Shown: positions 1-64,000 of the stretch, piece after piece
Position numbering within the stretch: position 1 is the first letter of the stretch
Layout: every line of letters starts with the position of its first letter
NCBI GenBank assembly: GCA_031403195.1
Contig: JANNSZ010000061.1
Coordinates: 1,653 to 65,652, forward strand
Origin: Planctomycetota bacterium
Lineage (GTDB): Bacteria > Planctomycetota > Planctomycetia > Pirellulales > UBA1268
Length of the DNA: 64,000 nt
Reading direction: 5' to 3'
The notes under the pieces: model-generated
Databases searched by the model: none
Told to the model about the DNA's origin: nothing
The model's input: the letters and a program-made list of their open reading frames with translations, nothing else
Program-made: the position numbers and the translations under genes

Positions 1-884
1 TTTGCCTTCAACGTGCGCTCAAAAAACGCAATCACACGATCGACGATCTCTGGGCTCTGCACGCTGTGACCGACTCCGGGCATCAGTTCGAGCGTGGCAT
101 CGTTGTCAAACTCCCGCAGCCACTCATGCAGTAATTCGCTCTGAGTGGAGGGAACCGTCCGGTCGGCGGTTCCATGAAAAATGAAAAACGGGGGCAGCCC
201 TTTGCGGACATACGTGAGGGGGCTGGCCACTTTTGCAAGCGATTGCACCTCCTCCGGCGTCGGCCGCTTGAGGAGCGCCTCCACTGCCTCGAGGTTGCTC
301 GGCCTCCCAGGACCGGCAGTCGTGGGCCGCTGGGAGATCTCCGCAAGCATCGATGGGAAATCGGAGGGGCCATACCCATCCACCACGGCCTGCACGCTGC
401 TGGAAACACCGGTCACTCCCACATCTCCTTCGAGCTCTGGAACATCGCCGCTGGTGCCCAGGAGCGCCGCGAGATGACCTCCGGCCGACAACCCCATCAC
501 CCCGATGCGATCGGGGTCAATCCCATGCTCGGCTGCATGTGACCGAATCCAGCGCACCGCCGCTTTGCAATCATGAATCTGCGCAGGAAACGCGGCCTCG
601 CTCGTGAGCCGGTAGTTAATTGAAGCCACCACGAAGCCGCGATCCACCAAGGGAAGGCAGCGTGGATTCTCTTTGGAGCCCGAATACCAGCCGCCTCCGT
701 GAATCCAAATCACACACGGCGCTTGTTTGCTTTCGGATCCCTTGGCCGGGTACACGTCGAGCAGCAGTGGCTTGCCTTCAGCCTGGGCGTAGACAATGTC
801 TTTGACCGGCTGTTCTGCAAACCCCGCGGGCTGCCCGAACGCCAGAGCTCCAGCGACGACGATCGCCGTCCATCGGAAGTGCAT
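1..884 (-). CDS. alpha/beta hydrolase (esterase/lipase, HGGG type); 3-prime end lies outside the window
   Basis: Own minus-strand translation from ATG at 884-882: MHFRWTAIVVAGALAFG (signal-like). It then shows VIWIHGGGW (oxyanion-hole motif), GLSAGG nucleophile elbow, FHGTADRTV and GVGHS. The frame stays open to nt 1, which is presumably why it is missing from the ORF track. Confidence 0.8.
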   Translation of the reverse strand, partial: MHFRWTAIVVAGALAFGQPAGFAEQPVKDIVYAQAEGKPLLLDVYPAKGSESKQAPCVIWIHGGGWYSGSKENPRCLPLVDRGFVVASINYRLTSEAAFPAQIHDCKAAVRWIRSHAAEHGIDPDRIGVMGLSAGGHLAALLGTSGDVPELEGDVGVTGVSSSVQAVVDGYGPSDFPSMLAEISQRPTTAGPGRPSNLEAVEALLKRPTPEEVQSLAKVASPLTYVRKGLPPFFIFHGTADRTVPSTQSELLHEWLREFDNDATLELMPGVGHSVQSPEIVDRVIAFFERTLKA

Positions 885-921
885 GATCGCTCGTGCCCAA
901 TCGGCACGGCCACAGGACGAC

Positions 922-2235
922 TCAGCCCGCGGCCGGCACCGGCACCGTCACGGGATGTGATGATGGTACCGCATCCATCGCCACGACCTCGTAGCGGAAC
1001 GAACCTTCGCGGAGATCGAGCGTGCGCAGGGGAATGCGCGGCTTGACGGGCACAGCGGAAGGAACTGTCTCGGGAAGGATCGACGACACCGCCACCACGA
1101 CATCCTCGACGCCGATATCGTCCATCAATGCCTTGCCTGTGGGCCAGGCCGATGCCCGCGGCTTCATCCATGCGGCGAGCCGCTCGGCGAGGGTTGGCAC
1201 GACCCGCGACGATCGCACGACCACCGCCCGCGGGCTCCACGGCGACCACTGATTCGGATCGGTCGGCCCATACAGCACGGCCACGGGCACGCCATGCGAC
1301 GCTGCCATATGGCACAGCCCGGTGTCGACCCCCACGCAGGCATCCATTTGGGCCACGACGCCGCTCGCTTCGCGGAGCGAAAGGTCCTCTGTGAGGTCGT
1401 GAACATGCCCGGCCACGTCGCTGCCCACAGCAGCTCGCAGGGCATCATGGGTTGGAATGTCGCCACGGCCACCGCAGAGCACGACCTCGCAGCCTCGGGC
1501 GTCTACAAGCCACTCGACCAGCGCCACCCAGCGATCCAGCGGCCAATGTTTTTTCTCGTCGGTGCTCCGCACGGCCATAAACACCCGCGGCCGGCCGGCC
1601 GGCAGTGGCGCGAGTCGTGCCTCAATGCGGCTGCGAACTATTTCCGCCGTCCAGTTTTCAGCGTGCCCGTCGTCGATGGCGATGCCGTCGCACCGCAGGA
1701 GATCAAGGTAGCGGGATGCCTGGTGACGCCCGCGCGGCACTGGGATCGAACGCGTATGAAAAATGCGGCCGTCGCCAGCCAGCCCGATCCGCTGCGGGAT
1801 CCCAGCCAGCGCCGCCATCAGCCCGGCCGAGAGCGATCGCTTCAGGAGATAGACGCGACCATACCGCCGTCCTGCGAGCCACGCGGCCTGGCTGCGGATC
1901 GAGGCGAGGGACGACGCGAGCGTGCGGCGCCCGGCGGGCCGCTTCCACGAAATGAACCGATCGACGTAAGGGCAGTCGGCGAGCACATCCCGCGCAGCCC
2001 CTTCGGCACAGATCTCAATCGACGCCCCGGGAAACGCCCGGCGGAGATTTCGCAGGAACGGAATCGCAAGCACCGTGTCGCCGATGTACTTGGTGCAGAC
2101 GACGAGGATCCGCTCCTCAGCGTGGCCTGCCTCGGGCGGTGACTCCCTCCTGCTCATGCGCGCGAGGGTAGACAACCAGGGCCGCTGCCGCAGCGCCGTT
2201 TTAGAGCCTGTCCGAGAACCGGTCGTGAGCCTCAA
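922..2235 (-). CDS. glycosyltransferase family 9 (ADP-heptose:LPS heptosyltransferase-like)
   Basis: 437-aa ORF. ILVVCTKYIGDTVLAIPFLRNLRRAFPGA near the N-terminus and VDTGLCHMAASHGVPVAVLYGPTDP near the C-terminus are typical GT9 (RfaF/WaaC-like) motifs. The true start is probably the internal ATG at 2157 (MSRRESPP). Confidence 0.85.
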   Translation of the reverse strand: MRLTTGSRTGSKTALRQRPWLSTLARMSRRESPPEAGHAEERILVVCTKYIGDTVLAIPFLRNLRRAFPGASIEICAEGAARDVLADCPYVDRFISWKRPAGRRTLASSLASIRSQAAWLAGRRYGRVYLLKRSLSAGLMAALAGIPQRIGLAGDGRIFHTRSIPVPRGRHQASRYLDLLRCDGIAIDDGHAENWTAEIVRSRIEARLAPLPAGRPRVFMAVRSTDEKKHWPLDRWVALVEWLVDARGCEVVLCGGRGDIPTHDALRAAVGSDVAGHVHDLTEDLSLREASGVVAQMDACVGVDTGLCHMAASHGVPVAVLYGPTDPNQWSPWSPRAVVVRSSRVVPTLAERLAAWMKPRASAWPTGKALMDDIGVEDVVVAVSSILPETVPSAVPVKPRIPLRTLDLREGSFRYEVVAMDAVPSSHPVTVPVPAAG

Positions 2236-2549
2236 GGTCGAGCGAGCGGCAGGCTGGCCAGGAAGGCGAAGCAGGCGAATCCAGGGAGATTCGTCGATGC
2301 AGCCTGACGCCGTCCAGCGTGCCGCGCAGCCGACCGACGGCAGACAAGGTGCTCGGACAGCCTCTCACTGGCCTGAAGCGGGCCGCCTGAGACACGAACG
2401 CCGCTTGGCCTCGTGGCCCTTAACCCGTTGCCTCGTAAGGGATTTCGACCCAACGGCCAGCCCGCCTACGGCGAAAACCCAGGGGATCCACGGGGTGTTA
2501 CAGTTGGCCGGTTTGTGCCACCGGTTTGCCGCACGTCCCATCGCGCCTC

Positions 2550-4091
2550 ATGAACCACGACTCCCGCCTGCCACTCTGGCCGATGCTCGCGATCGCCGCA
2601 GGGGGCCTGGTCCTGGCCTACGCCAACGGGTTTCGCGGCACCTTCGTGCTGGATGACGTGGTGGAGATCGTGGAGAACGAGTCCATCCGCACGCTCTGGC
2701 CGCCCTGGGTCCCGATGTTTGAGGGGGGTCAGCTACCGCATCGGCCGCTCCCCTATTTCACATTTGCCCTGAACTACGCTGTTCACGGGCTCACCGTCGG
2801 GGGATACCACGCGGTGAATCTTGGCCTGCACTGCCTGAACGCGTGGATGGTCGCCCTCATCATCACGCACGTGCTCCGTCTGTCGGGCTGGCGGCTGCCA
2901 CCGCGGATCCCAGCGGAGTGGGTGGGGACCGCAGCGGCCTGCATCTGGCTGGTGCATCCCTTACAGACGCAGGCGGTGACGTATATCTACCAGCGGATCG
3001 AGATCATGGGGGCCACCGCGACCTTGGCGACCGTGCTGTGTTTTCTCCTGGCGGAGACCAGCCGCCGCGGCACGTTCTGGCGCGGCCTCGCGGTGGGCTC
3101 GTGCCTGCTGGGGTGCCTCTGCAAGGAAACCGTGATCGCGGCACCGGTGCTGGTGTTGCTCTGCGACTGGATCGTGCTGCGGACAACCGTGCAGACTATT
3201 GTGACGAAGCGGTTGCCGTTCTATGCCGGCCTGTTTGCGTGCTGGCCGCTGGTGGTCTTGCTCGTGAAGTTCCAGGCCGACCGCTATTCCGAATCGAATG
3301 GGCTCGGCTACGGGCCGCTGACCTATCTGGCCAATCAGCCGGCCGTCATTGTCTGGTATCTGCGGCTTACCGCCTGGCCCACGCCACTCTGCTTCGACTA
3401 CGGCTGGCCCGTGTACCAGAACTGGCACCTTCTATTGCCCTGGTGTCTGCTTGTGGGCGCGCCTCTGGTTGGGGCTGTGTACTTTGGTATCCGGCGGCAG
3501 TTGGCCGCACTGCCACCACTCATGTTCTTCACGCTCCTGGCACCCACGTCCAGCCTCGTTCCCTGTAACGAGCTGTGCACCGAGCACCGGATGTATGCCG
3601 CTCTGGCCCCGCTTTCCGCGGTAGTCGCCTTCGCGATCGCCCGCGGTGTGGAGTGGGCCGCCTTGCGGCGTGCGCCGCTTGGACCCGCATGGCGTCGGGC
3701 CGCGGCCTTTGGGCTCGCCATCGCCGCGCTGGTTGGGCCGCTGGCGGCCGTGACCGCAGCCCGGAACACCTGTTATTATTCACGGCTTGAACTGCGGATC
3801 GACACCGTTCTCAAGGCCTTTTCAAATCCGCGGGCCCACCGCATGCTGGCCTGCGAGCTGGTCAACCTCGGCCGGCCACACGAGGCCCTCGGCTTGCTCC
3901 AAAACGCGATCGACCTTCAGCCCCGCTATCCCCTGGCGTACGCCAACTTGGGGCAGGTTTACGAGGCGCTGGGGCAGGTAGACCAGGCGATCGAGGCCTA
4001 CGAACACGCGGTCGAACTCGACCCCGCAAACGCGGTAGTGATGGCGCGGCTCCGGCTGCTCAAACCGGGAACTCCCGGACCGGCTCGCTGA
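2550..4091 (+). CDS. polytopic membrane protein with C-terminal TPR repeats (TMTC/PMT-like putative glycosyltransferase)
   Basis: ORF 2526..4091. N-terminal FVLDDVVEIVENESIR, HRPLPYFTFALNY and GYHAVNLGLHCLNA, followed by many hydrophobic segments, resemble TMTC/DUF1736-type proteins. The C-terminus has TPR-like repeats (AYANLGQVYEALGQVDQAIEAYEHAVELDP). ATG at 2550 is preferred over the alternative start at 2526. Confidence 0.72.
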   Translation: MNHDSRLPLWPMLAIAAGGLVLAYANGFRGTFVLDDVVEIVENESIRTLWPPWVPMFEGGQLPHRPLPYFTFALNYAVHGLTVGGYHAVNLGLHCLNAWMVALIITHVLRLSGWRLPPRIPAEWVGTAAACIWLVHPLQTQAVTYIYQRIEIMGATATLATVLCFLLAETSRRGTFWRGLAVGSCLLGCLCKETVIAAPVLVLLCDWIVLRTTVQTIVTKRLPFYAGLFACWPLVVLLVKFQADRYSESNGLGYGPLTYLANQPAVIVWYLRLTAWPTPLCFDYGWPVYQNWHLLLPWCLLVGAPLVGAVYFGIRRQLAALPPLMFFTLLAPTSSLVPCNELCTEHRMYAALAPLSAVVAFAIARGVEWAALRRAPLGPAWRRAAAFGLAIAALVGPLAAVTAARNTCYYSRLELRIDTVLKAFSNPRAHRMLACELVNLGRPHEALGLLQNAIDLQPRYPLAYANLGQVYEALGQVDQAIEAYEHAVELDPANAVVMARLRLLKPGTPGPAR

Positions 4092-4263
4092 AGTCTGCCC
4101 CGCAGACGGCGCCGCGCACCGGGCTCGGGTGTGGCGACCTCACCGCATCCCCTGCGGCAGACGGTCATCCACACTCATGCTGAATCAGAAAGCGATAGAC
4201 TCATCCGTGGTGTTAGTACGAGATCGTCGGATTGAGCATTCTGATCACGCTGAGAAAACCGCC

Positions 4264-4665
4264 ATGATGTGCTTCAAGCCTGCATTCCGTCGAGTTGCCT
4301 CCACCCCCTGGGTGCGAGTCGTCTTGATTGCCACGTGCGGCGCGATCGTCGGGTGTGAGTCGGGTACAGGCATCAACTACGAGATGAACAGTTCCAACGT
4401 TGCGCAGCATCTCAGCTACGACGAACATTACCCGTTTGTGGGGTTATGGAAACTGCAGGCCAGCGACGAGTTTGGATTGGCGATCGACAAAGGGCTCGAT
4501 GGAAATTACAGGATCTGGTCCTGTAGCCCACGGGGCTCAACGGAAGTTGATTCGCTGAGCCCGACGACGTTGATCGACGACGCGAATTTCAAGATCATCA
4601 ACGATGATCGGATCGAGATCATCGACAAAAGTGGCCAACCCCAGACGTACGTCCGCTTTGAATGA
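4264..4665 (+). CDS. hypothetical lipoprotein (low-GC gene)
   Basis: Internal ATG of ORF 4129..4665 gives MMCFKPAFRRVASTPWVRVVLIATCGAIVGCESG, a signal peptide with a lipobox-like IVGC. I recognise no family. G+C is visibly lower than in the flanks. Confidence 0.55.
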   Translation: MMCFKPAFRRVASTPWVRVVLIATCGAIVGCESGTGINYEMNSSNVAQHLSYDEHYPFVGLWKLQASDEFGLAIDKGLDGNYRIWSCSPRGSTEVDSLSPTTLIDDANFKIINDDRIEIIDKSGQPQTYVRFE

Positions 4666-4750
4666 CGCGGCGCAAGGCACCCGCTACCACGGTCGGCGAT
4701 GCTCCCCAGACGCCAAGCAGCCACCCAACCGTCGGTGACCACCGTCGCGT

Positions 4751-7700
4751 TTACCGCGCGAAGCCGACGAAGAAGCTGAACAGCTGCTCGCTGTCGAACG
4801 GCGCGGCAACCACTGGGACGGCGAAGTCGAGCGCGATCGGAGCCGGGCCCATGGCGGGGATCGTGATCCGCAGCCCGAAGCCCGGAGCCACGCGCATGTT
4901 GTTGATCGAGACGTTGCTCTCGACGGTACCGAAGTCGGTGAAGACGACACCGCGGAGCGAGTCGTCGGCCGTGATGGGGAAGAGATATTCGACCGTGTTG
5001 AGCCACTGAAACGGACCGCCGACGATCGCGAGCTGGCCGTTCGGGCCCGCCTGACGGGGGCTCGCCCCGCGGAACGTGAAGCCGCGGAGGGTGTTGTAGC
5101 CACCGGCAAAGAAGTTGTCGTAGGCCGGCGTGTCGGGGCCGCTCATGCCGACCACCGAGCCGACCGAGAGGACATGCCGCCCCGAGCCGTCGGGCCGCTC
5201 ACGCATCAGAAAATACTGCCGGCCTTCGAGGATGCCACGCGGGTAGGAAAAGGTGCCGATGACCTGCTCGAACTCAAACGTCGCCAAGTGGCCCTGGGTT
5301 GGCAAGAAGGGGCTGTCGCGGGTGTCGTGGATGATGCCCGCGGAGAACCCGTACACGCCGTTGGTGCCGAGCATATTCACGATGTCGGGTGCCTGTATCC
5401 GCGAGTCGAACACATCCACGCTCTCGCCACGGAAGCCGGCATTCACGGAGAGGTCGGGCGCGAACTGAAACTGGTACCCCAGGCCCACGCGGCCGCCGGT
5501 GCGAGCTTCGGCCCAGTCGAAGAAGTAGCGGGTGTAGTACGACGCCGAGAGCGTCATGCCGATGCGGGTGTCAAACAGGTAGGGCTCCTGGAACGTGGCC
5601 ATGTACCGCTGGAGCTGCGTGCCAGGAGAGGCCTCGAGCCGGAACCGCTGGCCCGCACCACGGAAGGCGACGCCGTTCTTGATGTCGTCCCAACTGCGGG
5701 GCAGCCTGAGGATGTCGAAGTTTTGCTCGTCGACGACGATGTTGCCCACGAGGCCGGCATTGGAGTTCACACCGGCACCAATCATGAGGCGGCCCGTCTG
5801 CGTCTCCTCAGCCTCGACGTCGAGAATCACATAGGGCTCGTTGCCGGGGAACACGTTGGCACTGCCGCCAGCGAAGTCGGGCATCGCCTGCGGCTGGAAT
5901 CCCGGAGGCTGATTGGGATCACCCTGCAGTCCGGGCAATGCCTGGCCGCCGCCGACCGGCTGCTGCACGGTGTAGACCGGCGGTGGGGGCGCGGTCATGC
6001 GGGCATAATCCAGCGCCTCGGGGCCCGCGGGCGCTAGCGGCTGACCACCCCACGGGCTGACTGGTTGCTGCTGCACAGCCGGCTGCAGAAGAGGCTGCTG
6101 TCCGGCAAAGGGCTGAGTCTGCTGCACCGGCTGCACGGGCACCGCCGGCGCGGGCTGCCACGCGGGTGGCTGCTGTGCCGCGAAGGGCTGTGGCTGAGGC
6201 GGCGCGTACTGCGGCTGAGGCTGGGCGTACTGCGGACCGGGAGCCGGCGCTGCCGGTTGCCCATACACAGGCGCTCCCGGCTGCGCGTAGGGAGATTGCG
6301 GCTGCGGGTACTGGGGCGGCATAGCCTGCGGCGGTGCGTACTGTTGCTGCGCGTACTGCGGGGTCACCGGATAGCCTGGGCTCTGCCCGCGCCACACGGG
6401 CTCGTGCACCATGCTCGACGGTGGTGGTGCCTGCGGCGCGACACCCGATGCGGGCAGCGCGATCGCTGGCTCTGCCGTGTCAACGCCCTCTTCAAAAATC
6501 ACCAGGTCGATCACGGCGTCATCTTCGCCATCGGGGCTCTGACCGCGGACGCGAGGCTTGCCGGCCAGCTGCACGTCATCGTCTTCGGGCTTCGAGAAGC
6601 TGATCTTCGGCCCCTCACCCTTGGCTGGATCGGCCGCGAAGAGGGAGCTTGACTTCAGCCGCCGCTCGTCGTCGCGGAGCTTGCGGATGTCGAGGATGTC
6701 ACCGGGCCGCAGCGACAGCCGATTGAGCACCACGCCATGTTTCGTGTGCGGATGCTCGCCCTTGATCTTCACGTTGATCTTGCCGACGCGATACCGCTGC
6801 CCCTCGGAGACGTTGTAGACTAGGTCGAGCTGCCCCGGCTCTTCCAGGAATCGGGGATCGGCGCGGATGTCGGCGAACACGAACCCACGCCCACCGTAGA
6901 TGTCGCGGATGAGGTTGAGATCGGCATCCATCTTCGACTGGTTGAATGGCTCGCCGCCCTTGAGCTTGATGTCCCGCTCGAGGAACTCCGTCTTGAACTT
7001 CGAGTTGCCGACAAACGACACATTGCGGACGTTGTAGCGCGGTCCCTCGCTGATCACATACGTGAGGTGCGTCCAGTCACGGATGCCCTCGCGGACGACG
7101 TTGACCTCGCGGCCCACCTTCGCCTGAAAGAAGCCGAGGCTGCGGTAGTAGGCGGTGAGGGCCTCGATATCGGCATCGATCTTCGCCTGGTCGACATCGC
7201 CGCCGAGGAACCAGAAGACGCCGGGCTTCGTCTTCACCTGGGTGAGGAGCCGGCCGTCGCTGGCGATGGAGTTGCCTACGAAGCTCGTCCAGAGTGCCTT
7301 GCGGGACTGCCCCTCGTCGATGAGGAACACTGCGCCCTTGTCGCCGGTCTTACTCCCCTCGACGGTCGTCACGCGGGCTGCCTCATAGCCCTTCTCATGG
7401 TAGAAGCTCTCGATCCGTCGCCGAGCCTCCTCGATCACGTAGGGGTCCATCGCATCGCCCACATCGATCTCCGACTTCTTGCGGAGCGTGCGGCCGGTGT
7501 GCCGGTAGTTGCCGACATACTTCACATACCGAATCGTGGGCCGCTCGACGACCTGGAAGATGACGACCACGCCGTCGGACACGCGGACATACTTCGGATG
7601 GATGTCGACGAATTTCCGCGACTTGTGGAGCGTGCGAACGTCTTCCTCGATCGACTGCGGATCGAAGACCTGGCCCGCGCGGGTGACGAGCTTGGGGAGC

Positions 7701-8056
7701 CGCGAGACTTCCACCGTCTCGTTGCCCTCGATCCGCACCTCGACGACGAGATCGTCAGGCTGCGATGCCGGAAGGCTGCTCGCCTGAACCGGGGGCAAGG
7801 CCTGGATGCCCGCCGGCTCCTGGGCAGCGAGGCCTCGCGCGGCCGCCAGAACCGCGACCGCCGCGACGGCAAACCGACAGACGGACGCGAACGCGGCCGG
7901 GCGGAAGTGTGTGGCAGATGAAGACAAGGGATCGCTGCCGGGGGGAGATGTCGGCGAAAGCCGCGGAGGAATAGACGAGCGACCCGCACCCCCACAAGGT
8001 GAAAACTGCCCGCGGCCACCAGACTCGCGAGAATGGCCACGCCGGCGTTTACCCAA
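4751..8056 (-). CDS. bamA: outer membrane protein assembly factor BamA (Omp85/D15 family) with a long P/Q-rich linker
   Basis: 1101-aa ORF with POTRA-like repeats (VEVRIEGNETV..., IRYVKYVGN..., VRNVSFVGNSKF..., YRVGKINVKIKG...). The C-terminal 360 aa are a beta-barrel ending in FSFFVGFAR (aromatic terminal region), with a GAGVNSNAGLVGN start. The start is uncertain: TTG at 8056 or TTG at 7927, the latter giving MSSSATHFRPAAFASVCRFAVAAVAVLAAARGLAAQE. Confidence 0.85.
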   Translation of the reverse strand: MGKRRRGHSRESGGRGQFSPCGGAGRSSIPPRLSPTSPPGSDPLSSSATHFRPAAFASVCRFAVAAVAVLAAARGLAAQEPAGIQALPPVQASSLPASQPDDLVVEVRIEGNETVEVSRLPKLVTRAGQVFDPQSIEEDVRTLHKSRKFVDIHPKYVRVSDGVVVIFQVVERPTIRYVKYVGNYRHTGRTLRKKSEIDVGDAMDPYVIEEARRRIESFYHEKGYEAARVTTVEGSKTGDKGAVFLIDEGQSRKALWTSFVGNSIASDGRLLTQVKTKPGVFWFLGGDVDQAKIDADIEALTAYYRSLGFFQAKVGREVNVVREGIRDWTHLTYVISEGPRYNVRNVSFVGNSKFKTEFLERDIKLKGGEPFNQSKMDADLNLIRDIYGGRGFVFADIRADPRFLEEPGQLDLVYNVSEGQRYRVGKINVKIKGEHPHTKHGVVLNRLSLRPGDILDIRKLRDDERRLKSSSLFAADPAKGEGPKISFSKPEDDDVQLAGKPRVRGQSPDGEDDAVIDLVIFEEGVDTAEPAIALPASGVAPQAPPPSSMVHEPVWRGQSPGYPVTPQYAQQQYAPPQAMPPQYPQPQSPYAQPGAPVYGQPAAPAPGPQYAQPQPQYAPPQPQPFAAQQPPAWQPAPAVPVQPVQQTQPFAGQQPLLQPAVQQQPVSPWGGQPLAPAGPEALDYARMTAPPPPVYTVQQPVGGGQALPGLQGDPNQPPGFQPQAMPDFAGGSANVFPGNEPYVILDVEAEETQTGRLMIGAGVNSNAGLVGNIVVDEQNFDILRLPRSWDDIKNGVAFRGAGQRFRLEASPGTQLQRYMATFQEPYLFDTRIGMTLSASYYTRYFFDWAEARTGGRVGLGYQFQFAPDLSVNAGFRGESVDVFDSRIQAPDIVNMLGTNGVYGFSAGIIHDTRDSPFLPTQGHLATFEFEQVIGTFSYPRGILEGRQYFLMRERPDGSGRHVLSVGSVVGMSGPDTPAYDNFFAGGYNTLRGFTFRGASPRQAGPNGQLAIVGGPFQWLNTVEYLFPITADDSLRGVVFTDFGTVESNVSINNMRVAPGFGLRITIPAMGPAPIALDFAVPVVAAPFDSEQLFSFFVGFAR

Positions 8057-8116
8057 CCTGCGATCCTTGACTGGTCAACTGAAACGGCGTTAGTTTCAAG
8101 GCTTTCCTGGCACGCC

Positions 8117-9286
8117 ATGCCTCCAATGATCATTGATCTGCGTCGCACCGAGGACGCACGGGACGTGGTACACCGGGCTGTCCAGGCTTTAGCGGAAGGA
8201 CGGGCGGTCGCCTTCCCGACCGAGACCGACTATGTCGTGGCCTCGTCGGCGCGGGAGCCGTCGGCGACCGAGGCGCTCGTGTCGATGGCTCTGGCGCGGG
8301 ACCGTGAGCCGCTGCTCTCGCTCGCCCTCAAGAGTGCCGACGAAGCCCTCGACTGGGCGCCGCGTATCACGCCGGTGGGCAGACGCATCGCTCGGCGGTG
8401 CTGGCCCGGGCCCATCTCGATCATCGTGCCCGACGATCATCCCGAGAGCCTCGTGCGGCGGCTGCCGCAGGCTACCCGCGAGGCGGTGACGGGTGAGGGG
8501 CGGCTTCGCCTCCGCATTCCGGGCCATCCGATGCTCGCCGACTGCATGCGGATGCTTGCGGGCCCGGTGATGCTCGCTGAGCCCACGGGCCCTGGCGGCG
8601 CGATCGTCACCGCTGAAGAGGTGGCGGAGATGGGTGGCGATCGGCTGGCGCTGGTGCTCGATGACGGCCGCGCGCGGTATGCCCAGCCGATCTCGACGAT
8701 CGAGCTTGTTGGTGAGACCTATCGCGTGGTGCGGCCCGGCATCGTGGCCGACGACACGCTGCGCCGGCTGGCCAGCCTGATGGTGCTCTTTGTGTGCACG
8801 GGCAACACCTGCCGCAGCCCGATGGCCGAGGCGATCTTTCGGGCACTCGTGGCGAAGCGGCTGGGATGCCGGCCCGACGAAATCGACCAGTTCGGTGTGG
8901 TCGTGTCGAGCGCAGGGCTGGCGGCATGGGCCGGCGGCCCGGCGAGTGGTCACGCGATCGAAATCGCTGCCGAGGCCGGGGCCGATCTTCACCATCACGA
9001 AAGCCAGCCACTGACCGAGTCGCTCGTTCGCCAGGCCGACATGATCCTCACAATGACGGCCTCTCACCGGGCCGCCCTGCTCGCACAGTTTCCCGAGGCC
9101 GGGGGCCGCGTCACCCTCCTCTCCCCGGACCGCCGCGACGTGAGCGACCCCATCGGCGGGAGCCTCGACACCTACCGGTCCTGTGCGGGCCAGATCCGCC
9201 AGCACTTGGTCGCCAGACTGGATACACTAGGGCTCCCAGAGGCTGGCCAGGCAGGCCCGCCAGGTGACCCACCAGGAAGTAGTTGA
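8117..9286 (+). CDS. fusion protein: L-threonylcarbamoyladenylate synthase (Sua5/YrdC/TsaC domain) + low-molecular-weight protein phosphatase domain
   Basis: N-terminal half has AVAFPTETDYVVASSA and a YrdC-like fold signature. The C-terminal half has the CX5R(S/T) P-loop LFVCTGNTCRSPMAEA and a later DP motif (DVSDPIGG). The ORF opens at 8033, but ATG 8117 (MPPMIIDLRR) fits the family N-terminus. Confidence 0.85.
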   Translation: MPPMIIDLRRTEDARDVVHRAVQALAEGRAVAFPTETDYVVASSAREPSATEALVSMALARDREPLLSLALKSADEALDWAPRITPVGRRIARRCWPGPISIIVPDDHPESLVRRLPQATREAVTGEGRLRLRIPGHPMLADCMRMLAGPVMLAEPTGPGGAIVTAEEVAEMGGDRLALVLDDGRARYAQPISTIELVGETYRVVRPGIVADDTLRRLASLMVLFVCTGNTCRSPMAEAIFRALVAKRLGCRPDEIDQFGVVVSSAGLAAWAGGPASGHAIEIAAEAGADLHHHESQPLTESLVRQADMILTMTASHRAALLAQFPEAGGRVTLLSPDRRDVSDPIGGSLDTYRSCAGQIRQHLVARLDTLGLPEAGQAGPPGDPPGSS

Positions 9287-9292
9287 AGATTC

Positions 9293-9769
9293 ATGCGGAT
9301 TGCGATCGGCAGCGACCACCGTGGTGTTCAGGCGAGGCTCAGGCTCGTCGGGCTTCTCGAGCGGCTGGGTAATGAGGTGGTGGACTGTGGCTCGATCGGC
9401 GAAGAGCCGGTCGACTATCCCGACGTTGCTGCTGACGTTTCGCGACGCGTGGCCGACGGCAGTGTGGACCGCGGCATTTTGCTGTGCTGCACCGGAGTCG
9501 GCATGGCGATCGCCGCCAATAAGGTGCCGGGTATCCGGGCAGCTACCTGTCACGACGAAGTGACCGCCGAGATGAGTCGGCGACACAACGATCTCAACGT
9601 GTTGTGTCTCTCCGCCGAGATGCTCGGTCAGGACTTGCAGGAGAAAGTCATCCGCACCTGGCTGGCGACATCCTTCGAGGGAGGCCGCCACGCCCGCCGC
9701 GTCGCGAAGATCACCGCCCTCGAGCCTGCCTGCGGCGACGGCGAGCCCGCCGAAACGCCGAGGGGCTAA
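9293..9769 (+). CDS. rpiB: ribose-5-phosphate isomerase B
   Basis: MRIAIGSDHRGV..., ILLCCTGVGMAIAANKVPGIRAA and a 158-aa length are classic RpiB/LacAB family features. It starts 7 nt after the upstream stop. Confidence 0.92.
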   Translation: MRIAIGSDHRGVQARLRLVGLLERLGNEVVDCGSIGEEPVDYPDVAADVSRRVADGSVDRGILLCCTGVGMAIAANKVPGIRAATCHDEVTAEMSRRHNDLNVLCLSAEMLGQDLQEKVIRTWLATSFEGGRHARRVAKITALEPACGDGEPAETPRG

Positions 9770-10123
9770 TACGGTCGAGCCGCCCTCCAGACTCCCTCGG
9801 TTGACACCAGGCTCTGGGGAAATTCGGTTGGTTGGGCGATTGGGCACACGACGCGTATGAGTACGGGAGCCGGGATGTGCGACCGCCGAGCGGAGGGCTT
9901 GGATGCCCCGCCGGCCGTAAAGACGGCAAACTGGGGGGAAACTGGGGGACCACGAAGAGTCGTTGGCTCGTAGCGGTCGTACGACCTCGCCGCCTGAAAA
10001 CCGGTCCAAAATTTGTGCTTGGTTCGTTGATTGGCGGGCGCCTGTGGGTATCGTCGGAAGTGTGTCGCGGTCGATCCCGGTGGGTGCCGGGAAACTGCGA
10101 CTCTTCCAGTGGACCTTCCCGGC

Positions 10124-10696
10124 ATGCCTCTCGCTCGTCATCCCGATCCCGAAGAGATCGATTGCCTGATTCGCAACGGCGACCTCAGGACGGCGATCGA
10201 GCCGTACCTCGACGAGGCGGTCTACCAGATCGACTTTCGTCATCTGCCCACTGAGGCCGAGAACCGGTTTCTCGAATCGATGCTCGCCTGGGAGCTTGCT
10301 CCGATGGCTCAGGTGTCGCGGTGGTTCGAGCCGCCGCTGGCGATGCAGCCGGTCTGCACGCTCGACGACGATCAGGTGCGCGAACGGCTGTGGGATGTGA
10401 TCGAGCGGCTGCACGACAAGCGGATCGTGCTCGACTTCACCGACCACCTCTCGGATCGCGAGCTCTACTCGCTCATCCGTCGCGACATCCTTCCTGCGGT
10501 GCTCAAGCGGGTCGACCTTCCCGATAATTTCATCCACTGGGACTGTAGCGCCATGCTCGATGGCGACTCATCGGTCTGGCTCTCGTACTACGCCAGCGAG
10601 GAGGAGCGTGAGGAGTGGCGGCTCGAAGAGGGTCGTGATCCACCTCCCCGACGCATCCCGGCCCACCCCCGTGCGATGCCCGTCGCCGACGCCTAA
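10124..10696 (+). CDS. hypothetical protein
   Basis: ATG inside ORF 10031..10696 (MPLARHPDPEEIDCLIRNGDL...). The composition is protein-like and acidic. No family recognised. Confidence 0.5.
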   Translation: MPLARHPDPEEIDCLIRNGDLRTAIEPYLDEAVYQIDFRHLPTEAENRFLESMLAWELAPMAQVSRWFEPPLAMQPVCTLDDDQVRERLWDVIERLHDKRIVLDFTDHLSDRELYSLIRRDILPAVLKRVDLPDNFIHWDCSAMLDGDSSVWLSYYASEEEREEWRLEEGRDPPPRRIPAHPRAMPVADA

Positions 10697-10714
10697 GCGA
10701 CAAGGCTTCCGCGA

Positions 10715-10845
10715 GGGGCTGCCCACGTCGTGTCGCCGGCGTTGAAGACAAGCGCAGCCATGGATGGCGGAGCGCAGGCTCCATCGAGAGAGCGGAGGCC
10801 TGGAGGGCCGCAGCAAACGTCCGACGACACGACGTGGGCAGCCCC
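10715..10845 (+). repeat. structured interspersed element, family B, copy B1
   Basis: Outer arms GGGGCTGCCCACGTCGTGTCG ... CGACACGACGTGGGCAGCCCC are perfectly complementary. The core GCCGGCGTTGAAGACAAGCGCAGCCATGGATGGCGGAGCGC...GGCC-TGGAG-GGCC...GCAAACGTCCG aligns with the copies at 42626, 47138 and 56284. Confidence 0.8.
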
Positions 10846-10959
10846 GAGCCCCAAGCAGGCCGGCGGAAAATCCACCAGGGTGGGGAAATTTCACCCGGCG
10901 GCAGGCGGCGACCTTCCAGCGTATCCTGAAGGCCACCACCCCTCACCACAAACCCTCGG

Positions 10960-12063
10960 ATGGCCATCATGAATTTGTTGCGTCTTGCGCTCACCATTGC
11001 GGTTGCGACCACCACCATTGCCGCGGCCCTGCCAAGCCGCGCCGCCGACAAGGCAGCCGTGAAGGCAGCGATCGCCAAGGCCACAACGTTTCTCGAGGGC
11101 TGCCAGGAGGAAAACGGCAGCTTCAAGAATGAACTGGGCCCTGCAGTCTCGGCGCTCACGCTGACGGCGATCGTGAAAAGCGGCACGCCGGCCGACGCAC
11201 CGGTTGTGAAAAAGGGTATTGAGTACCTCATGACGTTCCGCCAGCCCGACGGCGGCTTCTACTCGCCTGGGTCACCGGTGGCCAACTACGAGACTTCGAT
11301 CGCCATGCTCGCACTGGCTGCCTGTAACAGCAACGGCTCGCTCGATAGCGAGATCAAGGGGGCCACGGCGTTTGTCAAGAAACTTCAGTGGGATAGCGAC
11401 GAGGGCAAGGGTCCCGATGACCCGGCCTTCGGCGGCGCCGGCTACGGCAAGAAGTCGCGGCCCGATCTTTCCAATACGCAGTTCATGATCGAGGCGCTGC
11501 GGACCGTCGGCGAGAGCGAGAACGATCCGGCCATCCAGCGGGCGCTGGTCTTTGTGTCACGCACCCAGAATCTACCTGGCCCCCACAACCCGCTGCCCTT
11601 TCCCGAGAAGAACCCCGACGGCGGCTTCTACTACACGCCTGCCAACGGCGGCGAGAGTCAGGCAGGCGAGACGGAGAACGGGGGCCTGCGAAGCTATTCC
11701 TCGATGACCTATGCCGGGCTCAAGAGCATGATCTTCGCGGGGCTCACGAAAGATGACCCGCGGGTGAAGGCCGCCACCGAGTGGCTCGCCAAGAATTTCA
11801 CGTTTGAGGAGAACCACGGCATGGGGCAGGCGGGGCTGTTTTACTTCTATCACACGGCGTCGAAGACGTTCGTTGTGCTCGGGGAAGACACCTTCACCGA
11901 CGCCCAAGGGAAGCAGCACGTCTGGCGGGATGAGTTGACGACAGCCATCGTCTCCCGGCAGAAGCCCGACGGTTCGTGGACCAACCCCAACGAGCGGTGG
12001 CTCGAAGGCGAGCCTGTCTTGGTGACGGCCTACGCGCTGTTGGCACTCGCGAATTGCCGCTAA
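10960..12063 (+). CDS. secreted prenyltransferase/squalene-oxidase-repeat (terpenoid cyclase fold) protein
   Basis: Signal peptide MAIMNLLRLALTIAVATTTIAAALPSRA. Repeated GGF/GSW motifs (DGGFYSPGS, DGGFYYTPANGG, PDGSWTNPNERW) with helical spacers are typical of the prenyltransferase-like repeat family common in planctomycetes. Confidence 0.72.
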   Translation: MAIMNLLRLALTIAVATTTIAAALPSRAADKAAVKAAIAKATTFLEGCQEENGSFKNELGPAVSALTLTAIVKSGTPADAPVVKKGIEYLMTFRQPDGGFYSPGSPVANYETSIAMLALAACNSNGSLDSEIKGATAFVKKLQWDSDEGKGPDDPAFGGAGYGKKSRPDLSNTQFMIEALRTVGESENDPAIQRALVFVSRTQNLPGPHNPLPFPEKNPDGGFYYTPANGGESQAGETENGGLRSYSSMTYAGLKSMIFAGLTKDDPRVKAATEWLAKNFTFEENHGMGQAGLFYFYHTASKTFVVLGEDTFTDAQGKQHVWRDELTTAIVSRQKPDGSWTNPNERWLEGEPVLVTAYALLALANCR

Positions 12064-12069
12064 CTGTCC

Positions 12070-12183
12070 GTGGAAAAAGCCGTCCATGGCCTTTTCCCAC
12101 GTGGCCGACCGCTGGAAAAGCCGAGGTTTTCCATGGTCGGCAGTCGCCGCATCGTGCGGCGGCAGACTTTTCCACAGTCTGCC
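12070..12183 (+). repeat. multi-hairpin 3-prime element, family A, copy A1
   Basis: Begins 6 nt after the stop at 12063. It contains four consecutive hairpins: GGAAAAAGCC-GTCCAT-GGCCTTTTCC; GCCGACCGCTGGAAAA-GCCGAGG-TTTTCCATGGTCGGC; CGCCGCA-TCG-TGCGGCG; GGCAGACT-TTTCCAC-AGTCTGCC. Related copies lie at 38345, 39771 (rc) and 51855 (rc). Confidence 0.85.
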
Positions 12184-12191
12184 AGGTTGCC

Positions 12192-12821
12192 TCAGGCAGC
12201 GTTTGGGGTGGCCTTGTAGAGGTACGGATTCATCGTCGGGTCGTTGTACATCTTCATCTGACGGAACACCCGCAGCGGGCGTTTGGCTGAGAAGATCTCC
12301 GCGAGGAGCCGGTCGACGGCAGCCACCAGATGATCCCGCTGGGCGTCGAGCACGACCAGCTTGTCGGCGGCCTTCTCGCGGTGCTCGGGCGTCGCGTCGG
12401 GCCGGTCAACCTGCTCACGCATGTGGTAGCGACGAAGCTCGAGGATCGAAAGACGATCGATCGCCGCACCAGGCGTCTCGGTCGCGGCCGGCGCACCGGG
12501 CGAGGCCACGACGCCGCGGGCGGCAAGCTCGGCGATGAGCCAGTCGTCCACCTTCTCGATCGCGTCATTGCGGGCCTGGTTGTAGCCGTCGATGGCCCGC
12601 TTCACCTGGGCGATGCGGGCGTCGGTGACATCCGGCGACCGGGCGATGTCTTCTTCATGCCACAGGAGAAAATTAAACCGGTGGAGGTCGCAGACCTTGC
12701 CGCGAAGTCCACCCTCGGAATGCGCGGGCTCAATCTCATGCCAGCGGGCCACGAGATCGGCGAGCAGAGTGTCGATGTCGGCCGTGGCGACGGGTGGATG
12801 GTGGGGGTGCGACGAGGCCAT
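12192..12821 (-). CDS. DUF4254-like protein (function unknown)
   Basis: 209 aa. The motif DLHRFNFLLWHEEDIAR followed by a helical region resembles what I recall of the DUF4254 family. It is the last gene of the ACP-KS operon, 45 nt after the KS stop. Confidence 0.55.
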   Translation of the reverse strand: MASSHPHHPPVATADIDTLLADLVARWHEIEPAHSEGGLRGKVCDLHRFNFLLWHEEDIARSPDVTDARIAQVKRAIDGYNQARNDAIEKVDDWLIAELAARGVVASPGAPAATETPGAAIDRLSILELRRYHMREQVDRPDATPEHREKAADKLVVLDAQRDHLVAAVDRLLAEIFSAKRPLRVFRQMKMYNDPTMNPYLYKATPNAA

Positions 12822-12866
12822 ACGAAACTCCTGGTGAGGCGCTCGGTGTCAGGTTCGTGTGCAGGC

Positions 12867-14102
12867 TCAGGCGGCGCGAAGCACAAGGCAGAGATTCGAG
12901 CCGCCGAACCCAAAGGAATTGCTGGCGGCGACCTTCACAGGGTGAGGCCGCGCGACATTCGGCACGTGGCACAGCCGGCATTCGGGATCGGGGTTGTCGA
13001 GGTTCACGGTCGGGGGCACCTGTTGCCGCTCGATCGCGCCCAAACAGGCGAGTGCCTCGAACGATGCGGCGCCACTCACGAGGTGGCCCGACATGCTCTT
13101 GGTCGAGCTCACCGGGATGCTGTCGGTCGCATCGCCGCAGGCCATGCGGATCGCACCAGCCTCGGCCACGTCGCCGACCGGTGTGCCGGCGGCATGGGCG
13201 TTGAAGTAGTCGACCTCGGAGGGGTCTACCTGGGCATCGGCCAGGGCCGCGGTGATCGCCCGGGCTGTCTGTGTCGGATCGGTGCTCGGCGCCACCATGT
13301 GGACGCCGTCGCTCGACATCCCGATGCCGGCCAGCTCACAGCGAATCCGCGCCGAGCGGCGGCGGGCGTCCGACTCCCGTTCGAGCACGAAGAATGCACC
13401 CCCTTCGCCCATGACGAAGCCATCGCGATCACGATCGAAGGGCCGTGAGGCTTTGGCGGGATCGTCGCTGCGTCGCGAGAGGGCGCGGAGATTGTAGAAG
13501 GCTGCGATCGCCGTCGGCCCTAGCACATCGCACCCACCGGCGACGCAGATATCGACCCAGCCGGCGTCGAGCCAGGTGCGGGCCAGGCCAAGGGCATAGC
13601 CGCTCGAAGCACAGGCTGCGGCCACGGCGACCGCAGGGCCCGCGATGCCGGCGCGGGCAGCCAGCCGCTGGTCCAGGGTCGGATCGCGACGCGATTCGAA
13701 GACGAACGTGCCTCCGTTTAAAAAATCGGCTTCCCATGTCTTGAAATGCTCGCCGCCGACGCCGAGCACAAGTCCGATCCGCGGTGCGGCCTCGGGATGC
13801 CCGAGGCCCGCATCGACAAGCGCGCCGATCACCGACGGGAGGCAGAGCTGTTCGAGGCGACCGAGCCCACGAAAGGTTTCAGGGTCCATGCCGAGTGGAA
13901 CAGGGATCTCGAGGACCGGAGCGGCAAACCGCGACTCGGTCCGCACCCGCGGGTCCACGTCGATCTCGCGCACGCCCGATACGCCAGAAAAGAGGTTGTC
14001 GAAGATCGTCTCGGTGTCACACCCGAGAGGAGACACGGCCGCCACGCCGGTGATGACAACACGCTCGCAGCCATTCCGTCTTCGCATCGCTTGCCCGCTC
14101 AT
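12867..14102 (-). CDS. beta-ketoacyl-ACP synthase, FabF-like (KS)
   Basis: RVVITGVAAVSPLG, active-site AAACASSGYALG, NAHAAGTPVGD, SSTKSMSGHLVSGAA and NSFGFGGSNLCLVL together give the Cys-His-His KS signature. Start taken at ATG 14102, which overlaps the upstream stop (ATGA at 14099-14102). Confidence 0.9.
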   Translation of the reverse strand: MSGQAMRRRNGCERVVITGVAAVSPLGCDTETIFDNLFSGVSGVREIDVDPRVRTESRFAAPVLEIPVPLGMDPETFRGLGRLEQLCLPSVIGALVDAGLGHPEAAPRIGLVLGVGGEHFKTWEADFLNGGTFVFESRRDPTLDQRLAARAGIAGPAVAVAAACASSGYALGLARTWLDAGWVDICVAGGCDVLGPTAIAAFYNLRALSRRSDDPAKASRPFDRDRDGFVMGEGGAFFVLERESDARRRSARIRCELAGIGMSSDGVHMVAPSTDPTQTARAITAALADAQVDPSEVDYFNAHAAGTPVGDVAEAGAIRMACGDATDSIPVSSTKSMSGHLVSGAASFEALACLGAIERQQVPPTVNLDNPDPECRLCHVPNVARPHPVKVAASNSFGFGGSNLCLVLRAA

Positions 14103-14938
14103 GCTGCCTCCCGGAGAACCTGCTCGTGCCGATGCCGCGTCACGTTGACCTCGAAGCCGCCCAGGCAGAGCAACGTGGTGGTGCCGTCGCGCTTGCCCCC
14201 GAGGACACCGGCCAGGTTGGCCAGCGTGCATGCTGCGATCGCGGGCCGTGATCCAGCCGGTCGCCGTCGAGACATCCGCACAGAAAGCGTGAGCGATCCC
14301 GTCTGATCAGCGTCGGTGGGCTCGGCCGACGGCTCGAGAAGCATGGCGATCGCTCGGCAGGAAGGGTCGTTTGTTGGGATGCCTTTGGCGTCGAGCGCCG
14401 GCTCGACATCCCACTCCGTAGCGACGAGCCATGCGGCTTCGCACTGTGGGTCGCCGCCACTGGCCAGAAGCGACGTCACGACGAGCAGTCCTTCGGCGAG
14501 TGCGTCTGGCCCCCCGCCGACGCCCAGATGCGGGCCGTGCGTGCCGAGGGCCACACTCACGGCGCCAGCGACCGAATGCATCGAGCACTGCGGAACGATA
14601 TGTGGCTTGATGGCACTCGGGCCCGATGTGTCGAGCCCTGCCAACGCCTGCGCCGTCGCAATCCTGCCTGCCTGACAGGGCGCCGCAATGACGGCATGGC
14701 GTGCGAGTGGAGGGAGGTCTTCGGCTGTGCACACCGCTGACAGCGCCGTCAGGACGGCATGCATACCGACGACCGTGTGCTCGTCAGCATGCCGCAGGAA
14801 CCGCGGTGGAAGTGGCGGCACGCCTTCGGGAACCGGCCGGTTGCGGAGGGTCCCCATGTCGGAGAGACGCGCCTTGACCAGGGCGTGGGTGGTGATTCGG
14901 CATCCGGCTACAAAAGCCGACGGCGACAGGTCGTTCAT
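14099..14938 (-). CDS. beta-ketoacyl synthase N-terminal-like protein (chain-length-factor-like KS partner)
   Basis: 279 aa, too short for a full KS. The region VIAAPCQAGRIATAQALAGL aligns roughly to the KS active-site loop, and GPHLGVGGGPDALAEGL resembles a thiolase-fold glycine-rich loop. It is translationally coupled to the downstream KS and preceded by an ACP gene. Confidence 0.6.
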   Translation of the reverse strand: MNDLSPSAFVAGCRITTHALVKARLSDMGTLRNRPVPEGVPPLPPRFLRHADEHTVVGMHAVLTALSAVCTAEDLPPLARHAVIAAPCQAGRIATAQALAGLDTSGPSAIKPHIVPQCSMHSVAGAVSVALGTHGPHLGVGGGPDALAEGLLVVTSLLASGGDPQCEAAWLVATEWDVEPALDAKGIPTNDPSCRAIAMLLEPSAEPTDADQTGSLTLSVRMSRRRPAGSRPAIAACTLANLAGVLGGKRDGTTTLLCLGGFEVNVTRHRHEQVLREAA

Positions 14939-14995
14939 ACGGGCTCCCCTGCGGTGGCCGAAGGCATCGCCCCCGGCAACAAAACACGGCCGCGG

Positions 14996-15262
14996 TCAGG
15001 CGGCCTGGCGGCCCCCACTGGCCGCGAGCTTCTCTTCGAGCACGTCGAGTAAGGTGCCTACGGTGGCGATGTTCTCGAGCAGCTCGTTCTCGATCTGAAT
15101 CTTGAGGCGGGTCTCGATGTGCAGCACGAGGCCGGCCATGTCGAGCGAGTCGAGGTTGAGGCCTTCGCGGAGCGTGGTCTGTTCGTCGAGATCTGGATAG
15201 GTCTCGCCCGTTTCCTTCTCGAGCAATTCAAGCACGGTGGCCGACAGTTCCTGGCGGTTCAT
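14996..15262 (-). CDS. acyl carrier protein
   Basis: 88 aa with the phosphopantetheine attachment motif GLNLDSLDMAGLV, acidic and helical. Confidence 0.9.
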   Translation of the reverse strand: MNRQELSATVLELLEKETGETYPDLDEQTTLREGLNLDSLDMAGLVLHIETRLKIQIENELLENIATVGTLLDVLEEKLAASGGRQAA

Positions 15263-15425
15263 GGAAAGGTCCTCTCCTCGGACAGTTGGGCGGGCCTTTT
15301 GGCGGTCGCCACAGGAAGCGGGAAGGTACCGAGACTGGCTGGTCGGGCGAAGATCAAAAACTCCGGTTATCCTTGGGGTTTCCCAGAAATCCGTGAACTA
15401 CCCAGTGCCCCAGATCCTCCCTCCG

Positions 15426-15836
15426 ATGCACGTCGCCGGTTCGCGTCTCAGCCGGTGGCTGTTCTGGCCCCTGCTCGCAGTCACACTCGGCTACGCCGTG
15501 TTCCTCGTATGGGCCACCCACTATCCGAGGCCAGGCGATCTGCTCGGGCCCAGCCCGCCGCCCGACAAGCTGCTGCACTTCATCGCCTACGGGCTTCTGG
15601 GATTTCTGGTCGCGGCCACGGTGGCGACGACCGGCCGCTGGTCGCGCCGCGGCATTGTGCTCCTTGCGGTCGGCTTGGCGATTGCCGCCGGAGCGGATGA
15701 GGCCACCCAGCCATTGTTCGATCGAGCCGCCGACGTACTCGATTGGGTCTATGACATCATCGGGCTCTTTGTCGGCCTCACGATCGTGGCCGTCGCCTGT
15801 CGGCTCCTGGGCTGGCCACCGAGCCCGCGGCCATGA
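15426..15836 (+). CDS. VanZ-like membrane protein
   Basis: ATG 15426 inside ORF 15237..15836. It has four hydrophobic segments, and DKLLHFIAYGLLGFL and ADEATQPLF..R...DVLDWVYDIIG are typical VanZ family motifs. Confidence 0.7.
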   Translation: MHVAGSRLSRWLFWPLLAVTLGYAVFLVWATHYPRPGDLLGPSPPPDKLLHFIAYGLLGFLVAATVATTGRWSRRGIVLLAVGLAIAAGADEATQPLFDRAADVLDWVYDIIGLFVGLTIVAVACRLLGWPPSPRP

Positions 15837-15842
15837 CAATCT

Positions 15843-16841
15843 TTAGTAGTTGGGCGTGGGTGCCCGGAACTCGTCCATCCGCACCGAGCGGAACCACTCG
15901 ATCGTCCGCGCCAGGCCTTCGCGAAGCGGCACGGTCGGCTCCCAGCCGAGTTTTTGCTTGGCAAGCGTGATGTCGGGCCGCCGTCGCTCAGGGTCATCCA
16001 CCGGCAGCGGCTTTTGGATCAGCGGGGCCTTGGAGCCGGTGAGCTCGCATGTCAATTCCGCGAGCTGGCGGATCGTGAACTCACCGGGGTTCCCGAGATT
16101 CACCGGCCCGACAAAATCATCGGGGCCATTCATCATGCGGATGATGCCCTCAACGAGGTCATCGCGATAACAAAAGCTCCGCGTCTGGTTACCCGACCCG
16201 AAAATCGTGACCGGCTCGCCGGCGAGCGCCTGCCGAATGAAATTCGAGACGACGCGACCGTCGAAGGGGTGCATCCGCGGGCCATACGTGTTGAAGATTC
16301 GCACGATCCGGACATTCACGCGGTTGTGACGGTGGTAGTCCATGAAGAGCGTCTCGGCCGCTCGCTTGCCTTCGTCGTAGCAGGCCCGTGGGCCAATTGG
16401 GTTCACCGCGCCGCGGTAGCTCTCGGGCTGCGGGTGAACCTCCGGGTCGCCATACACCTCACTCGTCGACGCCTGCAGAACCTTGGCCCGGCAGCGGCGG
16501 GCCATGCCGAGCACATTGATCGCCCCCATCACGGAGGTCTTCATCGTCTTGATGGGGTTGTATTGATAGTGGCCCGGGGCGGCGGGGCAGGCGAGGTTGT
16601 AGATCTCGTCGACTTCGAGCCAGAGCGGCTGGATCACGTCGTGGCGAATGAGCTCGAAATTGGGCCGCTCGAGGAGGTGGGCCACGTTCGACTTCTGGCT
16701 CGTGAAGAAGTTATCGACGCAGATGACATCATGCCCCTCACCGACGAGCCGCTCGCAGAGGTGACTGCCCAAAAAACCGGCCCCGCCGGTCACGAGAATC
16801 CGCCTGATACTTGACATGGTTTCTTCCGGAGAGAGGGGCAT
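15843..16841 (-). CDS. UDP-glucuronate decarboxylase (UDP-xylose synthase, SDR family)
   Basis: [38 protein letters not shown] catalytic motif, and [10 protein letters not shown]. An alternative start is ATG 16817 (MSSIRR). Confidence 0.92.
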
Positions 16842-16885
16842 GATAGTGTAGTCGGTCGGAGAACCACGTCCCGGGGGATGCCTTC

Positions 16886-17833
16886 ATGTCCATGCCGTTC
16901 AACCGCCGTACCGCCCTGGCTGCCGGAGCCGCCGCGCTGGGCGCTGCGTCACCGTTCGCCACGGCCCTCGCCGCCGCACCGCCCGAACGCGCCCACCCCG
17001 AACGCGCCCACAAGGGCCGCATCAAGCAGTCGATCGTCGCCTGGTGTTTTGAGCTGTTTGGCGAGAAGTGGAATATCGAAAAGACATGTCAGGTCGCGAA
17101 AGACCTGGGCTGCGTGTCGGTTGAGCTGGCGCCGCCCGCGGCCTGGGTCACGATCAAGAAGCACGGGCTCACCTGCGCGATCACACCCAACGGCATGCCT
17201 GGCGCTCCCTTCGTGAAGGGACTCAATAACCCCCGCTACCACGAGGAAGTGATCGCCCGCACGACCGAGATGATCGATGCTGCCGCAGAAGCCGGGTTTC
17301 CGAATGTGATTGCGTTCACGGGATTCAAGTGGCGGGATGCGGAGGACCCAAAGAGCGGTGAGATCTCGCTCGAGGAAGGGGCCGACAACTGCGTGAAGGG
17401 TCTCAAGGAGCTCTGTGCGCGGGCCGAGAAGAAGGGCGTCACGATCTGCATCGAGCACTTGAACACTCGCGATGACTCACATCCTTTCAAGGGCCATCCG
17501 GGCTATCAGGGAGATGACATCGATTACGTCGCCGACATCGTGCGTCGGGTGGGCAGCGATCGCGCCAAGGTGCTTTTCGATATCTACCACGTTCAGATCA
17601 TGAATGGCGACGTGATCCGCCGGATCGAGCAGTGCAAGGACGTCATCGGCCATATCCACACCGCCGGCAACCCTGGACGTTGTGAGCTCGACGACACCCA
17701 AGAGATCCTCTATCCGCCGATCATGCGAAAGCTCATCGACATCGGCTACCAGGGCTATGTGGGCCAGGAGTTTATCCCGACCCGCGACCCGCTCGCCGGG
17801 CTCCGGGAAGCGGTCGTGCTCTGCGACGTCTAA
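16886..17833 (+). CDS. Tat-signal xylose-isomerase-like TIM-barrel protein (hydroxypyruvate isomerase-like family)
   Basis: Twin-arginine-like N-terminus MSMPFNRRTALAAGAAALGAASPFATA. KGRIKQSIVAWCF, ICIEHLN, FDIYHVQIMNGD, HIHTAG and GQEFIP are motifs of the AP-endonuclease-2/TIM family. Confidence 0.85.
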   Translation: MSMPFNRRTALAAGAAALGAASPFATALAAAPPERAHPERAHKGRIKQSIVAWCFELFGEKWNIEKTCQVAKDLGCVSVELAPPAAWVTIKKHGLTCAITPNGMPGAPFVKGLNNPRYHEEVIARTTEMIDAAAEAGFPNVIAFTGFKWRDAEDPKSGEISLEEGADNCVKGLKELCARAEKKGVTICIEHLNTRDDSHPFKGHPGYQGDDIDYVADIVRRVGSDRAKVLFDIYHVQIMNGDVIRRIEQCKDVIGHIHTAGNPGRCELDDTQEILYPPIMRKLIDIGYQGYVGQEFIPTRDPLAGLREAVVLCDV

Positions 17834-17842
17834 AGCTGATTT

Positions 17843-17879
17843 CACGCACGCCGGGCCATCCATGGCCCCGGCGTGCGTG
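17843..17879 (+). terminator. near-perfect 17/18-bp palindrome directly after the stop at 17833 (terminator-like hairpin, no U tract)
   Basis: CACGCACGCCGGGCCAT-CC-ATGGCCCCGGCGTGCGTG. The centre GCCATCCATGGCC is the same as the loop region of hairpin 1 in family A repeats. Confidence 0.4.
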
Positions 17880-18288
17880 CCCGGCCTCCGCCGGGAGGGA
17901 ACACGGCCCTCCAGGCCTCGCGCACGTCGTTGCTACACCGATCTCACCTGTCTCCCATCCATGGCCCCGGCGTTCGGTGCGCCGGTGGCAGAGGCAGGCC
18001 GCATTGGTTCGCCGGTCGGTGACATGTGGCCGCACGCGGCTCTTTCAGATCGCCGCCTTCGCGACGTGAACCCTTCGGGTCACCTGCGGTGTGCGAGTGT
18101 GCTCTCGTGGATGATGGTGCGCCGCTTGGCCGCGCAATAGATGCTCGGCGGCTGCGCGTGCCCCCGACCGACTCCTCAGCATCGTGAGCTCAGGGGAGGC
18201 CGCCGCGGTTGCGAACCGTCCGCAGTCCCCCGGCTTCCGCCGAGGGCTTGTATCGGGCAAACGACGGACATAGGCCGAGGAACAACAC

Positions 18289-18517
18289 GTTCCCACGACA
18301 CCTCCCGCATCGCGTGGGCCAAACTCCTCGCCCGGATCGCCGAGGCGTTCCCGCTTGTGCGCCAGGCCTGAAAAACGGCGCTCCCGCGGAGGATTGTGGG
18401 GGCGTCCGAGGCCATCCGTCACGTCGCAAAACAGCCGCAGACCGACTCGCCTACCATCCATCGATGGTCGTCTGCCATCACCCTGTTGCGGAAGTGTCGT
18501 TGACCGTCCTATCCTTC
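18289..18517 (+). mobile_element. IS91-like element remnant, copy 1 (3-prime end only, internally deleted)
   Basis: 18289-18357 encodes ...HDTSRIAWAKLLARIAEAFPL and matches 20785-20854. 18358-18517 matches 21114-21274 almost base for base. About 259 bp present in copy 2 are missing. Confidence 0.6.
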
Positions 18518-18692
18518 CTTCGAGGAGGGCCATCGTGGCCGGCTCGGGCACGACAACGTAGCTGAGCATGAGGTCGTTGACGACGTTGTCGAGCGTGAGC
18601 GCCGCATTGATCGTGGGCGTGTCACCCAGGATCGACGGATTCGCCGTGCCGTTGCCACTTGCGGGCAGGACTCCCCGTGAAACTGGCCGTAT
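18518..18692 (-). pseudogene. C-terminal fragment of a PEP-CTERM-anchored protein, cut off by the IS remnant
   Basis: Minus-strand translation gives ...GNGTANPSILGDTPTINAALTLDNVVNDLMLSYVVVPEPATMALLEG. This is a VPEP + hydrophobic start of a PEP-CTERM sorting signal that stops exactly at the repeat boundary. An in-frame stop lies about 58 codons upstream. Confidence 0.4.
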
Positions 18693-18795
18693 TCAACCCC
18701 GATCGAGTACGCTCATCGAGGGCCGATCAGCCACGACCGCGTCGCGAACGTGCCGTGGAGCGTCCTCTTCTTTCTCCCCGTGGAGCCTCCAGCCC

Positions 18796-19284
18796 ATGAA
18801 TGCCAAGGCCCTGCTCGATTACAACCTCGGTATGACCGATATGGTGGTGAACGCCTACCTGGGCGACCTCACCGACGCGGACATGCTCGTGCGTCCGGTA
18901 CCAGGGATGAACCACATCGCGTGGCAGCTTGGCCACCTCATCGTGTCCGAGAACCGTCTCCTCAGCATGGTGAAGCCCGGCTCCGCACCCACGCTTCCCG
19001 AAGGCTTCGACGGGCAGTATTCCAAGCAGACCGCGAACATCGACGACGCGACGAAGTTCCATACCAAGGCCCGGCTCCTGGACCTCTATAACCAGCACCG
19101 CGAAGCCACCAAAAAGGTGATCGCGGAGTCCACCGACACCGACCTCGAGCACGCTGGGCCGCAGTTCCCCGACTACGCCCCCTCGGCCGGTGCGGTGCTG
19201 GCCTTGTGCGCGAACCACCCCATGATGCACGCCGGTCAGTGGGTAGCGGTGCGTCGCATGCTCGGCAAGCCAGTGACGATCTAA
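18796..19284 (+). CDS. DinB-superfamily protein
   Basis: ATG 18796 inside ORF 18568..19284: MNAKALLDYNLGMTDMVVNAYLGDLTDADMLVRP..MNHIAWQLGHL...HPMMHAGQ. This shows the four-helix DinB pattern with conserved His residues. Confidence 0.8.
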   Translation: MNAKALLDYNLGMTDMVVNAYLGDLTDADMLVRPVPGMNHIAWQLGHLIVSENRLLSMVKPGSAPTLPEGFDGQYSKQTANIDDATKFHTKARLLDLYNQHREATKKVIAESTDTDLEHAGPQFPDYAPSAGAVLALCANHPMMHAGQWVAVRRMLGKPVTI

Positions 19285-19449
19285 ACCCCGAACCGTCGGG
19301 ACGCGGGTGCACGCTTCAACAAACGTGGTCTTCTGCCTTTCGCCCAAAGTTTATGACTGCTTTGGACTCGGGCGAGGGAAAGGACGCGTCGCCGTGAAGC
19401 GGGCCGCACAGCGCCGCGGCAGATACGTGAAGACACACGGAACTGTCTG

Positions 19450-20166
19450 ATGGCTCGAGAAGAGGGAACCATGCCGCACAACAAAATCATCGTCGTCACG
19501 CTCTACAACCGGCCTCAATACACGAGCGAAACACTGGGTGCCCTGGGCCGGTGTGACGGCATCAACGACTACAAGGTCCTGATCCATGTTGACCCGGGCA
19601 ACAGCGAGGTCCAGCGCCTGGCCAACACATGGCTCCACATGAACAAGGAAGTGTTCACGAACCACACCCGCATCGGCTGCAATCAGAACATCTTCGGTGC
19701 CCTCAACCACGGGTTCCGCGAGTCCGACTACGTCATCATTTTCGAAGACGACTGTGTCCCGTCGTGGGACTGCCTGCGGTACTTCGAGTGGGCCGCCGAG
19801 AGGTATTGCGACGACAAGGACGTGTTCACGGTCGCGTCGTACCGCAACGCCACCGAGCCGCCCGAGACGTGGTGGCAGGTCCATCGCGAACGATGGTTCA
19901 CGCCGTGGGGCTGGGCTACCTGGCGTGACCGATGGCCCGAGATGAGTCGCACCTGGGGCATCGGCACGACCGATTCCTGGGACGTGATCGTGAACCGGGT
20001 CCGCGGCAGCCGGTGCCAGATCACGCCACACCTGGCTCGCACTCAGAACATCGGCGCCGAGAACGGACAGCACGTCCCAGGCCCCGAGTGGCACCGAACG
20101 AACCAGTTCAACGCCTTCTGGTCGGGCAGCGTGAACATCAACGAGATCCACCCCTTCACGGAGTAA
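19450..20166 (+). CDS. GT-A fold glycosyltransferase (GNT-I-like)
   Basis: IIVVTLYNRPQYTSETLGAL, the DxD-type motif IIFEDDCVPS, WFTPWGWATWRDRW and ARTQNIGAENGQH resemble GNT-I/GT-A family transferases. Confidence 0.6.
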   Translation: MAREEGTMPHNKIIVVTLYNRPQYTSETLGALGRCDGINDYKVLIHVDPGNSEVQRLANTWLHMNKEVFTNHTRIGCNQNIFGALNHGFRESDYVIIFEDDCVPSWDCLRYFEWAAERYCDDKDVFTVASYRNATEPPETWWQVHRERWFTPWGWATWRDRWPEMSRTWGIGTTDSWDVIVNRVRGSRCQITPHLARTQNIGAENGQHVPGPEWHRTNQFNAFWSGSVNINEIHPFTE

Positions 20167-20169
20167 CGA

Positions 20170-20316
20170 ATGTTCGGCACACTTGTGAAGGCCTACCCGC
20201 AGCTCGCGTCCAACCTGGACCGTCGTTTTTCGATCCATCTCGGGTGCGGGCCTGACAAGTCGATCACAGGCGGCAGGCCTGGCATCGACACCTACCGATG
20301 GCAACGGCGTGTTTGA
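20170..20316 (+). pseudogene. N-terminal stub of a class I SAM-dependent methyltransferase
   Basis: 48 codons starting 3 nt after the GT stop: MFGTLVKAYPQLASNLDRRFSIHLGCGPDKSITGGRPGIDTYRWQRRV*. IHLGCG...ID is the motif I region. The reading frame ends where the IS91-like sequence begins. Confidence 0.4.
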
Positions 20317-20328
20317 CCGCCGTCAACA

Positions 20329-21081
20329 GTGGAGCATTTCGGCCGCGTGATCGGCGGTCGCGACGACAAGCCCGAGCGAATCCGCTACACGCTCCCGCGG
20401 CACAGCCGCGGGCAGTGGGTCGGGCCGGGGCGGAACAAGAAGCCGACGGCTCCTGACGCGCAGGGCGTGGTAAACCTCTCGCCGTCTGAGTTTCTCGATC
20501 GCCTTGCGGATCTGGTGCCGCCGCCTCGAAGGCACCGGCATCCCACCGGCAGGATGCCGGATTGCGGTCGAGCCAGACCTTGGCTCTGGCATTGACCGCG
20601 AGGCGGCAGGGGACATGGATGGACCTGCCGCCCTGGAGCAAGCTATGGCGTGTTTGCACCGAATCATCCGCTGCGACCGCTTGTGACGGCGCTGGCGATT
20701 GGGAACGCCGGGAAGTCCGCGGGCACGGCGACCAGTGAGCCTCACGCAGGGAGGCTACCCGCGGAAGCACTCGCTGCCGAGCGTCGTTCCCACGACACAT
20801 CCCGCATCGCGTGGGCCAAACTCCTCGCCCGGATCGCCGAGGCGTTCCCGCTTGCGTGCCCGGCCTGCGGTGGCGACATCCGGCTCATTGCCTTCATCAC
20901 CGATCCGGGGCCAATCAGAAGAATCCTCGCGCACGTCAGCGAGCCGGTGGAGCCACCTCCGGTCTCTCCCGCGCGAGGGCCCCCGACTGACTGGGGTGAG
21001 CTCGTGCAGGTCCTGGACGACCGCGATGTCGTCCAGGACTCGTCCGATGAGCTGCCCGTGACTGACATCCACTCGCTCTGA
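20329..21081 (+). pseudogene. IS91-family (Y2 HUH rolling-circle) transposase, C-terminal part only, frame-disrupted
   Basis: ORF 20329..20595 carries ...RIRYTLPR...GVVNLSPSEFLDRLADLVPPPRRHRH. After about 115 nt of unrelated sequence and a frame change, ORF 20650..21081 continues (Y)GVFAPNHPLR...RIAWAKLLARIAEAFPLACPACGGDIRLIAFITDPGPIRRILAHV. Both blocks match the conserved C-terminal region of IS91-type transposases as I remember it. No N-terminal catalytic part is present. Confidence 0.6.
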
Positions 21082-21274
21082 ACCGCCTCCCGCGGGCACG
21101 CGTGGAGCCGGTCTGCGCCAGGCCTGAAAAACGGTGGTCTCACGGAGGGATTGTGGGGGCGTCCGAGGCCATCCGTCACGTCGCAAAACAGCCGCAGACC
21201 GATACGGCTACCATCCATCGATGGTCGTCTGCCATCACCCTGTTGCGGAAGTGTCGTTGACCGTCCTATCCTTC
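20329..21274 (+). mobile_element. IS91-like element remnant, copy 2 (transposase 3-prime part plus about 190-nt non-coding end)
   Basis: The non-coding tail 21082-21274 is duplicated at 18358-18517. It contains the palindrome CCATCGATGG. The element ends 1 nt before the stop codon of the esterase gene at 21276. Confidence 0.6.
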
Positions 21275-21275
21275 T

Positions 21276-22196
21276 CTATTTCGCCCGCTTCTTGGCTTTC
21301 GTCAGCCGCTCGATGATCGGATCGAGCTTCTCGCGGGCGCTCGCGATCACCTTGGATGAAAGACCGTTTTCGCTCAGCGGCTCGCGATCGCGGGCTTTCT
21401 GAGCAAGCTCAAGTGCTTCCTCCTTCTTCCGCTTCCGCTCGAGTTTCGGTACCTCGTCGAGCACGCCTTGGTAATACGGGATGAGATCGGTGGCCACGAG
21501 GAAACACTCTTCGGTCATCTGCTTCGCCTCATTGCACTGCGAGTGCCCCACCTTGGGAAAAAACATCGAGTCCATGAAGAAGCCGGCCTGCTTCGCCTCG
21601 GCCTCGAAGAGCTTGGCCCAGTCGAGCCGACCATAGGCTGCTTCGGGAAAACTCTTGGCCGTGTCGTTCTCGCCGCAGGACATCACAAACGGGATGCTGC
21701 TGGCACGGGGATTGACGCCGCCTGTCTCCCATGTCCCTCCAGAGTGTGCCGCACAGCCCGCCACGAGTTCTGGATGCTTCAGCATGAACCGGTGGGCGTA
21801 TTGCGACCCGCCCGAGAAACCGGCGATAAAGAGCTTGGGGTGGAGTTTGTGCGTCTTGCCGATTTCCTTCGCGACGGCAATCAACTGCTCGTCGCTTTGA
21901 TGCGCGAGCCCTTGGTATCCCTCATTGGGAAACGACGGCCCGACGACGATGCAGTCGTACTTGTCGGCCCAACCCGTGAGCCCTCCCGCTCCCTTGCCAT
22001 TTCCCTTGTACCCGTGGACGCCAACGACCAGCCAGTACGTCTTCGCCGGATCGACCTTGGTCGGAAGGTAGACAAAATATTCCCGACCGGTGAGTGGATC
22101 TTTGAGTGGCGTGTCGTCTGCTATGACGAAGCCGTGCGACCCGAGCGCGAACACGAGCCCTACCACCAGGACCGCGATCGATGGATACCGCGTCAT
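21276..22196 (-). CDS. secreted alpha/beta hydrolase (esterase / PHB-depolymerase-like)
   Basis: Signal peptide MTRYPSIAVLVVGLVFALGSHGFVIA. VGVHGYKGNG, nucleophile elbow IAGFSGGSQYAH and AAHSGG. The ORF opens at 22250, but ATG 22196 gives the signal peptide. Confidence 0.78.
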   Translation of the reverse strand: MTRYPSIAVLVVGLVFALGSHGFVIADDTPLKDPLTGREYFVYLPTKVDPAKTYWLVVGVHGYKGNGKGAGGLTGWADKYDCIVVGPSFPNEGYQGLAHQSDEQLIAVAKEIGKTHKLHPKLFIAGFSGGSQYAHRFMLKHPELVAGCAAHSGGTWETGGVNPRASSIPFVMSCGENDTAKSFPEAAYGRLDWAKLFEAEAKQAGFFMDSMFFPKVGHSQCNEAKQMTEECFLVATDLIPYYQGVLDEVPKLERKRKKEEALELAQKARDREPLSENGLSSKVIASAREKLDPIIERLTKAKKRAK

Positions 22197-22274
22197 AAGG
22201 CCTCCCTGTCGGCAATGTTCGGGGCCACGTTCCCCGCGGATGGCTGGCATTTCAATGCCCGTGTGATCGTGAGT

Positions 22275-23696
22275 CTACTCAGCCGCCAGCGGGCACGCGA
22301 GGATCACGCGGAGGTCGGCAACGTTCGTGCCGGTGGGCCCGGTCATCACCAGGCCGTCGACGGCTTCCAGCAGTGAACGCGCATCGCACCGGGCGGCGGC
22401 ATGCGTGGCATCGAAGCCGCCCGCCGTGATCCGCTGGGCCACGAGGGCATCGGCGATGCCGCCGGCTGCATCAGTCGGCCCATCCTCGCCATCGGTGCCG
22501 ATGCTCGTGAGCGCGAGGCCTCGCGGCCACTCGCAGCCGGCGCCGAGGATCGCCGCCAGCGCAGCGACGATCGTTTGCTGGTTGCGGCCTCCCTGGCCGT
22601 GATCCGCCGGAAGGCACACGACCGCCTCGCCTCCCTCGACGAGCGCCCTCGGCCGGCCATCGCCGGCCGCGGCGGCTCGTAGCGCGAGCCCTTCATGGGC
22701 GAGGCGTCGGCCGACCTCGTCTGCTGTCTCGCTGGTATCGGGGTGTGCGTGGCGGACAGTCACGTCGTAGCCAAGTCGCCGAGCTGCCACTGCCGCAGCA
22801 TCGACCGCGGTCACATTGCTGCCAACGAGCACATGCTCCACGCGGCACCCACGAGGCGGCACCCATGAGCCGGGCGGCAATCGCTCCGGCTGCTCGGATC
22901 GAATGGGGGATCGGGAACCAGTTTCACCCAACAGTGCCACAAGCCTGGGCGCGATGCCCGCTGCAACGGCCCCATACCGCTCGAGCAGAGCCAGCGCCAG
23001 CGCGGCGTCGGCCGCCACGGGCATGCACGGCCCCGATGCGATCGCCTCCAGCGGGTCGCCGATCACGTCGGAAAGCACAAGCACGAGCATCCGGCCGGCT
23101 GAGCAGGCTCGTGCCAGGCCACCCCCTTTCACGTCACTAGCCGCCTGGCGGACCGCATTGATGTCGGTGATCGGCGCTCCGGCCGACGCCAGGAATCGTG
23201 CGAGGGCGATTTTTTCTTCAAGCGGCACGCCGGCTCGCGGGGCTGCCAACAGTGCCGAGCCGCCACCACTGATGACCGCAATGACAACGTCATCGGCCTC
23301 GAGCGATCCCACGAGAGCCAGCATCTCCCGTGTGGCCGCCTCGGCAGCCAGCGTGGGGACGTTTTGCGTTGCGGGGCGGGTTTCCCGCACATCGACGCCG
23401 GGTACAAGCCGCCCAGAGCCCTGCGGCACACTCACGATTCCCTGGATGCGGCTCTCTCCAACGCCGCCACGCAGCAGGACGTCCACGAGCCCCGCCGCCA
23501 TGCCGGCTGCGGCCTTGCCCCCGCCTACGATCACGATGCGTCCGCGACCATCGACGCGCAGCGGCGTGTTCAGCGGCTGACCGGCGAGAAGCAAGGCGCC
23601 CTGCACGATGGCACACCGACCCGCCACGAGCGACTCAGGATTGATCGCGCGAAGCGCCGCCGTGAGGATCGCCCCGATGTCGTCGCGCGCGATCAC
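22275..23696 (-). CDS. glycerate 2-kinase / hydroxypyruvate reductase family (DUF4147 + MOFRL domains)
   Basis: GRIVIVGGGKAAAGMAAGL, VISGGGSALL, GGEAVVCL and GTDGEDGPTDAAG are typical of MOFRL glycerate kinases. The GTG start overlaps the upstream stop (GTGA). Confidence 0.85.
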   Translation of the reverse strand: MIARDDIGAILTAALRAINPESLVAGRCAIVQGALLLAGQPLNTPLRVDGRGRIVIVGGGKAAAGMAAGLVDVLLRGGVGESRIQGIVSVPQGSGRLVPGVDVRETRPATQNVPTLAAEAATREMLALVGSLEADDVVIAVISGGGSALLAAPRAGVPLEEKIALARFLASAGAPITDINAVRQAASDVKGGGLARACSAGRMLVLVLSDVIGDPLEAIASGPCMPVAADAALALALLERYGAVAAGIAPRLVALLGETGSRSPIRSEQPERLPPGSWVPPRGCRVEHVLVGSNVTAVDAAAVAARRLGYDVTVRHAHPDTSETADEVGRRLAHEGLALRAAAAGDGRPRALVEGGEAVVCLPADHGQGGRNQQTIVAALAAILGAGCEWPRGLALTSIGTDGEDGPTDAAGGIADALVAQRITAGGFDATHAAARCDARSLLEAVDGLVMTGPTGTNVADLRVILACPLAAE

Positions 23697-24547
23697 AGGT
23701 CGCGCCCACCAGAAAAGTTCTTGGGGTCGAAGCGGGACAGGTCGATGCCTCCGCGGCCTTCTTCTTCAAGAAGCTTCAACCGCATTTCGAGCCGTTCGAG
23801 CCGCCTGGCGAGCATGGCTGGCGAGTCCTGCGACGGAGCCGCTGGCTTGACCCGTGGTATGACCGGGTAGCCGAGCTGACGCTGGAGCGCCGCAAAAAAG
23901 AAGAGGGGATCCTTGCCACGGTTGGCGCGGGCGATCCGTCCCTCCTTCTCACCGAAGAGGATCTGACGGTCGGGCTCGGACGCGGCGCGGCCGGCGAGGA
24001 GCGCGTCACGCTTTTCAAGCCGCCAATACTCAGGGCTCCGCACAAACACGAGATCAGCCAGATCGACGAGTCCGACCTGCCGCGCGACCGTACTGATCCA
24101 TCCCTTCCAGTGCTCGTCAAAAATGTCGTCGGTGGCAACTGCGGCGAGGCCATGGCCGTAGTCCAGGCGATTCCGCGAGAGGCACTCGAAGCGATAGAAG
24201 AACAGCCCCTGTGGCGTCACGCCCTCGGCGCGGTACGTCGCCTCCCGTTCGAGCATCGCCAGTGCCGTGCGGATGTCGAACCTTCCTCCCTCTTCTTCAG
24301 CCGCGGCAAATACAAAGGTCTGGAACGCGGTGAAGTAGTGCGGCAGGCGTGCGAGCGCCGTGGAGAGTGTGCCGACGAGTTTGAGCTCACTGACGAGATA
24401 GCCGATGGCCAGGGGTAGCTTGGAGGTGGCGAGGACCTCCTGGCCGATGGCGGCCAGGGCCTCTTGGGAGGCAATTCCGGCGGTCACTCGCTCCCCGAAC
24501 GACCGGAACAGATAGGCCTGTTCGATGTATTCCTCGCGGTCGAGCAT
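23693..24547 (-). CDS. conserved hypothetical protein
   Basis: ATG 24547 (MLDREEYIEQAYLFRSF...) inside ORF 23693..24937. The upstream 130 codons of that ORF are R/S/A-rich and overlap ribBA antisense. The sequence is protein-like and coupled to the glycerate kinase gene. Confidence 0.55.
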   Translation of the reverse strand: MLDREEYIEQAYLFRSFGERVTAGIASQEALAAIGQEVLATSKLPLAIGYLVSELKLVGTLSTALARLPHYFTAFQTFVFAAAEEEGGRFDIRTALAMLEREATYRAEGVTPQGLFFYRFECLSRNRLDYGHGLAAVATDDIFDEHWKGWISTVARQVGLVDLADLVFVRSPEYWRLEKRDALLAGRAASEPDRQILFGEKEGRIARANRGKDPLFFFAALQRQLGYPVIPRVKPAAPSQDSPAMLARRLERLEMRLKLLEEEGRGGIDLSRFDPKNFSGGRDL

Positions 24548-24659
24548 AGGGATTGCCCTTGGAAGCGGGCTCATCGACACATGGAAACCGTCGGCGACCC
24601 GTGCCGCCATCCTATAATCAGTCTGCTCGGGCTGGCAGAGGTGCCGCCGACGTGCCACC

Positions 24660-25892
24660 GTGGTCACCGATTTTCGGCTCCTGATGTCTACCCGTTTTTC
24701 CGCGATCGACGCTGGTGTGGCCGCCATTGGCCGAGGCGAGGTCGTGATTGTCGTCGATGCCGAAGACCGTGAGAACGAAGGGGATTTTGTGTGTGCGGCC
24801 GATGCCGCCACGCCGGGGATCGTGAACTTCATGATCAGCCGAGGCCGAGGCCAGCTCTGTCTCTCGATTCTCCCCGACGTGGCCGAGCGTCTCGAACTGC
24901 CGATGATGTGTGAGACCAACTCCACGCCGCTCGGCACGGCCTTTACGGTCCCGGTCGATCACAAGACATCCAAAACAGGCATCACCGCCGCCGAGCGTGC
25001 CACGACGATCGCCGCGATCCTCGATCCCGAGAGCCGCCCGAGCGATTTCCTGAGGCCGGGCCATCTCTTTCCGCTTGTAGCGAAGGAAGGGGGCGTGCTC
25101 AGGCGAGCCGGTCATACCGAGGCGGCAGTCGACCTCGCGCGGCTGGCAGGGCGGCCGCCAGCGGGCGTGCTCTGCGAGATCCTCGACTCCGAAGGCAACC
25201 GCGCCGATCATGACACGCTCTTCGCGCTGGCCCGTGAGCATGGCCTCGAGATCATTTCGATCGAGGAGTTGATCCGGTACCGTCGCACGCGTGAAAAACT
25301 GGTCGAGCGGATTGCTGAGGCCGATCTTCCGACGCGCTACGGCCGATTCCGGATCATCGGCTACGGCGTCAAATTCGAGAGCCAGCAGCCAATCGTGCTC
25401 GTGCTCGGTGACCCGAAGCAGGTGGCCGCGCCGCTCGTGCGGCTGCACTCGTCCTGTTTTACCGGCGACCTGCTCGACAGCCTGCGGTGTGACTGCGGCG
25501 ACCAGCTTCACATGGCCCTCGACATGATCGCTCGCGAGGGCGCTGGCGTGCTCGTGTATCTGCCACAGGAAGGCCGCGGCATCGGCCTCATGGAAAAACT
25601 CCGGGCCTACGCGCTCCAGGACCAAGGGCTTGATACGGTAGAAGCCAATCTCGCACTCGGCTTCAAGGCAGACGCCCGTGACTATGGTGTCGGAATCCAG
25701 CTCTTGAAGGATCTCGGCCTCACGAAGGTGCGGCTCCTCACCAACAACCCCAAGAAGACCGACGCCTTCATTTATGGCGGCTTTGATCTCGAAGTGGTCG
25801 ACCAGGTGCCGATCCTGCCGCCGGTCAACGAACACAACGAGAAGTACCTCGCGACCAAACGCGAGAAGCTCGGCCACCGCTTCCCGGGGTAG
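24660..25892 (+). CDS. ribBA: bifunctional 3,4-dihydroxy-2-butanone-4-phosphate synthase / GTP cyclohydrolase II
   Basis: RibB part: VVIVVDAEDRENEGDFVCAA, GHTEAAVDLARLAG. RibA part: VRLHSSCFTGDLLDSLRCDCGDQL, QEGRGIGL. Possible alternative start at ATG 24684. Confidence 0.93.
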   Translation: MVTDFRLLMSTRFSAIDAGVAAIGRGEVVIVVDAEDRENEGDFVCAADAATPGIVNFMISRGRGQLCLSILPDVAERLELPMMCETNSTPLGTAFTVPVDHKTSKTGITAAERATTIAAILDPESRPSDFLRPGHLFPLVAKEGGVLRRAGHTEAAVDLARLAGRPPAGVLCEILDSEGNRADHDTLFALAREHGLEIISIEELIRYRRTREKLVERIAEADLPTRYGRFRIIGYGVKFESQQPIVLVLGDPKQVAAPLVRLHSSCFTGDLLDSLRCDCGDQLHMALDMIAREGAGVLVYLPQEGRGIGLMEKLRAYALQDQGLDTVEANLALGFKADARDYGVGIQLLKDLGLTKVRLLTNNPKKTDAFIYGGFDLEVVDQVPILPPVNEHNEKYLATKREKLGHRFPG

Positions 25893-25986
25893 CTGGCCTG
25901 GCACGCGGTTGACCCGGCTCGGCTCGCGGCCGTAGCATCGCTGTTTTCCGGGCGCACCAGTCGCCCGAAGCCCCTGGGAGCCAGGC

Positions 25987-28002
25987 ATGCCGGCCCTCTC
26001 TCGATCTGTTTGGAAGCCCGTTCGCCTTCTGGTGGGCTTTGTGATCGGACTGGCGGTCCTGGGCGGTGTCGGCTGCGGACGGACGCCCGCCGAGCCGCAG
26101 CTCAAGCCTGAACCGGTGCTGACGCCGCACACGGGCGAGACCCCGCCGCCATCCACGACCGTGCTTTCGAACGGTACCGCCGGCGACCCCGTGGAAGATC
26201 CGGCGTCGCCGCAGCCCGAGGCACCGTTCTCGCCGCCGTTGCTCGAGGACCTCGAGCGGGATGCCAAGTGGATCGACCGTCCCGTCCGCGACGCAGTTGC
26301 GGATCTCGCCGCAGAGCTGGCCAAGGAGCCGCTGCTAGCAACCCCCGCCGAGGCACTCGCCCTGCGGAACAATTCGTCTGAAAACAACGCCAAGATTCTC
26401 TCGGCGCTCGGGCGACTGCCTGCGGAGGGCGAGGCCGACTACGGGACACGCGTCAACCGCCATCTCTCCGGTGACCTCAACAGCTCAAACCCGATCCTGG
26501 CCAGTTCTGCTGCCGAACAAGACGTGCTCGGGCTGACAGGCTTCGGCATTTTTTCGTTCGACCGTCATCTCGAGCCATTTGCTGCCTCCGAGACGGTCGA
26601 AACGTGGCAGACAAGTGTGGACGGCACGCTCGACAAGGTCGTGCTCCGCGAAGACATTCTCTGGAGTGATGGCCAGCGGATCACCGCCCACGACATCGCC
26701 TTTAGCTACAAGGTCATCATGGATGAGCGGGTGCCAGTGCCCGCAGTGCGAAACGGGACGGACCAGCTTCGCGGTGTGCATGCCTACGACGACCGCACGA
26801 TTATCTTCTTCCACAGGGCGGCGCTCGCCACGAATGTCTGGAACATCAACTTCCCGGTGATTCCCGAGCACGTCTACGGTGAGACTTGGGAAGACGACCC
26901 CACGCTCAAGGACAGCCCGCGACACGTTGAGCTCGAAACGAAGCCCGTCTGCGGTGGCGCCTATGAGATCGTCAAGCGCGAGCGTGGCCAGGAGATTCTC
27001 CTGCGCGCCCGCGAGAGCTGGCACACCGTGGGAGGCAAGAACGTCCGCCCGAAGCCTTTTTTCAACGAGATCCGTTTCCGGATTATCGAAGATCCCAACA
27101 CCGCCCTCCTCGCACTCAAAAAGGGCGAAGTCGATGAGATGGCGCTCACGCCCGAGCAGTGGACCACCCAGACGATCTCACCCGACTTCTACGCCCAGAA
27201 CACGAAAGCCACCGATCTCGAGTGGGTCTCATTTCACTTCGTGTGGAACACCAGGCGACCCTACTTCACCGACCGCCGTGTCCGCCGAGCGATGAGCCAT
27301 GCCTTTGATCACGAGCGGATGCTCGAGACGATCTGTCACGGGCTGTACACACCATGCACGGGAAACTTTCACCCCACGGCCTGGATGTCTTCGAAGAAAC
27401 CGACCGAGCCCTACCGACAGGATCTCGACCGGGCCGAAGCGCTGCTCGATGAGGCCGGGTGGGTCGATCACGACAACGATGGGATTCGGGATCGTGAGAT
27501 CGATGGAACGAGCGTGCCCTTTGAGTTCACCGTGCTGTGCAGCCAGCAGCCTATCGCCCTGGAGATCTGCACGCTCCTCCAGCAGAGCCTCGATCAGATC
27601 GGCGTCCGTGTGAACGTGAGGCCCCTGGAATACACGGTTCTCCAACAGCTCGAACTCGAACGAGACTTCGACGCCGCGTTCGGCGGCTGGGGCACCGGCA
27701 CCGACCCCGACACCTCCTCGAACATCTGGGCCACCGGTGAGGCGCGGAACTATGGCAGCTACTCGAACCCCGAGGTGGATCAGTTATTCGCCGATGGCCG
27801 CGCCGAGCTGGATCGATCCAGGAGAGCCGAGAAGTACGCCCGCATTCAAGAGATCCTGTGGGAAGACCAGCCCTACACCTGGCTCTATTGGCGGAACTCC
27901 TTCTACGGCTTCTCCAAAGACGTCCGTGGCTACGTCTTCAGTCCGCGCGGGCCCTTTCATTACTCACCGGGCTTCGGCAGCCTCTGGAAGCCTGCACCAT
28001 GA
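25987..28002 (+). CDS. ABC transporter substrate-binding lipoprotein, peptide/nickel (family 5, OppA/DppA-like)
   Basis: Lipobox LGGVGC, 671 aa, and family-5 SBP features (WSDGQRITAHDIAFSY, NPRMT-like region, DPDTSSNIW). It is the first gene of a 5-gene operon. Confidence 0.85.
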   Translation: MPALSRSVWKPVRLLVGFVIGLAVLGGVGCGRTPAEPQLKPEPVLTPHTGETPPPSTTVLSNGTAGDPVEDPASPQPEAPFSPPLLEDLERDAKWIDRPVRDAVADLAAELAKEPLLATPAEALALRNNSSENNAKILSALGRLPAEGEADYGTRVNRHLSGDLNSSNPILASSAAEQDVLGLTGFGIFSFDRHLEPFAASETVETWQTSVDGTLDKVVLREDILWSDGQRITAHDIAFSYKVIMDERVPVPAVRNGTDQLRGVHAYDDRTIIFFHRAALATNVWNINFPVIPEHVYGETWEDDPTLKDSPRHVELETKPVCGGAYEIVKRERGQEILLRARESWHTVGGKNVRPKPFFNEIRFRIIEDPNTALLALKKGEVDEMALTPEQWTTQTISPDFYAQNTKATDLEWVSFHFVWNTRRPYFTDRRVRRAMSHAFDHERMLETICHGLYTPCTGNFHPTAWMSSKKPTEPYRQDLDRAEALLDEAGWVDHDNDGIRDREIDGTSVPFEFTVLCSQQPIALEICTLLQQSLDQIGVRVNVRPLEYTVLQQLELERDFDAAFGGWGTGTDPDTSSNIWATGEARNYGSYSNPEVDQLFADGRAELDRSRRAEKYARIQEILWEDQPYTWLYWRNSFYGFSKDVRGYVFSPRGPFHYSPGFGSLWKPAP

Positions 28003-28988
28003 TCCACTACCTCCTGCGTCGGCTGGCGCTGGGGCTGGTGACGCTCGTGCTGATTTCGTTTCTGGTCTATGGCCTCATCCGGGCGATCCCCGGAACGCCA
28101 CTGACGGTCGAGGCTGGCGAAACCGACATCAGCCGCAAGCTCAGCCTGGAGAATGAGGCGAAGCGGAAGGCCGCCTACGGACTCGACAAGCCCTGGTACC
28201 AGGCCTACTTCATTTGGCTTTCGCATGTGATGCAGGGCGACCTCGGCAGGAGTGTTCCCAAACGAGCGCCGGTGGCCCAACTCATCGGCGACCGCATCGG
28301 GCCAACGCTCGCCCTCTCCGGAAGTAGCCTGCTGTTGACCTGGGCGATCGCCGTCCCACTCGGCCTCTACACCGCAGCCCGCAGTGGCACACCCGATGAG
28401 CGGGCCACGAGCCTCGTGCTCTACATGCTTTATTCGGTGCCCACGTTCGTGGCCGCCTTGGCGCTCCAGGTGATGTTCTCGATCTGGGCTGCCGGCACGG
28501 CCTGGGAGCTGCCGCTCTTCGGCATGACCAGCGGCACACCAGACATGACCACCGCGGCCTGGCTTGGGGACGTGGGAAGCCATGCGATTCTGCCGCTGGT
28601 CTGCATGACCTACGTGAGCCTCGCCTGGTACTCCCGGTTCATCAGCACGAACCTCCAGGAAGTCCTTCGTCAGGACTACATCCGTACCGCGCGGGCCAAG
28701 GGAGCGGGGCCCATCCGCGTGCTCGTGTCACACGCCTTCCGCAACACCCTCATCCCGCTGGTCACCCTGCTTGGACTCTCGCTGCCGGCGCTCCTCGGAG
28801 GCTCGGTGATCGTTGAGCAGATCTTCACGTGGCCCGGTATGGGACGGCTGTTCTTTGAGAGTATTCGGCAGCGTGACTACGAAACGATCATGGGCCTGAC
28901 GCTCATGTTCAGCGTCCTCACGCTCGCAGGCCAACTCCTCGCCGACATCCTCTATGCGTGGGTCGATCCCCGGGTGAGCCTGGACTGA
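27999..28988 (+). CDS. ABC transporter permease (DppB/OppB-like)
   Basis: MIHYLLRRLALGLVTLVLISFLVYGLIRAIPG is the canonical N-terminus. It has an EAA-like loop (DYIRTARAKGAG). ATG overlaps the SBP stop (ATGA). Confidence 0.9.
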   Translation: MIHYLLRRLALGLVTLVLISFLVYGLIRAIPGTPLTVEAGETDISRKLSLENEAKRKAAYGLDKPWYQAYFIWLSHVMQGDLGRSVPKRAPVAQLIGDRIGPTLALSGSSLLLTWAIAVPLGLYTAARSGTPDERATSLVLYMLYSVPTFVAALALQVMFSIWAAGTAWELPLFGMTSGTPDMTTAAWLGDVGSHAILPLVCMTYVSLAWYSRFISTNLQEVLRQDYIRTARAKGAGPIRVLVSHAFRNTLIPLVTLLGLSLPALLGGSVIVEQIFTWPGMGRLFFESIRQRDYETIMGLTLMFSVLTLAGQLLADILYAWVDPRVSLD

Positions 28989-30088
28989 TGAAGCCGGATC
29001 ACACGCCTGGCCCGCTTGCTTCCGAAAAGCCTCCTCGCGGGTTCTGGGCCGAGGCCTGGAGTCGCTTTCGGCGGATGCCGCTGGCAATGGCAGGGCTCGT
29101 GTTTGTCTGTTTCCTCGGGGTCGTCGCCGTGTTCGCGCCGGTGATTGCCGGCACGAAGCCAGTCGCCTGCCGCTACAAGGGATCGATCTATTTTCCATGC
29201 CTGGCCTACTACAACCGCGCCTGGGAACCGGTCGTTTTCACCACTGACAAGTTTCGTGGCGAATACCCACGAAACCTCAAAGAGAAAGACCCGGTGAGCT
29301 GGGCCATCTGGCCACTGGTGTTTCAGGATCCCTATCGGACCGTCCGCGCGGATGAGTGGCCCGGCCTGCCGGCAAACCCGGCCCGCGACAGGGGGCGACC
29401 TGATGCGCGGAACCTCTTTGGCACAAACCAGGCTGGCGTCGATGTCTTCGCGAAGATGGTCCACGGCACACTCGTGGCGCTCCTGGTGGGCTTTGTGTCG
29501 ATGGGGATTGCGGGCCTGATCGGCATCGTCGTCGGAGCACTCGCCGGCTACTTTGGCGGCGTGGTGGACATGGTCATCAGCCGCGTCACCGAAGTTGTGA
29601 TGTGTGTCCCCACACTCATTCTGATTCTGGCACTGCTGGCTGTCGTCGAAAAACCGACGATCTGGAAGATGATGGCCGTCCTCGGCCTCACCGGCTGGAC
29701 GAGCATCTCGCGACTCATGCGGGCGGAGTTTCTCCGGCTCAAGTCGTCGGAATTCGTGACCGCCGCGCGGGCCCTCGGAGCGGGTCATTCTCGAATCATC
29801 TTCCGCCATGTCCTGCCGAATGCGCTCGCGCCGGTGATGGTGCCAATCACGTTCGGGATCGCCGCGGCGATCCTTACCGAAAGCGGACTTTCCTACCTGG
29901 GCTTCGGCCAGCCGCCACCCGCGGCAAGTTGGGGCTCACTGCTCAACGACGCCCGCTCAAACCTCACGATGTGGTGGCTCGTGCTCTACCCGGGTACCGC
30001 CATCTTCTTGGCCGTGCTCGCCTTCAACCTCATTGGCGAAGGGCTCCAAAAAGCCACCGACCCGCGGCTCCGCGAGGCCCGGAAGTGA
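28988..30088 (+). CDS. ABC transporter permease (DppC/OppC-like)
   Basis: GTNQAGVDVFAKMVHG, EFVTAARALGAG and a BPD_transp_1-type core. Start MKPDHTPG overlaps the upstream stop (TGATG). Confidence 0.9.
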   Translation: MKPDHTPGPLASEKPPRGFWAEAWSRFRRMPLAMAGLVFVCFLGVVAVFAPVIAGTKPVACRYKGSIYFPCLAYYNRAWEPVVFTTDKFRGEYPRNLKEKDPVSWAIWPLVFQDPYRTVRADEWPGLPANPARDRGRPDARNLFGTNQAGVDVFAKMVHGTLVALLVGFVSMGIAGLIGIVVGALAGYFGGVVDMVISRVTEVVMCVPTLILILALLAVVEKPTIWKMMAVLGLTGWTSISRLMRAEFLRLKSSEFVTAARALGAGHSRIIFRHVLPNALAPVMVPITFGIAAAILTESGLSYLGFGQPPPAASWGSLLNDARSNLTMWWLVLYPGTAIFLAVLAFNLIGEGLQKATDPRLREARK

Positions 30089-31146
30089 ACCAGCCTGCCA
30101 CACCTTTGCTTGCCATCCACGACCTGGTCACGGCGTTTCACACACCGGCCGGCAGAGTACCGGCGGTGGATGGAGTCTCGCTCGAGCTGCATCGGGGCCG
30201 CGCGCTGGGCCTCGTCGGCGAGAGCGGCTGCGGCAAGAGCGTGACGGCGATGAGCGTCCTCGGACTCGTGGCCTCGCCCGGTCGCATTGAGACTGGAAAG
30301 ATCCTGCTCGAAATCGACGGCCAGCCGATCGACCTGGTTGGCCTTGGCGACCGCCGGCTGCGGCGGATCCGTGGCGGGCGAGTGGGGATGATTTTTCAAG
30401 AGCCGATGACGAGCCTCAATCCGGTCTTCACGATCGGTAGCCAGATCGCCGAGGCAGTGCGGCTCCACCGAAAGGTCACGCGGGCGGCAGCCCGTGCGCG
30501 GGCCCTCGAGCTCTTGACGCTCGTGAAGATCGCCGACCCCGAGCGACGCCTTGACGAGTATCCTCACCAGCTCTCCGGCGGCATGCGGCAGCGGGCGATG
30601 ATCGCCATGGCGCTGGCCTGCGAGCCCGACCTCCTGATTGCTGATGAGCCCACCACGGCACTCGATGTCACGATTCAGGCGCAGATCCTGGAGTTGCTCG
30701 CCGACCTGCGCACACGGCTAGGCATGGCAATCCTGCTCATCACCCATGATCTCGGCGTCGTCGCCGAGACCTGTGACGAGGTGGCGGTGATGTATGCCGG
30801 GAAAATCGTGGAACGCGCCCCGGCGGCCTCGCTCTTTGCGCAGCCGCTGCATCCCTACACGATCGGCCTCCTGGCCGCACGGCCCGAGTACCAAAACCAG
30901 CGTGGCTCACACGCCGCCGGTGGCTCACGCGGGTCTCCGAAACCGCTCGCGGCGATTCCTGGCATGGTGCCGTCGCCAGCCAATTTTCCGGCGGGCTGCC
31001 GGTTTCATCCCCGCTGCCCGTTTGCCCGCGAGCCCCACTGCGCAGCCGAAATGCCGGCGCTTCGCGAGTATTCGGCCAGCCACCTCGTCCGCTGCCACTA
31101 CGCCGGTGAGCTTGGTACACCTCGCCCCGAGGCCACCCCAGGATGA
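30085..31146 (+). CDS. ABC transporter ATP-binding protein (DppD/OppD-like)
   Basis: Walker A GESGCGKS, signature LSGGMRQR, Walker [13 protein letters not shown], and a C-terminal oligopeptide-type extension (CRFHPRCP). GTG 30085 overlaps the upstream stop. Confidence 0.9.
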
Positions 31147-32189
31147 GCGAGTCACCGGAACCACTCCTGGCTGTCGGGGGCCTGGCAACCCATTTTCCGA
31201 TTCGACGGGGAATCCTGCGCCGCACGGTTGGCGCGGTGCGGGCGGTGGACGGCGTGTCGTTCACGATTGATCGCGGTCGCACGCTCGGGCTCGTCGGCGA
31301 AAGCGGCTGCGGCAAGACAACCGTGGGCCGCAGCATCCTGCGACTCATCGAACCCACGGCCGGCTCGCTGCACTTCGCCGGCCATGACGTGCGGACGCTC
31401 TCCCCGGCGGCCCTTCGGCCGCTCCGACGGCAGATGCAGATCGTCTTCCAGGATCCCTATGGCTCGCTCAATCCGCGAATGACGGTGCGGGCGATCCTCG
31501 AGGAAGGCCTCCTCATCCACGCGCTCGGTGATCGCACGGAACGTTTGCGACGGATGGCCTCGGCCCTCGAGCGGACAGGCATGCCGGCCGCGGCGCTCGC
31601 CCGCTACCCGCACGAGTTTTCCGGCGGCCAGCGGCAGCGGATTGCGATCGCGAGGGCGCTCGTCTTGGAGCCCGAGTTTCTGGTGCTCGACGAGCCCATT
31701 TCCGCGCTCGATGTTTCGATTCAGGCGCAGGTCGTGAATCTCTTGGTCGAGCTGCGACGAGATCTGGGCCTCACCTACCTGTTCATCTCGCACGACCTCT
31801 CGGTTGTCGAATACCTCTCCGACGATGTCGCGGTCATGTACCTCGGCCGGCTCGTCGAGAAGGCTCCGGCCGCGGCGGTCTACGCGGCCCCGCTCCATCC
31901 CTATACCCACGCGCTCTTTTCCGCCGTGCCGAGCGTCGATCCTGCCCGTCGCCGTGGACGGATCATCTTGCCCGGTGACGTGCCGAGCCCCGCCAACCCT
32001 CCTCCCGGCTGCCACTTTCACCCCCGCTGTCCACTGGCTGAATCGGTCTGCCGAAGCGTGGATCCCCCAGCGACGACCGCTGGGGACCATCTCGTGCACT
32101 GCCACGTCGCGGCTCGCGAACTGGCCACGGGTAACGCGTCTACGGCGGCACAGCGGATCGCGTTGGCGCTGGCCAACACGACCGTGTGA
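31143..32189 (+). CDS. ABC transporter ATP-binding protein (DppF/OppF-like)
   Basis: Walker [36 protein letters not shown] and [12 protein letters not shown] overlap with the upstream gene. Confidence 0.92.
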
Positions 32190-32273
32190 GTTGGTGGCAA
32201 TGCGATAGCCGCGTGGAGTAGAATTGCCTGCGCTCATGGTGTCGGTAGCAGCACACTTCGAGGGACCATTGGT

Positions 32274-33137
32274 ATGCGTCGGATCATCGCCATGGCGTGT
32301 GTCTTCGTGGCGACGACTGTGTCTGCCCAGGACACTCCACCGAGCCGCGGCGGTGGGAGTGCGGCCGTACCCACAGCCGGCCTGTCGCGGGAGGAGCTTG
32401 TACGAAGCTGGGACCTCGATCGTGACGGCACGCTCAGCACGTCGGAGGCAGAGGTAGCCCGCGCGCGGATGAAGCGGGAGCGGCTCGAGACTCAGCTCGG
32501 AGCCGGCCTGGATCCCATCACCGGGCGTCCGCGGGGCGAGGGCTCCGAGTCCGCCGACCGCGATGCTGATTCTCCGTACCAACTTCCTCCCGAGTTGCCC
32601 CCTGTCACGCAACCGCCAGGAAGTACGACGACACCGGGAATCTCACAGCCGAAGGTGCGCCCAAAAACAATGGCCGAGCTTGCGGCGCCGATCATGGCGG
32701 CTCCCACCGTGCCGGGCCTTCCGAATGCCCCGATGACCACGCCCTCAGGATCATCGACCCCGATCACCGCCGAGCGATCGAGCAGGGCGTCATGGCTGCC
32801 GCCAACATCCAAGGGCAACACGGGCGCGGGAGGACCGCGGGCTGGCGCGCCGCCAGCGGTGCCAGGCTATGGCGCGGGCTCCTGGTCAGACCTCAACGCC
32901 GGCCGTCCGCTGCCCAGCACACGCACGACACACCCGGCGACCGCCGCGGACGGCCGCACGGGTGTGACGGGTGGTGGACTCCTTCCGAGCTCCCGTGCGG
33001 CCGGTCGGACTGGCGCCCTCCTGCTTCCTGGACAAACCGTGCCGAAACTCGCGCCGCTCGTACCCACCACACCGCCGCGGCCTCGGGCAACGCTCCCACG
33101 GATCACGGCCGAAGACATCGGCGGCTACCGTCCGTGA
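32274..33137 (+). CDS. secreted P/T/G-rich protein with one canonical EF-hand loop
   Basis: Signal peptide MRRIIAMACVFVATTVSAQ. DLDRDGTLSTSE fits the 12-residue EF-hand loop (D1, D3, D5, G6, L8, E12). The rest is low complexity. Confidence 0.6.
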   Translation: MRRIIAMACVFVATTVSAQDTPPSRGGGSAAVPTAGLSREELVRSWDLDRDGTLSTSEAEVARARMKRERLETQLGAGLDPITGRPRGEGSESADRDADSPYQLPPELPPVTQPPGSTTTPGISQPKVRPKTMAELAAPIMAAPTVPGLPNAPMTTPSGSSTPITAERSSRASWLPPTSKGNTGAGGPRAGAPPAVPGYGAGSWSDLNAGRPLPSTRTTHPATAADGRTGVTGGGLLPSSRAAGRTGALLLPGQTVPKLAPLVPTTPPRPRATLPRITAEDIGGYRP

Positions 33138-33439
33138 ACGGTCCATTCGGCGAGACGCTTCCGGCCGGACCGATCCTCGTCGTGGCCGACAACGAAGCCA
33201 TCACCCGCGGAGGACCGGCCTGGGCCCCAGCGTTCGCCGCCGCTGGTCGCGTGTACCGCGTGCGACTTGCTGGGCCATCGAGCCCACACGCCATCGCAGC
33301 CGAAGCCCGAAGCCTTGGGGCTATCGCCATCGTCTGGGCCGGCGGTCCAGACGTCTGTGACCTAGCCACACTCGCCGCTGCTGACCTCGCCATTGCGGTA
33401 TTCAACGAAGAGATCCTGCACCATGCACGCCTGTCGTAA
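33134..33439 (+). CDS. small hypothetical protein (weak call)
   Basis: A GTG overlapping the upstream stop (GTGA) opens 101 codons (VNGPFGETLPAGPILVVADNEAITRGG...). No family recognised. It could be a non-coding spacer. Confidence 0.3.
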   Translation: MNGPFGETLPAGPILVVADNEAITRGGPAWAPAFAAAGRVYRVRLAGPSSPHAIAAEARSLGAIAIVWAGGPDVCDLATLAAADLAIAVFNEEILHHARLS

Positions 33440-36032
33440 CCCACCAACAGTTTCCGACTATCGAAGCACCCCGAGCCGCAGCGTGTTCTCGTGCGCTCTC
33501 CTGCTGCTGGTGGCGCGACCGCTGCAACTCTTCGCTGAAGACATCGCCTTCGTGCCGACGCTCGACGGAGGCACGACGGTCTTCGTGGGGCCGGGTGTTG
33601 CCGATGATTTTGACGTGGCCCGCCGAGCGATCGACGCGGCCCACACCGCGAGCGGCCGCAGGTATCGGGCCGTCGTCGTGAAGTCTTCCGGGATGACCGG
33701 TGGCGCGCCCGACATCCTCCCTCCCATCGTGGACCACTGGTGGGAGGCCCGCGACCCTGCCATGTTCAACCCCTCAGCGGACGTGACGATTGTCATCGAC
33801 CTGGGGGATCGCTCAGTGGCGATGGACATCCCGCCGTCGCTGCTCTCCAAAGCCGGCCTCGACCTGCGGGCGCTCGAGCGAGGCGTCATCACGTCGGTCT
33901 TTGTCCCCCGAGCCAAAGATATGCGGTACGCCGAAGGGCTCGCCGAGATGGTCGCCGCGACTGACCAGGCCATCACCGCCGGCATCACGGATCAGGCCCG
34001 TCAGGCCGAAGACTCGAGAATCTTTCGCACCCGCACGCTCCCGAATGCTGCGGCCGCGCTCGTGGCGGCGGGGATCGCCACGGCGTGTGCGGTGCAGCGG
34101 TGGCGGCATAGCGCGCGGAGGGCCAAGGCCACCGCCGCACTCGCCGCGTTCAAGCGGGATGTCGTGGCTCTCTCCGACGTACTCGACGGGTCTCAAGAGA
34201 GGCACCGGATGCTGCCGCATACCGATCCTGATTTTCTCACGCCCATGCGAGGCATGACCCGCGACACCTACGATGCCGTGCAGGATGCGATCCGGCGCTC
34301 CCGCGAGCGATGGCTCGCGCTCATGGAGGTGTGGGACAAGGCTCAGGAACGACTCGCATCTGAATGGTTCCTGGGCACTGCGGCCAACGACGATGTGCTC
34401 ACGATGCTGGGCCGGGCCGAGGCCAGGCCTCCCCTCGATGAAGTCGCCGCCGACTGTCGCGGGCCGCTCGACGCGCTCGAAACGGCCCATGAGCGAGCCC
34501 GTGAATTGGCCACCTCTCTCAAGGCAGACCTGGCTCAGTCACGGGCGCGGCTCGAAGCCCTGGCTCGGCGGGGCCGGTCTGCTGCGGCCTTCGAGCCGGT
34601 GGTCGCCGAAGCGGCGCGGGCAGCCGCGCTTGCGGATGAGGACATCGAGCCTGATCCAATCGCCGCCCGGGGCCGGCTCGAGGCCGCCCGCGGCACCCTG
34701 GCGGAGCTTGTCACCAGGCTTGATGGTGTCGAAGCTGCCGACGATCGTCGGCAGCACCTGATGCAGCGGCAGGACGAAGTCCGTGGCCGTGCCGCAGCCC
34801 GCCGGGCCGAGGGCTGGCTCCTCGCGGAGCCCGGCGCGAACCCGGATGCGCACTTCGAGAAGGCCGCCTCGGAGTCCGACCTCGCTGCGCGTCTGCTCGA
34901 TGCAGCCGATATCGAGACCGCAACCGTGCACCTGCGGCTCGCCGAAGAGGCGCTCGCAGACGCAGCGACGCTCCTCGAGAACGTGGCCGCCGCCCGCGAC
35001 CGTACCGAGCAGCTCATGCCGCTGGTCGCCACGCGGCTCGACGCGTTTGCAACCGCGAGACTCCAGGCCGAGACGGACCTGCGGCATATGCAACAGACGT
35101 ACTCCGACCCCGCCTGGGGAGACGTCGCCGACAACATCACGAAGGCCCATGAAGGACTCGAGCGATCGCGACAGCTCATCACCACAGGCCATGCCGCGGC
35201 CGATCCGGCCACGCAGCATTTTTTCCGCGCGGTCGCAGCGCTTGAAGAGGCCGAACGGCAGGCCGCGTGGGCCGACTCGCTCGCCGCGGCGCTCGCGGCA
35301 CGACGGCGTGAGCTGGACTGCCTTGCCGAGGCATTGCCGTCGCGGCTGGCGGCGAGTCGTGCCGAAACGGCGACCCTGGCACGATCCCTCGACCGGCAGC
35401 GGACTGACCGGGCGAGAGCCAACGAGCGCTGCCGTGAAGCCGAGCGGCTCGTGGAGGTGGCCGGTGATCTTCTGCGATCGTCACGGTCTGACCCACGGCA
35501 GATTGACCGAGTCGTTGACGCGATCGACATGGCAGTGGCCAGGGGCAACGAGCTGGCCGCGGAGGACGAGCAGCTCGCCCGCCAGAGTAAAACCGATATC
35601 GACGAGGCCGACGCCGCGATCCGCAGGGCCGCAGCCTGGTATGCCGAGGGCATGCGGGCCGATCTCCGTGCCGCCCAAGCCGCCATTGATTCGGCCCGGA
35701 GGTTCCTCGCCCAACAACGGTACGAAGACGCCGTCCACGCCGCGGCCGACGCCTCGCAGCAGGCGCGCCTCGCCTATGCAAACGCGACTGCTGAAGCAGG
35801 CCGGCGGCGTCAGCGGCGCGAGTCCGATGACCGTGTCCGCCAGATGGAGGAATCATTTTCACGCATGGCCAAGGGGGCGGGGCCCTGGGTGATCAACCTC
35901 CCGACGGGATCACTCACTGGACCCAGCCCATGGACATCGAGCGGGTCAAGCTCCCAAGGATCAAGCCGCACGACGGAAAGTCGATCGACGGGCAGCGATT
36001 GGAACCGCGACATCGCCGCCGGCCGCTGGTGA
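33423..36032 (+). CDS. TPM-domain-like membrane protein with a roughly 600-aa Ala/Arg/Glu-rich coiled-coil extension
   Basis: After a signal/anchor segment, residues about 40-200 (YRAVVVKSSG..., DVTIVIDLGDRSVAMDIPPSL..., FVPRAKDMRYAEGL) resemble TPM (TLP18.3/Psb32-type) domains. A TM segment follows (LPNAAAALVAAGIATACAV), then a long helical low-complexity region and a Ser/Gly-rich tail. Confidence 0.6.
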   Translation: MHACRNPPTVSDYRSTPSRSVFSCALLLLVARPLQLFAEDIAFVPTLDGGTTVFVGPGVADDFDVARRAIDAAHTASGRRYRAVVVKSSGMTGGAPDILPPIVDHWWEARDPAMFNPSADVTIVIDLGDRSVAMDIPPSLLSKAGLDLRALERGVITSVFVPRAKDMRYAEGLAEMVAATDQAITAGITDQARQAEDSRIFRTRTLPNAAAALVAAGIATACAVQRWRHSARRAKATAALAAFKRDVVALSDVLDGSQERHRMLPHTDPDFLTPMRGMTRDTYDAVQDAIRRSRERWLALMEVWDKAQERLASEWFLGTAANDDVLTMLGRAEARPPLDEVAADCRGPLDALETAHERARELATSLKADLAQSRARLEALARRGRSAAAFEPVVAEAARAAALADEDIEPDPIAARGRLEAARGTLAELVTRLDGVEAADDRRQHLMQRQDEVRGRAAARRAEGWLLAEPGANPDAHFEKAASESDLAARLLDAADIETATVHLRLAEEALADAATLLENVAAARDRTEQLMPLVATRLDAFATARLQAETDLRHMQQTYSDPAWGDVADNITKAHEGLERSRQLITTGHAAADPATQHFFRAVAALEEAERQAAWADSLAAALAARRRELDCLAEALPSRLAASRAETATLARSLDRQRTDRARANERCREAERLVEVAGDLLRSSRSDPRQIDRVVDAIDMAVARGNELAAEDEQLARQSKTDIDEADAAIRRAAAWYAEGMRADLRAAQAAIDSARRFLAQQRYEDAVHAAADASQQARLAYANATAEAGRRRQRRESDDRVRQMEESFSRMAKGAGPWVINLPTGSLTGPSPWTSSGSSSQGSSRTTESRSTGSDWNRDIAAGRW

Positions 36033-36040
36033 ATGTGAGC

Positions 36041-36949
36041 CTACCGTAGCTCGACGGCAGGCAGGTCGAGGTGCCCGACCCGCTCAGGGGCGCGGCCCTG
36101 CGGAGCCGGCTGGGGCTGTGGCACGGCCTGCGTCTGTGGGGGCACGTGGGTCTGCGGCGCGACGGCTCCTGCGAGCTGGCCTTGGCTGGGCGGCGGTGAT
36201 TCGAGCGCCTGCACCATTTCCACCGCGCGGCTGCGGACGCCGGCGGGAACTCGGTTCAGACCAGCAGGGCCATCGATGGCTCCATCAAACACGACCTGGC
36301 CCGTGAGATCGGTCACGGTGAGCCGCGTGCCATCGCCATGGGTGAGTTGGAGACGGTAATCACCGTCTTCACGGACGAGCGTCTCGGCGGCCAAGCGGCG
36401 GAGTTTCCCCGAGGGATCAGCAGGAGGCTTCGGTGGCTGCACGATCGCGAGCGACGAGGCCGTTGGGCGAAGCACGCGGGACGGAGGGGCGACGCGAGCC
36501 ACTTTGCCCGCCAGGGAAATCACGACCTCACGGCCACCACGCAGCACGGTGCATGCCAGCGGGTCACCAGGCTCAGCGCCCTCGAGCAGCGCGTCGAATT
36601 GCTCGGGCAGGACCAGAATCTGATCATCAAGCCACACAACCACATCATGCGGCTCGAAACCAGCTCGGGCGGCAGGTGAGCCACGCGAAACCGAGTCGAC
36701 GACAAGCCCGGCGCCCCGCGTGAGGGCCAGTTGGCGGCGCAGCACGGGCGACGCGCGCGAGAGCGTCATGCCAAATCCCTGGGCAGTCGACGGCGCACGG
36801 GCGGCCTCGGACACGGGCACAAGGTGTGATCGCGTGGGTGTGGCCACGTCGGCTGCAATCGTGACGACCGATGTCGCGGTGATGCCGGCCGCCACAAGGA
36901 TGGCCGCGGAGAGCTTCGTGCACGGAAAATGCGTCGAGGTCATGGTCAC
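36041..36949 (-). CDS. secreted PDZ-domain protein
   Basis: Signal-like N-terminus. GAGLVVDSVSRGSPAARAGFEPHDVVVWLDDQIL...VLRGGREVVISL is a PDZ domain. Confidence 0.72.
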   Translation of the reverse strand: MTMTSTHFPCTKLSAAILVAAGITATSVVTIAADVATPTRSHLVPVSEAARAPSTAQGFGMTLSRASPVLRRQLALTRGAGLVVDSVSRGSPAARAGFEPHDVVVWLDDQILVLPEQFDALLEGAEPGDPLACTVLRGGREVVISLAGKVARVAPPSRVLRPTASSLAIVQPPKPPADPSGKLRRLAAETLVREDGDYRLQLTHGDGTRLTVTDLTGQVVFDGAIDGPAGLNRVPAGVRSRAVEMVQALESPPPSQGQLAGAVAPQTHVPPQTQAVPQPQPAPQGRAPERVGHLDLPAVELR

Positions 36950-37281
36950 TTCCGCGATCGGCAGGTGAAGGAATGTTCGTGGAATGCGGTGAGTCCCTCA
37001 CGCAGGAAGACCGCAGATCGGGTGTGTGACGATTTTCTCTCGGCCGTGCCAGGGGACTCGGTTCGGAATTTTCCGTGACGCGGAACCTGGGTAAGGAGCG
37101 GCGTCCGCGGAAGCATGGCCGACTTCGGACCGAGGGGGGAGGGTGAAAGCCAGGGGAGGAGCACCGCCACGGCACAACCCTCCTAGTGATGGTTCGTCGG
37201 CAAGGTCGATACCCTCCGCATCGGTCAGAGGCCTGTTGGCCTCCGGCCCGCGGATGCAACGCAACGAGGGAGAACTCGGAT

Positions 37282-38337
37282 ATGTCGGCTCGCATTGTCA
37301 TCGGGTTGGGAGTGATCATCGTCGCCGGCTGGCTCGTTGTGGCCGATGCGGCGCCGGGTCGCGGCTTCTTCGGCAGCCTCACGCGTTCAAACCAGCCCTC
37401 GGGCAAGGTCGGCGGTCCGGTACCCGATCGTCCGCCGCTCGTTCCGGGCACCGGCACACTCGTCAAGAACGTGGTGGATGACTTCGAGAACGAGAAGTGG
37501 AAGTGGTACTACAACCACCCGAAGAGCTCCGAGGAGCAGGACAAGCGAATGCGCGGGCCGCTCGGCAAGAGCGCCAACGGCCGTTGGTTCGAAGGCCCCA
37601 TGCGGGGCACACCCGACGTGGTCAAGCGGGTCGAGCTTCCCGCGCCTGGCATCGAAGGCAGCAGCCACGGCCTCCTCATGGCCAGCCTCAATGCGGGCGT
37701 GCCAGGACGCGTCAGCTACAAGATGCAGCAGGACGACCTGGTCTATAACCTCGGCAAGTTTGCCGGCCGGGGCATGTCGGCCGGCGACAGCCCGAGCATC
37801 GTGGTCCGCGTGTACCTGCCGCCCTATGAGCAGTGGGAGAAGCGCACTGGGCCGAGCTTCGGATTCCGAGCTGGGTGCTTCACCCACGCGACCATCACGG
37901 GCGAAGACCATCCCGACAAAGGCAGCTACGGAGTCGAGGAGTATTGGCCGGGCATGTTCATCTGCTTCGAGAACTCGGCCGACGGCAAGTTCGAGAAGGA
38001 TGGAGCCTTCATCCGAATCCGCGGTGGCCGCAACGGCGGCGAGATCATGGGCACGCGGATCGAGCAACTCGGCTGGTGGACTCTCGGCATGTCGTTCACG
38101 CCCGACGGCGTCGTGCACTACTTCGCAAGCCCCGGGGTAGACAACCTCACGCCCGAGGATCACATGACATCGCAGTATCCGTATGCGTATCGCACGGAGT
38201 GGGTGAAGACGTTCTTCTTCAACGTCTGCACGCACGACGACAGCAAGACTTGGAGTACGCCCTGGATCGTGGACGACCCGCAGGTGTTCTTCGTGAAGCG
38301 TCAGCAGATGGCCGCCCAGCCGAAGACGAAGCGGTAA
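37282..38337 (+). CDS. secreted hypothetical protein
   Basis: ATG 37282 is preceded by GAGGGAG. N-terminus MSARIVIGLGVIIVAGWLVVADA is signal-like. The body is Trp/Tyr-rich and globular. No family recognised. Confidence 0.6.
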   Translation: MSARIVIGLGVIIVAGWLVVADAAPGRGFFGSLTRSNQPSGKVGGPVPDRPPLVPGTGTLVKNVVDDFENEKWKWYYNHPKSSEEQDKRMRGPLGKSANGRWFEGPMRGTPDVVKRVELPAPGIEGSSHGLLMASLNAGVPGRVSYKMQQDDLVYNLGKFAGRGMSAGDSPSIVVRVYLPPYEQWEKRTGPSFGFRAGCFTHATITGEDHPDKGSYGVEEYWPGMFICFENSADGKFEKDGAFIRIRGGRNGGEIMGTRIEQLGWWTLGMSFTPDGVVHYFASPGVDNLTPEDHMTSQYPYAYRTEWVKTFFFNVCTHDDSKTWSTPWIVDDPQVFFVKRQQMAAQPKTKR

Positions 38338-38344
38338 CTCCGCC

Positions 38345-38457
38345 TGGGAAAAGCCATCCATGGCCTTTTCCCACGTGGCCAAACCTGGAAAAGCCGAGGT
38401 TTTCCAGGTTTGGCGACCGCCGCTTCCTGCGGCGGCAGACTTCATTCACAGCCTGCC
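38345..38457 (+). repeat. multi-hairpin 3-prime element, family A, copy A2
   Basis: Begins 7 nt after the stop at 38337. It has the same four-hairpin layout as A1. Hairpin 2 is changed compensatorily (GCCAAACCTGGAAAA-GCCGAGG-TTTTCCAGGTTTGGC). Confidence 0.85.
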
Positions 38458-38464
38458 GCGCGCA

Positions 38465-39745
38465 TTACCGCGACGTACGGGAAAAACCGCTCGCCGGGGG
38501 CATGAGGCTTTCCAAGCCCGTGCCCTCGCAGCGGTATTCGAGGGCGTCGGACCCGCCGGGAAAGAGGGTGCAGGTCGCCGACCGTCCGGCGTCGGAGCCC
38601 CGGCCCTCGACTTCGATCTTCCACGCCTCACCGTCGCGCCGCCACGTCGCTTCAGCGAATCGGCCATCGGATGAAAAGAGCCACGAGCAGATCTCCTGCC
38701 GCTCGGGATCCCAGCCGATGATTTCGGTCAGCTCGCGAGGTGACATTCCGCCAGGAGGGAGCAGGCCCGGGATCGACCCGTCGCCAGCCCGCGGCCGCTC
38801 GGCGGGCGCGTGATCCGGCTGCACTGTGTGGCACCGCACAAGGAAGCCGCGGCCGGGTGCCCAGTCGCAACGGGCTCCGGCCACGACGCCTGGGCCGACA
38901 TTCTCCCAGCGGCCCACGAGCCAGGCCAGTTCGTCGAGCGGCCGAGGTGTCGCTTCCAGCTTCGCAGCCGCAGCCTCGCGAACGCTGTCGAGCATCCACT
39001 CGCCTGCATGCCGTACCGCCACCGCTGAGAACCGGCTGCCGATGACTTCACCATCGGCGTACGCCACCCGCGAGACACCGTCGATGACGGCGACGTCGTC
39101 CCGAATCGGCCTGATGGAGGCGACGTCGATGTCGATCGTGGCAGAGGGCTCATTGGCGAAGAGCTTGGTGAAGAGCGTATGAACGGCCTCGCGGCCCGAG
39201 GTCACCTCGCCGCTGTCGAGGTTCACATTTTCGGCGGTCGGAGCCCAGTGGTCCGCCGCGGCCACGGCGTCGTGACGATTGAAGGCCCGCAGGTAACCGG
39301 CGAGCATGTCGCGAATCTCGGCCATGGGCTGATCGACCGTGGCGTGCTCAAGGTGGCCCGGCTCCTCGGCGCTTGTCAGCTGCACGGTGCCACCGGTGGC
39401 GGTGGCGATGCGTGCCGGGACCCGCCCCGCAGCAGGGTGCGATACCCAGTTCAAGCCGCGGCCTGCGGGTTGATCGGTGACGGTCGCATGGCCCATGTCG
39501 GCCACGCGAAAGGCCTTGGCTTGTCGAATTACGACAGGCACACGCCCAGCACTTCGCGGCTTCGAGCGTGTCGTCGCACGAGGCAACTCGGGCTCCGCGG
39601 CCAAGGCCTCGAGACGGCCGGCGGCGGGCTTGGTGCTGGACGAGCATCCCGTCACGACGGCCACTCCCAGCGTGACCGCGATGAGCGAGGCGAGCGACGA
39701 TGACCAAAGGCCATCGCGGCAAGCAGAAGCGGCGGCGTGCGGCAC
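38465..39745 (-). CDS. lipoprotein with SnoaL-like/DUF4440 (NTF2-fold) domain
   Basis: GTG 39745 lies 9 nt after AGGAGG and gives VPHAAASACRDGLWSSSLASLIAVTLGVAVVTGCSS (lipobox). MAEIRDMLAGYLRAFNRHDAVAAADHWAPTAENV...GREAVHTLFTKLF is the SgcJ/EcaC/SnoaL-like pattern. The first 78 codons of track ORF 38465..39979 are read-through of repeat A3. Confidence 0.7.
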   Translation of the reverse strand: MPHAAASACRDGLWSSSLASLIAVTLGVAVVTGCSSSTKPAAGRLEALAAEPELPRATTRSKPRSAGRVPVVIRQAKAFRVADMGHATVTDQPAGRGLNWVSHPAAGRVPARIATATGGTVQLTSAEEPGHLEHATVDQPMAEIRDMLAGYLRAFNRHDAVAAADHWAPTAENVNLDSGEVTSGREAVHTLFTKLFANEPSATIDIDVASIRPIRDDVAVIDGVSRVAYADGEVIGSRFSAVAVRHAGEWMLDSVREAAAAKLEATPRPLDELAWLVGRWENVGPGVVAGARCDWAPGRGFLVRCHTVQPDHAPAERPRAGDGSIPGLLPPGGMSPRELTEIIGWDPERQEICSWLFSSDGRFAEATWRRDGEAWKIEVEGRGSDAGRSATCTLFPGGSDALEYRCEGTGLESLMPPASGFSRTSR

Positions 39746-39770
39746 GGAACAAACCCTCCTGAGTGAACTA

Positions 39771-39878
39771 GACAGCGACAAATTTTTGGCCGCACGATGC
39801 GGCGACTGCCGACCACGGGAAACCTCGGCTTTCCGTGGTCGGCCAAGTGGGAAAAGGCCATGGACGGCTTTTCCCGCG
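39771..39878 (-). repeat. multi-hairpin 3-prime element, family A, copy A3 (reverse orientation on + strand)
   Basis: The reverse complement reads GGGAAAAGCCGTCCATGGCCTTTTCCCACTTGGCCGACCACGGAAAGCCGAGGTTTCCCGTGGTCGGCAGTCGCCGCATCGTGCGGCC. Hairpin 4 is degenerate. Confidence 0.8.
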
Positions 39879-39982
39879 GACAACTCGTTCGTGGCGGTTG
39901 CGGCCGACCTCCTTTGGCCGGCCGTTCCGCGAGCCAGCGATCCTACCCGAGGGCAGCCAAGTCGCACAGTCAGGGACACCGA

Positions 39983-40315
39983 TCACTCACCTGGTATTGA
40001 CCGTGATCCCTGGGAAATCGTCGGTCCGAAACGGCGTGAGCGGAAGCCCGGCCCCGGAATACATATTGCAGACGGGATTATCTGCCCAGGCATAACAAAC
40101 CGCCAAGGGGTCGGCCACATCACAGGGCCGCCGTACTCAGCGATCGGATCGAGTCGCACGTCCCAGCGGCCGTCTGCTTCGGCGGTCGTCGCATGCGACT
40201 GCCTGGCGATCGACACGGTCACTGCTCCGCCGGGTGCGGCCCGTCCCCATACGCGGTTCGCCAAGCCCTGCTGGAGGGAACACGCGTCGAGGCGATCGCT
40301 CGACCGCGAGAGCAT
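39983..40315 (-). pseudogene. N-terminal remnant of a sialate-O-acetylesterase-like (SASA/DUF303) gene
   Basis: [51 protein letters not shown] matches the usual N-terminal pattern (MVLQR...WG.A.PG..V.V...G....A.AD..G.W...L.P...GGP) of these esterases. The sequence then degenerates and stops after 110 codons. No catalytic GQSNM region is present. Confidence 0.4.
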
Positions 40316-40347
40316 AGCCCTGCGTCAGCCTCGGGCAACGCAGCCCG

Positions 40348-40785
40348 TCAGGCTCGGCTCATGATGTAGGACTGCACCTGCACGAGTTCTGTCGCGCAGG
40401 TCGCAAAGCGGTGGGCATTGATATCGCTGATCGACACAAGGCCCAGGAGCGTTTCATCGGCGTCGACCACCGGCACATGGCGGATATGACGGCGGTGCAT
40501 CACATCGGCCACGTCCTCGATCGGCGTGTCGGGCCTGCAGCAGACGACATCGCAAGTCATCACCTCACCGATAGTCGTGGTCTCAGGCGAGCGGCCCTCG
40601 GCAACGATGCGGCGGAGGACATCCCGTTCCGTAAAGATACCCACGAGCCGGTCGGCGACAGTCACGACCAGCGAACCGATCAAGTGTTCGTTCATCAGCC
40701 ACGTCGCCTGACGCACGGTGGCAGTTGGCGCGATGGTAACCATGCGGCGCGGTTTCACGGCCAACAAATCAGAGACGTTGTCCAT
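40348..40785 (-). CDS. CBS-pair domain protein
   Basis: 145 aa with two CBS motifs (IGSLVVTVADRLVGIFTERDVLRRI and IRHVPVVDADETLLGLVSISDI). Confidence 0.88.
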   Translation of the reverse strand: MDNVSDLLAVKPRRMVTIAPTATVRQATWLMNEHLIGSLVVTVADRLVGIFTERDVLRRIVAEGRSPETTTIGEVMTCDVVCCRPDTPIEDVADVMHRRHIRHVPVVDADETLLGLVSISDINAHRFATCATELVQVQSYIMSRA

Positions 40786-41213
40786 TTCCAGGCCCTCCCC
40801 CGATGACGCTCACAGCATGTGAACAATGGCCCCATATGACTTCCTCATTATGGATCGCGCGGCATCCCACCGCAACTCGCCGGACGGTGCTGCGGCCCCA
40901 GAAAGGCAGTTTGCAGGCTATGACCCCGGGACACGACACAAGCGGCCCAGAAAAAACTTGGCCACCGAGGCCATGCCAAGATGACCCCCCCTGCTGGGGG
41001 ATCGCCAGCAGAGTCAACGCGTTTTCACTGATCGGACCCTTGAATGGCGGTTAAGTCGACGTAATCTATCTAAGTTATCAGGCGGCCGGTTGTTCGGTCG
41101 TCGCAGAGCGAGGTCTCTTCGACCGACCGACCGGCGTCAGGCGCGTGCGCAAGGCAAACCTGTCGGGTCCGTTCAGCGTTCAGTGTGTGTTCTCCCTACT
41201 TTTGGAGGTTAGC

Positions 41214-42518
41214 GTGGTTCGAAAGATTTTGGCTTGTTTGATGCCGGCTGTCGCCGTCGTCGCCATGTGCACGAGCACGTGGGCTGGCGACTGCGGTGGC
41301 TGCGAAGGTGGTTGTGGTGATGCCAGCGCATGCTGCGGCACCAAGACCGTGTACCAGAAGCAGATGGTCACCGAGATGAAGTCGGTCACCTGCACGGAGT
41401 ACACCACGGAGACCCGCGAGAAGACCGTCACGGTCATGAAGCGGGTTCCGAAGACGGAAGAGAAGACCCGGATGGTCACCGTCTGTGTCCCCGAGACGAA
41501 GACGAAGACCTGTAGCTACACGATCAACAAGAACGTCACGGAGACCAAGACGTGTGAGTACACGGTCCAGGTTCCGTACACCGAAGAGGTCGAGCAGACC
41601 TACACGGTGATGACCCCGGTCGCGGAGAAGAAGACCTGCACCTACACCGTCATGGTGCCGGTGAAGGAAGAGAAGACCTGCACCTACATGGTGAAGGTCC
41701 CTTACACCGAAGAGGTCGAGCAGAAGTACACCGTGATGGTGCCCTACACCGAAGAGGTGAAGGCCACTCGGAAGGTGATGAAGCGGGTTCCGAAGGAAAT
41801 CACCAAGACCGTGCAGGTCCGTGGTGGTCACTGGGAGACCCAGATGGTGGAAATGCCGTCGTGCGGCACCGACGCCTGTGGCTGCCCATGCCCGCCGAAG
41901 CAGTGCTGCAAGAAGGTCTGGGTTCCGACGTGTGAGACCAAGGAAGTCACCTGCATGACGTACGAGTGCGTCACCGAGGAAGTTCCTTGCAGCTACACGG
42001 TCACCAAGTGCAAGCCTGAAGAGCGGACCCGCAAGGTCTGTGTCTCCAAGTGCCGTGATGAAGAGCGGACCCGCACCTACACCGTCACCAAGTGCGTGCC
42101 GGAAGAGCGGACCCGTGAGTACACGGTCACGAAGTGCGTGCCAGAGCAGAAGACTCGCATGGTCAAGGTCACCAAGTGCAAGGCCGAGACTCGCACCCGC
42201 GAGTACACGGTCTGCAAGTGCGTGCCGGAGACGATGACCAAGGAAGTCTCGTACACCGTGATGGTGCCTACGCAGAAGGAAGAGAAGTACACCGTCACCA
42301 CCTGCGAGTGCGTGTCGGAAGAGAAGACCGTGTCCTACAAGGTCTGTGTTCCGGTCTCGGTCACGAAGGAAGTGCCGGTCACCAAGTGCGTCATGGTCGC
42401 CGTTGAGGTGCCATGTGGCGACTGCTGCGGCAACAACTGCTGCGGTGGTGATTGCTGCTGCGACTCGTGCGACTGCTGCGACTCGGGCTGCAAGAAGAAG
42501 CGCGGTTGCCGTCGCTAA
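41214..42518 (+). CDS. YTV-repeat, Cys-rich secreted protein (planctomycete envelope protein family)
   Basis: GTG 41214 lies 6 nt after GGAGG. Signal peptide VVRKILACLMPAVAVVAMCTSTWA. There are more than 15 degenerate repeats of the type (C/E)xYTVxxCVPExxTRE / YTVMVPYTEEVEQK. Three Cys clusters occur: CGGCEGGCGDASACCG at the N-terminus, CGTDACGCPCPPKQCC in the middle, and CGDCCGNNCCGGDCCCDSCDCCDSGC at the C-terminus. Confidence 0.85.
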   Translation: MVRKILACLMPAVAVVAMCTSTWAGDCGGCEGGCGDASACCGTKTVYQKQMVTEMKSVTCTEYTTETREKTVTVMKRVPKTEEKTRMVTVCVPETKTKTCSYTINKNVTETKTCEYTVQVPYTEEVEQTYTVMTPVAEKKTCTYTVMVPVKEEKTCTYMVKVPYTEEVEQKYTVMVPYTEEVKATRKVMKRVPKEITKTVQVRGGHWETQMVEMPSCGTDACGCPCPPKQCCKKVWVPTCETKEVTCMTYECVTEEVPCSYTVTKCKPEERTRKVCVSKCRDEERTRTYTVTKCVPEERTREYTVTKCVPEQKTRMVKVTKCKAETRTREYTVCKCVPETMTKEVSYTVMVPTQKEEKYTVTTCECVSEEKTVSYKVCVPVSVTKEVPVTKCVMVAVEVPCGDCCGNNCCGGDCCCDSCDCCDSGCKKKRGCRR

Positions 42519-42553
42519 GCACGACTGCTTCTGCTTCTAAAGCGTTGACAAAC

Positions 42554-42595
42554 GAAGGGCCGGGCGAGCAATCGCCCGGCCCTTCCTGTTTTCTC
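42554..42595 (+). terminator. Rho-independent terminator of the YTV gene
   Basis: GAAGGGCCGGGCGA-GCAA-TCGCCCGGCCCTTC (14-bp perfect stem) followed by CTGTTTTCTC, 36 nt after the stop. Confidence 0.8.
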
Positions 42596-42625
42596 AGGCA
42601 TTCGCGCCGAACGCTCGGGACTGCC

Positions 42626-42740
42626 TATGTCATGTCGCGGGACGTTCGCGGTGGCCATCGTGGCCACCGCTTCAATCGGAGAAAATCGAGCTTCGCCATC
42701 CAGGCTCCGCTCGATTATCTACGCCCGCTCCATGACATGA
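42626..42740 (-). repeat. structured interspersed element, family B, copy B2 (reverse orientation)
   Basis: The + strand reads TATGTCATGTCGCGGGACGTTCGCGGTGGCCATCGTGGCCACCGCTTCAATCGGAGAAAATCGAGCTTCGCCATCCAGGCTCCGCTCGATTATCTACGCCCGCTCCATGACATGA. This is the reverse complement of the family core, with its own complementary outer arms (CATGTCATG / CATGACATG). Confidence 0.8.
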
Positions 42741-42832
42741 GCAATCCCGAGCGGCCAACCGCGTTCGAGCCTTTGCGAGAGCGACAATGCCGTGCTATTC
42801 TGCGGACTCTCGCGCGAGACAAGGAAGCGCGC

Positions 42833-44503
42833 ATGTCTCTGAAAACCGCGTTCACGTCTGCTCGCCTATGCTTTCGGGGTCTCACGCTCACGCTGCTGGT
42901 GCTTGCGGTGATGCCGCTCTACGGCTACGCCGCGGCCGCACAGAACCGGAGCCCGAAGCTTTCATACCCTGACTCGGCGTTGGCGGAGATTGACGCCCGA
43001 GCCTTCGGCTCCACAGAGAGGTCGCAGGTCGAAGCCGCCGTGCTTCATGCCTCGGGCCCGCAGCAGTGTGCCCATCTTGTCGTGATGGCGCGATACGACC
43101 GCGTCTTGGAACGCAATCCGCTGAAGGCGATCGCTGCGACGGGGATGGTTCTCTGGACTCGTGAAGACCGTGCAGAGTGGATGCGGCGAAGCGCTGCCGC
43201 GATGGGACAGATGCGGAAATCACGAACCAAGGCCGACGGTCTCGCCCAACCGGTGCGAATCGAAGACTGTCCACACGTGGATGTTGAGGTCCTGGACGTC
43301 AGCACGGCGAACGTGGCAATCGAGTACGCACACTGCCTGGCCGAAGTGGGGCAAGTCAAGGAGGCTTTCGCGATCACGAACTTTATTGGATCGCGATTCA
43401 ACGGCGTCTTGCGGGCACGAGCCTCGGAGACGCTCGGTGATTTTGCGATGCTCAATCGTGACCACGCCGCTGCGCGAGACCGATACAGCTTCGCCGTGGA
43501 TGTGCTTGACGATCATGCTCGGTACCAGGAACGTCCGCTCGCCCCCGAAGAGGCATACCTTCGGACGCAACTCCTTGCGAAGTTGACACGCGTTCGGCAG
43601 TTGCTCGAGAGCGACACCTATGGCGAGGATTGGATCGCGTACCGTGACGCGGATCGGCTCCGCCTCAACGACAAGAACTACCTTCTTGCATACCATCGCT
43701 TCCAGCAGATTATCGAGATTCATCCGGGCACGGTGTTTGCAGGCGCGTCCGAGTGCTACTCGATTGACTGTCTTCTTTCGCTCGCCGACCCGGCCCATCA
43801 GCAGTCGGTGAGAAAATCACTGGATCAAGCCCGAGCGGCGTTGGCGCACGATCGGCAGGAGCTTCAGCGCGCCGTCAGTCGTTCACTGCCCGTCGCCACG
43901 GCAGACGCATTCGCGAGCGCGGCACGCGACAACGAAGCCTTGGTTCGGTCGCTCCAGCAGATTCCCGTTGGTTCGGCGGCAGTCATGGCGGCCGAGAAGC
44001 GGATCATACGACTGATGGCAGGCCCAGCCGGCGAGCTGTATGGAGGTGAGGCGATCGTCCGCATGGGACGACACGTGCTGGAAACTGCAAGAGACCCGAC
44101 GCGCGCCGAACCCATCTTCGTTCGTGCTGCCGAATGGTGCGAGGCTCGGCCGGAAGCCCCCGTTGTACCTCCTGGGTTCGAAGTCCCTGCGAAGTGCCAA
44201 GCCGCCAGTGCGCCACCTCGCGACGAACGAGTCACCGACGTATTCATGAACGTGACGCTCGTGGAGACGAAACCTGGGGCGATCGTGAACGCCGTTACGT
44301 GCCCGTGGTATGTGCGGCGATTGCACCGTGAGGCTCTGCTCAAAGGCGGCCTTGCTGCCTATGCGCTCGGCACGATTAACGATGCGAAACGACATTGGCA
44401 GGCGATCTACGCTATCGAGCCGTTCTATGCGGAAAGTGAGGCTGCCCGTCGCGGGTCGGTGGTGGCGCGACTCTTGTGGCATGCGGAGAATTCTCCGGGC
44501 TGA
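42833..44503 (+). CDS. secreted helical-repeat (TPR-like) protein, function unknown
   Basis: ATG 42833 is preceded by AAGGAAG. Signal peptide MSLKTAFTSARLCFRGLTLTLLVLAVMPLYGYAAAAQ. The body is long and alpha-helical. It is the first gene of a co-directional four-gene block. Confidence 0.6.
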   Translation: MSLKTAFTSARLCFRGLTLTLLVLAVMPLYGYAAAAQNRSPKLSYPDSALAEIDARAFGSTERSQVEAAVLHASGPQQCAHLVVMARYDRVLERNPLKAIAATGMVLWTREDRAEWMRRSAAAMGQMRKSRTKADGLAQPVRIEDCPHVDVEVLDVSTANVAIEYAHCLAEVGQVKEAFAITNFIGSRFNGVLRARASETLGDFAMLNRDHAAARDRYSFAVDVLDDHARYQERPLAPEEAYLRTQLLAKLTRVRQLLESDTYGEDWIAYRDADRLRLNDKNYLLAYHRFQQIIEIHPGTVFAGASECYSIDCLLSLADPAHQQSVRKSLDQARAALAHDRQELQRAVSRSLPVATADAFASAARDNEALVRSLQQIPVGSAAVMAAEKRIIRLMAGPAGELYGGEAIVRMGRHVLETARDPTRAEPIFVRAAEWCEARPEAPVVPPGFEVPAKCQAASAPPRDERVTDVFMNVTLVETKPGAIVNAVTCPWYVRRLHREALLKGGLAAYALGTINDAKRHWQAIYAIEPFYAESEAARRGSVVARLLWHAENSPG

Positions 44504-44524
44504 CTGTTCGCGCAGCCTGTCGAA

Positions 44525-45079
44525 ATGGCTTCGTTTGGAGACGAACGACTTCGGCTTGGTGTCCTGCTCGCCGATCTGTTCTACGTAAACGAAGATCCAA
44601 AGTCTGCCGAGACCGCGTATCGAGCCCTTCTGGCAGATCGTGAGCGGCCGCTGAACACGCCCCAGAAAGCATACGTCACGTTCGCCCTGATCCGCAGCGT
44701 CGACCTCCAGTTTAAGGACAAGGAGGTTGCCCCACTCGCAGAGACTTTCGTTCCTGCTTTTGGCATGACACCGACGATGCCGCGGTTTCTTCTCTGGCGA
44801 GCAAACCTAAGAACGTCCAACCTCACAAGGTCACGCCCCGGTATGCCCGAGTGGAAGTCTGGCATGGCGGACTATACCGAGCTTGTCCGCCGTTTCCCGA
44901 AGACCGAGGAGGCCGACTACGCCTGCTACTACATAGGCTGGTCGCTCTACGCCGCTGGTGAGTTCGACGCGGGCATCAAGGGCTTGGAAGCGTATCGCCG
45001 GCTGTATCCCGACGGAATCTGGAAGGAACCAGCGGAATACAACCTGGTGGCATGTCGAAAAAGGATTCCCCTTCAATGA
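44525..45079 (+). CDS. TPR-like protein (YbgF/BamD-like C-terminal repeat)
   Basis: ADYACYYIGWSLYAAGEFDAGIKGLEAYRRLYPDGIWKEPAEYNL is a typical TPR/YbgF-type repeat. It lies in the same reading frame as the previous gene, separated by a TGA and 7 sense codons. Confidence 0.55.
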   Translation: MASFGDERLRLGVLLADLFYVNEDPKSAETAYRALLADRERPLNTPQKAYVTFALIRSVDLQFKDKEVAPLAETFVPAFGMTPTMPRFLLWRANLRTSNLTRSRPGMPEWKSGMADYTELVRRFPKTEEADYACYYIGWSLYAAGEFDAGIKGLEAYRRLYPDGIWKEPAEYNLVACRKRIPLQ

Positions 45080-46339
45080 AACTTTGTGTGCTTACGACTC
45101 CAGGCCGTTCATTTATGGCCGCATCCGTTCTGCTCGCGATTTTCTTGGGTGGGGCATTGCCGTTGGTCGTGGGCGCCGATCCGCCGCAACAGCTCACCGA
45201 CAAGACCAATGTTGCGCCGGGAAGTCACCTCAAGCCTCAAGCGGAAGTGGGACGGGATGCTCGATTCGGCCCAGGGAGGTTTGCTCAAGTTGGATGTTTC
45301 CCCCACGGGCGGGCGATTCAAACCAGGCAGCGCTGAGGCAAGAAAAGGGGGGCCTGAAAAGTGGCTGACTACTGAGAACTCCGAGACGGCCGCAAAATTT
45401 CTCGGAACGGTCCCGCCAAACACGCCGGTCCAACAGTATCCGCCGAGTTTTTCAGGGCTCTTTTTGCCGGGCGGTGGCGGGGCCGGGAAAGGAAAACCCG
45501 AGCCGCCGAAACCTGATGACCGAACTTGGTCGGTGGCCTCGGCCTTTGACGTGGGTAACCATGTGCACGAAGCTTCCGGTGCGATCAAAAACGGAAACCC
45601 GACTGGGTCACACGAAATAAAGCCCGTCTATGACGGCGTGAAAGAATACGACGTCGATTGCCCGGTGCGAGCCGCCAATGGCGAAATCGTGCGGATGATC
45701 ACGTTGATCGACAGCGCCAAGGCGGCGTTGGTCGCGAAATACGGAGGGGACGGCAAGGAACAAGGCCTGTTTGTGCCAGGGGAGCCGGGTTTGGCTGCGG
45801 GGAAAGCGACAAACGTCAAGACCGGCCAGGCCGACCCCAAGCATGGTGACAACAATATGGTTCGCGCGAAAATCACCGGCACTTTTAAGAACGACGCCAA
45901 ATACTTCATTGCTATGCCGAAGTGGCTCCAGCTCACGGAGAAAGATCTGGACAAGCAACCTTCGCAGGAAACTCAAGAAAGGTGGAGTCTCAAATTCTAC
46001 CTACCACTCGAGAAGCATGAGGTACTCCACAAGGAAAAATATGAGGCGTACGTGAAGAACGTCCAAGCCGTCGTCGACACCCATCCGAAGACTTTGTATT
46101 TCGGTGAGGTTTGCTATGGGCCAGGGCGAACCGCGGAGGCGAAGGCGCGTGCGATACGCGTCGCTACAGAAGAATACGACCGAGAGAAGCAGGCGGTCCT
46201 TGACGAGGTTCAGACGCTAATGACCAAGTTACAAGAAGAGCAAGCCGAATATGACAGGATCACAAAGCACGGAGCAAACCAAAAGGCGATCGGAGGGCAG
46301 AATGTGGAGTACGAAGAAAATTGGCCGTTGCCACCATGA
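45076..46339 (+). CDS. secreted hypothetical protein with HExxH motif; apparent frame disruption near the 5-prime end
   Basis: ATG 45076 overlaps the upstream stop (ATGA) and encodes a good signal peptide (MKLCVLTTPGRSFMAASVLLAIFLGGALPLVVGA), but that frame stops at 45336. The 417-codon body is in the next frame (track ORF 45086..46339, first internal ATG at 45257). The body contains LEKHEVLHKEKYEAY. Confidence 0.5.
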
Positions 46340-46343
46340 GTCG

Positions 46344-47063
46344 ATGACGCCCGCGGCGCTCAACCGCACTTGCGCCCAGGCGGGCCTTGCGTGGCTCTTG
46401 CTCGCGGCTGCCACAGCCTTCACCGGTATGGAATCGGGGCAGGCTAGTGATGGACTTGCTCCCGAGCCACCAAAGCTGCTTCTGGGAAAGATTCGCGCGG
46501 AGCTATCGCTCGACGAAACTGAAGGCCGGCTGACGTACGCCGTCCGAAATGTGTCGAACGGCCCCGTGACGGTCCATGCCAGGACGCTCAAGTACGCCGA
46601 GGCTGCCTTTTGTATTGAGCCTGACGCTGAATCGGCGGCTATCGCAGACGAGGACTATGTGGACGTAGAGGAAGGATTCGTTTATGAGGTTGACGATGGT
46701 CTCGGGTGGGGCTCGAACCGGAAGGCGCCGCCCGACCGGGTGATTGATCTCATGCCAGGTGAATCCCTCTCGCGTTCAATGATCCTTCAGGACCTTCCGT
46801 GGTTTGAAAGGCTCGTGGCGCAATTGAAGAAGCGAAAGTTCAAGCAGTATCGTCTCGACCCTAGTGTGATTTTCTTCACGGCGGATGCCCACGGCAAACC
46901 CGTCATGGATCACACCGTTGAGGTGTGGAAATTTGAGCCCGACAAGGAAGGAAATCTTCGGAAAGTGCACTTCACTGGCGGAATCATGATGACGGTCCCG
47001 CAGGCGATGAAGCTCAAGGCCTTGGCTCGCCAAAAGGCCCCTGACTCAGTCACAAAGGATTGA
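46344..47063 (+). CDS. secreted hypothetical protein
   Basis: ATG 46344 lies 4 nt after the upstream stop and gives MTPAALNRTCAQAGLAWLLLAAATAFTG (signal-like). No family recognised. G+C is lowest in this block. Confidence 0.55.
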   Translation: MTPAALNRTCAQAGLAWLLLAAATAFTGMESGQASDGLAPEPPKLLLGKIRAELSLDETEGRLTYAVRNVSNGPVTVHARTLKYAEAAFCIEPDAESAAIADEDYVDVEEGFVYEVDDGLGWGSNRKAPPDRVIDLMPGESLSRSMILQDLPWFERLVAQLKKRKFKQYRLDPSVIFFTADAHGKPVMDHTVEVWKFEPDKEGNLRKVHFTGGIMMTVPQAMKLKALARQKAPDSVTKD

Positions 47064-47137
47064 GCGAGCGAGCTCGTTGAACTCGCGCTCAAAAACCGTT
47101 CATCCAAGTAGGTCCAACGGTAGACTCGCAATGCCCT

Positions 47138-47267
47138 GGGTGACTCGTGTCACGGAGCCGGCGTTGGAGGCTGAGCGCAGCCAGGATGGCGAAGCGAAGG
47201 CTACACCGAGTGAAGCGGCGGGCACGATGCCCGCCGCGAACGTCCGGCGAAGTGACACGCGTCACCC
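47138..47267 (+). repeat. structured interspersed element, family B, copy B3
   Basis: GGGTGACTCGTGTCACGGAGCCGGCG...GCGCAGCCAGGATGGCGAAGCG...GCGGCGGGC-ACGAT-GCCCGCCGC-GAACGTCCGGCGAAGTGACACGCGTCACCC. It lies between convergent genes. Confidence 0.85.
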
Positions 47268-47314
47268 AGGGCTACCAGCCGGCGTCGCGCATGTGCCCTG
47301 CGAGGAGGCCGCGA

Positions 47315-48454
47315 TTACCACTGACGCTCCAGCCCCAAGCTCGCACCGAACAAGAACATGCTGCCGGCGCCGTTGATGCCCGTGCCGCTCAAGGTGGTGT
47401 CGGTGAAATCGAACTGATTCGGGGCGAGGGCCAGGCCACTCAGCCAGGCCAGGTTGTAGCCCGCACGGAGTGACCAGTGTTCACCGAGGGACCGCACGGC
47501 CGTGATGTTCATGCTCGAGAGGAAGCCCGTGTTTGTCGTCGTGGCCTCGCGGCCTGGCCGGTACTCGAAATCCGGGACAAAACCGGTCGTGATCGGGCTT
47601 GTGGACTGGTGCATCCACGAGCCGCCGAGACCGACCTTCCAAAAACCTTCGAGCGCCCAGGATTGCCACTGCCGACGGCCGCGCACGCCTGTTTGCACGC
47701 CACAGAGGTTCGAGCTTGCGGCCACACGGTAGGCAGTCGTCGGCACGCTCGGGTCGGTCGTGATCCGCATGAAAGCGGTCTCATCCACACCTGCCCAGAA
47801 AACGCCACCGATCCAGTCGATTGTCGTGGTGCGATGCACCTTGTGACACGGGTCTCGCGGATTGCAGGTCGTGGTGGACCAGCCTTCGGCCAGAAAGAAG
47901 TTTAGCTCCGCAACATTCACCGCGGACGTGTACCCTGTCTGAATCGCGTCGGCGGTCTGCCATCCGGGCACGGCCAAGCCCAGGTCACCGGGCACGGCCA
48001 GGCCATCAGCAAAGTCGGCACGGTTGACGGCGTCCATGGCATAGAGGCCCCAGTAACCCACCTCCCAGCCGTCCCCTTCACAGTCTCGACGAGTGTGAAA
48101 GAGCCGCATGCCGGGTGTCGTTTCAAACACCATGCCGCGTGTCGTGAGCACCGTGCTGCCGGGGTTGGGTCCGAGCGGGCCAGTCAGAACCAGCGATTGG
48201 TCGTTGGTGCCGTTGTCGCGTTCCCAGAAGAGCAGGTCGAAGGTGGTCTGGGATGTCCAAGCGGGCCGCGTGGCACGACTCGACGCAATTCTCGTGGATG
48301 GGATGTACACATCGGATGGCTCCTCGAGCCACTCCTCCTCGCCGATGACAATAGGCTCGGGCTCCGGAGGGAGTTGCACCTCGGCGGCGTCCTCGGCCAA
48401 GCCCGTGGCCGAAAGACACACCAGCATCGCTGCCCACATGAGCCGACCCGTCAT
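47315..48454 (-). CDS. BBP7-family putative outer-membrane beta-barrel protein
   Basis: Signal peptide MTGRLMWAAMLVCLSATGLA, alternating beta-strand-like segments rich in G/W/Y, and a C-terminal ...FLFGASLGLERQW. This resembles the planctomycete BBP7 porin-like family. Confidence 0.7.
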   Translation of the reverse strand: MTGRLMWAAMLVCLSATGLAEDAAEVQLPPEPEPIVIGEEEWLEEPSDVYIPSTRIASSRATRPAWTSQTTFDLLFWERDNGTNDQSLVLTGPLGPNPGSTVLTTRGMVFETTPGMRLFHTRRDCEGDGWEVGYWGLYAMDAVNRADFADGLAVPGDLGLAVPGWQTADAIQTGYTSAVNVAELNFFLAEGWSTTTCNPRDPCHKVHRTTTIDWIGGVFWAGVDETAFMRITTDPSVPTTAYRVAASSNLCGVQTGVRGRRQWQSWALEGFWKVGLGGSWMHQSTSPITTGFVPDFEYRPGREATTTNTGFLSSMNITAVRSLGEHWSLRAGYNLAWLSGLALAPNQFDFTDTTLSGTGINGAGSMFLFGASLGLERQW

Positions 48455-48734
48455 TGCGTCCCCCTCTCACCGCGGGCTTGAAGCCCGTTTGCCCGCACCG
48501 GTACCACCGGCACGACCCACCCGCTTTCCCATCGACCAGAAGGCCGCAGAATCATGAGAACCGGCACATCCGCACCACGGCGGCTGGGCGAGGGGGCAAG
48601 CCAGGCAAAGAATCCGGCCTCTGGGGGCCCGCGGGCCGGTGCTGGCGAGGGGTCGGGCAAAGCGTTACGATTTGGCGAGTTCGCACCACCGCCGCGGAGC
48701 CCGCGGCCCGTAAGACCCCTTCTGAGGAAGACGC

Positions 48735-49091
48735 ATGGACCAGTTTCGCAGGATCCAGACGGGCAAGAAGGGGGACATCTTCATGATCCTGTTCAAGGAC
48801 AAGAAGATCCTGGACGACACCGTGCTCGACGAGATTCGCTCGGAGGTCACCCATTTCCTCGGCAAGGCTTCGGGCCCGGACGTGATGCTCGATTTCTCGG
48901 AAGTCGACTTCATGTCGAGTGCCATGCTCGGCCTGCTCGGCCAGCTGCACCGCAAGGTCGTGGGGGGCAAGGGACGGCTCAGGATGTGCAACATCAAGCC
49001 GGCCATCTTCCAGGTCTTCAAGCTCACAAACCTCGACAAGCTCTTCAGCATCCACAAGGATGCGCCAACGGCCCTAGCCACGTTCACCTGA
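48735..49091 (+). CDS. STAS-domain anti-sigma-factor antagonist (SpoIIAA/RsbV-like)
   Basis: 118 aa. VMLDFSEVDFMSSAMLGLL contains the conserved phosphorylatable Ser context. KPAIFQVFKLTNLDKLF is the typical C-terminal helix. Confidence 0.88.
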   Translation: MDQFRRIQTGKKGDIFMILFKDKKILDDTVLDEIRSEVTHFLGKASGPDVMLDFSEVDFMSSAMLGLLGQLHRKVVGGKGRLRMCNIKPAIFQVFKLTNLDKLFSIHKDAPTALATFT

Positions 49092-49135
49092 CCCAGATCA
49101 CCTGACACAGTTCACCTGAAACAAGGGGGGGCACG

Positions 49136-50539
49136 GTGGCTGACGGGGCGACGGCTGGAGTTGATGTCCTCATCGCTGAGGACAGCCGCATGCAGGCGAA
49201 GATTCTGCAGAAGCGGCTCACCGACGCCGGTCACACCGTCCGCTGGGCAGAGAATGGGTCGCTCGCGCTCGGCATGGCTCGCGAGCGACGGCCCGACATC
49301 ATCGTCTCGGATATCGAGATGCCGGTGGCGACCGGGTACGACTTCTGCAAGGCCGTGAAGTCCGACCCGGCGCTTCGCAGCGTGCCCTTCATCTTGCTGT
49401 CCACACTCTCGGACCCGATCGACATCATTCGGGGACTCGACGCGGGCGCCGACAACTACGTCACGAAGCCCTATGAGCCCGACTACCTCCTCGGCCGAAT
49501 GGCGGCGCTGCTAGCCACGCCGCTCGGTGACGAGGACGATGCTACCGCCACCACGCTTGAAGTCACGCTCGCCGGCCAGAGCTTCAAAGTGCGAGCAGGA
49601 CGCCAGCAGGTCTTGAACCTCCTCGTGTCGACGTTTGAAAACGCCGTCACCACAAACAAGGAGCTCATGGTCGCCAATCAAGAGCTTTCAGTTGCCCGCG
49701 ACCGCCTCGAGCAATCGAATACGGACCTGGTCAGCCTTAATGCCGAGATTTCGCGGATCAATAGCCATATGGTCCGCGACCTCGAGGCGGCGGCAAAGGT
49801 CCAGCGTTCCTTGCTGCCCGCCGATGACGTGGCCTTTCCCTCGCTCGATGTCGCCTGGCGGTACGTGCCGTGCCAGGGCCTCGCTGGCGACTTTCTGAAC
49901 ATCTTCCGACTCGATGACGAGCGGATCGGGCTGTTCGTCGTGGATGTGAGCGGCCACGGCGTGCCCTCATCCCTGATGGCGGTCACGGTCGGCCGGTTTC
50001 TCACGTCGAAGGTCTCTGACTCCTCAATCCTCGTGCGGCAAGGGCCCGCTGGCAGCGTCGTGATTGCCTCGCCAGCCGAAGTGGCCACGCAGCTCAACAA
50101 GCTCTTCCAGGCTGATGAGTTTTCGGGGCTCTATTTCACGATTCTCTACGGGGTCCTGCACGTGCCGAGTGGTCGGCTCGACTACGTTTCCGGCGGGCAC
50201 CCAGCGCTCGTGCGGATTCCAGGAGCCGGCGGGCCGCCAGAATTTCACGGGGCAGAGGGCTTTCCGATCGCCTTTGTGCCCGATGTCGAGTACGAGCAGC
50301 GGACGCTCGAGCTGCGACCGGGCGACCGGATCTATCTCTATTCCGATGGCGTGCCGGAGGCGATGGACAAAGACCGCGAGCCGTATGGCGAAGAAAAGAT
50401 GGCTGCATTCCTGGATGGCAGCCGGGAAGGTCCGCTCGATGCGAGCGTCGCTGGCCTCCTCGAACAGGTCGAAACCTGGTGTCGCCCACACGGCCCGCTC
50501 GACGACATCACGATCCTGGGCGTGGAGTGGCGGCCATAA
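49136..50539 (+). CDS. response-regulator receiver + PP2C/SpoIIE-type serine phosphatase (RsbU-like)
   Basis: REC domain: VLIAEDSRMQAKIL...DIIVSDIEMPVATGYDF...KP. Coiled linker. PP2C domain: GDFLNIFRLDD, FVVDVSGHGVPSSLMAV, YLYSDGVPEA, DDITILGVEW. Confidence 0.9.
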   Translation: MADGATAGVDVLIAEDSRMQAKILQKRLTDAGHTVRWAENGSLALGMARERRPDIIVSDIEMPVATGYDFCKAVKSDPALRSVPFILLSTLSDPIDIIRGLDAGADNYVTKPYEPDYLLGRMAALLATPLGDEDDATATTLEVTLAGQSFKVRAGRQQVLNLLVSTFENAVTTNKELMVANQELSVARDRLEQSNTDLVSLNAEISRINSHMVRDLEAAAKVQRSLLPADDVAFPSLDVAWRYVPCQGLAGDFLNIFRLDDERIGLFVVDVSGHGVPSSLMAVTVGRFLTSKVSDSSILVRQGPAGSVVIASPAEVATQLNKLFQADEFSGLYFTILYGVLHVPSGRLDYVSGGHPALVRIPGAGGPPEFHGAEGFPIAFVPDVEYEQRTLELRPGDRIYLYSDGVPEAMDKDREPYGEEKMAAFLDGSREGPLDASVAGLLEQVETWCRPHGPLDDITILGVEWRP

Positions 50540-51779
50540 TCGACGAGGATTCGGCAGGAGGCTGGGCATCGCCCAAGAGCGGCCACAGTGTATCGATGCG
50601 ATCGGTGAAGATGTCGCCGATGAGAATGTCGGTGATGAGTGCCTTGGCCGCAGCATGCTGGCGGACCACCTGTCCGAAGTTGAGGCCGTCGTAGAACGCA
50701 CGGACGAGCTTTCGCATGCGGTCCATGCCCGTGAGGTAGTCGGGCCCCCAGCCGCCCAGCGCGAGCGCCGACGTGTCGCCCCGGTCGAGCCCATCGGCGA
50801 TCGCGTCGGCGGCCAGCGCGCCGCTCTTGAGGGCGAGTAACACGCCCGACGAGTACAGCGGGTCGAGGAACCCGAGGGCATCGCCCACGAGCACCCATCC
50901 GTCACCCGCCACCTGCCGCGAGCGGTAGGAATACTCCTTGGCCACACGGAAAGGTTCGGTGCGGGTGGCCCCCGCAAGCCGTGGCACGAGCCCTGGACAG
51001 CGGGCCAATTCCTCGCCGTAAATCGCCTCCGAATCTTTCGAGTGACGTCCCTGGAAGAGATACGAAAAATCGGCGACAACCCCCACGCTTGTGATGTCGT
51101 CGGCGAGCGGGATGTACCAGAACCAGCCCTTCTTCCCTTCGAGCTGGAGGACGAGCGTGGCGCCAGCATCGCGGCCACACTCCCGCGCCGCCCCCTTCCA
51201 ATAGGTCCAGATGGCTGCCTTCTTGAGATCGGGGTCCCATTGCCGGAGCTCCAGGCGGTCTTGGATCAACCCGCTCTGACCCGCGGCGTCGACCACGACC
51301 CGGCACCGAACGGCTCGCTCACCCCCCGACTCGTCAGCGACTCTCACGCCAACGGCTCGGCTGTCTTCAAAGATCACGTCGAGAACACGCACGCCCTCGT
51401 GGACATCGACGCCCTTGGTCCGGGCGTTATCGAGGAGGAGTGCGTCAAAATCCTGGCGTGTCACCTGCCACGTACGGGAGCTCTCGTGGTCTTTGTAATC
51501 GGCAAAGTAAAACGGCGCCGAAAGCTTTCCATCTTCAGAGACAAATTGAACACTGTGCTTTTCGACAAACCTACTCCCCTGCATGTGAGGGAGAATGCCG
51601 AGCCGCTCGAGCACCCAGAACGTCTCCGGGATGAGCGATTCGCCGATGTGGTACCGAGGAAACCTTTCCCTCTCAAAGAGCGCGACGGAGTGGCCTCGCT
51701 CGGCCACAAGCGTGGCCGTCGTCGCGCCAGAGGGCCCACCACCGATGACCACCACATCCGGCTCGGCCTGACGAATCAT
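50508..51779 (-). CDS. FAD-dependent oxidoreductase (geranylgeranyl-reductase / flavin-halogenase-like family)
   Basis: ATG 51779: MIRQAEPDVVVIGGGPSGATTATLVAERGHSVALFERERFPRYHIGESL (GxGxxG dinucleotide fold), and later GDALGFLDPLYSSGV. The upstream 124 codons of the track ORF run through repeat A4. Confidence 0.85.
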   Translation of the reverse strand: MIRQAEPDVVVIGGGPSGATTATLVAERGHSVALFERERFPRYHIGESLIPETFWVLERLGILPHMQGSRFVEKHSVQFVSEDGKLSAPFYFADYKDHESSRTWQVTRQDFDALLLDNARTKGVDVHEGVRVLDVIFEDSRAVGVRVADESGGERAVRCRVVVDAAGQSGLIQDRLELRQWDPDLKKAAIWTYWKGAARECGRDAGATLVLQLEGKKGWFWYIPLADDITSVGVVADFSYLFQGRHSKDSEAIYGEELARCPGLVPRLAGATRTEPFRVAKEYSYRSRQVAGDGWVLVGDALGFLDPLYSSGVLLALKSGALAADAIADGLDRGDTSALALGGWGPDYLTGMDRMRKLVRAFYDGLNFGQVVRQHAAAKALITDILIGDIFTDRIDTLWPLLGDAQPPAESSSIMAATPRPGS

Positions 51780-51854
51780 CGTGATACTCCCGAGGCCCGG
51801 CTGGCGGAAACGGCTAGCCATGAAGGCTAGGCGCTCCGCCGGCCGGCGTCCAGG

Positions 51855-51978
51855 GACAGACTGTGGCCGGTCGCCTGATACAGTCTGCGCCGCACGATGC
51901 GGCGGTCGCTGACCATGACAAACCCCGGGTTTGTCATGGTCAGCCGAGTGGCCAAAGACAGGGATCGCGGAGGGCCAC
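51855..51978 (-). repeat. multi-hairpin 3-prime element, family A, copy A4 (divergent variant)
   Basis: The reverse complement starts 3 nt after the stop at 51982. Hairpin 2 is GCTGACCATGACAAAC-CCGGG-GTTTGTCATGGTCAGC, hairpin 3 is CGCCGCATCGTGCGGCG (identical to A1), and hairpin 4 is CAGACTGT-N15-ACAGTCTG. Confidence 0.75.
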
Positions 51979-51981
51979 GAA

Positions 51982-52359
51982 CTAGCTGTTCTCGAACTTC
52001 CGCAGGGCCTCAAGCGTCGCCAGGGCCCGCTCAACGCCGCCCAGGGCGCTGACAACCTTCTTGGCTTCCACGAGATCCTCGAGCGTGATGTTCGAGGCCT
52101 TCTTCGCCCGGCCGGCCTTCGCGCCCGCCTTCGCGGTCGCACCATCGGCACCGCCAGACTTTCGACGGCGACGGGGGCGGAAACCCATGCGCTTGAGGAC
52201 CATGCTCACCTGGGGCGAGGAAACCTCGACGCCCTGCTTCCGGAGCACTTCGATGATCGTCACGGGACGCGGCTTCTCGTTCTTGTTCTTCATCGCGGTC
52301 GCTATTTTGCGGATTTCCTCGGACTTGTTCATGTCCTTGGAATTCTTTGTCTCTGCCAT
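51982..52359 (-). CDS. small basic protein of unknown function
   Basis: 125 aa, Lys/Arg-rich (MAETKNSKDMNKSEEIRKIATAMKNKNEKPRP...RRRRKSGG...AKAGAKAGRAKKAS). It is preceded by an unusually AT-rich 170-nt spacer with GGAG 13 nt before the ATG. Confidence 0.6.
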   Translation of the reverse strand: MAETKNSKDMNKSEEIRKIATAMKNKNEKPRPVTIIEVLRKQGVEVSSPQVSMVLKRMGFRPRRRRKSGGADGATAKAGAKAGRAKKASNITLEDLVEAKKVVSALGGVERALATLEALRKFENS

Positions 52360-52530
52360 CAGGTATCAGTCTCCGTAAAAAAAGAAATGAGCCGCAGCAT
52401 TCCCGGCCCTGTAACGAGAGGCATAGTATACGCCTCGTGTTACCATCACAAGTGACCCCCGGTTTTTTCGAAACCGTTTGGTCACCGTCGCCCAAGTCAT
52501 CTACCCACCCTGAGGGAGCGCCCAGCCTGC

Positions 52531-52989
52531 ATGTCACTGATTCCCACCGGCTCGTTATGGCTCGCGCTCGCCGTGGCTGCAGGAGGCTGCATCGCCGTGC
52601 AGGCCGCGGCGAATGGGGCCTTCAAGCACCAGCTTGGTGACGCCCGGTATGCGGCTTTCCTCTCGATCTGCGGCACGATGCTGACAGCGCTCGTCTGCAT
52701 GCTCGCCCTGCGGCCAGCCATGCCGTCGATGACGGCCGTTCGCGGAGCCCCCTGGTGGATGTGGGTCGGCGGCCCGCTCGGCGCGATCTTTGTCCTCGCC
52801 GGTGCCGCACTGACGCCGCGCCTCGGCGCCGCGGCCTACATCACGGCTGCCATTGGCGGACAGGTTGTCTTCTCGCTGCTCCTCGACCACTTCGGTCTCA
52901 TGAACGTGCCGCAGCAGGGCCTCACCATGGGCCGCCTCGCTGGCGGCCTGCTGGTGGTTGGCGGCGTCCTGCTGGTGCGGTATGGCTGA
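52531..52989 (+). CDS. DMT-superfamily membrane protein (DUF606/YdcZ-like)
   Basis: 152 aa with five hydrophobic segments. GGCIAVQAAANGAFKHQLG and AAIGGQVVFSLLLDHFGL resemble YdcZ-type half-size DMT proteins. Confidence 0.75.
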   Translation: MSLIPTGSLWLALAVAAGGCIAVQAAANGAFKHQLGDARYAAFLSICGTMLTALVCMLALRPAMPSMTAVRGAPWWMWVGGPLGAIFVLAGAALTPRLGAAAYITAAIGGQVVFSLLLDHFGLMNVPQQGLTMGRLAGGLLVVGGVLLVRYG

Positions 52990-53416
52990 TCGCGAGGACC
53001 CAAAACAGCGGCCCGCGGCTCAGAAACTCAGCTGGTCGTGGAGTTGGATCAATCTCCTACTCGATGCGGCCCTCTTGGTCGCATTCACCGCGCTGTGTTT
53101 CGCGGCCGTCGTCGTCCGGTTTGTCTTTCCGCCAGGCCCAGCCGCCGATGGCTGGACGCTCTGGGGACTCGACTACGACGCCTGGGGGGGCATCCAATTC
53201 GCTCTCCTCGCGATGCTCGCCGTCGGGATCCTCGTGCACGTGATGCTGCACTGGTCGTGGGTCTGCAACGTGATCGCCAGCCGGGTCGCCGGTCGCGGCG
53301 CCCGCGTCGACGACGGCCTGCAGACGATCTACGGCGTGTGCCTGTTGATCGGCCTGTTGCTCACGCTTGGCGCAGGGCTCGCCGTGGCCGTGCTCACGGT
53401 GAAAGCCCCTCTGTAG
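52982..53416 (+). CDS. DUF4405-like membrane protein
   Basis: ATG 52982 overlaps the end of the upstream gene. It has three to four TM segments, and GILVHVMLHWSWV resembles the conserved His-containing helix of DUF4405. Confidence 0.55.
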   Translation: MADREDPKQRPAAQKLSWSWSWINLLLDAALLVAFTALCFAAVVVRFVFPPGPAADGWTLWGLDYDAWGGIQFALLAMLAVGILVHVMLHWSWVCNVIASRVAGRGARVDDGLQTIYGVCLLIGLLLTLGAGLAVAVLTVKAPL

Positions 53417-54122
53417 CCTCTGGAGCCTTCTCACAGTACGGGCAGCCGGCCGCGGGCTCACCCGAAAACGAAAGGCCACTGGCACCGCGGGCGATCGAAA
53501 CACAGCCCGTGAGCACGAGGCACCAGGCAGCCATCGCGTGGACCCGCTTTCGTGACGCCAGGCCCAGAAGCGACCCCCCAACGCCCGTCGCGACCATTCC
53601 CGGCACCGTGCCCAATCCAAACACTGCCATCGTGGCCAGCCCGGTCAGCACATTGCCGCTACTGCCAGCGAGCGCGAGCATGCCGTAGAGCAGGCCACAC
53701 GGGAGCAGGCCCGTGAACAGTCCTGCAAGAAACACATCCACGGTCGAGCGTCCGCCGAGCAGCGCCTTGAATGCGGAGGCCCCCGGACAGGCGATGGCCC
53801 CGCCCACGCCCCGCTTCTTGATGATGCCCGTGGCGAACAGCCCCTGGACGATGAGAAATCCACCGGCCACGAGGGCCAGCACCGCCGGCACATTGGTCCA
53901 TCCAGGCAGTTTTTCGGTGAGCCATCCCCCAAAAAAAGCCGCGGCGGCACCGAGGACCGAGTAGGTGAAGATCCGCCCGACGGAGTACCAACTCTGCCGC
54001 CAGAGGTTCGCCCTCGGCGACGGGGCGGCCGCGCCCAGCGCGAGCGCAAATGGCCCACACATGCCCAGGCAGTGCGCCGAGCCCAAGAGCCCTGCCCCGA
54101 AAACCAGTGGCCACTCGATCAT
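53394..54122 (-). CDS. DsbD_2 / TauE-like membrane protein commonly found in cbb3-assembly clusters
   Basis: MIEWPLVFGAGLLGSAHCLGMCGPFALALG (HCxxMCGP motif) and six TM segments. ATGA overlap with the P-type ATPase gene. Confidence 0.72.
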   Translation of the reverse strand: MIEWPLVFGAGLLGSAHCLGMCGPFALALGAAAPSPRANLWRQSWYSVGRIFTYSVLGAAAAFFGGWLTEKLPGWTNVPAVLALVAGGFLIVQGLFATGIIKKRGVGGAIACPGASAFKALLGGRSTVDVFLAGLFTGLLPCGLLYGMLALAGSSGNVLTGLATMAVFGLGTVPGMVATGVGGSLLGLASRKRVHAMAAWCLVLTGCVSIARGASGLSFSGEPAAGCPYCEKAPEATEGLSP

Positions 54123-56254
54123 GCGGCAGCCTCCACCGTCTCGAGGGTTTTCATCGTCGATGCCAAAGGAGATGCCGGGTCAGCGGCCGCCTCGTCGCGA
54201 CCAAGCCGCAGCGAATTACCGACAACCAAGAGGCTCGACGCAACCATCGCCACAGCGGCCAGAGCCGGGTGAACCATGCCCGTCGCGGCCAGGGGAATAC
54301 AGGCTGCGTTGTAGCCAAACGCCCAGACGAGGTTCCAGCGAATTGTGTGCCGGGTCTTCACGGCGAGATCGACGAGCCACGGGAGATGCGTGAGATCGTC
54401 GTCGAGGAGGCAGATGTGCGCGCTCCAGCGGGCAATATCGGCCCCGCAGCCCAGGGCGATTCCCACGTCGGCTGCGGCGAGCGCCGCAGCGTCGTTGATG
54501 CCGTCGCCCACCATTGCCACGCCGCCTCTCGTGCGAACCGCATCGATGGCGCCAAGTTTTTGGGCCGGCAACAGTCCTGCCTGCCAGCTCACACCGAGCT
54601 GCTTCGCCAGAGCCTCGACACGCGGTGGCTGGTCTCCCGAGAGGATCGTGACGAGTCGTCCCTGGCGCACAAGCCCCGCCACAGCCGCTGCCGCCGAGGG
54701 CCGCACCTGCTCGGCTGTCCAAAATGCCGCAACGGGATGTCCTTCGATCGAGAGCACACATCGCGATCCAAAAAAGGTGTCAGGAACCTTTTCGTTTCGT
54801 TCTTCAAGCCACCGCGGGCTGCCGAGCCATACCGTGTTTCCGGTGGCCTGATCCCGGCCTTCGACCCCTGACCCAGCGATGCTTTGGGAATTGTCTACCG
54901 CTGCGGGGAGGACGCCTTCGATAGCCACCATGTCGGCAATCGCCGCGGCTGTCACATGCGTTGCGCCGCGGGCCAGCCCAGCGGCCAGCGCGAGCATGGT
55001 GTCGCGGTCGGCGGCCTCGACGAGTTCGACTCTCTCGACGCGGCAGCCGGTCGTGAGCGTGCCCGTCTTGTCGAGGCAGAACGTCGCCACACCGGCGAGC
55101 CGCTCGAGCGCATCCCCTTCCCGCACGAGCACGCGCCGCCGCATGCATCGTCCAACCGCTGCCCAGAGCGCCATCGGCGTCGCGAGCCCGAGGGCACAGG
55201 GGCATGACACGACGACCACGGCGAGCCCGGCGAGCACTCCAGCCGCCGGCCCATTCCGCCACCAATGAGCGACACACGTGGCCGTTCCCGCGACCAGCAC
55301 CGCCGGCAGGAACCAGGCGGCGATCCGGTCGGCGGCCCGCTGGCTCGAGCTTGAGCCGACGGCCGCCGTGACTGCTGCGATCAGCTGCTCGAGCGTTCCG
55401 GCACCGGGCGGCGCCGTGGTCACGATGACCAGCTCGCCGTCGAGATTCGTCGTGCCGCTTCGCACGACATCACCGGGCCCACGAACGACCGGTTCACTCT
55501 CGCCGCTGACGGTCCGCTCATCCATTGTAGCACGCCCCGATTCGATTACGGCGTCCACTGGCACCTGCTCACCGGGCAGCATGCGCAGGACATCTCCCAC
55601 CCTCACCTCCGCGAGCGGAATGTCTGTTTCCATGTCAGCATTGGCGCCTCGCGCGTCTCCTCCACGACCGAGCCGCCGCACCCGATCCGGCAGGAGCGCC
55701 TCGAGATCCCGCAGCGCCGCGGTCGTCGCGAGTTTGCCTGATGCTTCGAGCCAGCGGCCCAGTGTCACGGCCAGGAGCACCATGCAGGCCACCTCGAAAT
55801 AGACATGACCCTCACCCTGCCACGTTGACCAAGCCGAGATCCCGAATGCTGCGGCCACACCGGTCACCAGCAAGAGATCAATCGAGAGCCGGCCCCGCTT
55901 GGCTTCATCGAGAGCCGACTCAACCAGCGGTACGCCCAAGAGCAAGAGCACCGGCACCGTGAAGACGAGCGACGCGTAGCGCGCCAGGTCATACAGGGCC
56001 CTGGCCTGCCCGTTTGTGTCTTCGGCAGCGCCCTCCGACCAGAGCAGGAACGTGAACACCATCACATTCATCGAGAAGAACGCAGCCAAGCCCAGGCAGG
56101 TCATCATCCATCGCGCCTGGCCATCGGCCCCACCCGACGCCGTGATCGCCGCCGCAAACCGACATCCCGAGCAGCAGTACCGTGGCCCCTCGTCCACCGC
56201 GCCGCGCACCGGCAGCCCGCAGTAATCACAGGCGTCGTTCAGGCGGCTCTTCAT
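54119..56254 (-). CDS. ccoI: copper-translocating P1B-type ATPase (FixI/CcoI-like)
   Basis: N-terminal CDYCGLPV...YCCSGCRF, CPC motif VVSCPCALGLATP, phosphorylation site CLDKTGTLT, and hinge VGDGINDAAALAAADVG. ATG 56254 (MKSRLNDACDYCG) is preferred because the first 22 codons of the track ORF are the left arm of repeat B4. Confidence 0.9.
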   Translation of the reverse strand: MKSRLNDACDYCGLPVRGAVDEGPRYCCSGCRFAAAITASGGADGQARWMMTCLGLAAFFSMNVMVFTFLLWSEGAAEDTNGQARALYDLARYASLVFTVPVLLLLGVPLVESALDEAKRGRLSIDLLLVTGVAAAFGISAWSTWQGEGHVYFEVACMVLLAVTLGRWLEASGKLATTAALRDLEALLPDRVRRLGRGGDARGANADMETDIPLAEVRVGDVLRMLPGEQVPVDAVIESGRATMDERTVSGESEPVVRGPGDVVRSGTTNLDGELVIVTTAPPGAGTLEQLIAAVTAAVGSSSSQRAADRIAAWFLPAVLVAGTATCVAHWWRNGPAAGVLAGLAVVVVSCPCALGLATPMALWAAVGRCMRRRVLVREGDALERLAGVATFCLDKTGTLTTGCRVERVELVEAADRDTMLALAAGLARGATHVTAAAIADMVAIEGVLPAAVDNSQSIAGSGVEGRDQATGNTVWLGSPRWLEERNEKVPDTFFGSRCVLSIEGHPVAAFWTAEQVRPSAAAAVAGLVRQGRLVTILSGDQPPRVEALAKQLGVSWQAGLLPAQKLGAIDAVRTRGGVAMVGDGINDAAALAAADVGIALGCGADIARWSAHICLLDDDLTHLPWLVDLAVKTRHTIRWNLVWAFGYNAACIPLAATGMVHPALAAVAMVASSLLVVGNSLRLGRDEAAADPASPLASTMKTLETVEAAA

Positions 56255-56283
56255 CGCTCCTCCGGCAATCCGGCCTCCGCGAG

Positions 56284-56411
56284 GGGTGGCCCGTGCCACG
56301 CTCGCCGGCGTATGAAACAAGCGAAGCCAGGATGGCGAAGCGCGTTTCCTCCGAGTGAGCGAAGGCCACGATGGCCGTAGCGAACGTCCGGCGAAGTGGC
56401 ACGGGCCACCC
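56284..56411 (+). repeat. structured interspersed element, family B, copy B4
   Basis: GGGTGGCCCGTGCCACGCTCGCCGGCG...GCGAAGCCAGGATGGCGAAGCGC...GGCC-ACGAT-GGCC...GCGAACGTCCGGCGAAGTGGCACGGGCCACCC. It sits between the 64-aa ORF and ccoI inside the oxidase cluster. Confidence 0.85.
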
Positions 56412-56441
56412 CTCGCCGCGGTTGACCATCACGCCACCCAC

Positions 56442-56636
56442 TCACGGCCGTTCAAGCAGCTCCACCTGCATCGCCGGGAGGAGATAGCGAATCGTGTACG
56501 CGACCGCAAAAATCCAAAAGCCAATCCAGATCACCCGCACGTACCACGGGATATCGTTGCCTATGTAGTAGTGGAAACGGTGCTCCGAGCGCGGCGATGC
56601 GTCCGTGGAAACTGGCTGGGGGGCGGTGTCTGGCAT
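56442..56636 (-). CDS. small single-TM protein (unknown; cbb3-cluster associated)
   Basis: 64 aa with one clear TM (IPWYVRVIWIGFWIFAVAYTIRYLL). It lies 11 nt downstream of the previous ORF. Confidence 0.45.
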   Translation of the reverse strand: MPDTAPQPVSTDASPRSEHRFHYYIGNDIPWYVRVIWIGFWIFAVAYTIRYLLPAMQVELLERP

Positions 56637-56647
56637 AGAAACATCCT

Positions 56648-56959
56648 TCAGGAGGCGGCCTGGCCACGGGCTCGGCTGGCGGCGTCGATGCGGGCCTCAT
56701 TGTCGAGAAAGTCGTACTTCGGCTGCTCGACATCGCGGAACATCCCGTTCCATGCGGCCCAGAGGAGCATGCAGAAGAACCCGCCGCTGGCCAGCAGGTA
56801 GTTCATGATCGGGGCGACCGCAAATTCACCGCCACTCTCGCCTCGCGAGATGTGGACAAACTCGATGAACTTTCCGAGGAAGCCGTACATGCTCGGAATC
56901 AGGATCAAAACCGCCATCGCGATCGTGATCCAGGCCTGTCGACTCACGCGGCTACTCAT
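56648..56959 (-). CDS. two-TM membrane protein (unknown; cbb3-cluster associated)
   Basis: 103 aa. TM segments are QAWITIAMAVLILIPSMYGFLG and IMNYLLASGGFFCMLLWAAW. Its start overlaps the ccoO stop by 8 nt. Confidence 0.5.
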   Translation of the reverse strand: MSSRVSRQAWITIAMAVLILIPSMYGFLGKFIEFVHISRGESGGEFAVAPIMNYLLASGGFFCMLLWAAWNGMFRDVEQPKYDFLDNEARIDAASRARGQAAS

Positions 56960-57596
56960 CGGTCACCTCCGCGAGCTCTTCGTAGTAGGGATACTCTGGC
57001 AGCCATGAGCCGAGCCACTGGATATAGGTCATGATCGCAAGCCCACGTCGGTTGGGCTTGTCGGGGGAACCATCAAAAAACCAGGGATACTCCGGCATCG
57101 GTGAATTGTTCGAGACGACCGACGGCTGGAAAAAGTGCACGGCATGCCAATCGTTGCCCCGGCGGCCCCCTTCCCGAGACAGGTCGGGGCCGACGCGGCG
57201 GGTGCCGAACATCACGGGTCGCTGAAGCTCGTTGTCGTATTCATGGGATTGCGAAACTGGCCCGTACCGCAGCGATTCATTCGAGACCGGACGGACGAAC
57301 TGGCTGTGGCAGTGCCAGCAGGCTTCGCCGATGTAGATCTGCCGGCCAAGCCGCAGTGCCTCGGCGCATTTCTCCTCGGTGGGCTCACCGAAGGCGGCCT
57401 TGAACTGTTCGGGGTATCGCTCCGAGAGATCCCGAAACTGGACCATGATCCGCTTGTTGTCCGCCACGAGCTCCTCGACCGATTTTTCTGGGCGGTCCTT
57501 GTACATGAGCATCGGCACGACGCCATTACCGAGAAACGCGAGGAGGAAGAACCCCACGCCCGCGATGAAAAAGATGCCCGCTTTGCTTTCAAACAT
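56952..57596 (-). CDS. ccoO: cbb3-type cytochrome c oxidase subunit II (monoheme CcoO)
   Basis: N-terminal TM, heme site CWHCHSQFVRP, and FGTRRVGPDLSREGGRRGNDWHAVHFFQP. Confidence 0.9.
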   Translation of the reverse strand: MFESKAGIFFIAGVGFFLLAFLGNGVVPMLMYKDRPEKSVEELVADNKRIMVQFRDLSERYPEQFKAAFGEPTEEKCAEALRLGRQIYIGEACWHCHSQFVRPVSNESLRYGPVSQSHEYDNELQRPVMFGTRRVGPDLSREGGRRGNDWHAVHFFQPSVVSNNSPMPEYPWFFDGSPDKPNRRGLAIMTYIQWLGSWLPEYPYYEELAEVTDE

Positions 57597-57606
57597 CGCC
57601 CAGCCC

Positions 57607-59091
57607 TCAGTTCCCGCTGACCTTTGGAATTGGCGTGACCTCGACCCAATCAGCCGGCGTGACGCCCCGCCAGGTCATCCACAGGTCGTAGATGAAGCAG
57701 AGCATGCCGGCGAACATCACAAGGCCCGCGAAGACCCGCGTGATCCAGAAGGGCTGAGAGCCATCGGTCGACACATCCCACGGCTGAAGCGACGCCCAGT
57801 AGTAGCCCTGAAATATGCCGGCGAGCGTGAGGTCGCCAAACATCACGAACAGGCCAGCGGATGAGAACCAGTAGTGGTAAATGAGGAGCTTGTGGCTGTA
57901 CCACGGCCGATTCAAGAGCCTGGGGAACAACTCGATCATGATTCCAAACAGCCAGAGGCTGAAGACACCGAACATCACGAGATGGGCGTGCCCCACGACC
58001 CAGTCGGTGAAATGAATGAGCTTCTGGAATGTCAGCGTCACCTGGAGAGCACACTGGAAACACGTAATGAAGTAAAAAACCATGCCGGTGTAGAAGTAGC
58101 GGATCGGCAGGTTCGTGAAGAACATGGAGCCGCGACCGGCGAGTGTCCCGAAGAAGTTGATCACCACCGTCGCCACGACGAGCTCCACGGCGATCGTCGA
58201 GATCACGGCGCCGTACTGCAGGAACATCGGGATCGGCGTGTACAGGAAGTGGTGGATGCCCTGGAGGGGATAGAAGAAGGCCAGTCCCCAGAAGCCCACG
58301 AGTGAGAGGCCGTGGCTCCAGATCGGCTTCTTGAGGAGGATCGGCACGAAGTAGTACATGAGCCCCCAGCCGAGGGGCGTCACGAAGAGGCCGACGAGGT
58401 CGTGAATGAACAGGCCGCCGATGGCCCCGGCGCTCGTGCCGCCGACCGTGTATTCAGGCAGCAGGTTCCCCATCGCGTAGGTGAGGAAGGTCCAGACGAA
58501 GGCGGCCATGAAGTACCACAGCGTGACATACATCGGCCCCTTGCTCTTGGCGATCGGCACCATGAAGTTGACCGCCACGAGCGCCAAGCCCAGAAGCGCC
58601 AGGGGATCGATCCAGAATGGCGTCTCACCCCACTCAAGGCCTTGGGCCCCGAGGCTCATCGGAAGTTTCCATTCGCGGGCGAGATTCATGACCCAGGCCT
58701 GGTCTTGCAGGGACGGACCGACGACGAGGGCGATGGCCGTCGACAGCACGATCACCTGCCAGGCCACGAAGATGAACCAGTTGAGGGCCTTGCTCGCCAC
58801 AGGATGAAACGTCAGCCTGGGCACCGCCCAGTTGAGGGCGCCGAGAAAGGCGTTGGCCAAAAACCCGTAGGCGATGGCGTTGGTATGCACCATCCGCCAG
58901 CGACCGGGCGAGAAGAGCTCGACGCCCCGCAGCGGGTTCCAGTGCACGAGCTGCAGCGCCATCAGGATGCCGGCGAGCATCGAGATCGTGAGATACGTGA
59001 GGGCTGCGACGAAAAAGGCGCCGACGATCTTCTGGTCGACCAGTTCGTCGTGCGACGGCACGTCCCGAGGGATAGCGGCGGTGTGGGTCAT
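57607..59091 (-). CDS. ccoN: cbb3-type cytochrome c oxidase subunit I (CcoN)
   Basis: 12 or more TM segments and heme-copper signatures (WVVGHAHLVMFG, HFLYTPIPMF, WYFMAAFVW). ATG 59091 (MTHTAAIPRD) overlaps the upstream stop (ATGA). Confidence 0.92.
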   Translation of the reverse strand: MTHTAAIPRDVPSHDELVDQKIVGAFFVAALTYLTISMLAGILMALQLVHWNPLRGVELFSPGRWRMVHTNAIAYGFLANAFLGALNWAVPRLTFHPVASKALNWFIFVAWQVIVLSTAIALVVGPSLQDQAWVMNLAREWKLPMSLGAQGLEWGETPFWIDPLALLGLALVAVNFMVPIAKSKGPMYVTLWYFMAAFVWTFLTYAMGNLLPEYTVGGTSAGAIGGLFIHDLVGLFVTPLGWGLMYYFVPILLKKPIWSHGLSLVGFWGLAFFYPLQGIHHFLYTPIPMFLQYGAVISTIAVELVVATVVINFFGTLAGRGSMFFTNLPIRYFYTGMVFYFITCFQCALQVTLTFQKLIHFTDWVVGHAHLVMFGVFSLWLFGIMIELFPRLLNRPWYSHKLLIYHYWFSSAGLFVMFGDLTLAGIFQGYYWASLQPWDVSTDGSQPFWITRVFAGLVMFAGMLCFIYDLWMTWRGVTPADWVEVTPIPKVSGN

Positions 59092-59738
59092 GCGTCTTCC
59101 GTCTGGAGGCGGTAGGGATGGAACAGGCCCCACGGGTAGATCACGGCCATCGTCCAGCCAAACACCAGGTGCGTGGCCAACGCCACCCACCAGGGGAGAT
59201 AGACCGGGTTGGTACTCGTGATCCAGTTGCCGCCGAAGAGGAGCGGCTGTATCCACGAAAGGAGCCCATAAAAATTCATGAGCCAGACGGCCACGGCGAG
59301 ACCTGAAGCCCAGAGGAGCCGGCCAAGGAGCGTCGCACGCGAGGCATACCGCGTGAGAACCACATGAAACACGATGCCCAGCAGCATGCCGGTCGCGATA
59401 TAGAGGACGCAGCCCATCGCGAGGGCCAGGCCATTGTCAAAGGCCGGGTCGAGCGCCCTGCCGCCCAGGCCGAACGTGAGATAGACGCGAATGAGCTGAA
59501 GTGGGTCTTTTCCGGCGATCGTGGCTCCCGCAATGTTGAACATCAGGCTCACCAGTGCCGCCACCATGCCCAGGAAAAACCCCGTGGTCGCGTAGTAGGT
59601 GAGGTAGTAGCCACGGCGGGCCCACTCGCCTGCGGCCCTTCCAAACGCCTCGGCTTCGATCTCCGCCTGAAGTCGTGCCGCCTCCTCACGGAGCCTCGTG
59701 AGCTTGGCCTCGCGCTCGGCAAGTGTTTCTGTGCTCAT
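59088..59738 (-). CDS. membrane protein of unknown function, translationally coupled to ccoN
   Basis: 216 aa. N-terminal coiled segment (EREAKLTRLREEAARLQAEIEAEA) followed by five to six TM segments. ATGA-type overlaps on both sides. Confidence 0.6.
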   Translation of the reverse strand: MSTETLAEREAKLTRLREEAARLQAEIEAEAFGRAAGEWARRGYYLTYYATTGFFLGMVAALVSLMFNIAGATIAGKDPLQLIRVYLTFGLGGRALDPAFDNGLALAMGCVLYIATGMLLGIVFHVVLTRYASRATLLGRLLWASGLAVAVWLMNFYGLLSWIQPLLFGGNWITSTNPVYLPWWVALATHLVFGWTMAVIYPWGLFHPYRLQTEDA

Positions 59739-60997
59739 GGGAGAGTCTCCAACGCGGCATGGTCTGCTGCCAGCTCATGGGCCGAAGTCGTGCCGGCGTC
59801 GGCGGCCTCCTTGGCGGGGGCTTGCTGCTCGGTGGATTGTTTCTGGAGCACGTCGAGGATCGCCTCGTGGTCGGCCGCGGCAACCTCGTTGTTTTCGATG
59901 ATCGATGTCACGAAATGGACGAGATGCCAGATGCGGTCGCTCCGCTGCTCGGGCGTCTCGCCGATGGCGGTGTTGGGGTCTTTGGAAGAGGGCATCGGCG
60001 TGCCGTTGATGCCCGAATAGATCCGCCGGTAGATGTCGACGGGGCGGCGACCGCCGTGGAGCATTCCCATCGTGAGGTCAGCCGGGTAGGCCGTACGGCC
60101 CCAGATATCCTGGCCGACATCGGCCAACGTACTGCCCCGCGCGTTCGTGCCGTGGCACTTCACGCAATAGAGCTCGGCAAACGCGATCGCGCCGGAATGG
60201 ATCGTCTCGGGAGTGCGTGGCGGATTGACGGTGATCGGTCGCACGCGCTCGTCCTCGGACCGCTTCCACGACTCCGCGATATCACTCACGCCGGCAGCGA
60301 CCACTTCCGGATCAAAATCATCTCCCTCATCGAGCTCGGTCTCCGCTTCACGCAAGAGCGCGAGCTCGAGCTCACCCCGCGAGGCGAGCATCTGCACATA
60401 GTCGAGCACGGCCTCGGCCTCCTCGTGGGGTAGAAACCGGAACCCTGGCATGCTCGTGCCCTTGGCGCCATATTTCAGGATGCGCCGCAGATCGTCACGG
60501 CGAGGCTTGGAGCCGCGGGGCGTGGAGGTGAACTTGAAGACGCCGTTGCGGTAGTCCCGCGGCGGCGGGTTGAGGTAGGCCCCGGCCGGCCCCTTGCCGT
60601 TTCCGGTCGTCCCGTGGCACCCGGCGCACTGCTTCGTATACACCTCTCGGCCAAGCTGGAGATGGAGCCGATCGAAGCCTGGTGTGTCGCCGCCGGCAAT
60701 CCGATAGACCCCGTCGGCCGGCCGATCCTTCGCTGCGGACGGGTCGGATTCTTCAGTGGCGGCCTCATAGACAGCGTACGCCTGTTCCACGGCCTTCTCG
60801 TCTGGCCCCGTCATCCGCGGATTGGCCGGCGTGCCATGAAACATCGCGAGATACGCCGCGATTTGCGCCCTGTGCTGGGCTGAGACATCGAGCTTCTCGG
60901 CGTCCGCCCGGAGCGTGAACGTCGCGTCGGGCAGCCGCGAACAGCCCGCTCCTGTCAGGGCGACGAGGCACCAGGCCGCAAAGTGAAAGCGAGGCAT
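59735..60997 (-). CDS. diheme c-type cytochrome lipoprotein (possible CcoP substitute)
   Basis: Lipobox LTGAGCS. Two CxxCH sites (CAGCHGTTGNGKG and CVKCHGTNARG). PPPRDYRNGVFKFTST...GTSMPGF is typical of class I cytochrome c domains. Confidence 0.85.
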   Translation of the reverse strand: MPRFHFAAWCLVALTGAGCSRLPDATFTLRADAEKLDVSAQHRAQIAAYLAMFHGTPANPRMTGPDEKAVEQAYAVYEAATEESDPSAAKDRPADGVYRIAGGDTPGFDRLHLQLGREVYTKQCAGCHGTTGNGKGPAGAYLNPPPRDYRNGVFKFTSTPRGSKPRRDDLRRILKYGAKGTSMPGFRFLPHEEAEAVLDYVQMLASRGELELALLREAETELDEGDDFDPEVVAAGVSDIAESWKRSEDERVRPITVNPPRTPETIHSGAIAFAELYCVKCHGTNARGSTLADVGQDIWGRTAYPADLTMGMLHGGRRPVDIYRRIYSGINGTPMPSSKDPNTAIGETPEQRSDRIWHLVHFVTSIIENNEVAAADHEAILDVLQKQSTEQQAPAKEAADAGTTSAHELAADHAALETLP

Positions 60998-61202
60998 CGA
61001 CTCAGGTCCGAGGATGATCTTTGTTGCGATCCCATAGAGGTATCACGCAAAGATTTTTGCACCAAATGGAGCGAGAAAGTTTCTTTCTACGCTTGCACGC
61101 CGGCGCGTGTTTCGAGGACGATGACGGGTCGCGGGGGTGCCGCCCCGGCATACGGCTGGCGACGGCTTTTCTCCGTGCCTTTCCAGGATTTCACAGATCA
61201 CT

Positions 61203-61994
61203 ATGCCAAAAACAGCCGGCCGCCCATCCACCATTCAGTCCTTGCTCACCGCGGCCGAGAAGAAAGTGCACGACGGAACGCTTGGCGAGTCGCTTGCGGC
61301 CGCCACCCGCCAGCAGCTCGAGGCTGGGCGAAAGCAGGTCAGGGCTCTCCGCGACAAGTGGCGCGATCTCTTCAGTCGCCAAACGATTGCCACCAAGCGC
61401 AAGCCGGCAGCGGCTGATCAGGCCAACTCGCGGTCGCTCGAGAAATCGAATCTTTTTGGAGAGGCGCTCAAGCGGATCGAGACGCGGCTGACGGAACTGG
61501 CCCAAGGCATCGCCGCTACCGTCAATGGCACCACACGGGGCGCCAAGGCTGGCCGCACGAGCGCCGCACGGGCGATGACGAAGCCGACGCGGCAGGCAGG
61601 CCATCGCGCGACCCGCGCGACGATCCGTGGCGAGCTTTCAGCGGCCGTGGCGAAGATGAATGAGGCGGCTCAGAAGCTCGTCGGGAAAGCGGGCGGCACG
61701 AAGAAGCCGGCAAAGCCCGCGGCAGCCAACAGGGTCGTCGTCAAAGCAGGCCCGCGCGACACCAGGGCATCGCGGAAGCCTGTCACATCGAAGAAGGCCC
61801 GGCAGGCGGGCACACTGCGTTCACTGACTGCCACTGGCACGGGCCAGGCGCTGTCCTTTGATGTGAAGAAGCAGCGGTCAGCCAAAGCCCGCGCGACCGC
61901 GACTCGACTGAAGGTCGATGGTGAAGCGACAAGGCGGAAGGGCTTCGTGGTCTCGAACACGAAGCGGAAGCAGGCCCGCCGCGACAGTCGGTAG
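61203..61994 (+). CDS. highly basic low-complexity protein (unknown)
   Basis: ATG 61203 (MPKTAGRPSTIQSLL...). 263 aa, rich in K/R/A/T, helical N-terminal part. No family recognised. Confidence 0.45.
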   Translation: MPKTAGRPSTIQSLLTAAEKKVHDGTLGESLAAATRQQLEAGRKQVRALRDKWRDLFSRQTIATKRKPAAADQANSRSLEKSNLFGEALKRIETRLTELAQGIAATVNGTTRGAKAGRTSAARAMTKPTRQAGHRATRATIRGELSAAVAKMNEAAQKLVGKAGGTKKPAKPAAANRVVVKAGPRDTRASRKPVTSKKARQAGTLRSLTATGTGQALSFDVKKQRSAKARATATRLKVDGEATRRKGFVVSNTKRKQARRDSR

Positions 61995-62046
61995 CACGAG
62001 CATGTGTCGGGGGAACGCCTCGCCGCTCCACCAGAGCCATCGTCGA

Positions 62047-63039
62047 ATGTCCAGTGAGGATCAACGCATCGATATGCCGGATGATGGCGAGTCGCTGGCC
62101 GATGATTTTTCGGCGCGGCGGCGGATCCTCATCACGGCGTCATGCCACGACTGTGACGTGATCCCGAAGGTGCCACGCGCCGGGCAGGTGCTCGATGTCT
62201 CGGGAACCCGCGTGCAGATGATGCACAACGGGGTGATCGTCGAGGCAGACGGCTACTGCGGCACCTGGATGACCGAGCTCATCCGGCGGCTTCGCGGCCA
62301 CCATGAGCCTCAGGAAGAACGGCTCTTCCACGAGGTGGTGCCGCGGCTCCCGGCCGGAGCGACGATGGTCGAACTGGGAGGCTATTGGGCCTATTACTCG
62401 CTGTGGATGCAGGGCGTGGTGCAGGCTGCGAGGTCGATCATCGTCGAACCCGATCCAAAAAACCTCAGCCTTGGGCAACGCAACGTCGCGCTCAATGGCA
62501 AGACAGCCGAGTTCATCGACGCCGCTATCGGTGTCCGTCCTGGCACGATGCGGTTTGCCTGCGAGAACGGTACGACGCGGGTCGTGCCCGTCACCTCTGT
62601 CGACGCGCTGATGGAACAGCAGCAGGTCCGTTTTCTCGACCTCCTGCATGCCGATGTTCAAGGTGCGGAGCTCGTGATGCTCGAGGGCGCCAGCGAGACG
62701 ATCCGCTCCGGCCGCGTGCGGTTCATCATGGTATCGACGCACCATCACGACATCTCAGGCGACCCACTCACACACCAGCGATGCCTGGCATACCTGCGGA
62801 CGGCTGGCGGCCACATTCTCTGTGAGCACACCGTCGCAGAGAGCTATAGCGGCGACGGCCTGATCCTCGCGTCGTTTGACGAGCGGGACGTGGATCTCGC
62901 GTCAGTATCGATCTCCTATAACCGCGCCTCGCACAGCCTGTTTCGCGAGACCGAATACGACCTCGACGAGTCACGAAAGTTGCTCACGATCGCCCAGTCG
63001 CCGCAGCCTCGCTTCCGCTGGCCCTGGCGCGCATTCTGA
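62047..63039 (+). CDS. FkbM-family SAM-dependent methyltransferase
   Basis: MVELGGYWAYYSLW, VEPDPKNLSLGQRNVALNG, and LHADVQGAELVMLEGASETIRSGRVRFIMVSTH. Start taken at ATG 62047 (MSSEDQRID). Confidence 0.82.
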   Translation: MSSEDQRIDMPDDGESLADDFSARRRILITASCHDCDVIPKVPRAGQVLDVSGTRVQMMHNGVIVEADGYCGTWMTELIRRLRGHHEPQEERLFHEVVPRLPAGATMVELGGYWAYYSLWMQGVVQAARSIIVEPDPKNLSLGQRNVALNGKTAEFIDAAIGVRPGTMRFACENGTTRVVPVTSVDALMEQQQVRFLDLLHADVQGAELVMLEGASETIRSGRVRFIMVSTHHHDISGDPLTHQRCLAYLRTAGGHILCEHTVAESYSGDGLILASFDERDVDLASVSISYNRASHSLFRETEYDLDESRKLLTIAQSPQPRFRWPWRAF

Positions 63040-63370
63040 TCGCCTTGATCTGGGAGTTGGAGTGGGCGAGCGATGCGCCTAACGGCGGCGGCCTATCCCG
63101 TAGCCTTGGCCGAATACCATGTTCCGCTCCGGCTTTCCGAGTCGCACAACTCAAATACAGCCGCGAGGTCGACCACGTTCCTGGACAACCGTACCGACTC
63201 CGCTCGAACGCCTTCTTGCCAGAAACGAAGTGACACGAGTACGATCCCGCTGCTCCATGGCTGTTGTCGAGGAGGAGGGGAACGTTACTTGCCCAGGTTC
63301 GCAGCTCCTCGCAATGAGCAGGGTGTATCTTCCGACACGAGTCATTAGTCATTGATAGGAGGGGACGCCT

Positions 63371-63931
63371 ATGGCTGCTCCAAACATTGGGGAATGCGTT
63401 TCGCTTGGGTTTGAGGGGCTCAAGAAGAATCCGCTCACGTACATCCTCGGATTCCTCCTTCTGACGATCATCAACTCCATGACGTTCGGCATCTTGCTCG
63501 GGCCGCTGTGGGTCGGGTATCTGAAGATGGTCAAGATCGACGATGAAGGTGGTCGGGCCCAAATCGGCGATCTCTTCAAAGGATTCGACGATTTCGTCCC
63601 AGCACTCGTCGCAGGAATCGTAAGCTCGCTCATCATTTTTGCCGGAACCATTCTCTGCATCATTCCAGGCATCATCGTAGCGCCAATCCTCCCGATCTCG
63701 CTCTACCTCGTGGCGAACGGCGAGAAAGACGGTGTCAAAGCCGTGACTCGCGCGTGGAAAGCACTCTCGGCCAACCTTGTCCAGGCATTCCTGGGCAGCT
63801 TGGTGCTTAGCGTCATCGGCATGTTGGGATTCGTGCTGTGCTGCATTGGCATCGTCTTGACCATCCCAATTACGTTCATTGGCAACTACCACATGGCAAA
63901 GCAGTTGACCGATGGCGGAACCGTGCAATGA
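63371..63931 (+). CDS. membrane protein, unknown function (low-GC gene)
   Basis: 186 aa with four to five clear TM segments (LTYILGFLLLTIINSMTFGILLGPLWVGY, ALVAGIVSSLIIFAGTILCIIPGIIVAPILPI, ...). Preceded by AGGAGGGGA. The antisense 329-aa ORF 62984..63973 was rejected. Confidence 0.65.
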   Translation: MAAPNIGECVSLGFEGLKKNPLTYILGFLLLTIINSMTFGILLGPLWVGYLKMVKIDDEGGRAQIGDLFKGFDDFVPALVAGIVSSLIIFAGTILCIIPGIIVAPILPISLYLVANGEKDGVKAVTRAWKALSANLVQAFLGSLVLSVIGMLGFVLCCIGIVLTIPITFIGNYHMAKQLTDGGTVQ

Positions 63932-64000
63932 ACCGGTGAGGCTCGACTCAGCGGATCGCACGTGGCGACTCATGCTGCTGCCACTTTGTCTTCTCGCTCT

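Follow-up and report, generated by a model that had tools for sequence, protein, structure and literature searches.

A large four-hairpin repeat family of Pirellulales that behaves like a small mobile element and often ends in the stop codon of a neighbouring gene

Copies of the repeat in the window

The 64-kb stretch of Pirellulales DNA analysed in this work, hereafter the window, contains five copies of an interspersed repeat that we call family A, all of them recognised by the covariance model R1. Four had been placed by a first-pass annotation of the same DNA, and all four are present: a pattern joining the loop of hairpin 2 to hairpin 3 has four matches in the window, where the number expected is 0.00. 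The first copy, c1 (12060..12185, plus strand, 140.6 bits), is complete. Its left terminus is CTAA, of which the TAA (12061-12063) is the stop codon of the gene 10960..12063; its hairpins H1 to H4 occupy 12069-12101, 12104-12141, 12145-12161 and 12162-12182 of the plus strand, and its right terminus is degenerate (CCAG), with the stop of the convergent gene 12192..12821 lying 6 nt beyond. The copy c2 (38334..38459, plus strand, 121.6 bits), also complete, has the left terminus GTAA, which likewise provides the TAA stop (38335-38337) of the gene 37312..38337, and a decayed right terminus with the stop of the convergent gene 38465..39541 located 5 nt beyond it.

The remaining copies are on the minus strand. 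The copy c3 (39765..39887, 99.6 bits) lacks hairpin 4 as well as the right terminus and has a degenerate left one (CGAG); it is situated between co-directional minus-strand genes, about 100 nt after the ORF 39983..40315 and upstream of 38465..39541. A divergent subfamily is represented by c4 (51853..51985, 73.1 bits), with a different H1 and an enlarged H4, whose left-terminal CTAG (51985-51982) contains the TAG stop of the gene 51982..52359 and which is followed by the co-directional gene 50508..51821. The fifth copy (20522..20645, 48.3 bits, E = 4e-11) is also divergent: its stems are entirely different, but the order of four hairpins is kept and the loops (CCATCCATG, GCCAAGG and CATCCTG) are conserved, and its ortholog in the close relative L138 (GCA_031413915.1) shows three differences over about 124 positions. 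An isolated hairpin-1-like module (GGGCCATCCATGGCCC) gives a partial match at 17833..17904 (plus strand, 22.6 bits), and its loop motif is also found at 10757 (minus) and 17954 (plus). The orientation of the five copies, read along the window, is +, -, +, -, -; because it alternates, it is not dictated by the direction of replication. As had been proposed, the ORFs 38465..39979 and 50508..52151 read through copies of the repeat, and the N-terminal extension of the former is false, since alignments of its protein with homologues begin at residue 1 of the shorter form of 358 aa.

The window holds other repetitive DNA. A second repeat, family B, forms a long hairpin of about 130 nt at 10715-10845, 42623-42752, 47133-47272 and 56274-56421 and is also widespread in the collected loci; the copy at 10725-10834 is missing in L138, where only a short outer hairpin (GGGCTGCC...GGGCAGCCC) is found. 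The segments 18288-18517 and 20785-21274, 2.5-2.8 kb apart, are 95-98% identical, and beside the latter the window has about 280 nt more than L138. Periodic repeats of 42 nt (14 residues) extend over 41497-42240 within the ORF 41145..42518, which evidently encodes a repetitive protein.

Boundaries, inverted ends and hairpins

Copies lined up on their ends define a conserved unit of about 127 nt, CTAG-CTGTCCGTGG...CCACAGTCTGC-TAG, without coding capacity of its own. Its boundaries are sharp: the information content rises abruptly at the C-T-A-G preceding CTGTCCGTGG and falls after GTCTGC-T-A-G. The unit is wider than the element first delimited, as it runs from the C before the stop codon (12060, 38334 and 51985) to 3 nt after GTCTGC. 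The stop codon that had been noted 3-7 nt upstream of c1, c2 and c4 is indeed adjacent, but this TAG or TAA belongs to the left terminus of the element itself.

The left end is CTAGCTGTCCGTGGAA and the other end is the reverse complement of TTCCACAGTCTGCTAG. These terminal 16-mers are imperfect inverted repeats of the kind seen in MITEs, whose terminal inverted repeats measure about 15-30 bp; CTAGCTGTCCGTGGAA and the reverse-complemented right end, CTAGCAGACTGTGGAA, match at 13 of 16 positions, for which our own binomial estimate gives a chance probability of about 6e-6. CTAG closes both sides, being exact in 26 of 67 left and 27 of 66 right ends, while the remainder are one-step variants; some copies have a GTAG terminus.

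Between the ends, four adjacent local hairpins follow one another in a fixed order, with covarying stems and conserved loops. The copies c1 to c4 align over about 130 nt and have folding z-scores of -4.0 to -6.5, with the four hairpins previously described in c1, c2 and c4 and three in c3. Compensatory substitutions, which had been proposed for hairpin 2, are borne out by an alignment of 54 copies (A2) under the four-hairpin structure: 93.1% of the cells pair and 19 of 39 pairs are changed on both sides, values that none of 500 shuffles reached on any measure, while slid controls pair at 36-48%; the shuffles take no account of relatedness, and shared descent makes the cell counts overstate the number of independent events. 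Hairpin 3 is uninformative in this respect because the search pattern had fixed it. In divergent subfamilies whole stems are replaced, while the hairpin order and the loops, CATCC(A)TG in H1 and H3 and GCCRAGG in H2, are kept.

A role of these hairpins in the sense-strand RNA, as had been suggested, is not supported by the only available test. Among the stem mismatches, 39 would be G·U in the sense RNA and 42 (A·C) would be G·U in the antisense RNA, a strand symmetry that we read as a constraint on DNA complementarity and not on the RNA of one strand. The reverse complements fold equally well, both as RNA (z = -4.5 to -6.4) and as DNA, so that folding energy is uninformative about the strand. 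That the element is not a classical intrinsic terminator, for lack of a U tract, agrees with our scans of c1 and of a consensus copy for classical terminators and promoters: no site with a G+C-rich hairpin followed by a U tract was found at c1, and the single marginal match in the consensus copy has a stem that coincides with no hairpin of the element; the T run directly behind it belongs to the 3' arm of hairpin 1.

Size and distribution of the family

In one scan of species-representative genomes, the pattern of hairpin-2 loop and hairpin 3 was found at 86 loci in about 25 Pirellulales/Planctomycetota MAGs, and the model R1 gives 100 matches in the collected loci in addition to the five in the window; many of these copies were ascertained by the pattern itself, which fixes the hairpin-2 loop and hairpin 3. 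Further copies occur in the flanks at a density of roughly one per 40 kb. A small, non-coding unit of 127 nt with this number of dispersed copies is what is expected of a MITE, for which the usual size is about 70-300 bp. When each copy was compared with the others, the nearest neighbour came from the same MAG in 21 of 42 cases, against 3.0 expected, which points to genome-specific subfamilies.

At gathering thresholds no Rfam family matches the window, and the best match at permissive thresholds, to the opposite strand, scores 24 bits where 52 would be needed; a search of a plasmid collection gave no match. The family is apparently a previously undescribed, large four-hairpin repeat family of Pirellulales. 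A few of the MAGs with many copies are labelled Candidatus Kuenenia (CAZCHF01, CAYZHH01) or Chitinophagaceae/Chitinophaga (CAZRKH01, CAZMOU01). These taxonomic labels of the bins may well be wrong, given that CAZCHF01 shares its gene order with the window and is about 80% identical to it.

Position relative to genes and stop codons

The gene context was tabulated for 105 copies from the collected MAG loci and the window, with gene calls that are approximate because they come from a crude codon-usage finder built for this analysis. Convergent genes flank 32 of the 105 copies; 31 lie between co-directional genes in sense and 13 in antisense orientation, 7 between divergent genes and 3 inside a gene whose ORF reads through them, and for 19 one flank was not determined. 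Compared with the background spacers (18% convergent, 62% co-directional and 20% divergent), family A is over-represented between convergent and co-directional genes and under-represented between divergent ones (chi-square p = 1.6e-6).

The orientation is biased and not fixed. Between co-directional genes, the 31 sense and 13 antisense copies depart from equality (p = 0.01), and so do the copies whose terminus serves as the stop (18 sense, 4 antisense, p = 0.004). The first-pass annotation had held that the element is always in sense orientation, which the antisense copies contradict; within the window, the fifth copy appears to be antisense to its neighbouring genes, the nearer gene call being weak, and c1 and c2 are also 5-6 nt from the stop of a convergent gene at their other end.

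In about 37 of the 105 copies the upstream gene takes its stop from the left terminus, and in about 20 a convergent gene takes its stop from the right one (CTA), with both ends acting as stops in five; about half of the copies thus have a terminus that is a stop. REPs, too, lie mostly behind genes and supply TAG stops from a terminus. Among the background stops, TGA accounts for 73% and a CTAG context is found in just 12 of 346. The CTAG termini are conserved whether or not they are used as stops, which indicates that CTAG belongs to the element or to its target and is not a product of stop selection. This tetranucleotide is about 12-fold depleted in the window, with 17 occurrences against 210 expected from the base composition; 12 of the 17 are inside predicted genes and only one is a stop.

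Presence and absence among relatives

Of 49 metagenome loci, most preserve the pair of genes on either side of c2, and only one has a family member. In the 15 syntenic loci that we examined at this site, the convergent stops are 5-66 nt apart without any element between them. The closest relatives end both genes with TAG, at the codons where they also end in the window, whose 127-nt spacer holds the element; the context before insertion was GTAG, not CTAG. Exact-protein look-ups for the neighbours of c2 found nothing on record, and the best hit of a homologue search for closer relatives has only 85% identity. At the site of c3, 48 of 49 related loci are without any family member and the single match, in L093, is upstream of the same gene. 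Further differences between relatives are the presence of TAG and the element in L078 against TGA and no element in its orthologue L015, and a copy in L020 at a site that is empty in the window (28996-29033). Nested and tandem mosaics, with copies inside or adjoining one another, are also found.

Three copies are read through by the gene in which they lie: L055 3012-3144 (gene 552-3947), L073 5656-5788 (gene 5341-7998) and L002 651-785 (gene 3-2966), and each host ORF gains about 44 residues. The first two genes are orthologous and encode DNA polymerase III alpha (dnaE-like); the copies occupy different positions, neither being shared by the other genome, one of them in sense orientation within the HHH_6 domain and one in antisense orientation within the PHP domain. 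The gene in L002 encodes a DUF2126/transglutaminase protein.

The close relative L138 is about 96% identical to the window over the aligned stretch, with blocks of 95-99%. Its ortholog of c1 (10634-10786) shows no differences between the start of hairpin 2 and a point past the right end, and its hairpin 1 carries an extra mini-hairpin of 21 nt (TGACCCGCAAGCGGGCGTGCC); L008, L018, L057, L076 and L084 contain a subfamily that is distinguished by a comparable additional hairpin (GCCCGCGGACGCGGGC). The homology between L138 and the window stops exactly at the left terminus of c1, where L138 has 2.29 kb more (10780-13069, corresponding to 12059-12063). This segment, located between the left end of c1 and a squalene-cyclase-like gene whose last codon and stop are CTG TAG in L138 and CGC TAA in the window, contains a gene of 468 aa and weak repeat matches. 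We considered this gene as a possible transposase and rejected it, as it has only a weak Planctomycete-extracellular motif and weak phage-coat matches. The short-read (Logan) contigs L001 (which ends at 3339), L137 and L139, from the same organism as the window, all end inside c1, the latter two about 39 nt after a DUF4254 gene; independent contigs that stop within the same copy indicate that the repeat breaks assemblies.

Where orthologous copies could be compared, they are well preserved: two pairs are 97.6% and 96.9% identical, against 72.9% and 85.0% at the third codon positions of the adjoining gene. This could reflect purifying selection, homogenisation among copies or re-insertion, and it makes a decaying parasite unlikely unless copies are homogenised or re-inserted.

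Comparison with known repeat families

Among the functions first proposed for the element, a REP-like one agrees with copies that are interspersed, numerous, sharply bounded by inverted-repeat ends, polymorphic, nested or tandem and sometimes intragenic. Di Nocera et al. (2013, PMC3733652) report REPs from Planctomycetes, R. baltica among them. The GTAG REPs are found mainly in convergent and unidirectional spacers, at most about 20 nt from 3' ends, and their terminal TAG is often itself the stop of the flanking ORF (PMC3733652); they form dimers and clusters (BIMEs/REPINs), are mobilised by RAYTs and have in-frame copies in DNA polymerase and repair genes such as DnaE/DnaE2 (PMC3733652). Family A resembles them almost point for point in its spacer preference, proximity to 3' ends, TAG stops, tandem copies and copies in polymerase genes. 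However, GTAG REPs consist of a single 20-40-nt palindrome with GTAG at one end, whereas the family-A unit has 127 nt, four non-identical hairpins, 16-nt inverted ends and CTAG at both ends, and while the former are linked to RAYT, no such association was seen for family A in the collected loci. In unit size and tag it falls outside the strict definition of REPs and BIMEs, that is, a single 20-40-bp palindrome and an unpaired GTAG or CGTC tag at one end; in size and inverted ends it conforms to a MITE, with a putative target duplication and a putative parent element.

The Correia/NEMIS elements of Neisseria, ERIC of Yersinia and RUP of pneumococcus (IS630-Spn1) are similar to family A in their length of 100-150 bp, their non-coding nature and their terminal inverted repeats; they also share with it gene adjacency, co-transcription, occasional in-frame copies and insertions into other repeats, and probably TA-containing insertion sites. 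Unlike these elements, which form one long end-to-end hairpin, family A has four local hairpins with conserved loops. To our knowledge, the systematic use of a terminus as stop codon has not been described for any of the three. For the bacterial MITE RUP and the IS630 family, TA is duplicated at the insertion sites (PMC2229807, PMC2170065). The CIR repeat of Caulobacter is likewise intergenic, with a predicted fold of several arms and a conserved motif in a loop (Delihas review, PMC2229807), but it is unrelated in sequence, contains a GANTC methylation motif, is only partly MITE-like and has no reported relationship with stop codons (PMC2229807). Rickettsia palindromic elements (RPE) resemble family A in that some copies lie in frame inside essential genes and are translated (PMC3733652); they differ in their CGTC tag, and in family A the intragenic copies are a minority (3 of 105).

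Proposed mechanism and alternative explanations

Family A behaves like a small mobile element rather than a dedicated 3'-UTR RNA. We consider it probable (about 0.65) that it is a non-autonomous mobile DNA repeat of the MITE or REP/BIME kind that has spread within Pirellulales genomes. According to this proposal, the element would integrate at (C)TAG or TA sites, carrying or regenerating CTAG on both sides; most CTAGs inside genes would not tolerate an insertion, so that the surviving copies would gather at TAG stops and in short 3' spacers, where the terminal TAG would restore the stop of the gene and could later drift to TAA or TGA. CTAG-bearing ends together with survival only at harmless (C)TAG sites would explain the adjacency to stops without an RNA function. 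The constraint on the hairpins would act on the DNA, which might form single-stranded or cruciform hairpins or offer palindromic sites to a protein. Against the proposal, the bias in orientation, whether overall (31:13) or where the terminus is the stop (18:4), does not follow from a palindromic target, and at c2 the sequence before insertion was GTAG.

As regards the mobiliser, the 0.86 Mb of collected DNA yielded no autonomous element whose ends match, the long-range pairing of end motifs in the collected loci recovered only ordinary copies, and the genes between inverted pairs of copies are ordinary housekeeping genes. CTAG at both ends fits a duplication of TA or of up to 4 bp and could equally be part of the ends, and the flanks of the filled and empty pairs are too diverged for a target duplication to be read at family-A sites. 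Matching non-consensus end tetranucleotides were also tried as a sign of duplication and discarded, as the four identical pairs found are about the number that we estimate for chance. A preference for CTAG is characteristic of IS630, and a 4-bp YTAR duplication of IS5; a DDE enzyme of either type would be one candidate and an HUH/RAYT-type enzyme another. Enzymes of the IS630 type duplicate TA (PMC2170065). Integron attC sites were rejected: the ends CTAGCTG... and ...TCTGCTAG differ from the RYYYAAC ... GTTRRRY core sites, and the copies are dispersed among unrelated housekeeping genes in all orientations instead of forming co-directional cassette arrays beside an integrase.

Family A is itself a target of insertion. 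An IS4-like insertion sequence, with a 403-aa DDE_Tnp_1 transposase and 17-bp ends (AATCCTGTTCGGCACGG) unrelated to those of family A, is inserted in the hairpin-1 loop (GCCATCCATGGC), of which about 10 bp are duplicated. Such insertions were located in L056 (399-1969) and L033 (1092-1693), and also in L054 (around 188) and L057 (around 82); the one in L033, in a comparable position, has been reduced by deletion to about 590 nt. The situation is similar to that of IS1397, which inserts in the loops of E. coli REPs.

An alternative chemistry for the same kind of mobile repeat, which we regard as possible though less favoured, is that of a composite resembling REPs and BIMEs. An HUH tyrosine transposase (RAYT/TIRYT) would recognise the hairpins, cleave at the terminal YTAG and move the element in single-stranded form, in contrast to a DDE-type MITE, which would insert with duplication of TA or CTAG. 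Each terminus presents YTAG followed by a hairpin, in inverted orientation, and some copies have GTAG; the distribution, the supply of TAG stops and the insertions in polymerase genes match those of GTAG REPs, and Rhodopirellula baltica, of the same order, has been reported to have many tyrosine transposases with flanking repeats (PMC3733652). Hairpins that are held complementary as DNA and have conserved loops, and the hairpin loops that serve as insertion targets in these genomes, point towards such a single-strand chemistry; the inverted ends point towards a MITE. On the other side, the tag is CTAG and not GTAG or CGTC, the unit is a 127-nt array of four different hairpins and not a 20-40-nt palindrome, and no RAYT-like ORF was found in the collected loci: a tblastn search of the 0.86 Mb with an approximate E. 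coli RayT query gave one weak match, to an unrelated protein. The order +, -, +, -, - within 64 kb also misfits an insertion strictly dictated by the replication strand, and an IS200/IS605 mode of this kind was rejected for that reason. The compensatory changes themselves could have arisen without selection, by template switching during replication that corrected quasi-palindromes in master copies whose products were inherited by many; this we consider improbable. In its favour are the strand symmetry of the pairing, the largely genome-specific stem variants, in which few events stand behind many cells, and a shuffle control that ignores relatedness. It would hardly account for the many distinct versions of the H1 and H2 stems, even among the five copies of the window, for loops that are conserved while stems turn over, or for orthologous copies that are conserved overall, unpaired parts included.

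A different explanation, which seems unlikely to us, is that family A is a host-selected module of the sense-strand transcript 3' end, whose hairpins and loops, placed directly behind the stop, would be bound by a protein or would obstruct exonucleases or ribosomes; the outcome would be mRNA stabilisation, protein-dependent termination or REP-like translational down-regulation, and mobility would be a mere route of distribution. Published REPs are thought to act as RNA elements (PMC3733652). In family A, sense copies outnumber antisense ones (31:13, p = 0.01, and 18:4, p = 0.004, among those that supply the stop), spacers are used unevenly (p = 1.6e-6), loops are retained while stems are replaced across subfamilies, and orthologous copies are 96.9-97.6% identical, against 73-85% at synonymous positions; all of this speaks for such a role. 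The location bias is, however, expected of any small mobile element under selection against insertion in promoters and coding regions, and if selection acted on a single-strand-specific RNA, G·U mismatches should be accepted more readily than A·C, whereas both are equally represented (39 and 42) and both strands fold equally well. Furthermore, 13 copies are antisense, 7 divergent and 3 intragenic and translated, 48 of 49 orthologous loci manage without any copy, and the element has neither a U tract nor an Rfam family. There is nevertheless room for a host role, in view of the preferred orientation, of loops that are conserved and of orthologous copies that evolve slowly, and we can speculate, although we hold it unlikely, that family A is a domesticated, protein-recognised gene-end module with a built-in stop codon, under purifying selection across species. 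Its loops CATCC(A)TG (present twice) and GCCRAGG would then be putative binding sites of a dedicated factor, and the module might mark or insulate 3' ends, for example by factor-dependent termination between packed convergent genes, or as topological or nucleoid sites.

Implications

For annotation, a mobile DNA repeat of this kind has immediate consequences: family A gives rise to false N-terminal extensions and recurring pseudo-peptides, breaks short-read assemblies and supplies real stop codons, and gene callers for Planctomycetota should mask it. The covariance model R1 and the more than 100 copies are a sufficient start for a genome-wide census. These repeats are found in a phylum whose transcription-termination signals are poorly known. 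A rare target that contains a stop codon, such as the about 12-fold depleted CTAG, could funnel a mobile element to the ends of genes and so spare the genes themselves. With its conservation above that of synonymous sites and its orientation bias, family A offers a tractable case for studying how repeats turn into host functions.

Follow-up and report, generated by a model that had tools for sequence, protein, structure and literature searches.

Two direct remnants of an ISCR-like element around a DinB_2 and glycosyltransferase gene pair in a Planctomycetota chromosome

The window analyzed here, a stretch of 64,000 nucleotides (64 kb) from a Planctomycetota MAG contig, contains two decayed copies of an insertion sequence (IS) on the + strand, a fragment of a PEP-CTERM-type coding sequence, two intact genes and a short ORF stub between them, and an intact esterase gene adjoining the right copy. 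Only one other copy of the cassette was retrieved, on a contig designated L126. The features are as follows.

18288 to 18357, + strand: coding fragment of the left remnant (tblastn with a reconstructed full-length transposase)
18358 to 18512, + strand: non-coding tail of the left remnant, ending at an oriIS-type terminus, ...GGAAGTGTCGTTGACCGTCCTAT
18513 to 18520, + strand: CCTT CCTT (sequence, tetranucleotide statistics and comparison with L126)
18521 to 18690, - strand: PEP-CTERM-type C-terminal fragment, ending ...VPEPATMALL (Pfam E=0.028)
18796 to 19284, + strand: intact DinB_2 / mycothiol-S-transferase-like gene, 162 aa (Pfam DinB_2, E=2e-20)
19471 to 20166, + strand: intact gene for a GT-A fold glycosyltransferase (GT), GNT-I-like, 231 aa (Pfam GNT-I, E=3.5e-8)
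20170 to 20273, + strand: ORF stub of 35 codons, beginning 4 nt after the GT stop
20274 to 20316, + strand: junction segment, starting with CAGGCCTGGCATC
20317 to 20541, + strand: transposase block 1 of the right remnant (tblastn), aa ~311-385, ...RIRYTLPRH...LVPPPRRHRH
20542 to 20646, + strand: foreign hairpin-rich insert (DNA fold z=-4.1)
20647 to 21081, + strand: transposase block 2 of the right remnant, GVFAPN...CPACGGDIRLIAFIT...IHSL, then a stop
21082 to 21269, + strand: non-coding tail of the right remnant, ending in an oriIS-type terminus, ...GGAAGTGTCGTTGACCGTCCTAT
21270 to 21273, + strand: CCTT, end-adjacent tetranucleotide of target type, separated by 2 nt from the esterase stop
21276 to 22199, - strand: intact esterase / PHB-depolymerase-like gene, stop codon at 21276-21278

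The two IS copies share a direct repeat, 18288-18517 and 20785-21274, with about 96% identity if a 259-nt deletion in the left copy is discounted. It pairs in two parts, 18288-18357 with 20785-20854 (one mismatch in 70) and 18358-18517 with 21114-21274 (seven mismatches and one indel in 161), and similarity is lost sharply at 18517 on the left and at 21274, 1 nt before the esterase stop codon, on the right. The 19-mer GTTGACCGTCCTATCCTTC ends both copies and occurs twice in the window against 0.01 expected, and no copy of the end motif was found in inverted orientation within the 64 kb. The original prediction of two + strand remnants sharing one end, with sharp tail boundaries at these two positions, was therefore borne out. 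The terminal 67 nt of both copies are identical, and 8 differences lie in the rest of the tail; with the tail divided approximately (differences at 0/75 vs 9/86), a Fisher test gave p=0.004. The identity of the last 67 nt hints at recent homogenization or at constraint on the ends.

Stitched together, the right copy finds 2424 homologous proteins (best E=3.9e-105), nearly all with PF04986, is 77% identical to PF04986 proteins, and scores 29.5 bits against Pfam Y2_Tnp (cut-off 20.9); its translated similarity to Y2 transposases is overwhelming. An intact relative, L036, carries both Zn_Tnp_IS91 (PF14319, 1e-15) and Y2_Tnp (PF04986, 3.9e-25) above the Pfam cut-offs. Its best NCBIfam match is ISCR_clade_Ia (1.8e-69), at 235 bits far under the 925-bit cut-off, and it scores 87 bits against transpos_IS91 (cut-off 125); over 90% of its length it is ~43% identical to annotated IS91-family transposases from proteobacterial catabolic/resistance plasmids. 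The homologues, the L036 domains and the shared oriIS-type end confirm the IS91/ISCR identity proposed earlier, and on sequence grounds both repeats are remnants of one element of this family (HUH, rolling-circle). Neither outcome that the original prediction had named as its refutation was seen: the repeats do resemble Y2 transposases in translation, and the duplication does not extend beyond IS-derived DNA.

About 223 transposase codons (aa 311-534 in a reference of roughly 534 aa) are kept in the right copy, in two blocks that share one frame. Block 1 has 85% DNA identity to L001, and block 2 matches positions 370-488 of 509 of NCBIfam ISCR_clade_Ia (E=9e-20). Between them, 105 nt take the place of 9 nt in relatives (CGN-TAT-CAC), a net gain of 96 nt that is in frame and contains an in-frame TGA. 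An Rfam scan of this insert gave no match, and Rfam and tRNA scans found nothing. An insert had been foreseen, at about 115 nt and in a copy of about 250 codons in two frames; the insert stands, and the other figures give way to 105 nt, about 223 codons and a single frame. Homology of the right copy begins after the RYCARP motif, and the preceding segment, 20274-20316, is probably the decayed stretch around the RYCARP Tyr motif, reading ...RRV*PP; L126 also has CAGGCCTGGCATC, preceded by ~55 additional nt.

The left copy is a 230-nt tail fragment. Its coding part had been taken for the last 23 codons of the transposase; these proved to be 23 internal codons, RSHDTSRIAWAKLLARIAEAFPL (aa 437-459 of the reference), 5'-truncated at 18288, to the left of which no further similarity was found. 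Relative to the right copy, 259 nt are missing, comprising the last ~75 codons and 32 nt of the tail, and the deletion junction is a 13-nt microhomology, TGCGCCAGGCCTG. Of the two CCTT in 18513-18520, the first is the family's end-adjacent tetranucleotide, and the second, in tandem, lies outside the PEP-CTERM homology.

The HUH motif (HxHLH, aa ~206) and the catalytic Tyr are absent from both window copies, and tblastn over the 64 kb detected homology from aa 311 and aa 437 only, with no other transposase fragment and no intact copy. These results show that both copies are inactivated remnants and not active members of the family. No part of the locus is autonomously mobile; the most that could happen is that a transposase encoded at another genomic site acts in trans on the intact oriIS ends.

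Across Planctomycetota MAGs, 53 distinct ends carry a conserved terminal motif of about 33 nt, GGAAGTGYCRTTGACCG..CTAT, which identifies the 3' end common to both copies as an oriIS-type terminus used throughout the family. It is followed directly by CCTT in 33 ends (62%), by TCTT in 6 and by CCTC in 4, TCCT also occurring, and from there on the flank is unrelated and random; CCTT thus behaves like a target tetranucleotide. A known plasmid element of the ISCR type has a similar end, ...GCGGTTGGATTTCCTATCC. A subterminal hairpin is strong in the closest relative, L140 (z=-4.8), and only 6 bp long in the window tails (ACCATC/GATGGT; z=-0.6 and -1.3), and an alignment of 41 ends revealed no covarying consensus helix. 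The original prediction had looked to an intact copy and to both element ends. The oriIS-type end could be defined; the window holds no intact copy, both of its copies being 5'-truncated, and the left ends of three near-complete relatives align too poorly to define a terIS. Most ends of this family are solo or 5'-truncated, with truncation recurring at codons ~308-314; L043, L077, L104, L068, L005 and L004 carry two or three ends each, close together, and in pCT14 the tail is duplicated in direct orientation.

The DNA between the remnants measures about 1.76-1.8 kb (18518 to 20273/20316), short of the 2.3 kb first assigned to the cargo. At its left edge the PEP-CTERM-type fragment spans about 57 codons, lacks the N-terminal part, has an in-frame stop near 18695 and is cut mid-motif by the IS end. 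Its match to PF07589 is sub-threshold (15 bits, cut-off 20.7; E=0.028) and covers profile positions 2-12 of 24, whereas the uninterrupted tail in L126 covers positions 1-22 of 24 (E=0.011), a pattern that fits a halved motif. The predicted truncation of a PEP-CTERM coding sequence at 18517 agrees with this half-motif, although what remains is only a ~57-codon fragment with a sub-threshold Pfam score.

The DinB_2 gene is 97.3% identical to that of L126, with 1, 3 and 9 mismatches at the first, second and third codon positions, and the corresponding mismatches in GT are 2, 4 and 16. This concentration at third positions shows that the DinB_2 and GT cargo is under purifying selection. GT has an alternative long start at 19450. 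It belongs to a rare family with 179 homologues, the next best beyond its own 97%-identical cluster being 54% identical, and a metagenome scan with GT yielded two loci only, both 49% identical and located in an unrelated glycosyltransferase cluster. The stub that follows breaks at the identical nucleotide in L126. It had been described as a methyltransferase stub with SAM motif I; no Pfam match was obtained even at E=10, phmmer against 1.84 billion representatives returned one spurious match, and pairwise comparison with the ORF that follows the GT homologue in L124 gave nothing usable. Because a 35-aa query has little power, the methyltransferase identity is unsupported rather than disproved. 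In composition the cargo is native-like: its GC content is 62% vs 64% for the window, its tetranucleotide correlation (r=0.84) lies inside the window's own range (0.55-0.96), and GC, GC skew and tetranucleotides revealed no anomaly.

Identity between the window and L126 reaches ~96% only within 18649-20273. From edge through centre to edge it runs at about 70%, 88%, 97%, 96%, 97%, 93.5% and about 70%, and neutral divergence inside the cassette is ~6-7%. The stub/tnpA junction is common to both, and in L126 the cassette is flanked by a 3'-truncated transposase fragment that is only ~70% identical to that of the window and has no oriIS tail. The surroundings are otherwise wholly different, with no other common DNA (11.6 kb compared with 64 kb), and the tetranucleotide signatures of the two genomes are near-identical (r=0.97). 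On the right side, esterase orthologues in L129, L130 and L131 (75-81% identical) share synteny only on the glycerate-kinase side, ending at the stop codon, past which the genes are unrelated. Neither an empty site nor a second insertion of the whole unit was found among the esterase-orthologue loci and the retrieved contigs.

We lean towards regarding the bracketing by two direct ends as a by-product of repeated insertion of the same IS family into one neighborhood, followed by deletion. The comparisons establish what the element is, what its ends are, that it is inactive and that the cargo is under selection; the order of events is one that we infer. The locus would hold two decayed copies, neither of them autonomous, of a single rolling-circle IS of the ISCR/IS91 family that is common in Planctomycetota. 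Because a precise oriIS-type terminus is followed by CCTT in each case, each 3' junction was presumably made by real transposition, one insertion lying 2 nt past the esterase stop codon and the other inside the tail of the PEP-CTERM gene. The right copy would have lost everything upstream of codon ~311 (Zn finger, HUH motif and Tyr) and later gained the hairpin element of ~96 nt, and the left copy would have lost everything upstream of codon ~437 as well as 259 internal nt by microhomology deletion. DinB_2 and GT would form a selected, compositionally native accessory cassette, joined to the truncated transposase fragment before the window and L126 lineages split.

Several observations fit this account poorly. 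The transposase fragment adjoining the cassette is ~70% identical between the window and L126 against a neutral divergence of ~6-7% in the cassette, so simple orthology of the stub/tnpA junction would need gene conversion, replacement or some other additional event. The left junction has two tandem CCTT and the cargo edge lies on CCTT, as one-ended termination at a pseudo-site would leave it; the different surroundings of the cassette in the two genomes and the rarity of GT both fit a mobile cassette; and the contrast between 67 identical terminal nt and 8 differences in the rest of the tails is left over.

Capture of the ISCR type is the best-placed alternative, possible though rather unlikely in our judgment. 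A unit PEP'-DinB-GT-stub-ΔtnpA-oriIS (about 18517-21269) would have moved whole by one-ended rolling-circle transposition, starting at the right oriIS, running past the missing terIS and terminating at a CCTT-like site in the PEP-CTERM gene. With transposase supplied in trans, it would have landed beside the resident copy, at a reusable CCTT target next to the esterase. The geometry fits: the right copy has an intact oriIS bordered by CCTT, and the cargo sits upstream of its tnpA, on the terIS side. The cargo begins on the left with a CCTT that immediately follows that of the left copy, the PEP-CTERM tail cut in the window is uninterrupted in L126, the cassette occurs in a second genome amid unrelated DNA, esterase synteny stops exactly at the IS end, and one-ended transposition at 1-14% frequency is known for IS91 and IS1294 (PMC13181058). 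On the other hand, the left junction has two CCTT where the simple model calls for one; the cargo has no compositional anomaly, no second copy of the unit was found, and both remnants lack catalytic motifs. Mobilization of the cassette by the element, as originally proposed, is unsupported in that form: the unit would be expected at two or more unrelated sites, but L126 shares only 18649-20273 at high identity (96%), its IS and PEP parts being ~70% identical and its oriIS absent. Nor would capture have been a very recent single event, because the two copies differ by ~4%. In a further version of this reading, which we think unlikely, the DNA between the second CCTT (18517) and the right oriIS end (21269) would be a genuine ISCR-style capture unit: a planctomycete rolling-circle element, working in trans on a truncated but oriIS-bearing copy, would have taken up the DinB/GT cassette and set it down next to a resident copy. 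The recurrent truncations at codons ~308-314 would in that case mark a preferred internal termination site yielding non-autonomous "short-form" elements.

Recombination between the direct repeats (70 + 161 nt, 96-99% identical) could have let the cassette loop out, be lost or be exchanged, the identity mosaic with L126 then reflecting recent homologous replacement of the central block. The fall in identity from the centre towards both edges, the near-identical genome signatures and the presence of multi-copy sequence types on both flanks would agree with this. We nevertheless find it improbable: the repeats are short and contain interruptions, neither a circular form nor a deleted one was seen, and the precise oriIS-CCTT junctions, which need transposition, are left unexplained. 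A contig mis-joined across the repeat, or a segmental duplication in which no IS was involved, is hardly credible: the source is a MAG contig and short-read Logan contigs span neither repeat, but the perfectly identical stretch of 67 nt is shorter than a sequencing read, the internal structures of the two copies differ, independent same-strain Logan contigs that stop inside the repeats (L002 at 18320, L127/L128 31 nt beyond the esterase gene) support the outer junction of each remnant with its neighboring gene, and the segmental duplication was rejected on two counts, only IS-derived sequence being duplicated and the left flank having no similarity to the upstream part of the right copy.

With repeated insertion and deletion as the preferred reading, the locus, a rearrangement hot spot in a planctomycete chromosome, contains transposon debris of an ordinary kind. 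It resembles ISCR elements (ISCR1, ISCR2, ISCR8) in the Zn_Tnp_IS91 and Y2_Tnp domains of the transposase, with ISCR_clade_Ia as the best match of L036, in an oriIS downstream of the gene with an end ...CCTATCC, and in the truncated copies and duplicated tails that are common beside accessory genes. The Tyr-motif region, LLRYCARP, has a single Tyr, which we take to be an ISCR-like trait. Unlike those elements, the planctomycete lineage has its own end motif, GGAAGTGCCATTGACCGGGCTAT, with the CCTT tetranucleotide, the window copies are dead fragments, and the cargo is a DinB/GT pair rather than resistance or catabolic genes. IS91, IS801 and IS1294 share the HUH rolling-circle model and distinct oriIS and terIS ends without inverted repeats, and their one-ended transposition carries DNA beyond terIS. 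They keep a target tetranucleotide beside oriIS with T at position 2 or 3 (CTTG, GTTC, GTCC; PMC13181058), whereas the tetranucleotide here is CCTT, no orf121-type gene was seen and the transpos_IS91 score is under the cut-off. Composite or translocatable units (ISCR1-gene-ISCR1 arrays, IS26 units) likewise have two same-orientation IS copies flanking accessory genes, but neither window copy encodes a transposase and the bracketed unit was not found elsewhere as such.

For annotation, the 3-kb stretch should be described as IS debris plus two real genes, with the esterase intact and no "methyltransferase" called. The comparison defines the 3' terminus and the likely target tetranucleotide, CCTT, of an abundant and apparently uncharacterized ISCR-like lineage of Planctomycetota, and the end motif offers a ready search motif for rearrangement hot spots in their genomes. 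If gene capture by this lineage were true, ISCR-type mobilization would extend beyond proteobacterial resistance and catabolic contexts. Some relatives also have a tyrosine recombinase, as a fusion or as a partner (P0003), and an IS91-XerD association is reported (PMC9208149).

The two IS remnants of the 64-kb window were compared by alignment. Positions 18288-18357 differ from 20785-20854 by 1 mismatch in 70, and 18358-18517 from 21114-21274 by 7 mismatches and one indel in 161, with the terminal 67 nt identical. The 64 kb hold two exact occurrences of the 19-mer GTTGACCGTCCTATCCTTC, where 0.01 would be expected. The left copy is 259 nt shorter than the right one, the junction of the deletion being a 13-nt microhomology (TGCGCCAGGCCTG), and similarity is lost sharply at 18517 and 21274, the latter 1 base before the esterase stop codon (21276-21278). 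Independently assembled short contigs (L002, L127 and L128) from two sequencing runs of the same strain reproduce the points where the remnants meet their outer neighbors, and terminate ~31-33 nt into the repeat, as expected for a multi-copy sequence. Alignments, 19-mer count and independent contigs thus agree with the original prediction of two direct copies sharing one 3' end, and the repeat is genuine, far above chance. The features of the region are as follows.

Features of the region (window coordinates)
~18288-18517, + strand: left IS remnant
18521-18690, - strand: PEP-CTERM fragment abutting the left IS end
18796-19284: DinB_2 gene, intact (Pfam E=2e-20)
19471-20166: GNT-I-like GT-A glycosyltransferase gene (GT), intact (Pfam E=3.5e-8)
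20170-20273: 35-codon stub
~20317-21274, + strand: right IS remnant
20542-20646: insert in the right remnant, 105 nt in place of the 9 nt CGN-TAT-CAC of its relatives (net +96 nt, in frame, TGA inside)
21276-22199, - strand: esterase gene abutting the right IS end

The differences within the tail are clustered, with 5 in 13 nt at 18379-18391 and 3 in 5 nt at 18446-18450. A Fisher test setting the terminal part (18443-18517 versus 21200-21274) against the rest, with an approximate split of 0/75 versus 9/86, gave p=0.004. Clustering and identical terminus together point to change in patches, to gene conversion or to a terminus under constraint.

To identify the element, both open blocks of the right copy were stitched across the anomalous stretch into a 222-aa query, which retrieved 2424 protein matches (best E=3.9e-105, 77% identity), nearly all of them carrying PF04986 (Y2_Tnp). 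L036, a near-complete relative from a Kuenenia MAG, has a single open frame of ~511-544 codons, the product of which matches Zn_Tnp_IS91 (1e-15) and Y2_Tnp (3.9e-25) in Pfam, and in NCBIfam has ISCR_clade_Ia as its top model (1.8e-69, 235 bits for a model cut-off of 925 bits), transpos_IS91 reaching only 87 bits. Annotated IS91-family transposases from proteobacterial plasmids are ~43% identical to it over 90% of its length. Against a 534-aa transposase reference built from the related locus L005, the right remnant corresponds to aa 311-534 and the left one to aa 437-459 only, so that the 23 codons formerly taken as the last of the left copy are internal. The HUH motif (aa ~206) is missing from the window's remnant. 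On its 5' side the right remnant breaks off right at the position of the RYCARP tyrosine motif, for which the window has RRV*PP; a search with the reference found no further transposase fragments elsewhere in the 64 kb. Homology and domain composition therefore bear out the assignment to the IS91/ISCR family, and both copies are dead. The right copy had also been described as a C-terminus in two frames with a foreign insert; the insert is present, but both blocks share one frame.

The insert folds as three GC-rich hairpins (DNA fold z=-4.1), has no match in Rfam and is found only once among the window and the fetched loci. In the third of these hairpins, an inverted copy of CCATCCATGGCCCCGGC with 2 mismatches lies at 20606-20622. 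Exact copies of this 17-mer are present at 17856 and 17955, at a distance of 99 nt, within a hairpin-rich spacer (17840-17985, DNA fold z=-4.3) following an AP_endonuc_2 gene; the 17-mer is perhaps a small, REP-like repeat belonging to the source genome and akin to the motif carried by the insert.

In distant relatives the tail closes with the same ~33 nt, beyond which the sequences part. A scan with GGAAGTGYCRTTGACCG across one genome per species yielded many Planctomycetota loci, mostly from Pirellulales, Planctomycetaceae and Kuenenia, plus chance hits. In 53 distinct ends, the 3'-end motif runs on as (GG/TC)CTAT, followed by CCTT (33/53), TCTT (6/53), CCTC (4/53) or TCCT (3/53), and the flank beyond this tetranucleotide is compositionally random. 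As both window copies read ...GTCCTAT CCTT C, the end coordinates 18517 and 21274 are right to within a base. These sequences show the common 3' end to be a true terminus of the element, the IS proper probably ending at 18512 and 21269. Members of the IS91 family keep a tetranucleotide (CTTG, GTTC or GTCC) beside oriIS, the end located downstream of tnpA (PMC13181058), and the CCTT of the window lineage mirrors this. L140, the closest relative, has a strong subterminal hairpin (z=-4.8), those of the window tails are weak, and no covarying consensus helix was detected among the aligned oriIS-type ends. The window copies represent a new, fragmentary member of an established class of elements. 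The lineage in Planctomycetota, with its terminal motif and its preference for CCTT, may be undescribed; the literature search, which did not extend to ISfinder, yielded general surveys only.

The ISCR-type element of plasmid pCT14 has a related end (...GCGGTTGGATTTCCTATCC). On this Pseudomonas catabolic plasmid (L142) the IS91-family tail, ending ...GGATTTCCTATCC, is duplicated directly (2796-2957 and 3082-3238) a short way ahead of the genes for ferredoxin and catechol 2,3-dioxygenase, in parallel with the window arrangement. Among planctomycete loci L050, L103, L104, L077 and L043, some ends show mini-tandems of the last 7 nt (CTATCCTT-TATCCTT-CTATCCTT), and others two complete end motifs in direct orientation 45 or 289 nt apart, suggesting that the element used the same site repeatedly.

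Regarding the cargo, the DNA between the remnants amounts to ~1.8 kb instead of 2.3 kb, and the 35-aa stub, previously called a methyltransferase, has no detectable homologue. GT is rare, with 179 homologues; its own 97%-identical cluster comprises three near-identical members in three assemblies, and the next best match is 54% identical. One member lies on a 20.5-kb contig of a related genome (L126), of which positions 126-1750 match window 18649-20273 at 95.9% identity; no further match was found between L126 (11.6 kb) and the 64-kb window. Identity is 88.4% in the upstream spacer (18649-18795), 97.3% in DinB, 95.7% between DinB and GT, 96.8% in GT and 93.5% in the stub. Mismatches by codon position (1/3/9 in DinB, 2/4/16 in GT) indicate that both genes are under purifying selection, with a neutral divergence of ~6-7%. 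The stub breaks at the identical nucleotide in both genomes; in each, CAG(G)CCTGGCATC comes next, then a transposase fragment. That of L126 is ~70% identical to the window's, with indels and an extra ~55 nt, and ends after ~230 nt, giving way to a cold-shock gene without any tail. Downstream of this gene, at L126 2656-2938, further pieces of the transposase N-terminus (aa 45-112 and 182-214) are present, so that the cassette is embedded in IS debris there too. The PEP-CTERM tails of both genomes are ~65-70% alike. The window fragment has ~57 codons and a sub-threshold Pfam match to the first half of a motif near-complete in L126, which supports the proposal that the IS end cut the motif. The genomes have closely similar tetranucleotide signatures (r=0.97) and GC contents (63.4% against 64.3%), and neither measure revealed an anomaly of the cassette.

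Both 3' ends show a precise junction of oriIS with CCTT, which argues for two transposition-type events, and we lean towards two insertions followed by decay, with the bracketing of the cassette as a by-product. Two such events would have delivered the left and right copies, both then degraded by deletions, the microhomology deletion among them, and a small insertion; the cassette would already have been attached to a truncated piece of transposase in the ancestor that both carriers share, or been acquired in that state. One-ended capture of the cassette by the element, as originally predicted, appears rather unlikely. The geometry is as expected, the left edge of the cargo is CCTT and the surroundings of the cassette differ between the two genomes, but the highly similar block leaves out the IS and PEP parts, L126 lacks oriIS, CCTT stands twice at the left junction where the model calls for one, and the unit was not found a second time. 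Recombination-driven exchange of the central block, which would account for the mosaic identity to L126, seems less probable still, and an assembly artefact or non-IS duplication is highly improbable.

Orthologues of the esterase (75-81% identity) are syntenic with the window on the side of the glycerate kinase, and beyond the stop codon each has different genes, none present in the window; the IS end therefore coincides with a synteny breakpoint, and no empty site could be reconstructed from these orthologues. A near-full transposase is kept at only ~3/53 ends, two or three ends lie within a few hundred bases in L043, L077, L104 and L068, and two transposase copies occur divergently in L004 (39-1142 and 1470-2549) and convergently in L005. 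Decay and clustering are the rule in this IS family.

Truncation within codons ~308-314 was found in at least three independent loci (the window with L126, L132-L139, and L140). The break points (~20317 in the window, ~1860 in L126, ~2983 in L132 and ~3340 in L140) lie immediately behind the RYCARP tyrosine motif, and the DNA on their 5' side is unrelated; ~27 of the 120 best protein matches are 213-219 aa long. A hot spot could account for this, as could premature rolling-circle termination or a bias of ORF calling. Relatives also include transposase pairs arranged tail-to-tail or head-to-head (L005 7298-7669; L004) and, among protein matches P0003 and P0007, a tyrosine-recombinase N-terminus fused to a Y2 transposase and a permuted or tandem transposase ORF; an association between IS91 and XerD has been reported (PMC9208149).

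What the first reader, a model, noticed from the sequence alone, without database searches (positions are those of the whole stretch)
41214..42518. YTV-repeat protein with three metallothionein-like cysteine clusters and strong expression signals
The 434-aa secreted protein is built almost entirely of degenerate 13-16-aa YTV-type repeats (..CxYTVxxCVPExxTRE.., YTVMVPYTEEVEQK). These are bracketed by Cys clusters: CGGCEGGCGDASACCG, CGCPCPPKQCC and CGDCCGNNCCGGDCCCDSCDCCDSGC-KKKRGCRR.

It follows a 430-nt lower-GC spacer, has GGAGG 6 nt before a GTG start and uses a narrow codon set. It ends with the only textbook intrinsic terminator I saw in the window.

YTV-domain proteins are known from Rhodopirellula as Cys/Pro-rich candidate cell-wall proteins, but their function is unresolved. 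The poly-Cys termini suggest disulfide cross-linking of an envelope lattice or metal binding.
Basis: partly seen in the sequence, partly recalled or inferred. Interest (0 to 1): 0.55.

Follow-up and report, generated by a model that had tools for sequence, protein, structure and literature searches.

The report
Planctomycete YTV wall protein: giant β-hairpin
This gene encodes an ordinary but very cysteine-rich member of the known planctomycete YTV cell-wall protein family, and comparing about 170 relatives suggests the family folds into one very long two-stranded β-hairpin rod with cysteine-rich cross-linking knots at both ends.

Summary
Window 41214-42518 (+) encodes a 434-aa protein with a signal-peptide-like N-terminus. 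It is built of 14-aa YTV repeats (Pfam PF07639, 77 bits against a cut-off of 21) and carries the three quoted Cys clusters. It also has a conserved GGAGG-GTG start, the strongest codon bias of 14 genes tested, and the only stem-plus-T-tract terminator in the 64 kb.

It is a new member of a known family. YTV proteins are reported as major SDS-resistant wall proteins of Planctomycetia, and one is essential in Planctopirus. The three-cluster layout is shared across the family; this copy is only at the Cys-rich extreme.

The new result concerns the two repeat blocks either side of the central Cys hinge. They have the same length (±1 residue) in 162 of 173 relatives, across 12 length classes from 99 to 241 residues. 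Covariation between the blocks peaks at a single antiparallel register. Two independent AlphaFold models give the same roughly 170-residue β-hairpin, with the near-invariant Trp207 and Trp236 facing each other.

Most likely the protein is a rod of about 55 nm. The N- and C-terminal Cys clusters meet at one end and the hinge cluster sits at the other, and disulfides link rods into a protein wall. A metallothionein role is unsupported.

The parts
41040..41067 (+). Candidate sigma-70-type promoter: TTGAAT (41040-41045), a 16-nt spacer, then TAATCT (41062-41067).
   Evidence: Both hexamers and their spacing are conserved in 8 orthologous loci, whereas the distal half of the spacer is not. The tool's promoter scan did not flag it, because the -10 element matches only 3 of 6. 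This is inference; no TSS data are available.
41068..41213 (+). Conserved leader (putative 5' UTR of about 140 nt). It contains a 9-bp hairpin GGCGGCCGG/TCGGTCGTC at about 41081-41102, a pyrimidine tract and the Shine-Dalgarno GGAGG at 41204-41208.
   Evidence: The alignment of 14 orthologous leaders is near-invariant, with two linked G-U/G-C swaps in the hairpin. TGGAGGTxxGC-GTG (TGGAGGTTxGC in nine of ten) is conserved in all 10 orthologs examined. No Rfam family matches.
41214..41285 (+). GTG start and predicted Sec signal peptide (aa 1-24, MVRKILACLMPAVAVVAMCTSTWA, with cleavage after TWA).
   Evidence: By inspection there is a basic n-region, a 14-residue hydrophobic core and small residues at -3/-1. 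An equivalent N-terminus is present across alignment A1 and in the orthologs. No signal-peptide predictor was available.
41292..41339 (+). N-terminal Cys cluster CGGCEGGCGDASACCG (aa 27-42, 5 Cys).
   Evidence: It is disordered in the AF2 model, with pLDDT below 50. Its length and Cys count vary among orthologs.
41340..41855 (+). Arm 1: YTV repeat block 1 (aa 43-214), modelled as one continuous β-strand.
   Evidence: AF2 DSSP assigns strand to 43-214. The 14-aa period is shown. Its length matches arm 2 across the family.
41826..41927 (+). Hinge (aa 205-238): the GHW...VWVP clasp around the central Cys loop SCGTDACGCPCPPKQCC. G205 pairs with P238 and W207 with W236.
   Evidence: G205 is invariant, and W207, C224, W236, V237 and P238 are at least 90% conserved. 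The loop is aa 215-228 in the model. W207-W236 and G205-P238 are cross-strand partners at i+j = 443.
41898..42413 (+). Arm 2: YTV repeat block 2 (aa 229-400), the second long β-strand, antiparallel to arm 1. It carries a Cys in nearly every repeat (YTVTKCVPEERTR).
42414..42518 (+). C-terminal Cys tail CGDCCGNNCCGGDCCCDSCDCCDSGCKKKRGCRR (aa 401-434, 13 Cys) and the stop codon.
   Evidence: The tail Cys count is at the 97th percentile of the family. The basic-Cys end (K/R)(K/R)RGCRR is conserved in orthologs while the rest varies.
42554..42595 (+). Intrinsic terminator: 14-bp stem, 4-nt loop and a T-rich tail.

Best explanation
The gene encodes an abundant, secreted structural envelope protein of a Pirellulales planctomycete, a member of the YTV cell-wall protein family.

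Proposed mechanism:
- After Sec export, the two repeat blocks (aa 43-214 and 229-400) zip together residue by residue into a single two-stranded antiparallel β-ribbon. At about 172 residues per strand this is roughly 55 nm long.
- The register is set by a conserved Gly-His-Trp / Val-Trp-Val-Pro clasp in which Trp207 faces Trp236.
- This geometry puts the central Cys loop at the closed tip. It brings the N- and C-terminal Cys clusters together at the open end, so each molecule is a rod with two Cys-rich knots. A row of exposed Cys also runs along arm 2.
- Disulfide bonds formed in the periplasm close the open end and link rods to each other, giving the SDS-resistant protein wall.

Shown here: family membership, the three-cluster layout, the matched-arm rule, the covariation register and the conserved expression signals.

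Inferred: that pairing is intramolecular, the rod dimensions, the disulfide cross-linking and the wall location of this particular protein.
For: Family. Pfam YTV scores 77 bits. There are 210 homologs, nearly all PF07639, and 1771 cluster representatives at E <= 1e-3. Orthologs at 84-88% identity lie in Pirellulales MAGs with conserved synteny.

Literature. YTV proteins are described as major constituents of walls that survive boiling in 10% SDS in Gemmata (PMC5287468). They are top-scoring in Tuwongella wall preparations and found only in the SDS fraction (PMC8567305). One is essential in P. limnophila (PMC10632474).

High expression. ENC is 33.1, the lowest of 14 genes. The SD and GTG are conserved, as is the terminator.

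Hairpin.
- Two AF2 models, of this protein and of a relative with 29% identity and different length, give the same topology. Arm pLDDT is 76-87 in the first and 88-94 in the second.
- Arm 1 minus arm 2 is +1 or -1 (one case 0) in 162 of 173 proteins, and three more differ by 3, across 12 length classes. In the independent set of new 50%-identity representatives, 77 of 81 fall within one residue. Permutation gives 0.23 against the observed 0.94. A rough tree implies at least 47 length changes. Nearest relatives of different class differ by the same 14, 28, 42, 56 or 70 residues in both arms.
- APC-corrected mutual information between the arms peaks at one offset, d1-d2 = +4 (z 4.4-4.7), with shoulders at +2 and +6. 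This is the register of both AF2 models. Of the top 25 cross-arm pairs, 24 lie on these diagonals along the whole arm.
- At that register W207 pairs with W236 and G205 with P238. All 18 Pro fall in one pair class, and like-charge cross-strand pairs number 0, the minimum of 21 registers tested.
- Insertions relative to longer orthologs are equal in both arms and sit at mirror positions (+42 at 89 and +42 at 90 residues from the hinge).

Linkers. The N region, hinge linker and C tail vary freely (3-435, 3-142 and 1-172 aa) while the arms stay matched.
Against: - There is no experimental structure. Foldseek finds nothing meaningful (TM <= 0.13) beyond generic long β-hairpin stems.
- AF2 uses the same kind of covariation, so the models and my MI test are not fully independent. 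pTM is low (0.25-0.29), as expected for rods.
- Covariation and equal arms cannot separate an intramolecular hairpin from an arm-swapped dimer or polymer.
- Eight proteins break the rule. They include two independent orthologous MAG loci with 171/212 arms.
- No Cys-Cys cross-strand pair exists at the model register, so the arm cysteines must act between molecules or stay free.
- Disulfide chemistry, localisation and abundance of this protein are not tested.
- I could not read Hieu 2008 or Mahajan 2020, so I cannot exclude that some of this has been described.
Confidence: 0.6

Rival explanations
1. The arms pair between molecules rather than within one. Arm 1 of one chain zips to arm 2 of the next, giving domain-swapped dimers or head-to-tail β-ribbon polymers that form filaments, with the Cys clusters as staples.
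For: Equal arm length and the antiparallel covariation register are satisfied equally well by an arm swap. The hinge linkers can be very long, up to 142 aa, which would permit opening.
Against: Many family members have hinge linkers of only 3-17 residues. The conserved Trp-Trp and Gly-Pro clasp sits immediately beside the loop. Together these are what a tight intramolecular turn needs. Both AF2 monomer models close on themselves with high confidence.
Confidence: 0.12
2. The long hairpins assemble side by side into a closed β-barrel tube or a wide sheet, as in the stems of pore-forming toxins. This would form a pore, fibre or appendage rather than a cross-linked mesh.
For: The only structural neighbours found are long β-hairpins that exist as oligomeric barrels: phi29 gp9 knob, lysenin, aerolysin and anthrax PA pores. 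One face of the ribbon is 35% Val and 9% Tyr and would prefer to be buried.
Against: TM-scores are at most 0.13. All 18 prolines fall in a single pair class, the one whose backbone groups can point outward. That is an edge-blocking pattern which disfavours further lateral H-bonding (inference). The Val/Tyr face is interleaved with Lys/Glu/Arg and is not a membrane-like surface. At about 55 nm the arms are far longer than any membrane. Published fractionation places YTV proteins in the SDS-resistant wall, not in membrane fractions.
Confidence: 0.12
3. The Cys clusters are metal-binding (metallothionein-like or Fe-S-like), and the protein buffers or stores metals in the periplasm.
For: Very dense Cys runs with Gly/Asp/Ser spacers resemble metallothionein composition. 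One distant homolog carries an automatic 'ferredoxin' name in NCBI (P0088).
Against: No metallothionein or other Pfam family matches at E <= 10. The tail Cys count ranges from 6 to 13 and the spacing changes among close orthologs, while the arms are strictly conserved. Cluster lengths range over tens of residues in the family. About 80% of the protein is the repeat rod, which a metal buffer would not need. The protein is exported to an oxidising compartment (inference).
Confidence: 0.06
4. It is a non-covalent surface-layer or adhesin protein. The cysteines only stabilise the monomer, and the wall strength comes from peptidoglycan.
For: Peptidoglycan has been reported in several Planctomycetia (review PMC12673574). 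The N- and C-terminal clusters lie next to each other in the model and could simply lock the open end.
Against: There are far more cysteines (48) than are needed to lock a hairpin. About 20 sit along the arms with no cross-strand partner. YTV proteins resist boiling SDS in published wall preparations. A YTV gene is essential in P. limnophila whereas several peptidoglycan genes are not (and the abstract listed).
Confidence: 0.1

Closest known systems
YTV-domain cell-wall proteins of Planctomycetia (Pfam PF07639; Rhodopirellula baltica, Gemmata obscuriglobus GobsU_38067/28375/21360, Tuwongella immobilis)
   Same: Same family by profile score. It shares the signal peptide, the 14-aa YTV repeats, the GHW...VWVP hinge and the three Cys clusters. 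It also shares the taxonomic range, with orthologs in Pirellulales MAGs.
   Different: The best match in the 5.8-billion-cluster protein set is only 54% identical, and the best genome match is 88%. This copy is at the Cys-rich extreme, at the 93rd percentile of Cys% and the 97th for the tail. Localisation and abundance are not measured for this protein.
Chlamydial outer membrane complex cysteine-rich proteins (OmcA/OmcB with MOMP)
   Same: The proposed working principle is the same: secreted Cys-rich envelope proteins of a PVC-superphylum bacterium that are disulfide cross-linked into a detergent-resistant shell which supplements or replaces peptidoglycan. This comparison rests on my own knowledge.
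   Different: No sequence relationship was detected, since the Pfam scan returned only YTV. The architecture is different, a repeat-built β-hairpin rod rather than globular or β-barrel proteins.
Single-layer β-sheet and rod-like surface proteins (Borrelia OspA central sheet; Staphylococcus SasG/Aap G5-E repeats)
   Same: A Thr/Val/Lys/Glu/Tyr-rich composition without a conventional hydrophobic core. Both are extended β structures exposed to solvent on both faces (the comparison is from my own knowledge).
   Different: Those are three-stranded modules of tens of residues. Here a single hairpin of about 2 x 170 residues is predicted, with Cys knots at the ends. There is no fold match in the PDB.
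Stem hairpins of β-pore-forming toxins and the phage phi29 gp9 knob
   Same: These are the only Foldseek neighbours. They are unusually long two-stranded antiparallel hairpins with an alternating residue pattern.
   Different: TM-scores are at most 0.13 and identity is 5-15%. Those hairpins are about 10 nm long and exist only within oligomeric barrels. There are no Cys clusters and no repeat structure.
Metallothioneins
   Same: Short segments with more than 35% Cys separated by Gly, Asp and Ser.
   Different: No profile match. The Cys positions are not conserved among orthologs. The clusters are appendages of a 340-residue β rod on an exported protein.

Membership tests
YTV family (Pfam PF07639) | Profile HMM score above the curated gathering threshold | tested here: met
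   77.3 bits against a cut-off of 21, E = 8.9e-22, 7 repeat stretches.
YTV family (Pfam PF07639) | Family architecture: N-terminal Cys cluster, repeat block, GHW...C-rich...VWVP hinge, repeat block, C-terminal Cys tail | tested here: met
   The 45-sequence alignment A1 has G205 invariant and W207, C224, W236-V237-P238, C405 and C432 at least 90% conserved. The clusters are present in 149-162 of 165 relatives.
YTV family (Pfam PF07639) | N-terminal export signal | tested here: met
   By inspection only, because no predictor was available: MVRK, a 14-residue hydrophobic core and STWA before the first Cys cluster. The same layout occurs in orthologs and in A1.
YTV family (Pfam PF07639) | Restriction to class Planctomycetia | tested here: met
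   The closest loci are Pirellulales or Planctomycetota MAGs with shared synteny. Five record titles say 'Candidatus Kuenenia' but carry the same Pirellulales-type neighbourhood, so those titles are probably mis-binned.
YTV family (Pfam PF07639) | Major component of the SDS-resistant cell-wall fraction | not testable with these tools
   Known for homologs only. The strong codon bias, conserved SD and terminator are consistent with high expression.
Metallothionein | Match to a metallothionein profile | tested here: not met
   A Pfam scan at E <= 10 returns only YTV. NCBIfam returns nothing.
Metallothionein | Conserved number and spacing of metal-ligand cysteines | tested here: not met
   The tail has 6-13 Cys with different spacing and length among orthologs at 52-88% identity.
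Metallothionein | Stoichiometric metal binding | not testable with these tools
   This needs ICP-MS or a spectroscopic assay.
Rho-independent (intrinsic) terminator | G+C-rich stem-loop followed by a U tract just after the stop codon | tested here: met
   14-bp stem, 11 G-C pairs, 4-nt loop and a tail with 6 T in 10, starting 36 nt after the stop.
Rho-independent (intrinsic) terminator | Conservation of the structure with compensatory changes | tested here: met
   Nine orthologous loci have a 12-15-bp stem of different sequence at the same position; eight of them have enough sequence to show the T-rich tail (L015 ends at the stem).
β-pore-forming toxin stem / phage knob hairpin | Structural superposition with a meaningful TM-score | tested here: not met
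   The best Foldseek E-value is 7e-5 but TM is at most 0.13 and rmsd exceeds 16 Å. The resemblance is limited to 'a long β-hairpin'.

The most novel reading that the evidence does not exclude
YTV proteins may be a previously undescribed structural class. Each would be a single β-hairpin 100-240 residues per strand (about 35-80 nm), kept in register by a Trp-Trp clasp. Repeat gains and losses would be tolerated only when matched in both strands. Each rod would have two Cys-rich knots, one at the hairpin tip and one where the two termini meet, so disulfide-linked rods would form the planctomycete protein sacculus as a rods-and-nodes analogue of peptidoglycan. I found no description of this geometry in the searchable literature, but two key papers could not be read.
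Probability: 0.5. Interest if true: 0.75.

Novelty: new member of a known kind. Interest (0 to 1): 0.5.

Why it matters
What the detergent-resistant, cystine-rich protein wall of planctomycetes is made of, and how it holds together, has been debated since the 1980s. YTV proteins are the leading candidates, yet no structure or assembly model is available in the literature I could search.

The gene in this window is just one more family member. However, the matched-arm rule and the covariation register give a concrete model: rod length set by repeat number, and two cross-linking nodes per molecule. The model can be tested with standard methods such as EM of recombinant protein, matched versus unmatched repeat deletions, and disulfide mapping.

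It would also be an extreme natural example of a solvent-exposed two-stranded β-ribbon, which is of interest for protein design and biomaterials.

Tried and rejected
- NCBIfam scan: no family.
- PDB sequence search: no hit at E <= 1.
- Foldseek against the PDB with both models: only generic long-hairpin matches, TM <= 0.13.
- Rfam on 40700-42700 at E <= 1: only sub-threshold noise over the terminator.
- Alternative start GTG 41145 (457 aa): rejected, because the upstream in-frame peptide is not conserved while the SD plus GTG 41214 is.
- Lipoprotein reading of Cys19 (VVAM-C): rejected as unlikely. The -1 residue (Met or Leu) is non-canonical, and Cys19 is absent from the wider family's signal peptides (inference).
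- Recent tandem duplication as the source of the repeats: rejected, because the 42-nt units are only 63-76% identical.
- A second YTV gene in the window: none.
- Conserved operon partners: synteny (PDZ, a 352-aa ORF, a SnoaL-domain protein and a divergent CBS-pair gene) holds only among close orthologs. It is absent in distant YTV loci L016 and L018, so no functional partner is implied.
- RNAalifold pairing of ACGTAACCTATC with the SD and start codon: 11 pairs with no both-sided compensatory change (two vary only C/U against G), overlapping the candidate -10 box. Noted but not adopted.
- Intramolecular cross-strand disulfides: none at the model register. Cys-Cys coincidences occur only at registers 7 residues away (sums 436 and 450), which covariation does not support.
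- Reading Mahajan et al. 2020 (by DOI and PMC id) failed, as it is not held; Hieu et al. 2008 has no PMC id in the reference list and was not retrievable.
Full report
**1. Observation**

Window 41214-42518 (+) is an open reading frame with a GTG start that encodes 434 aa. GGAGG lies at 41204-41208, 5 nt upstream of the start. The product begins with a signal-peptide-like segment, MVRKILACLMPAVAVVAMCTSTWA.

Its composition is extreme: Thr 16.1%, Val 15.0%, and Lys, Cys and Glu 11.1% each, with no Phe.

The YT[VI] motif recurs with a strict 14-residue spacing. At the DNA level this is a 42-nt period with only 63-76% identity between units, so the repeats are old rather than recent.

Pfam YTV (PF07639) matches at 77.3 bits against a gathering cut-off of 21 (E = 8.9e-22, 7 stretches). 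No other Pfam family matches at E <= 10, and no NCBIfam family matches.

**2. Expression signals**

Codon use is the most biased of 14 ORFs tested in the window. ENC is 33.1, against 37.7-49.7 for the others. Lys is 48/48 AAG, Tyr 19/19 TAC and Gln 10/10 CAG. ACC and GTC are preferred where the other genes prefer ACG and GTG.

The hairpin at 42554-42585 has a 14-bp stem with 11 G-C pairs and the tail CTGTTTTCTC. It is the best terminator-like site in 36-48 kb. It is also the only perfect stem of at least 9 bp with at least 5 T in its tail in the whole 64 kb on either strand. In nine orthologous loci a 12-15-bp stem of different sequence sits at the same place, followed by a T-rich tail in the eight with enough downstream sequence (L015 ends at the stem), so the structure is conserved through compensatory change.

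The spacer to the divergent CBS-pair gene is 428 nt. Its GC of 0.596 is only at the 10th percentile of equal-sized windows. Only its proximal ~190 nt are conserved among orthologs. That part contains a TTGAAT-16 nt-TAATCT promoter-like pair, a conserved 9-bp hairpin, a pyrimidine tract and TGGAGGTxxGC-GTG (TGGAGGTTxGC in nine of ten orthologs), conserved in all ten. I read this as a promoter plus a structured leader of about 140 nt. There are no transcript data, and no Rfam family matches.

**3. Family and context**

A search of 5.8 billion protein clusters gave 210 hits at E <= 1e-5, almost all annotated PF07639. The best is only 54% identical. A profile search of 1.84 billion 50%-identity representatives found 1771 members at E <= 1e-3 and 359 at E <= 1e-30.

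A genome scan found 15 loci:
- Three are 84-88% identical, from Pirellulales MAGs.
- Some record titles say 'Candidatus Kuenenia'.

The upstream neighbourhood is conserved among these loci: a PDZ protein, a 352-aa ORF, a SnoaL-domain protein and the divergent CBS-pair gene. Distant YTV loci share none of it. The gene is therefore a stand-alone unit. It is the only YTV gene in the window.

In the literature held here:
- Cys-rich YTV proteins are reported as major constituents of walls that survive boiling in 10% SDS in Gemmata (PMC5287468).
- They were identified in Rhodopirellula wall preparations and are top-scoring in Tuwongella wall preparations, and they appear only in the SDS fraction (PMC8567305).
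- They are restricted to class Planctomycetia (PMC12673574).
- One is among the essential genes of Planctopirus limnophila (PMC10632474).

**4. The Cys clusters are a family trait**

In a 45-sequence alignment the layout is shared: signal peptide, N-terminal Cys cluster, repeat block 1, GHW...Cys-rich loop...VWVP, repeat block 2, Cys tail. G205 is invariant, and W207, C224, W236, V237, P238, C405 and C432 are at least 90% conserved.

Among 165 relatives, at least 2 Cys occur in the N region in 149, in the hinge in 162 and in the tail in 158. The window protein is at the 93rd percentile for Cys% and the 97th for tail Cys.

Among close orthologs the tail has 6-13 Cys, with varying spacing and length. 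The hinge sequence GTDACGCPCPPKQCCK(R/K)VWVP and the final (K/R)(K/R)RGCRR are well conserved. This drift argues against defined metal sites. It fits a role in which Cys number matters more than exact position.

**5. Structure**

AlphaFold2 with the 45-sequence alignment gave one continuous strand at 43-214, a loop at 215-228 and a second strand at 229-400. The terminal Cys clusters are disordered. Arm pLDDT is mostly 76-87. Two low-confidence dips, at 127-139 and 303-316, are mirror images (i+j = 443), so the model is a single giant antiparallel hairpin.

A second model was built for P0026, which has 313 aa, 29% identity, shorter arms and its own 24-sequence alignment. It gave the same topology with arm pLDDT of 88-94 (strands 42-160 and 181-299). 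Relative to sequence anchors, the register is identical in the two models.

Neither model has a meaningful PDB neighbour (TM <= 0.13). The top hits are the long β-hairpin stems of the phi29 knob and of the lysenin, aerolysin and anthrax PA pores. No PDB sequence matches.

**6. Independent tests of the hairpin**

(a) Matched arms. I cut four short anchor profiles from the alignment: the start of arm 1, the two sides of the hinge and the end of arm 2. I then measured both arms in every full-length relative.
- In the first set of 92 proteins, 88 had arms differing by no more than 3 residues. The difference was +1 in nearly all, over arm lengths from 99 to 241.
- With 81 further 50%-identity representatives from the independent profile search, the totals over 173 proteins are +1 in 146, -1 in 15, +3 in 3 and 0 in 1, with 8 outliers. 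Of the 81 new representatives, 77 are within one residue (68 at +1, 8 at -1, 1 at 0).
- Length classes differ mostly by multiples of 14, and always by even numbers.
- Shuffling arm 2 among proteins gives 23% matches (maximum 35% in 10,000 shuffles) against 94% observed.
- A rough tree needs at least 47 arm-length changes.
- In every nearest-relative pair of different class listed in that analysis, both arms differ by the same amount: 14, 28, 42, 56 or 70 residues.
- Meanwhile the N region (3-435 aa), the hinge linker (3-142 aa) and the C tail (1-172 aa) vary freely.

No mutational process adds equal numbers of repeats to two separate direct-repeat arrays. Selection for pairing is therefore the simplest cause (inference).

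(b) Mirror indels. Relative to the window protein, L005 has +42 aa at 89 residues from the hinge in arm 1 and +42 aa at 90 residues in arm 2. L006 has +42 at 39 and +42 at 35.

(c) Covariation. APC-corrected mutual information was computed between arm 1 and arm 2 columns indexed by distance from the hinge.
- It peaks at a single offset, +4 (z = 4.4 for 162 sequences, and z = 4.7 within the fixed-length 115/114 class of 55 sequences).
- There are shoulders at +2 and +6, and the profile is flat from -16 to +24.
- Of the top 25 cross-arm pairs, 24 lie on these diagonals, spread over the whole arm.
- Offset +4 is exactly the AF2 register.

(d) Sequence logic at that register.
- W207 faces W236, and G205 faces P238.
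- All 8 arm-1 prolines are at odd positions and all 10 arm-2 prolines at even positions. They therefore share one pair class, which can be the non-H-bonded one.
- One face is Val 35%, Lys 19%, Glu 14%, Tyr 9% and Arg 8%, with Val or Tyr opposite Lys, Glu or Arg. There are no like-charge pairs, the minimum of 21 registers tested.
- The other face is Thr 35%, Glu 13%, Pro 10%, Cys 9% and Met 8%. Arm-1 Pro sits opposite arm-2 Cys five times.
- No Cys-Cys cross-strand pair exists, so the roughly 20 arm cysteines are free to bond with other partners.

**7. Mechanism**

The best-supported reading is a secreted, abundant structural protein that folds into a two-stranded β-ribbon about 55 nm long (172 residues at about 0.33 nm each; inference). 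The hinge Cys loop sits at the closed tip. The N- and C-terminal Cys clusters lie side by side at the open end.

Disulfides would lock the open end and join rods through the two knots and the arm-2 Cys row. This would give the SDS-resistant protein wall described for the family. Repeat number would set strut length.

What is shown and what is inferred:
- Shown: family membership, the layout, the matched arms, the register and the conserved signals.
- Inferred: that the pairing is within one chain, the dimensions, the disulfide chemistry and the location of this particular protein.

Rivals are arm-swapped polymers, lateral assembly into barrels or sheets, metal binding, and a non-covalent surface layer. 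They are weighed in the rival list. Metal binding is the weakest.

**8. Caveats**

- AF2 and my covariation test draw on the same kind of signal, although they used different sequence sets and methods.
- Eight proteins break the arm rule. Among them are two independent MAG orthologs with 171/212 arms, which may reflect repeat collapse in assembly or a real bulge.
- Signal-peptide and promoter calls are by inspection only.
- Hieu 2008 and Mahajan 2020 could not be read. Searches for YTV with 'hairpin' or 'AlphaFold' found nothing relevant, but that is not proof of novelty.

**9. Verdict**

The exception is the metallothionein analogy, and the clusters are not special to this gene. The gene is a new member of a known family. 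The added value is a testable structural model for the whole family.

Noticed in passing
window 41025-41213: Only the ~190 nt of the 428-nt spacer nearest the start codon are conserved among orthologous loci. This part contains a promoter-like TTGAAT-16 nt-TAATCT, a conserved 9-bp hairpin at about 41081-41102 with two linked G-U/G-C swaps, and a pyrimidine tract before the SD. RNAalifold also pairs ACGTAACCTATC with the SD and start codon (11 pairs, no both-sided compensatory change). No Rfam family matches.
   Followed up: partly
window about 42700-47300: Three ORFs (42452-44503, 45086-46339, 46251-47063) lie between the YTV terminator and the gene at 47315-48454. None has a convincing Pfam hit. 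They are absent from the syntenic loci L001 and L003, where that gene follows YTV after about 450 nt. This is probably a lineage-specific insertion of about 4.6 kb.
   Followed up: partly
L004 3084-4565 and L015 6001-7470: Two independently assembled orthologs have 42 extra residues (three repeats) in arm 2 only, giving arms of 171 and 212. This breaks the otherwise near-universal matched-arm rule. It could be repeat collapse in short-read assembly or a real side bulge.
   Followed up: partly
window 51908-51944 and 38378-38414: Two long perfect palindromes without T tails: a 17-bp stem (GCTGACCATGACAAACC...GGTTTGTCATGGTCAGC) and a 15-bp stem (GCCAAACCTGGAAAA...TTTTCCAGGTTTGGC). Their function was not examined.
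   Followed up: no
L002, L003, L009, L013, L014 (record titles): Five loci are titled 'Candidatus Kuenenia' but carry YTV orthologs at 52-87% identity with the same neighbourhood as the Pirellulales MAGs. The literature says YTV is absent outside class Planctomycetia, so these bins are probably mislabelled.
   Followed up: partly
window 42492-42515 (aa 427-434) and ortholog C-termini: The extreme C-terminus (K/R)(K/R)RGCRR(CR) is conserved in all orthologs, and RRCRxC-like endings are common in the wider family, although the rest of the tail drifts. This may be a sorting or anchoring signal. Its role is unknown.
   Followed up: no
L016 7485-9071 and L018 7202-8377: In two distant YTV loci the adjacent gene is a Ser/Thr protein kinase, in different orientations. 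This may be chance, given how many such kinases planctomycetes have.
   Followed up: no
P0145, P0190, P0244 (homologs of 529, 831 and 850 aa): Some family members are much longer, with 5-6 separate profile stretches or very unequal arms (312/144). They may contain more than one hairpin unit.
   Followed up: no
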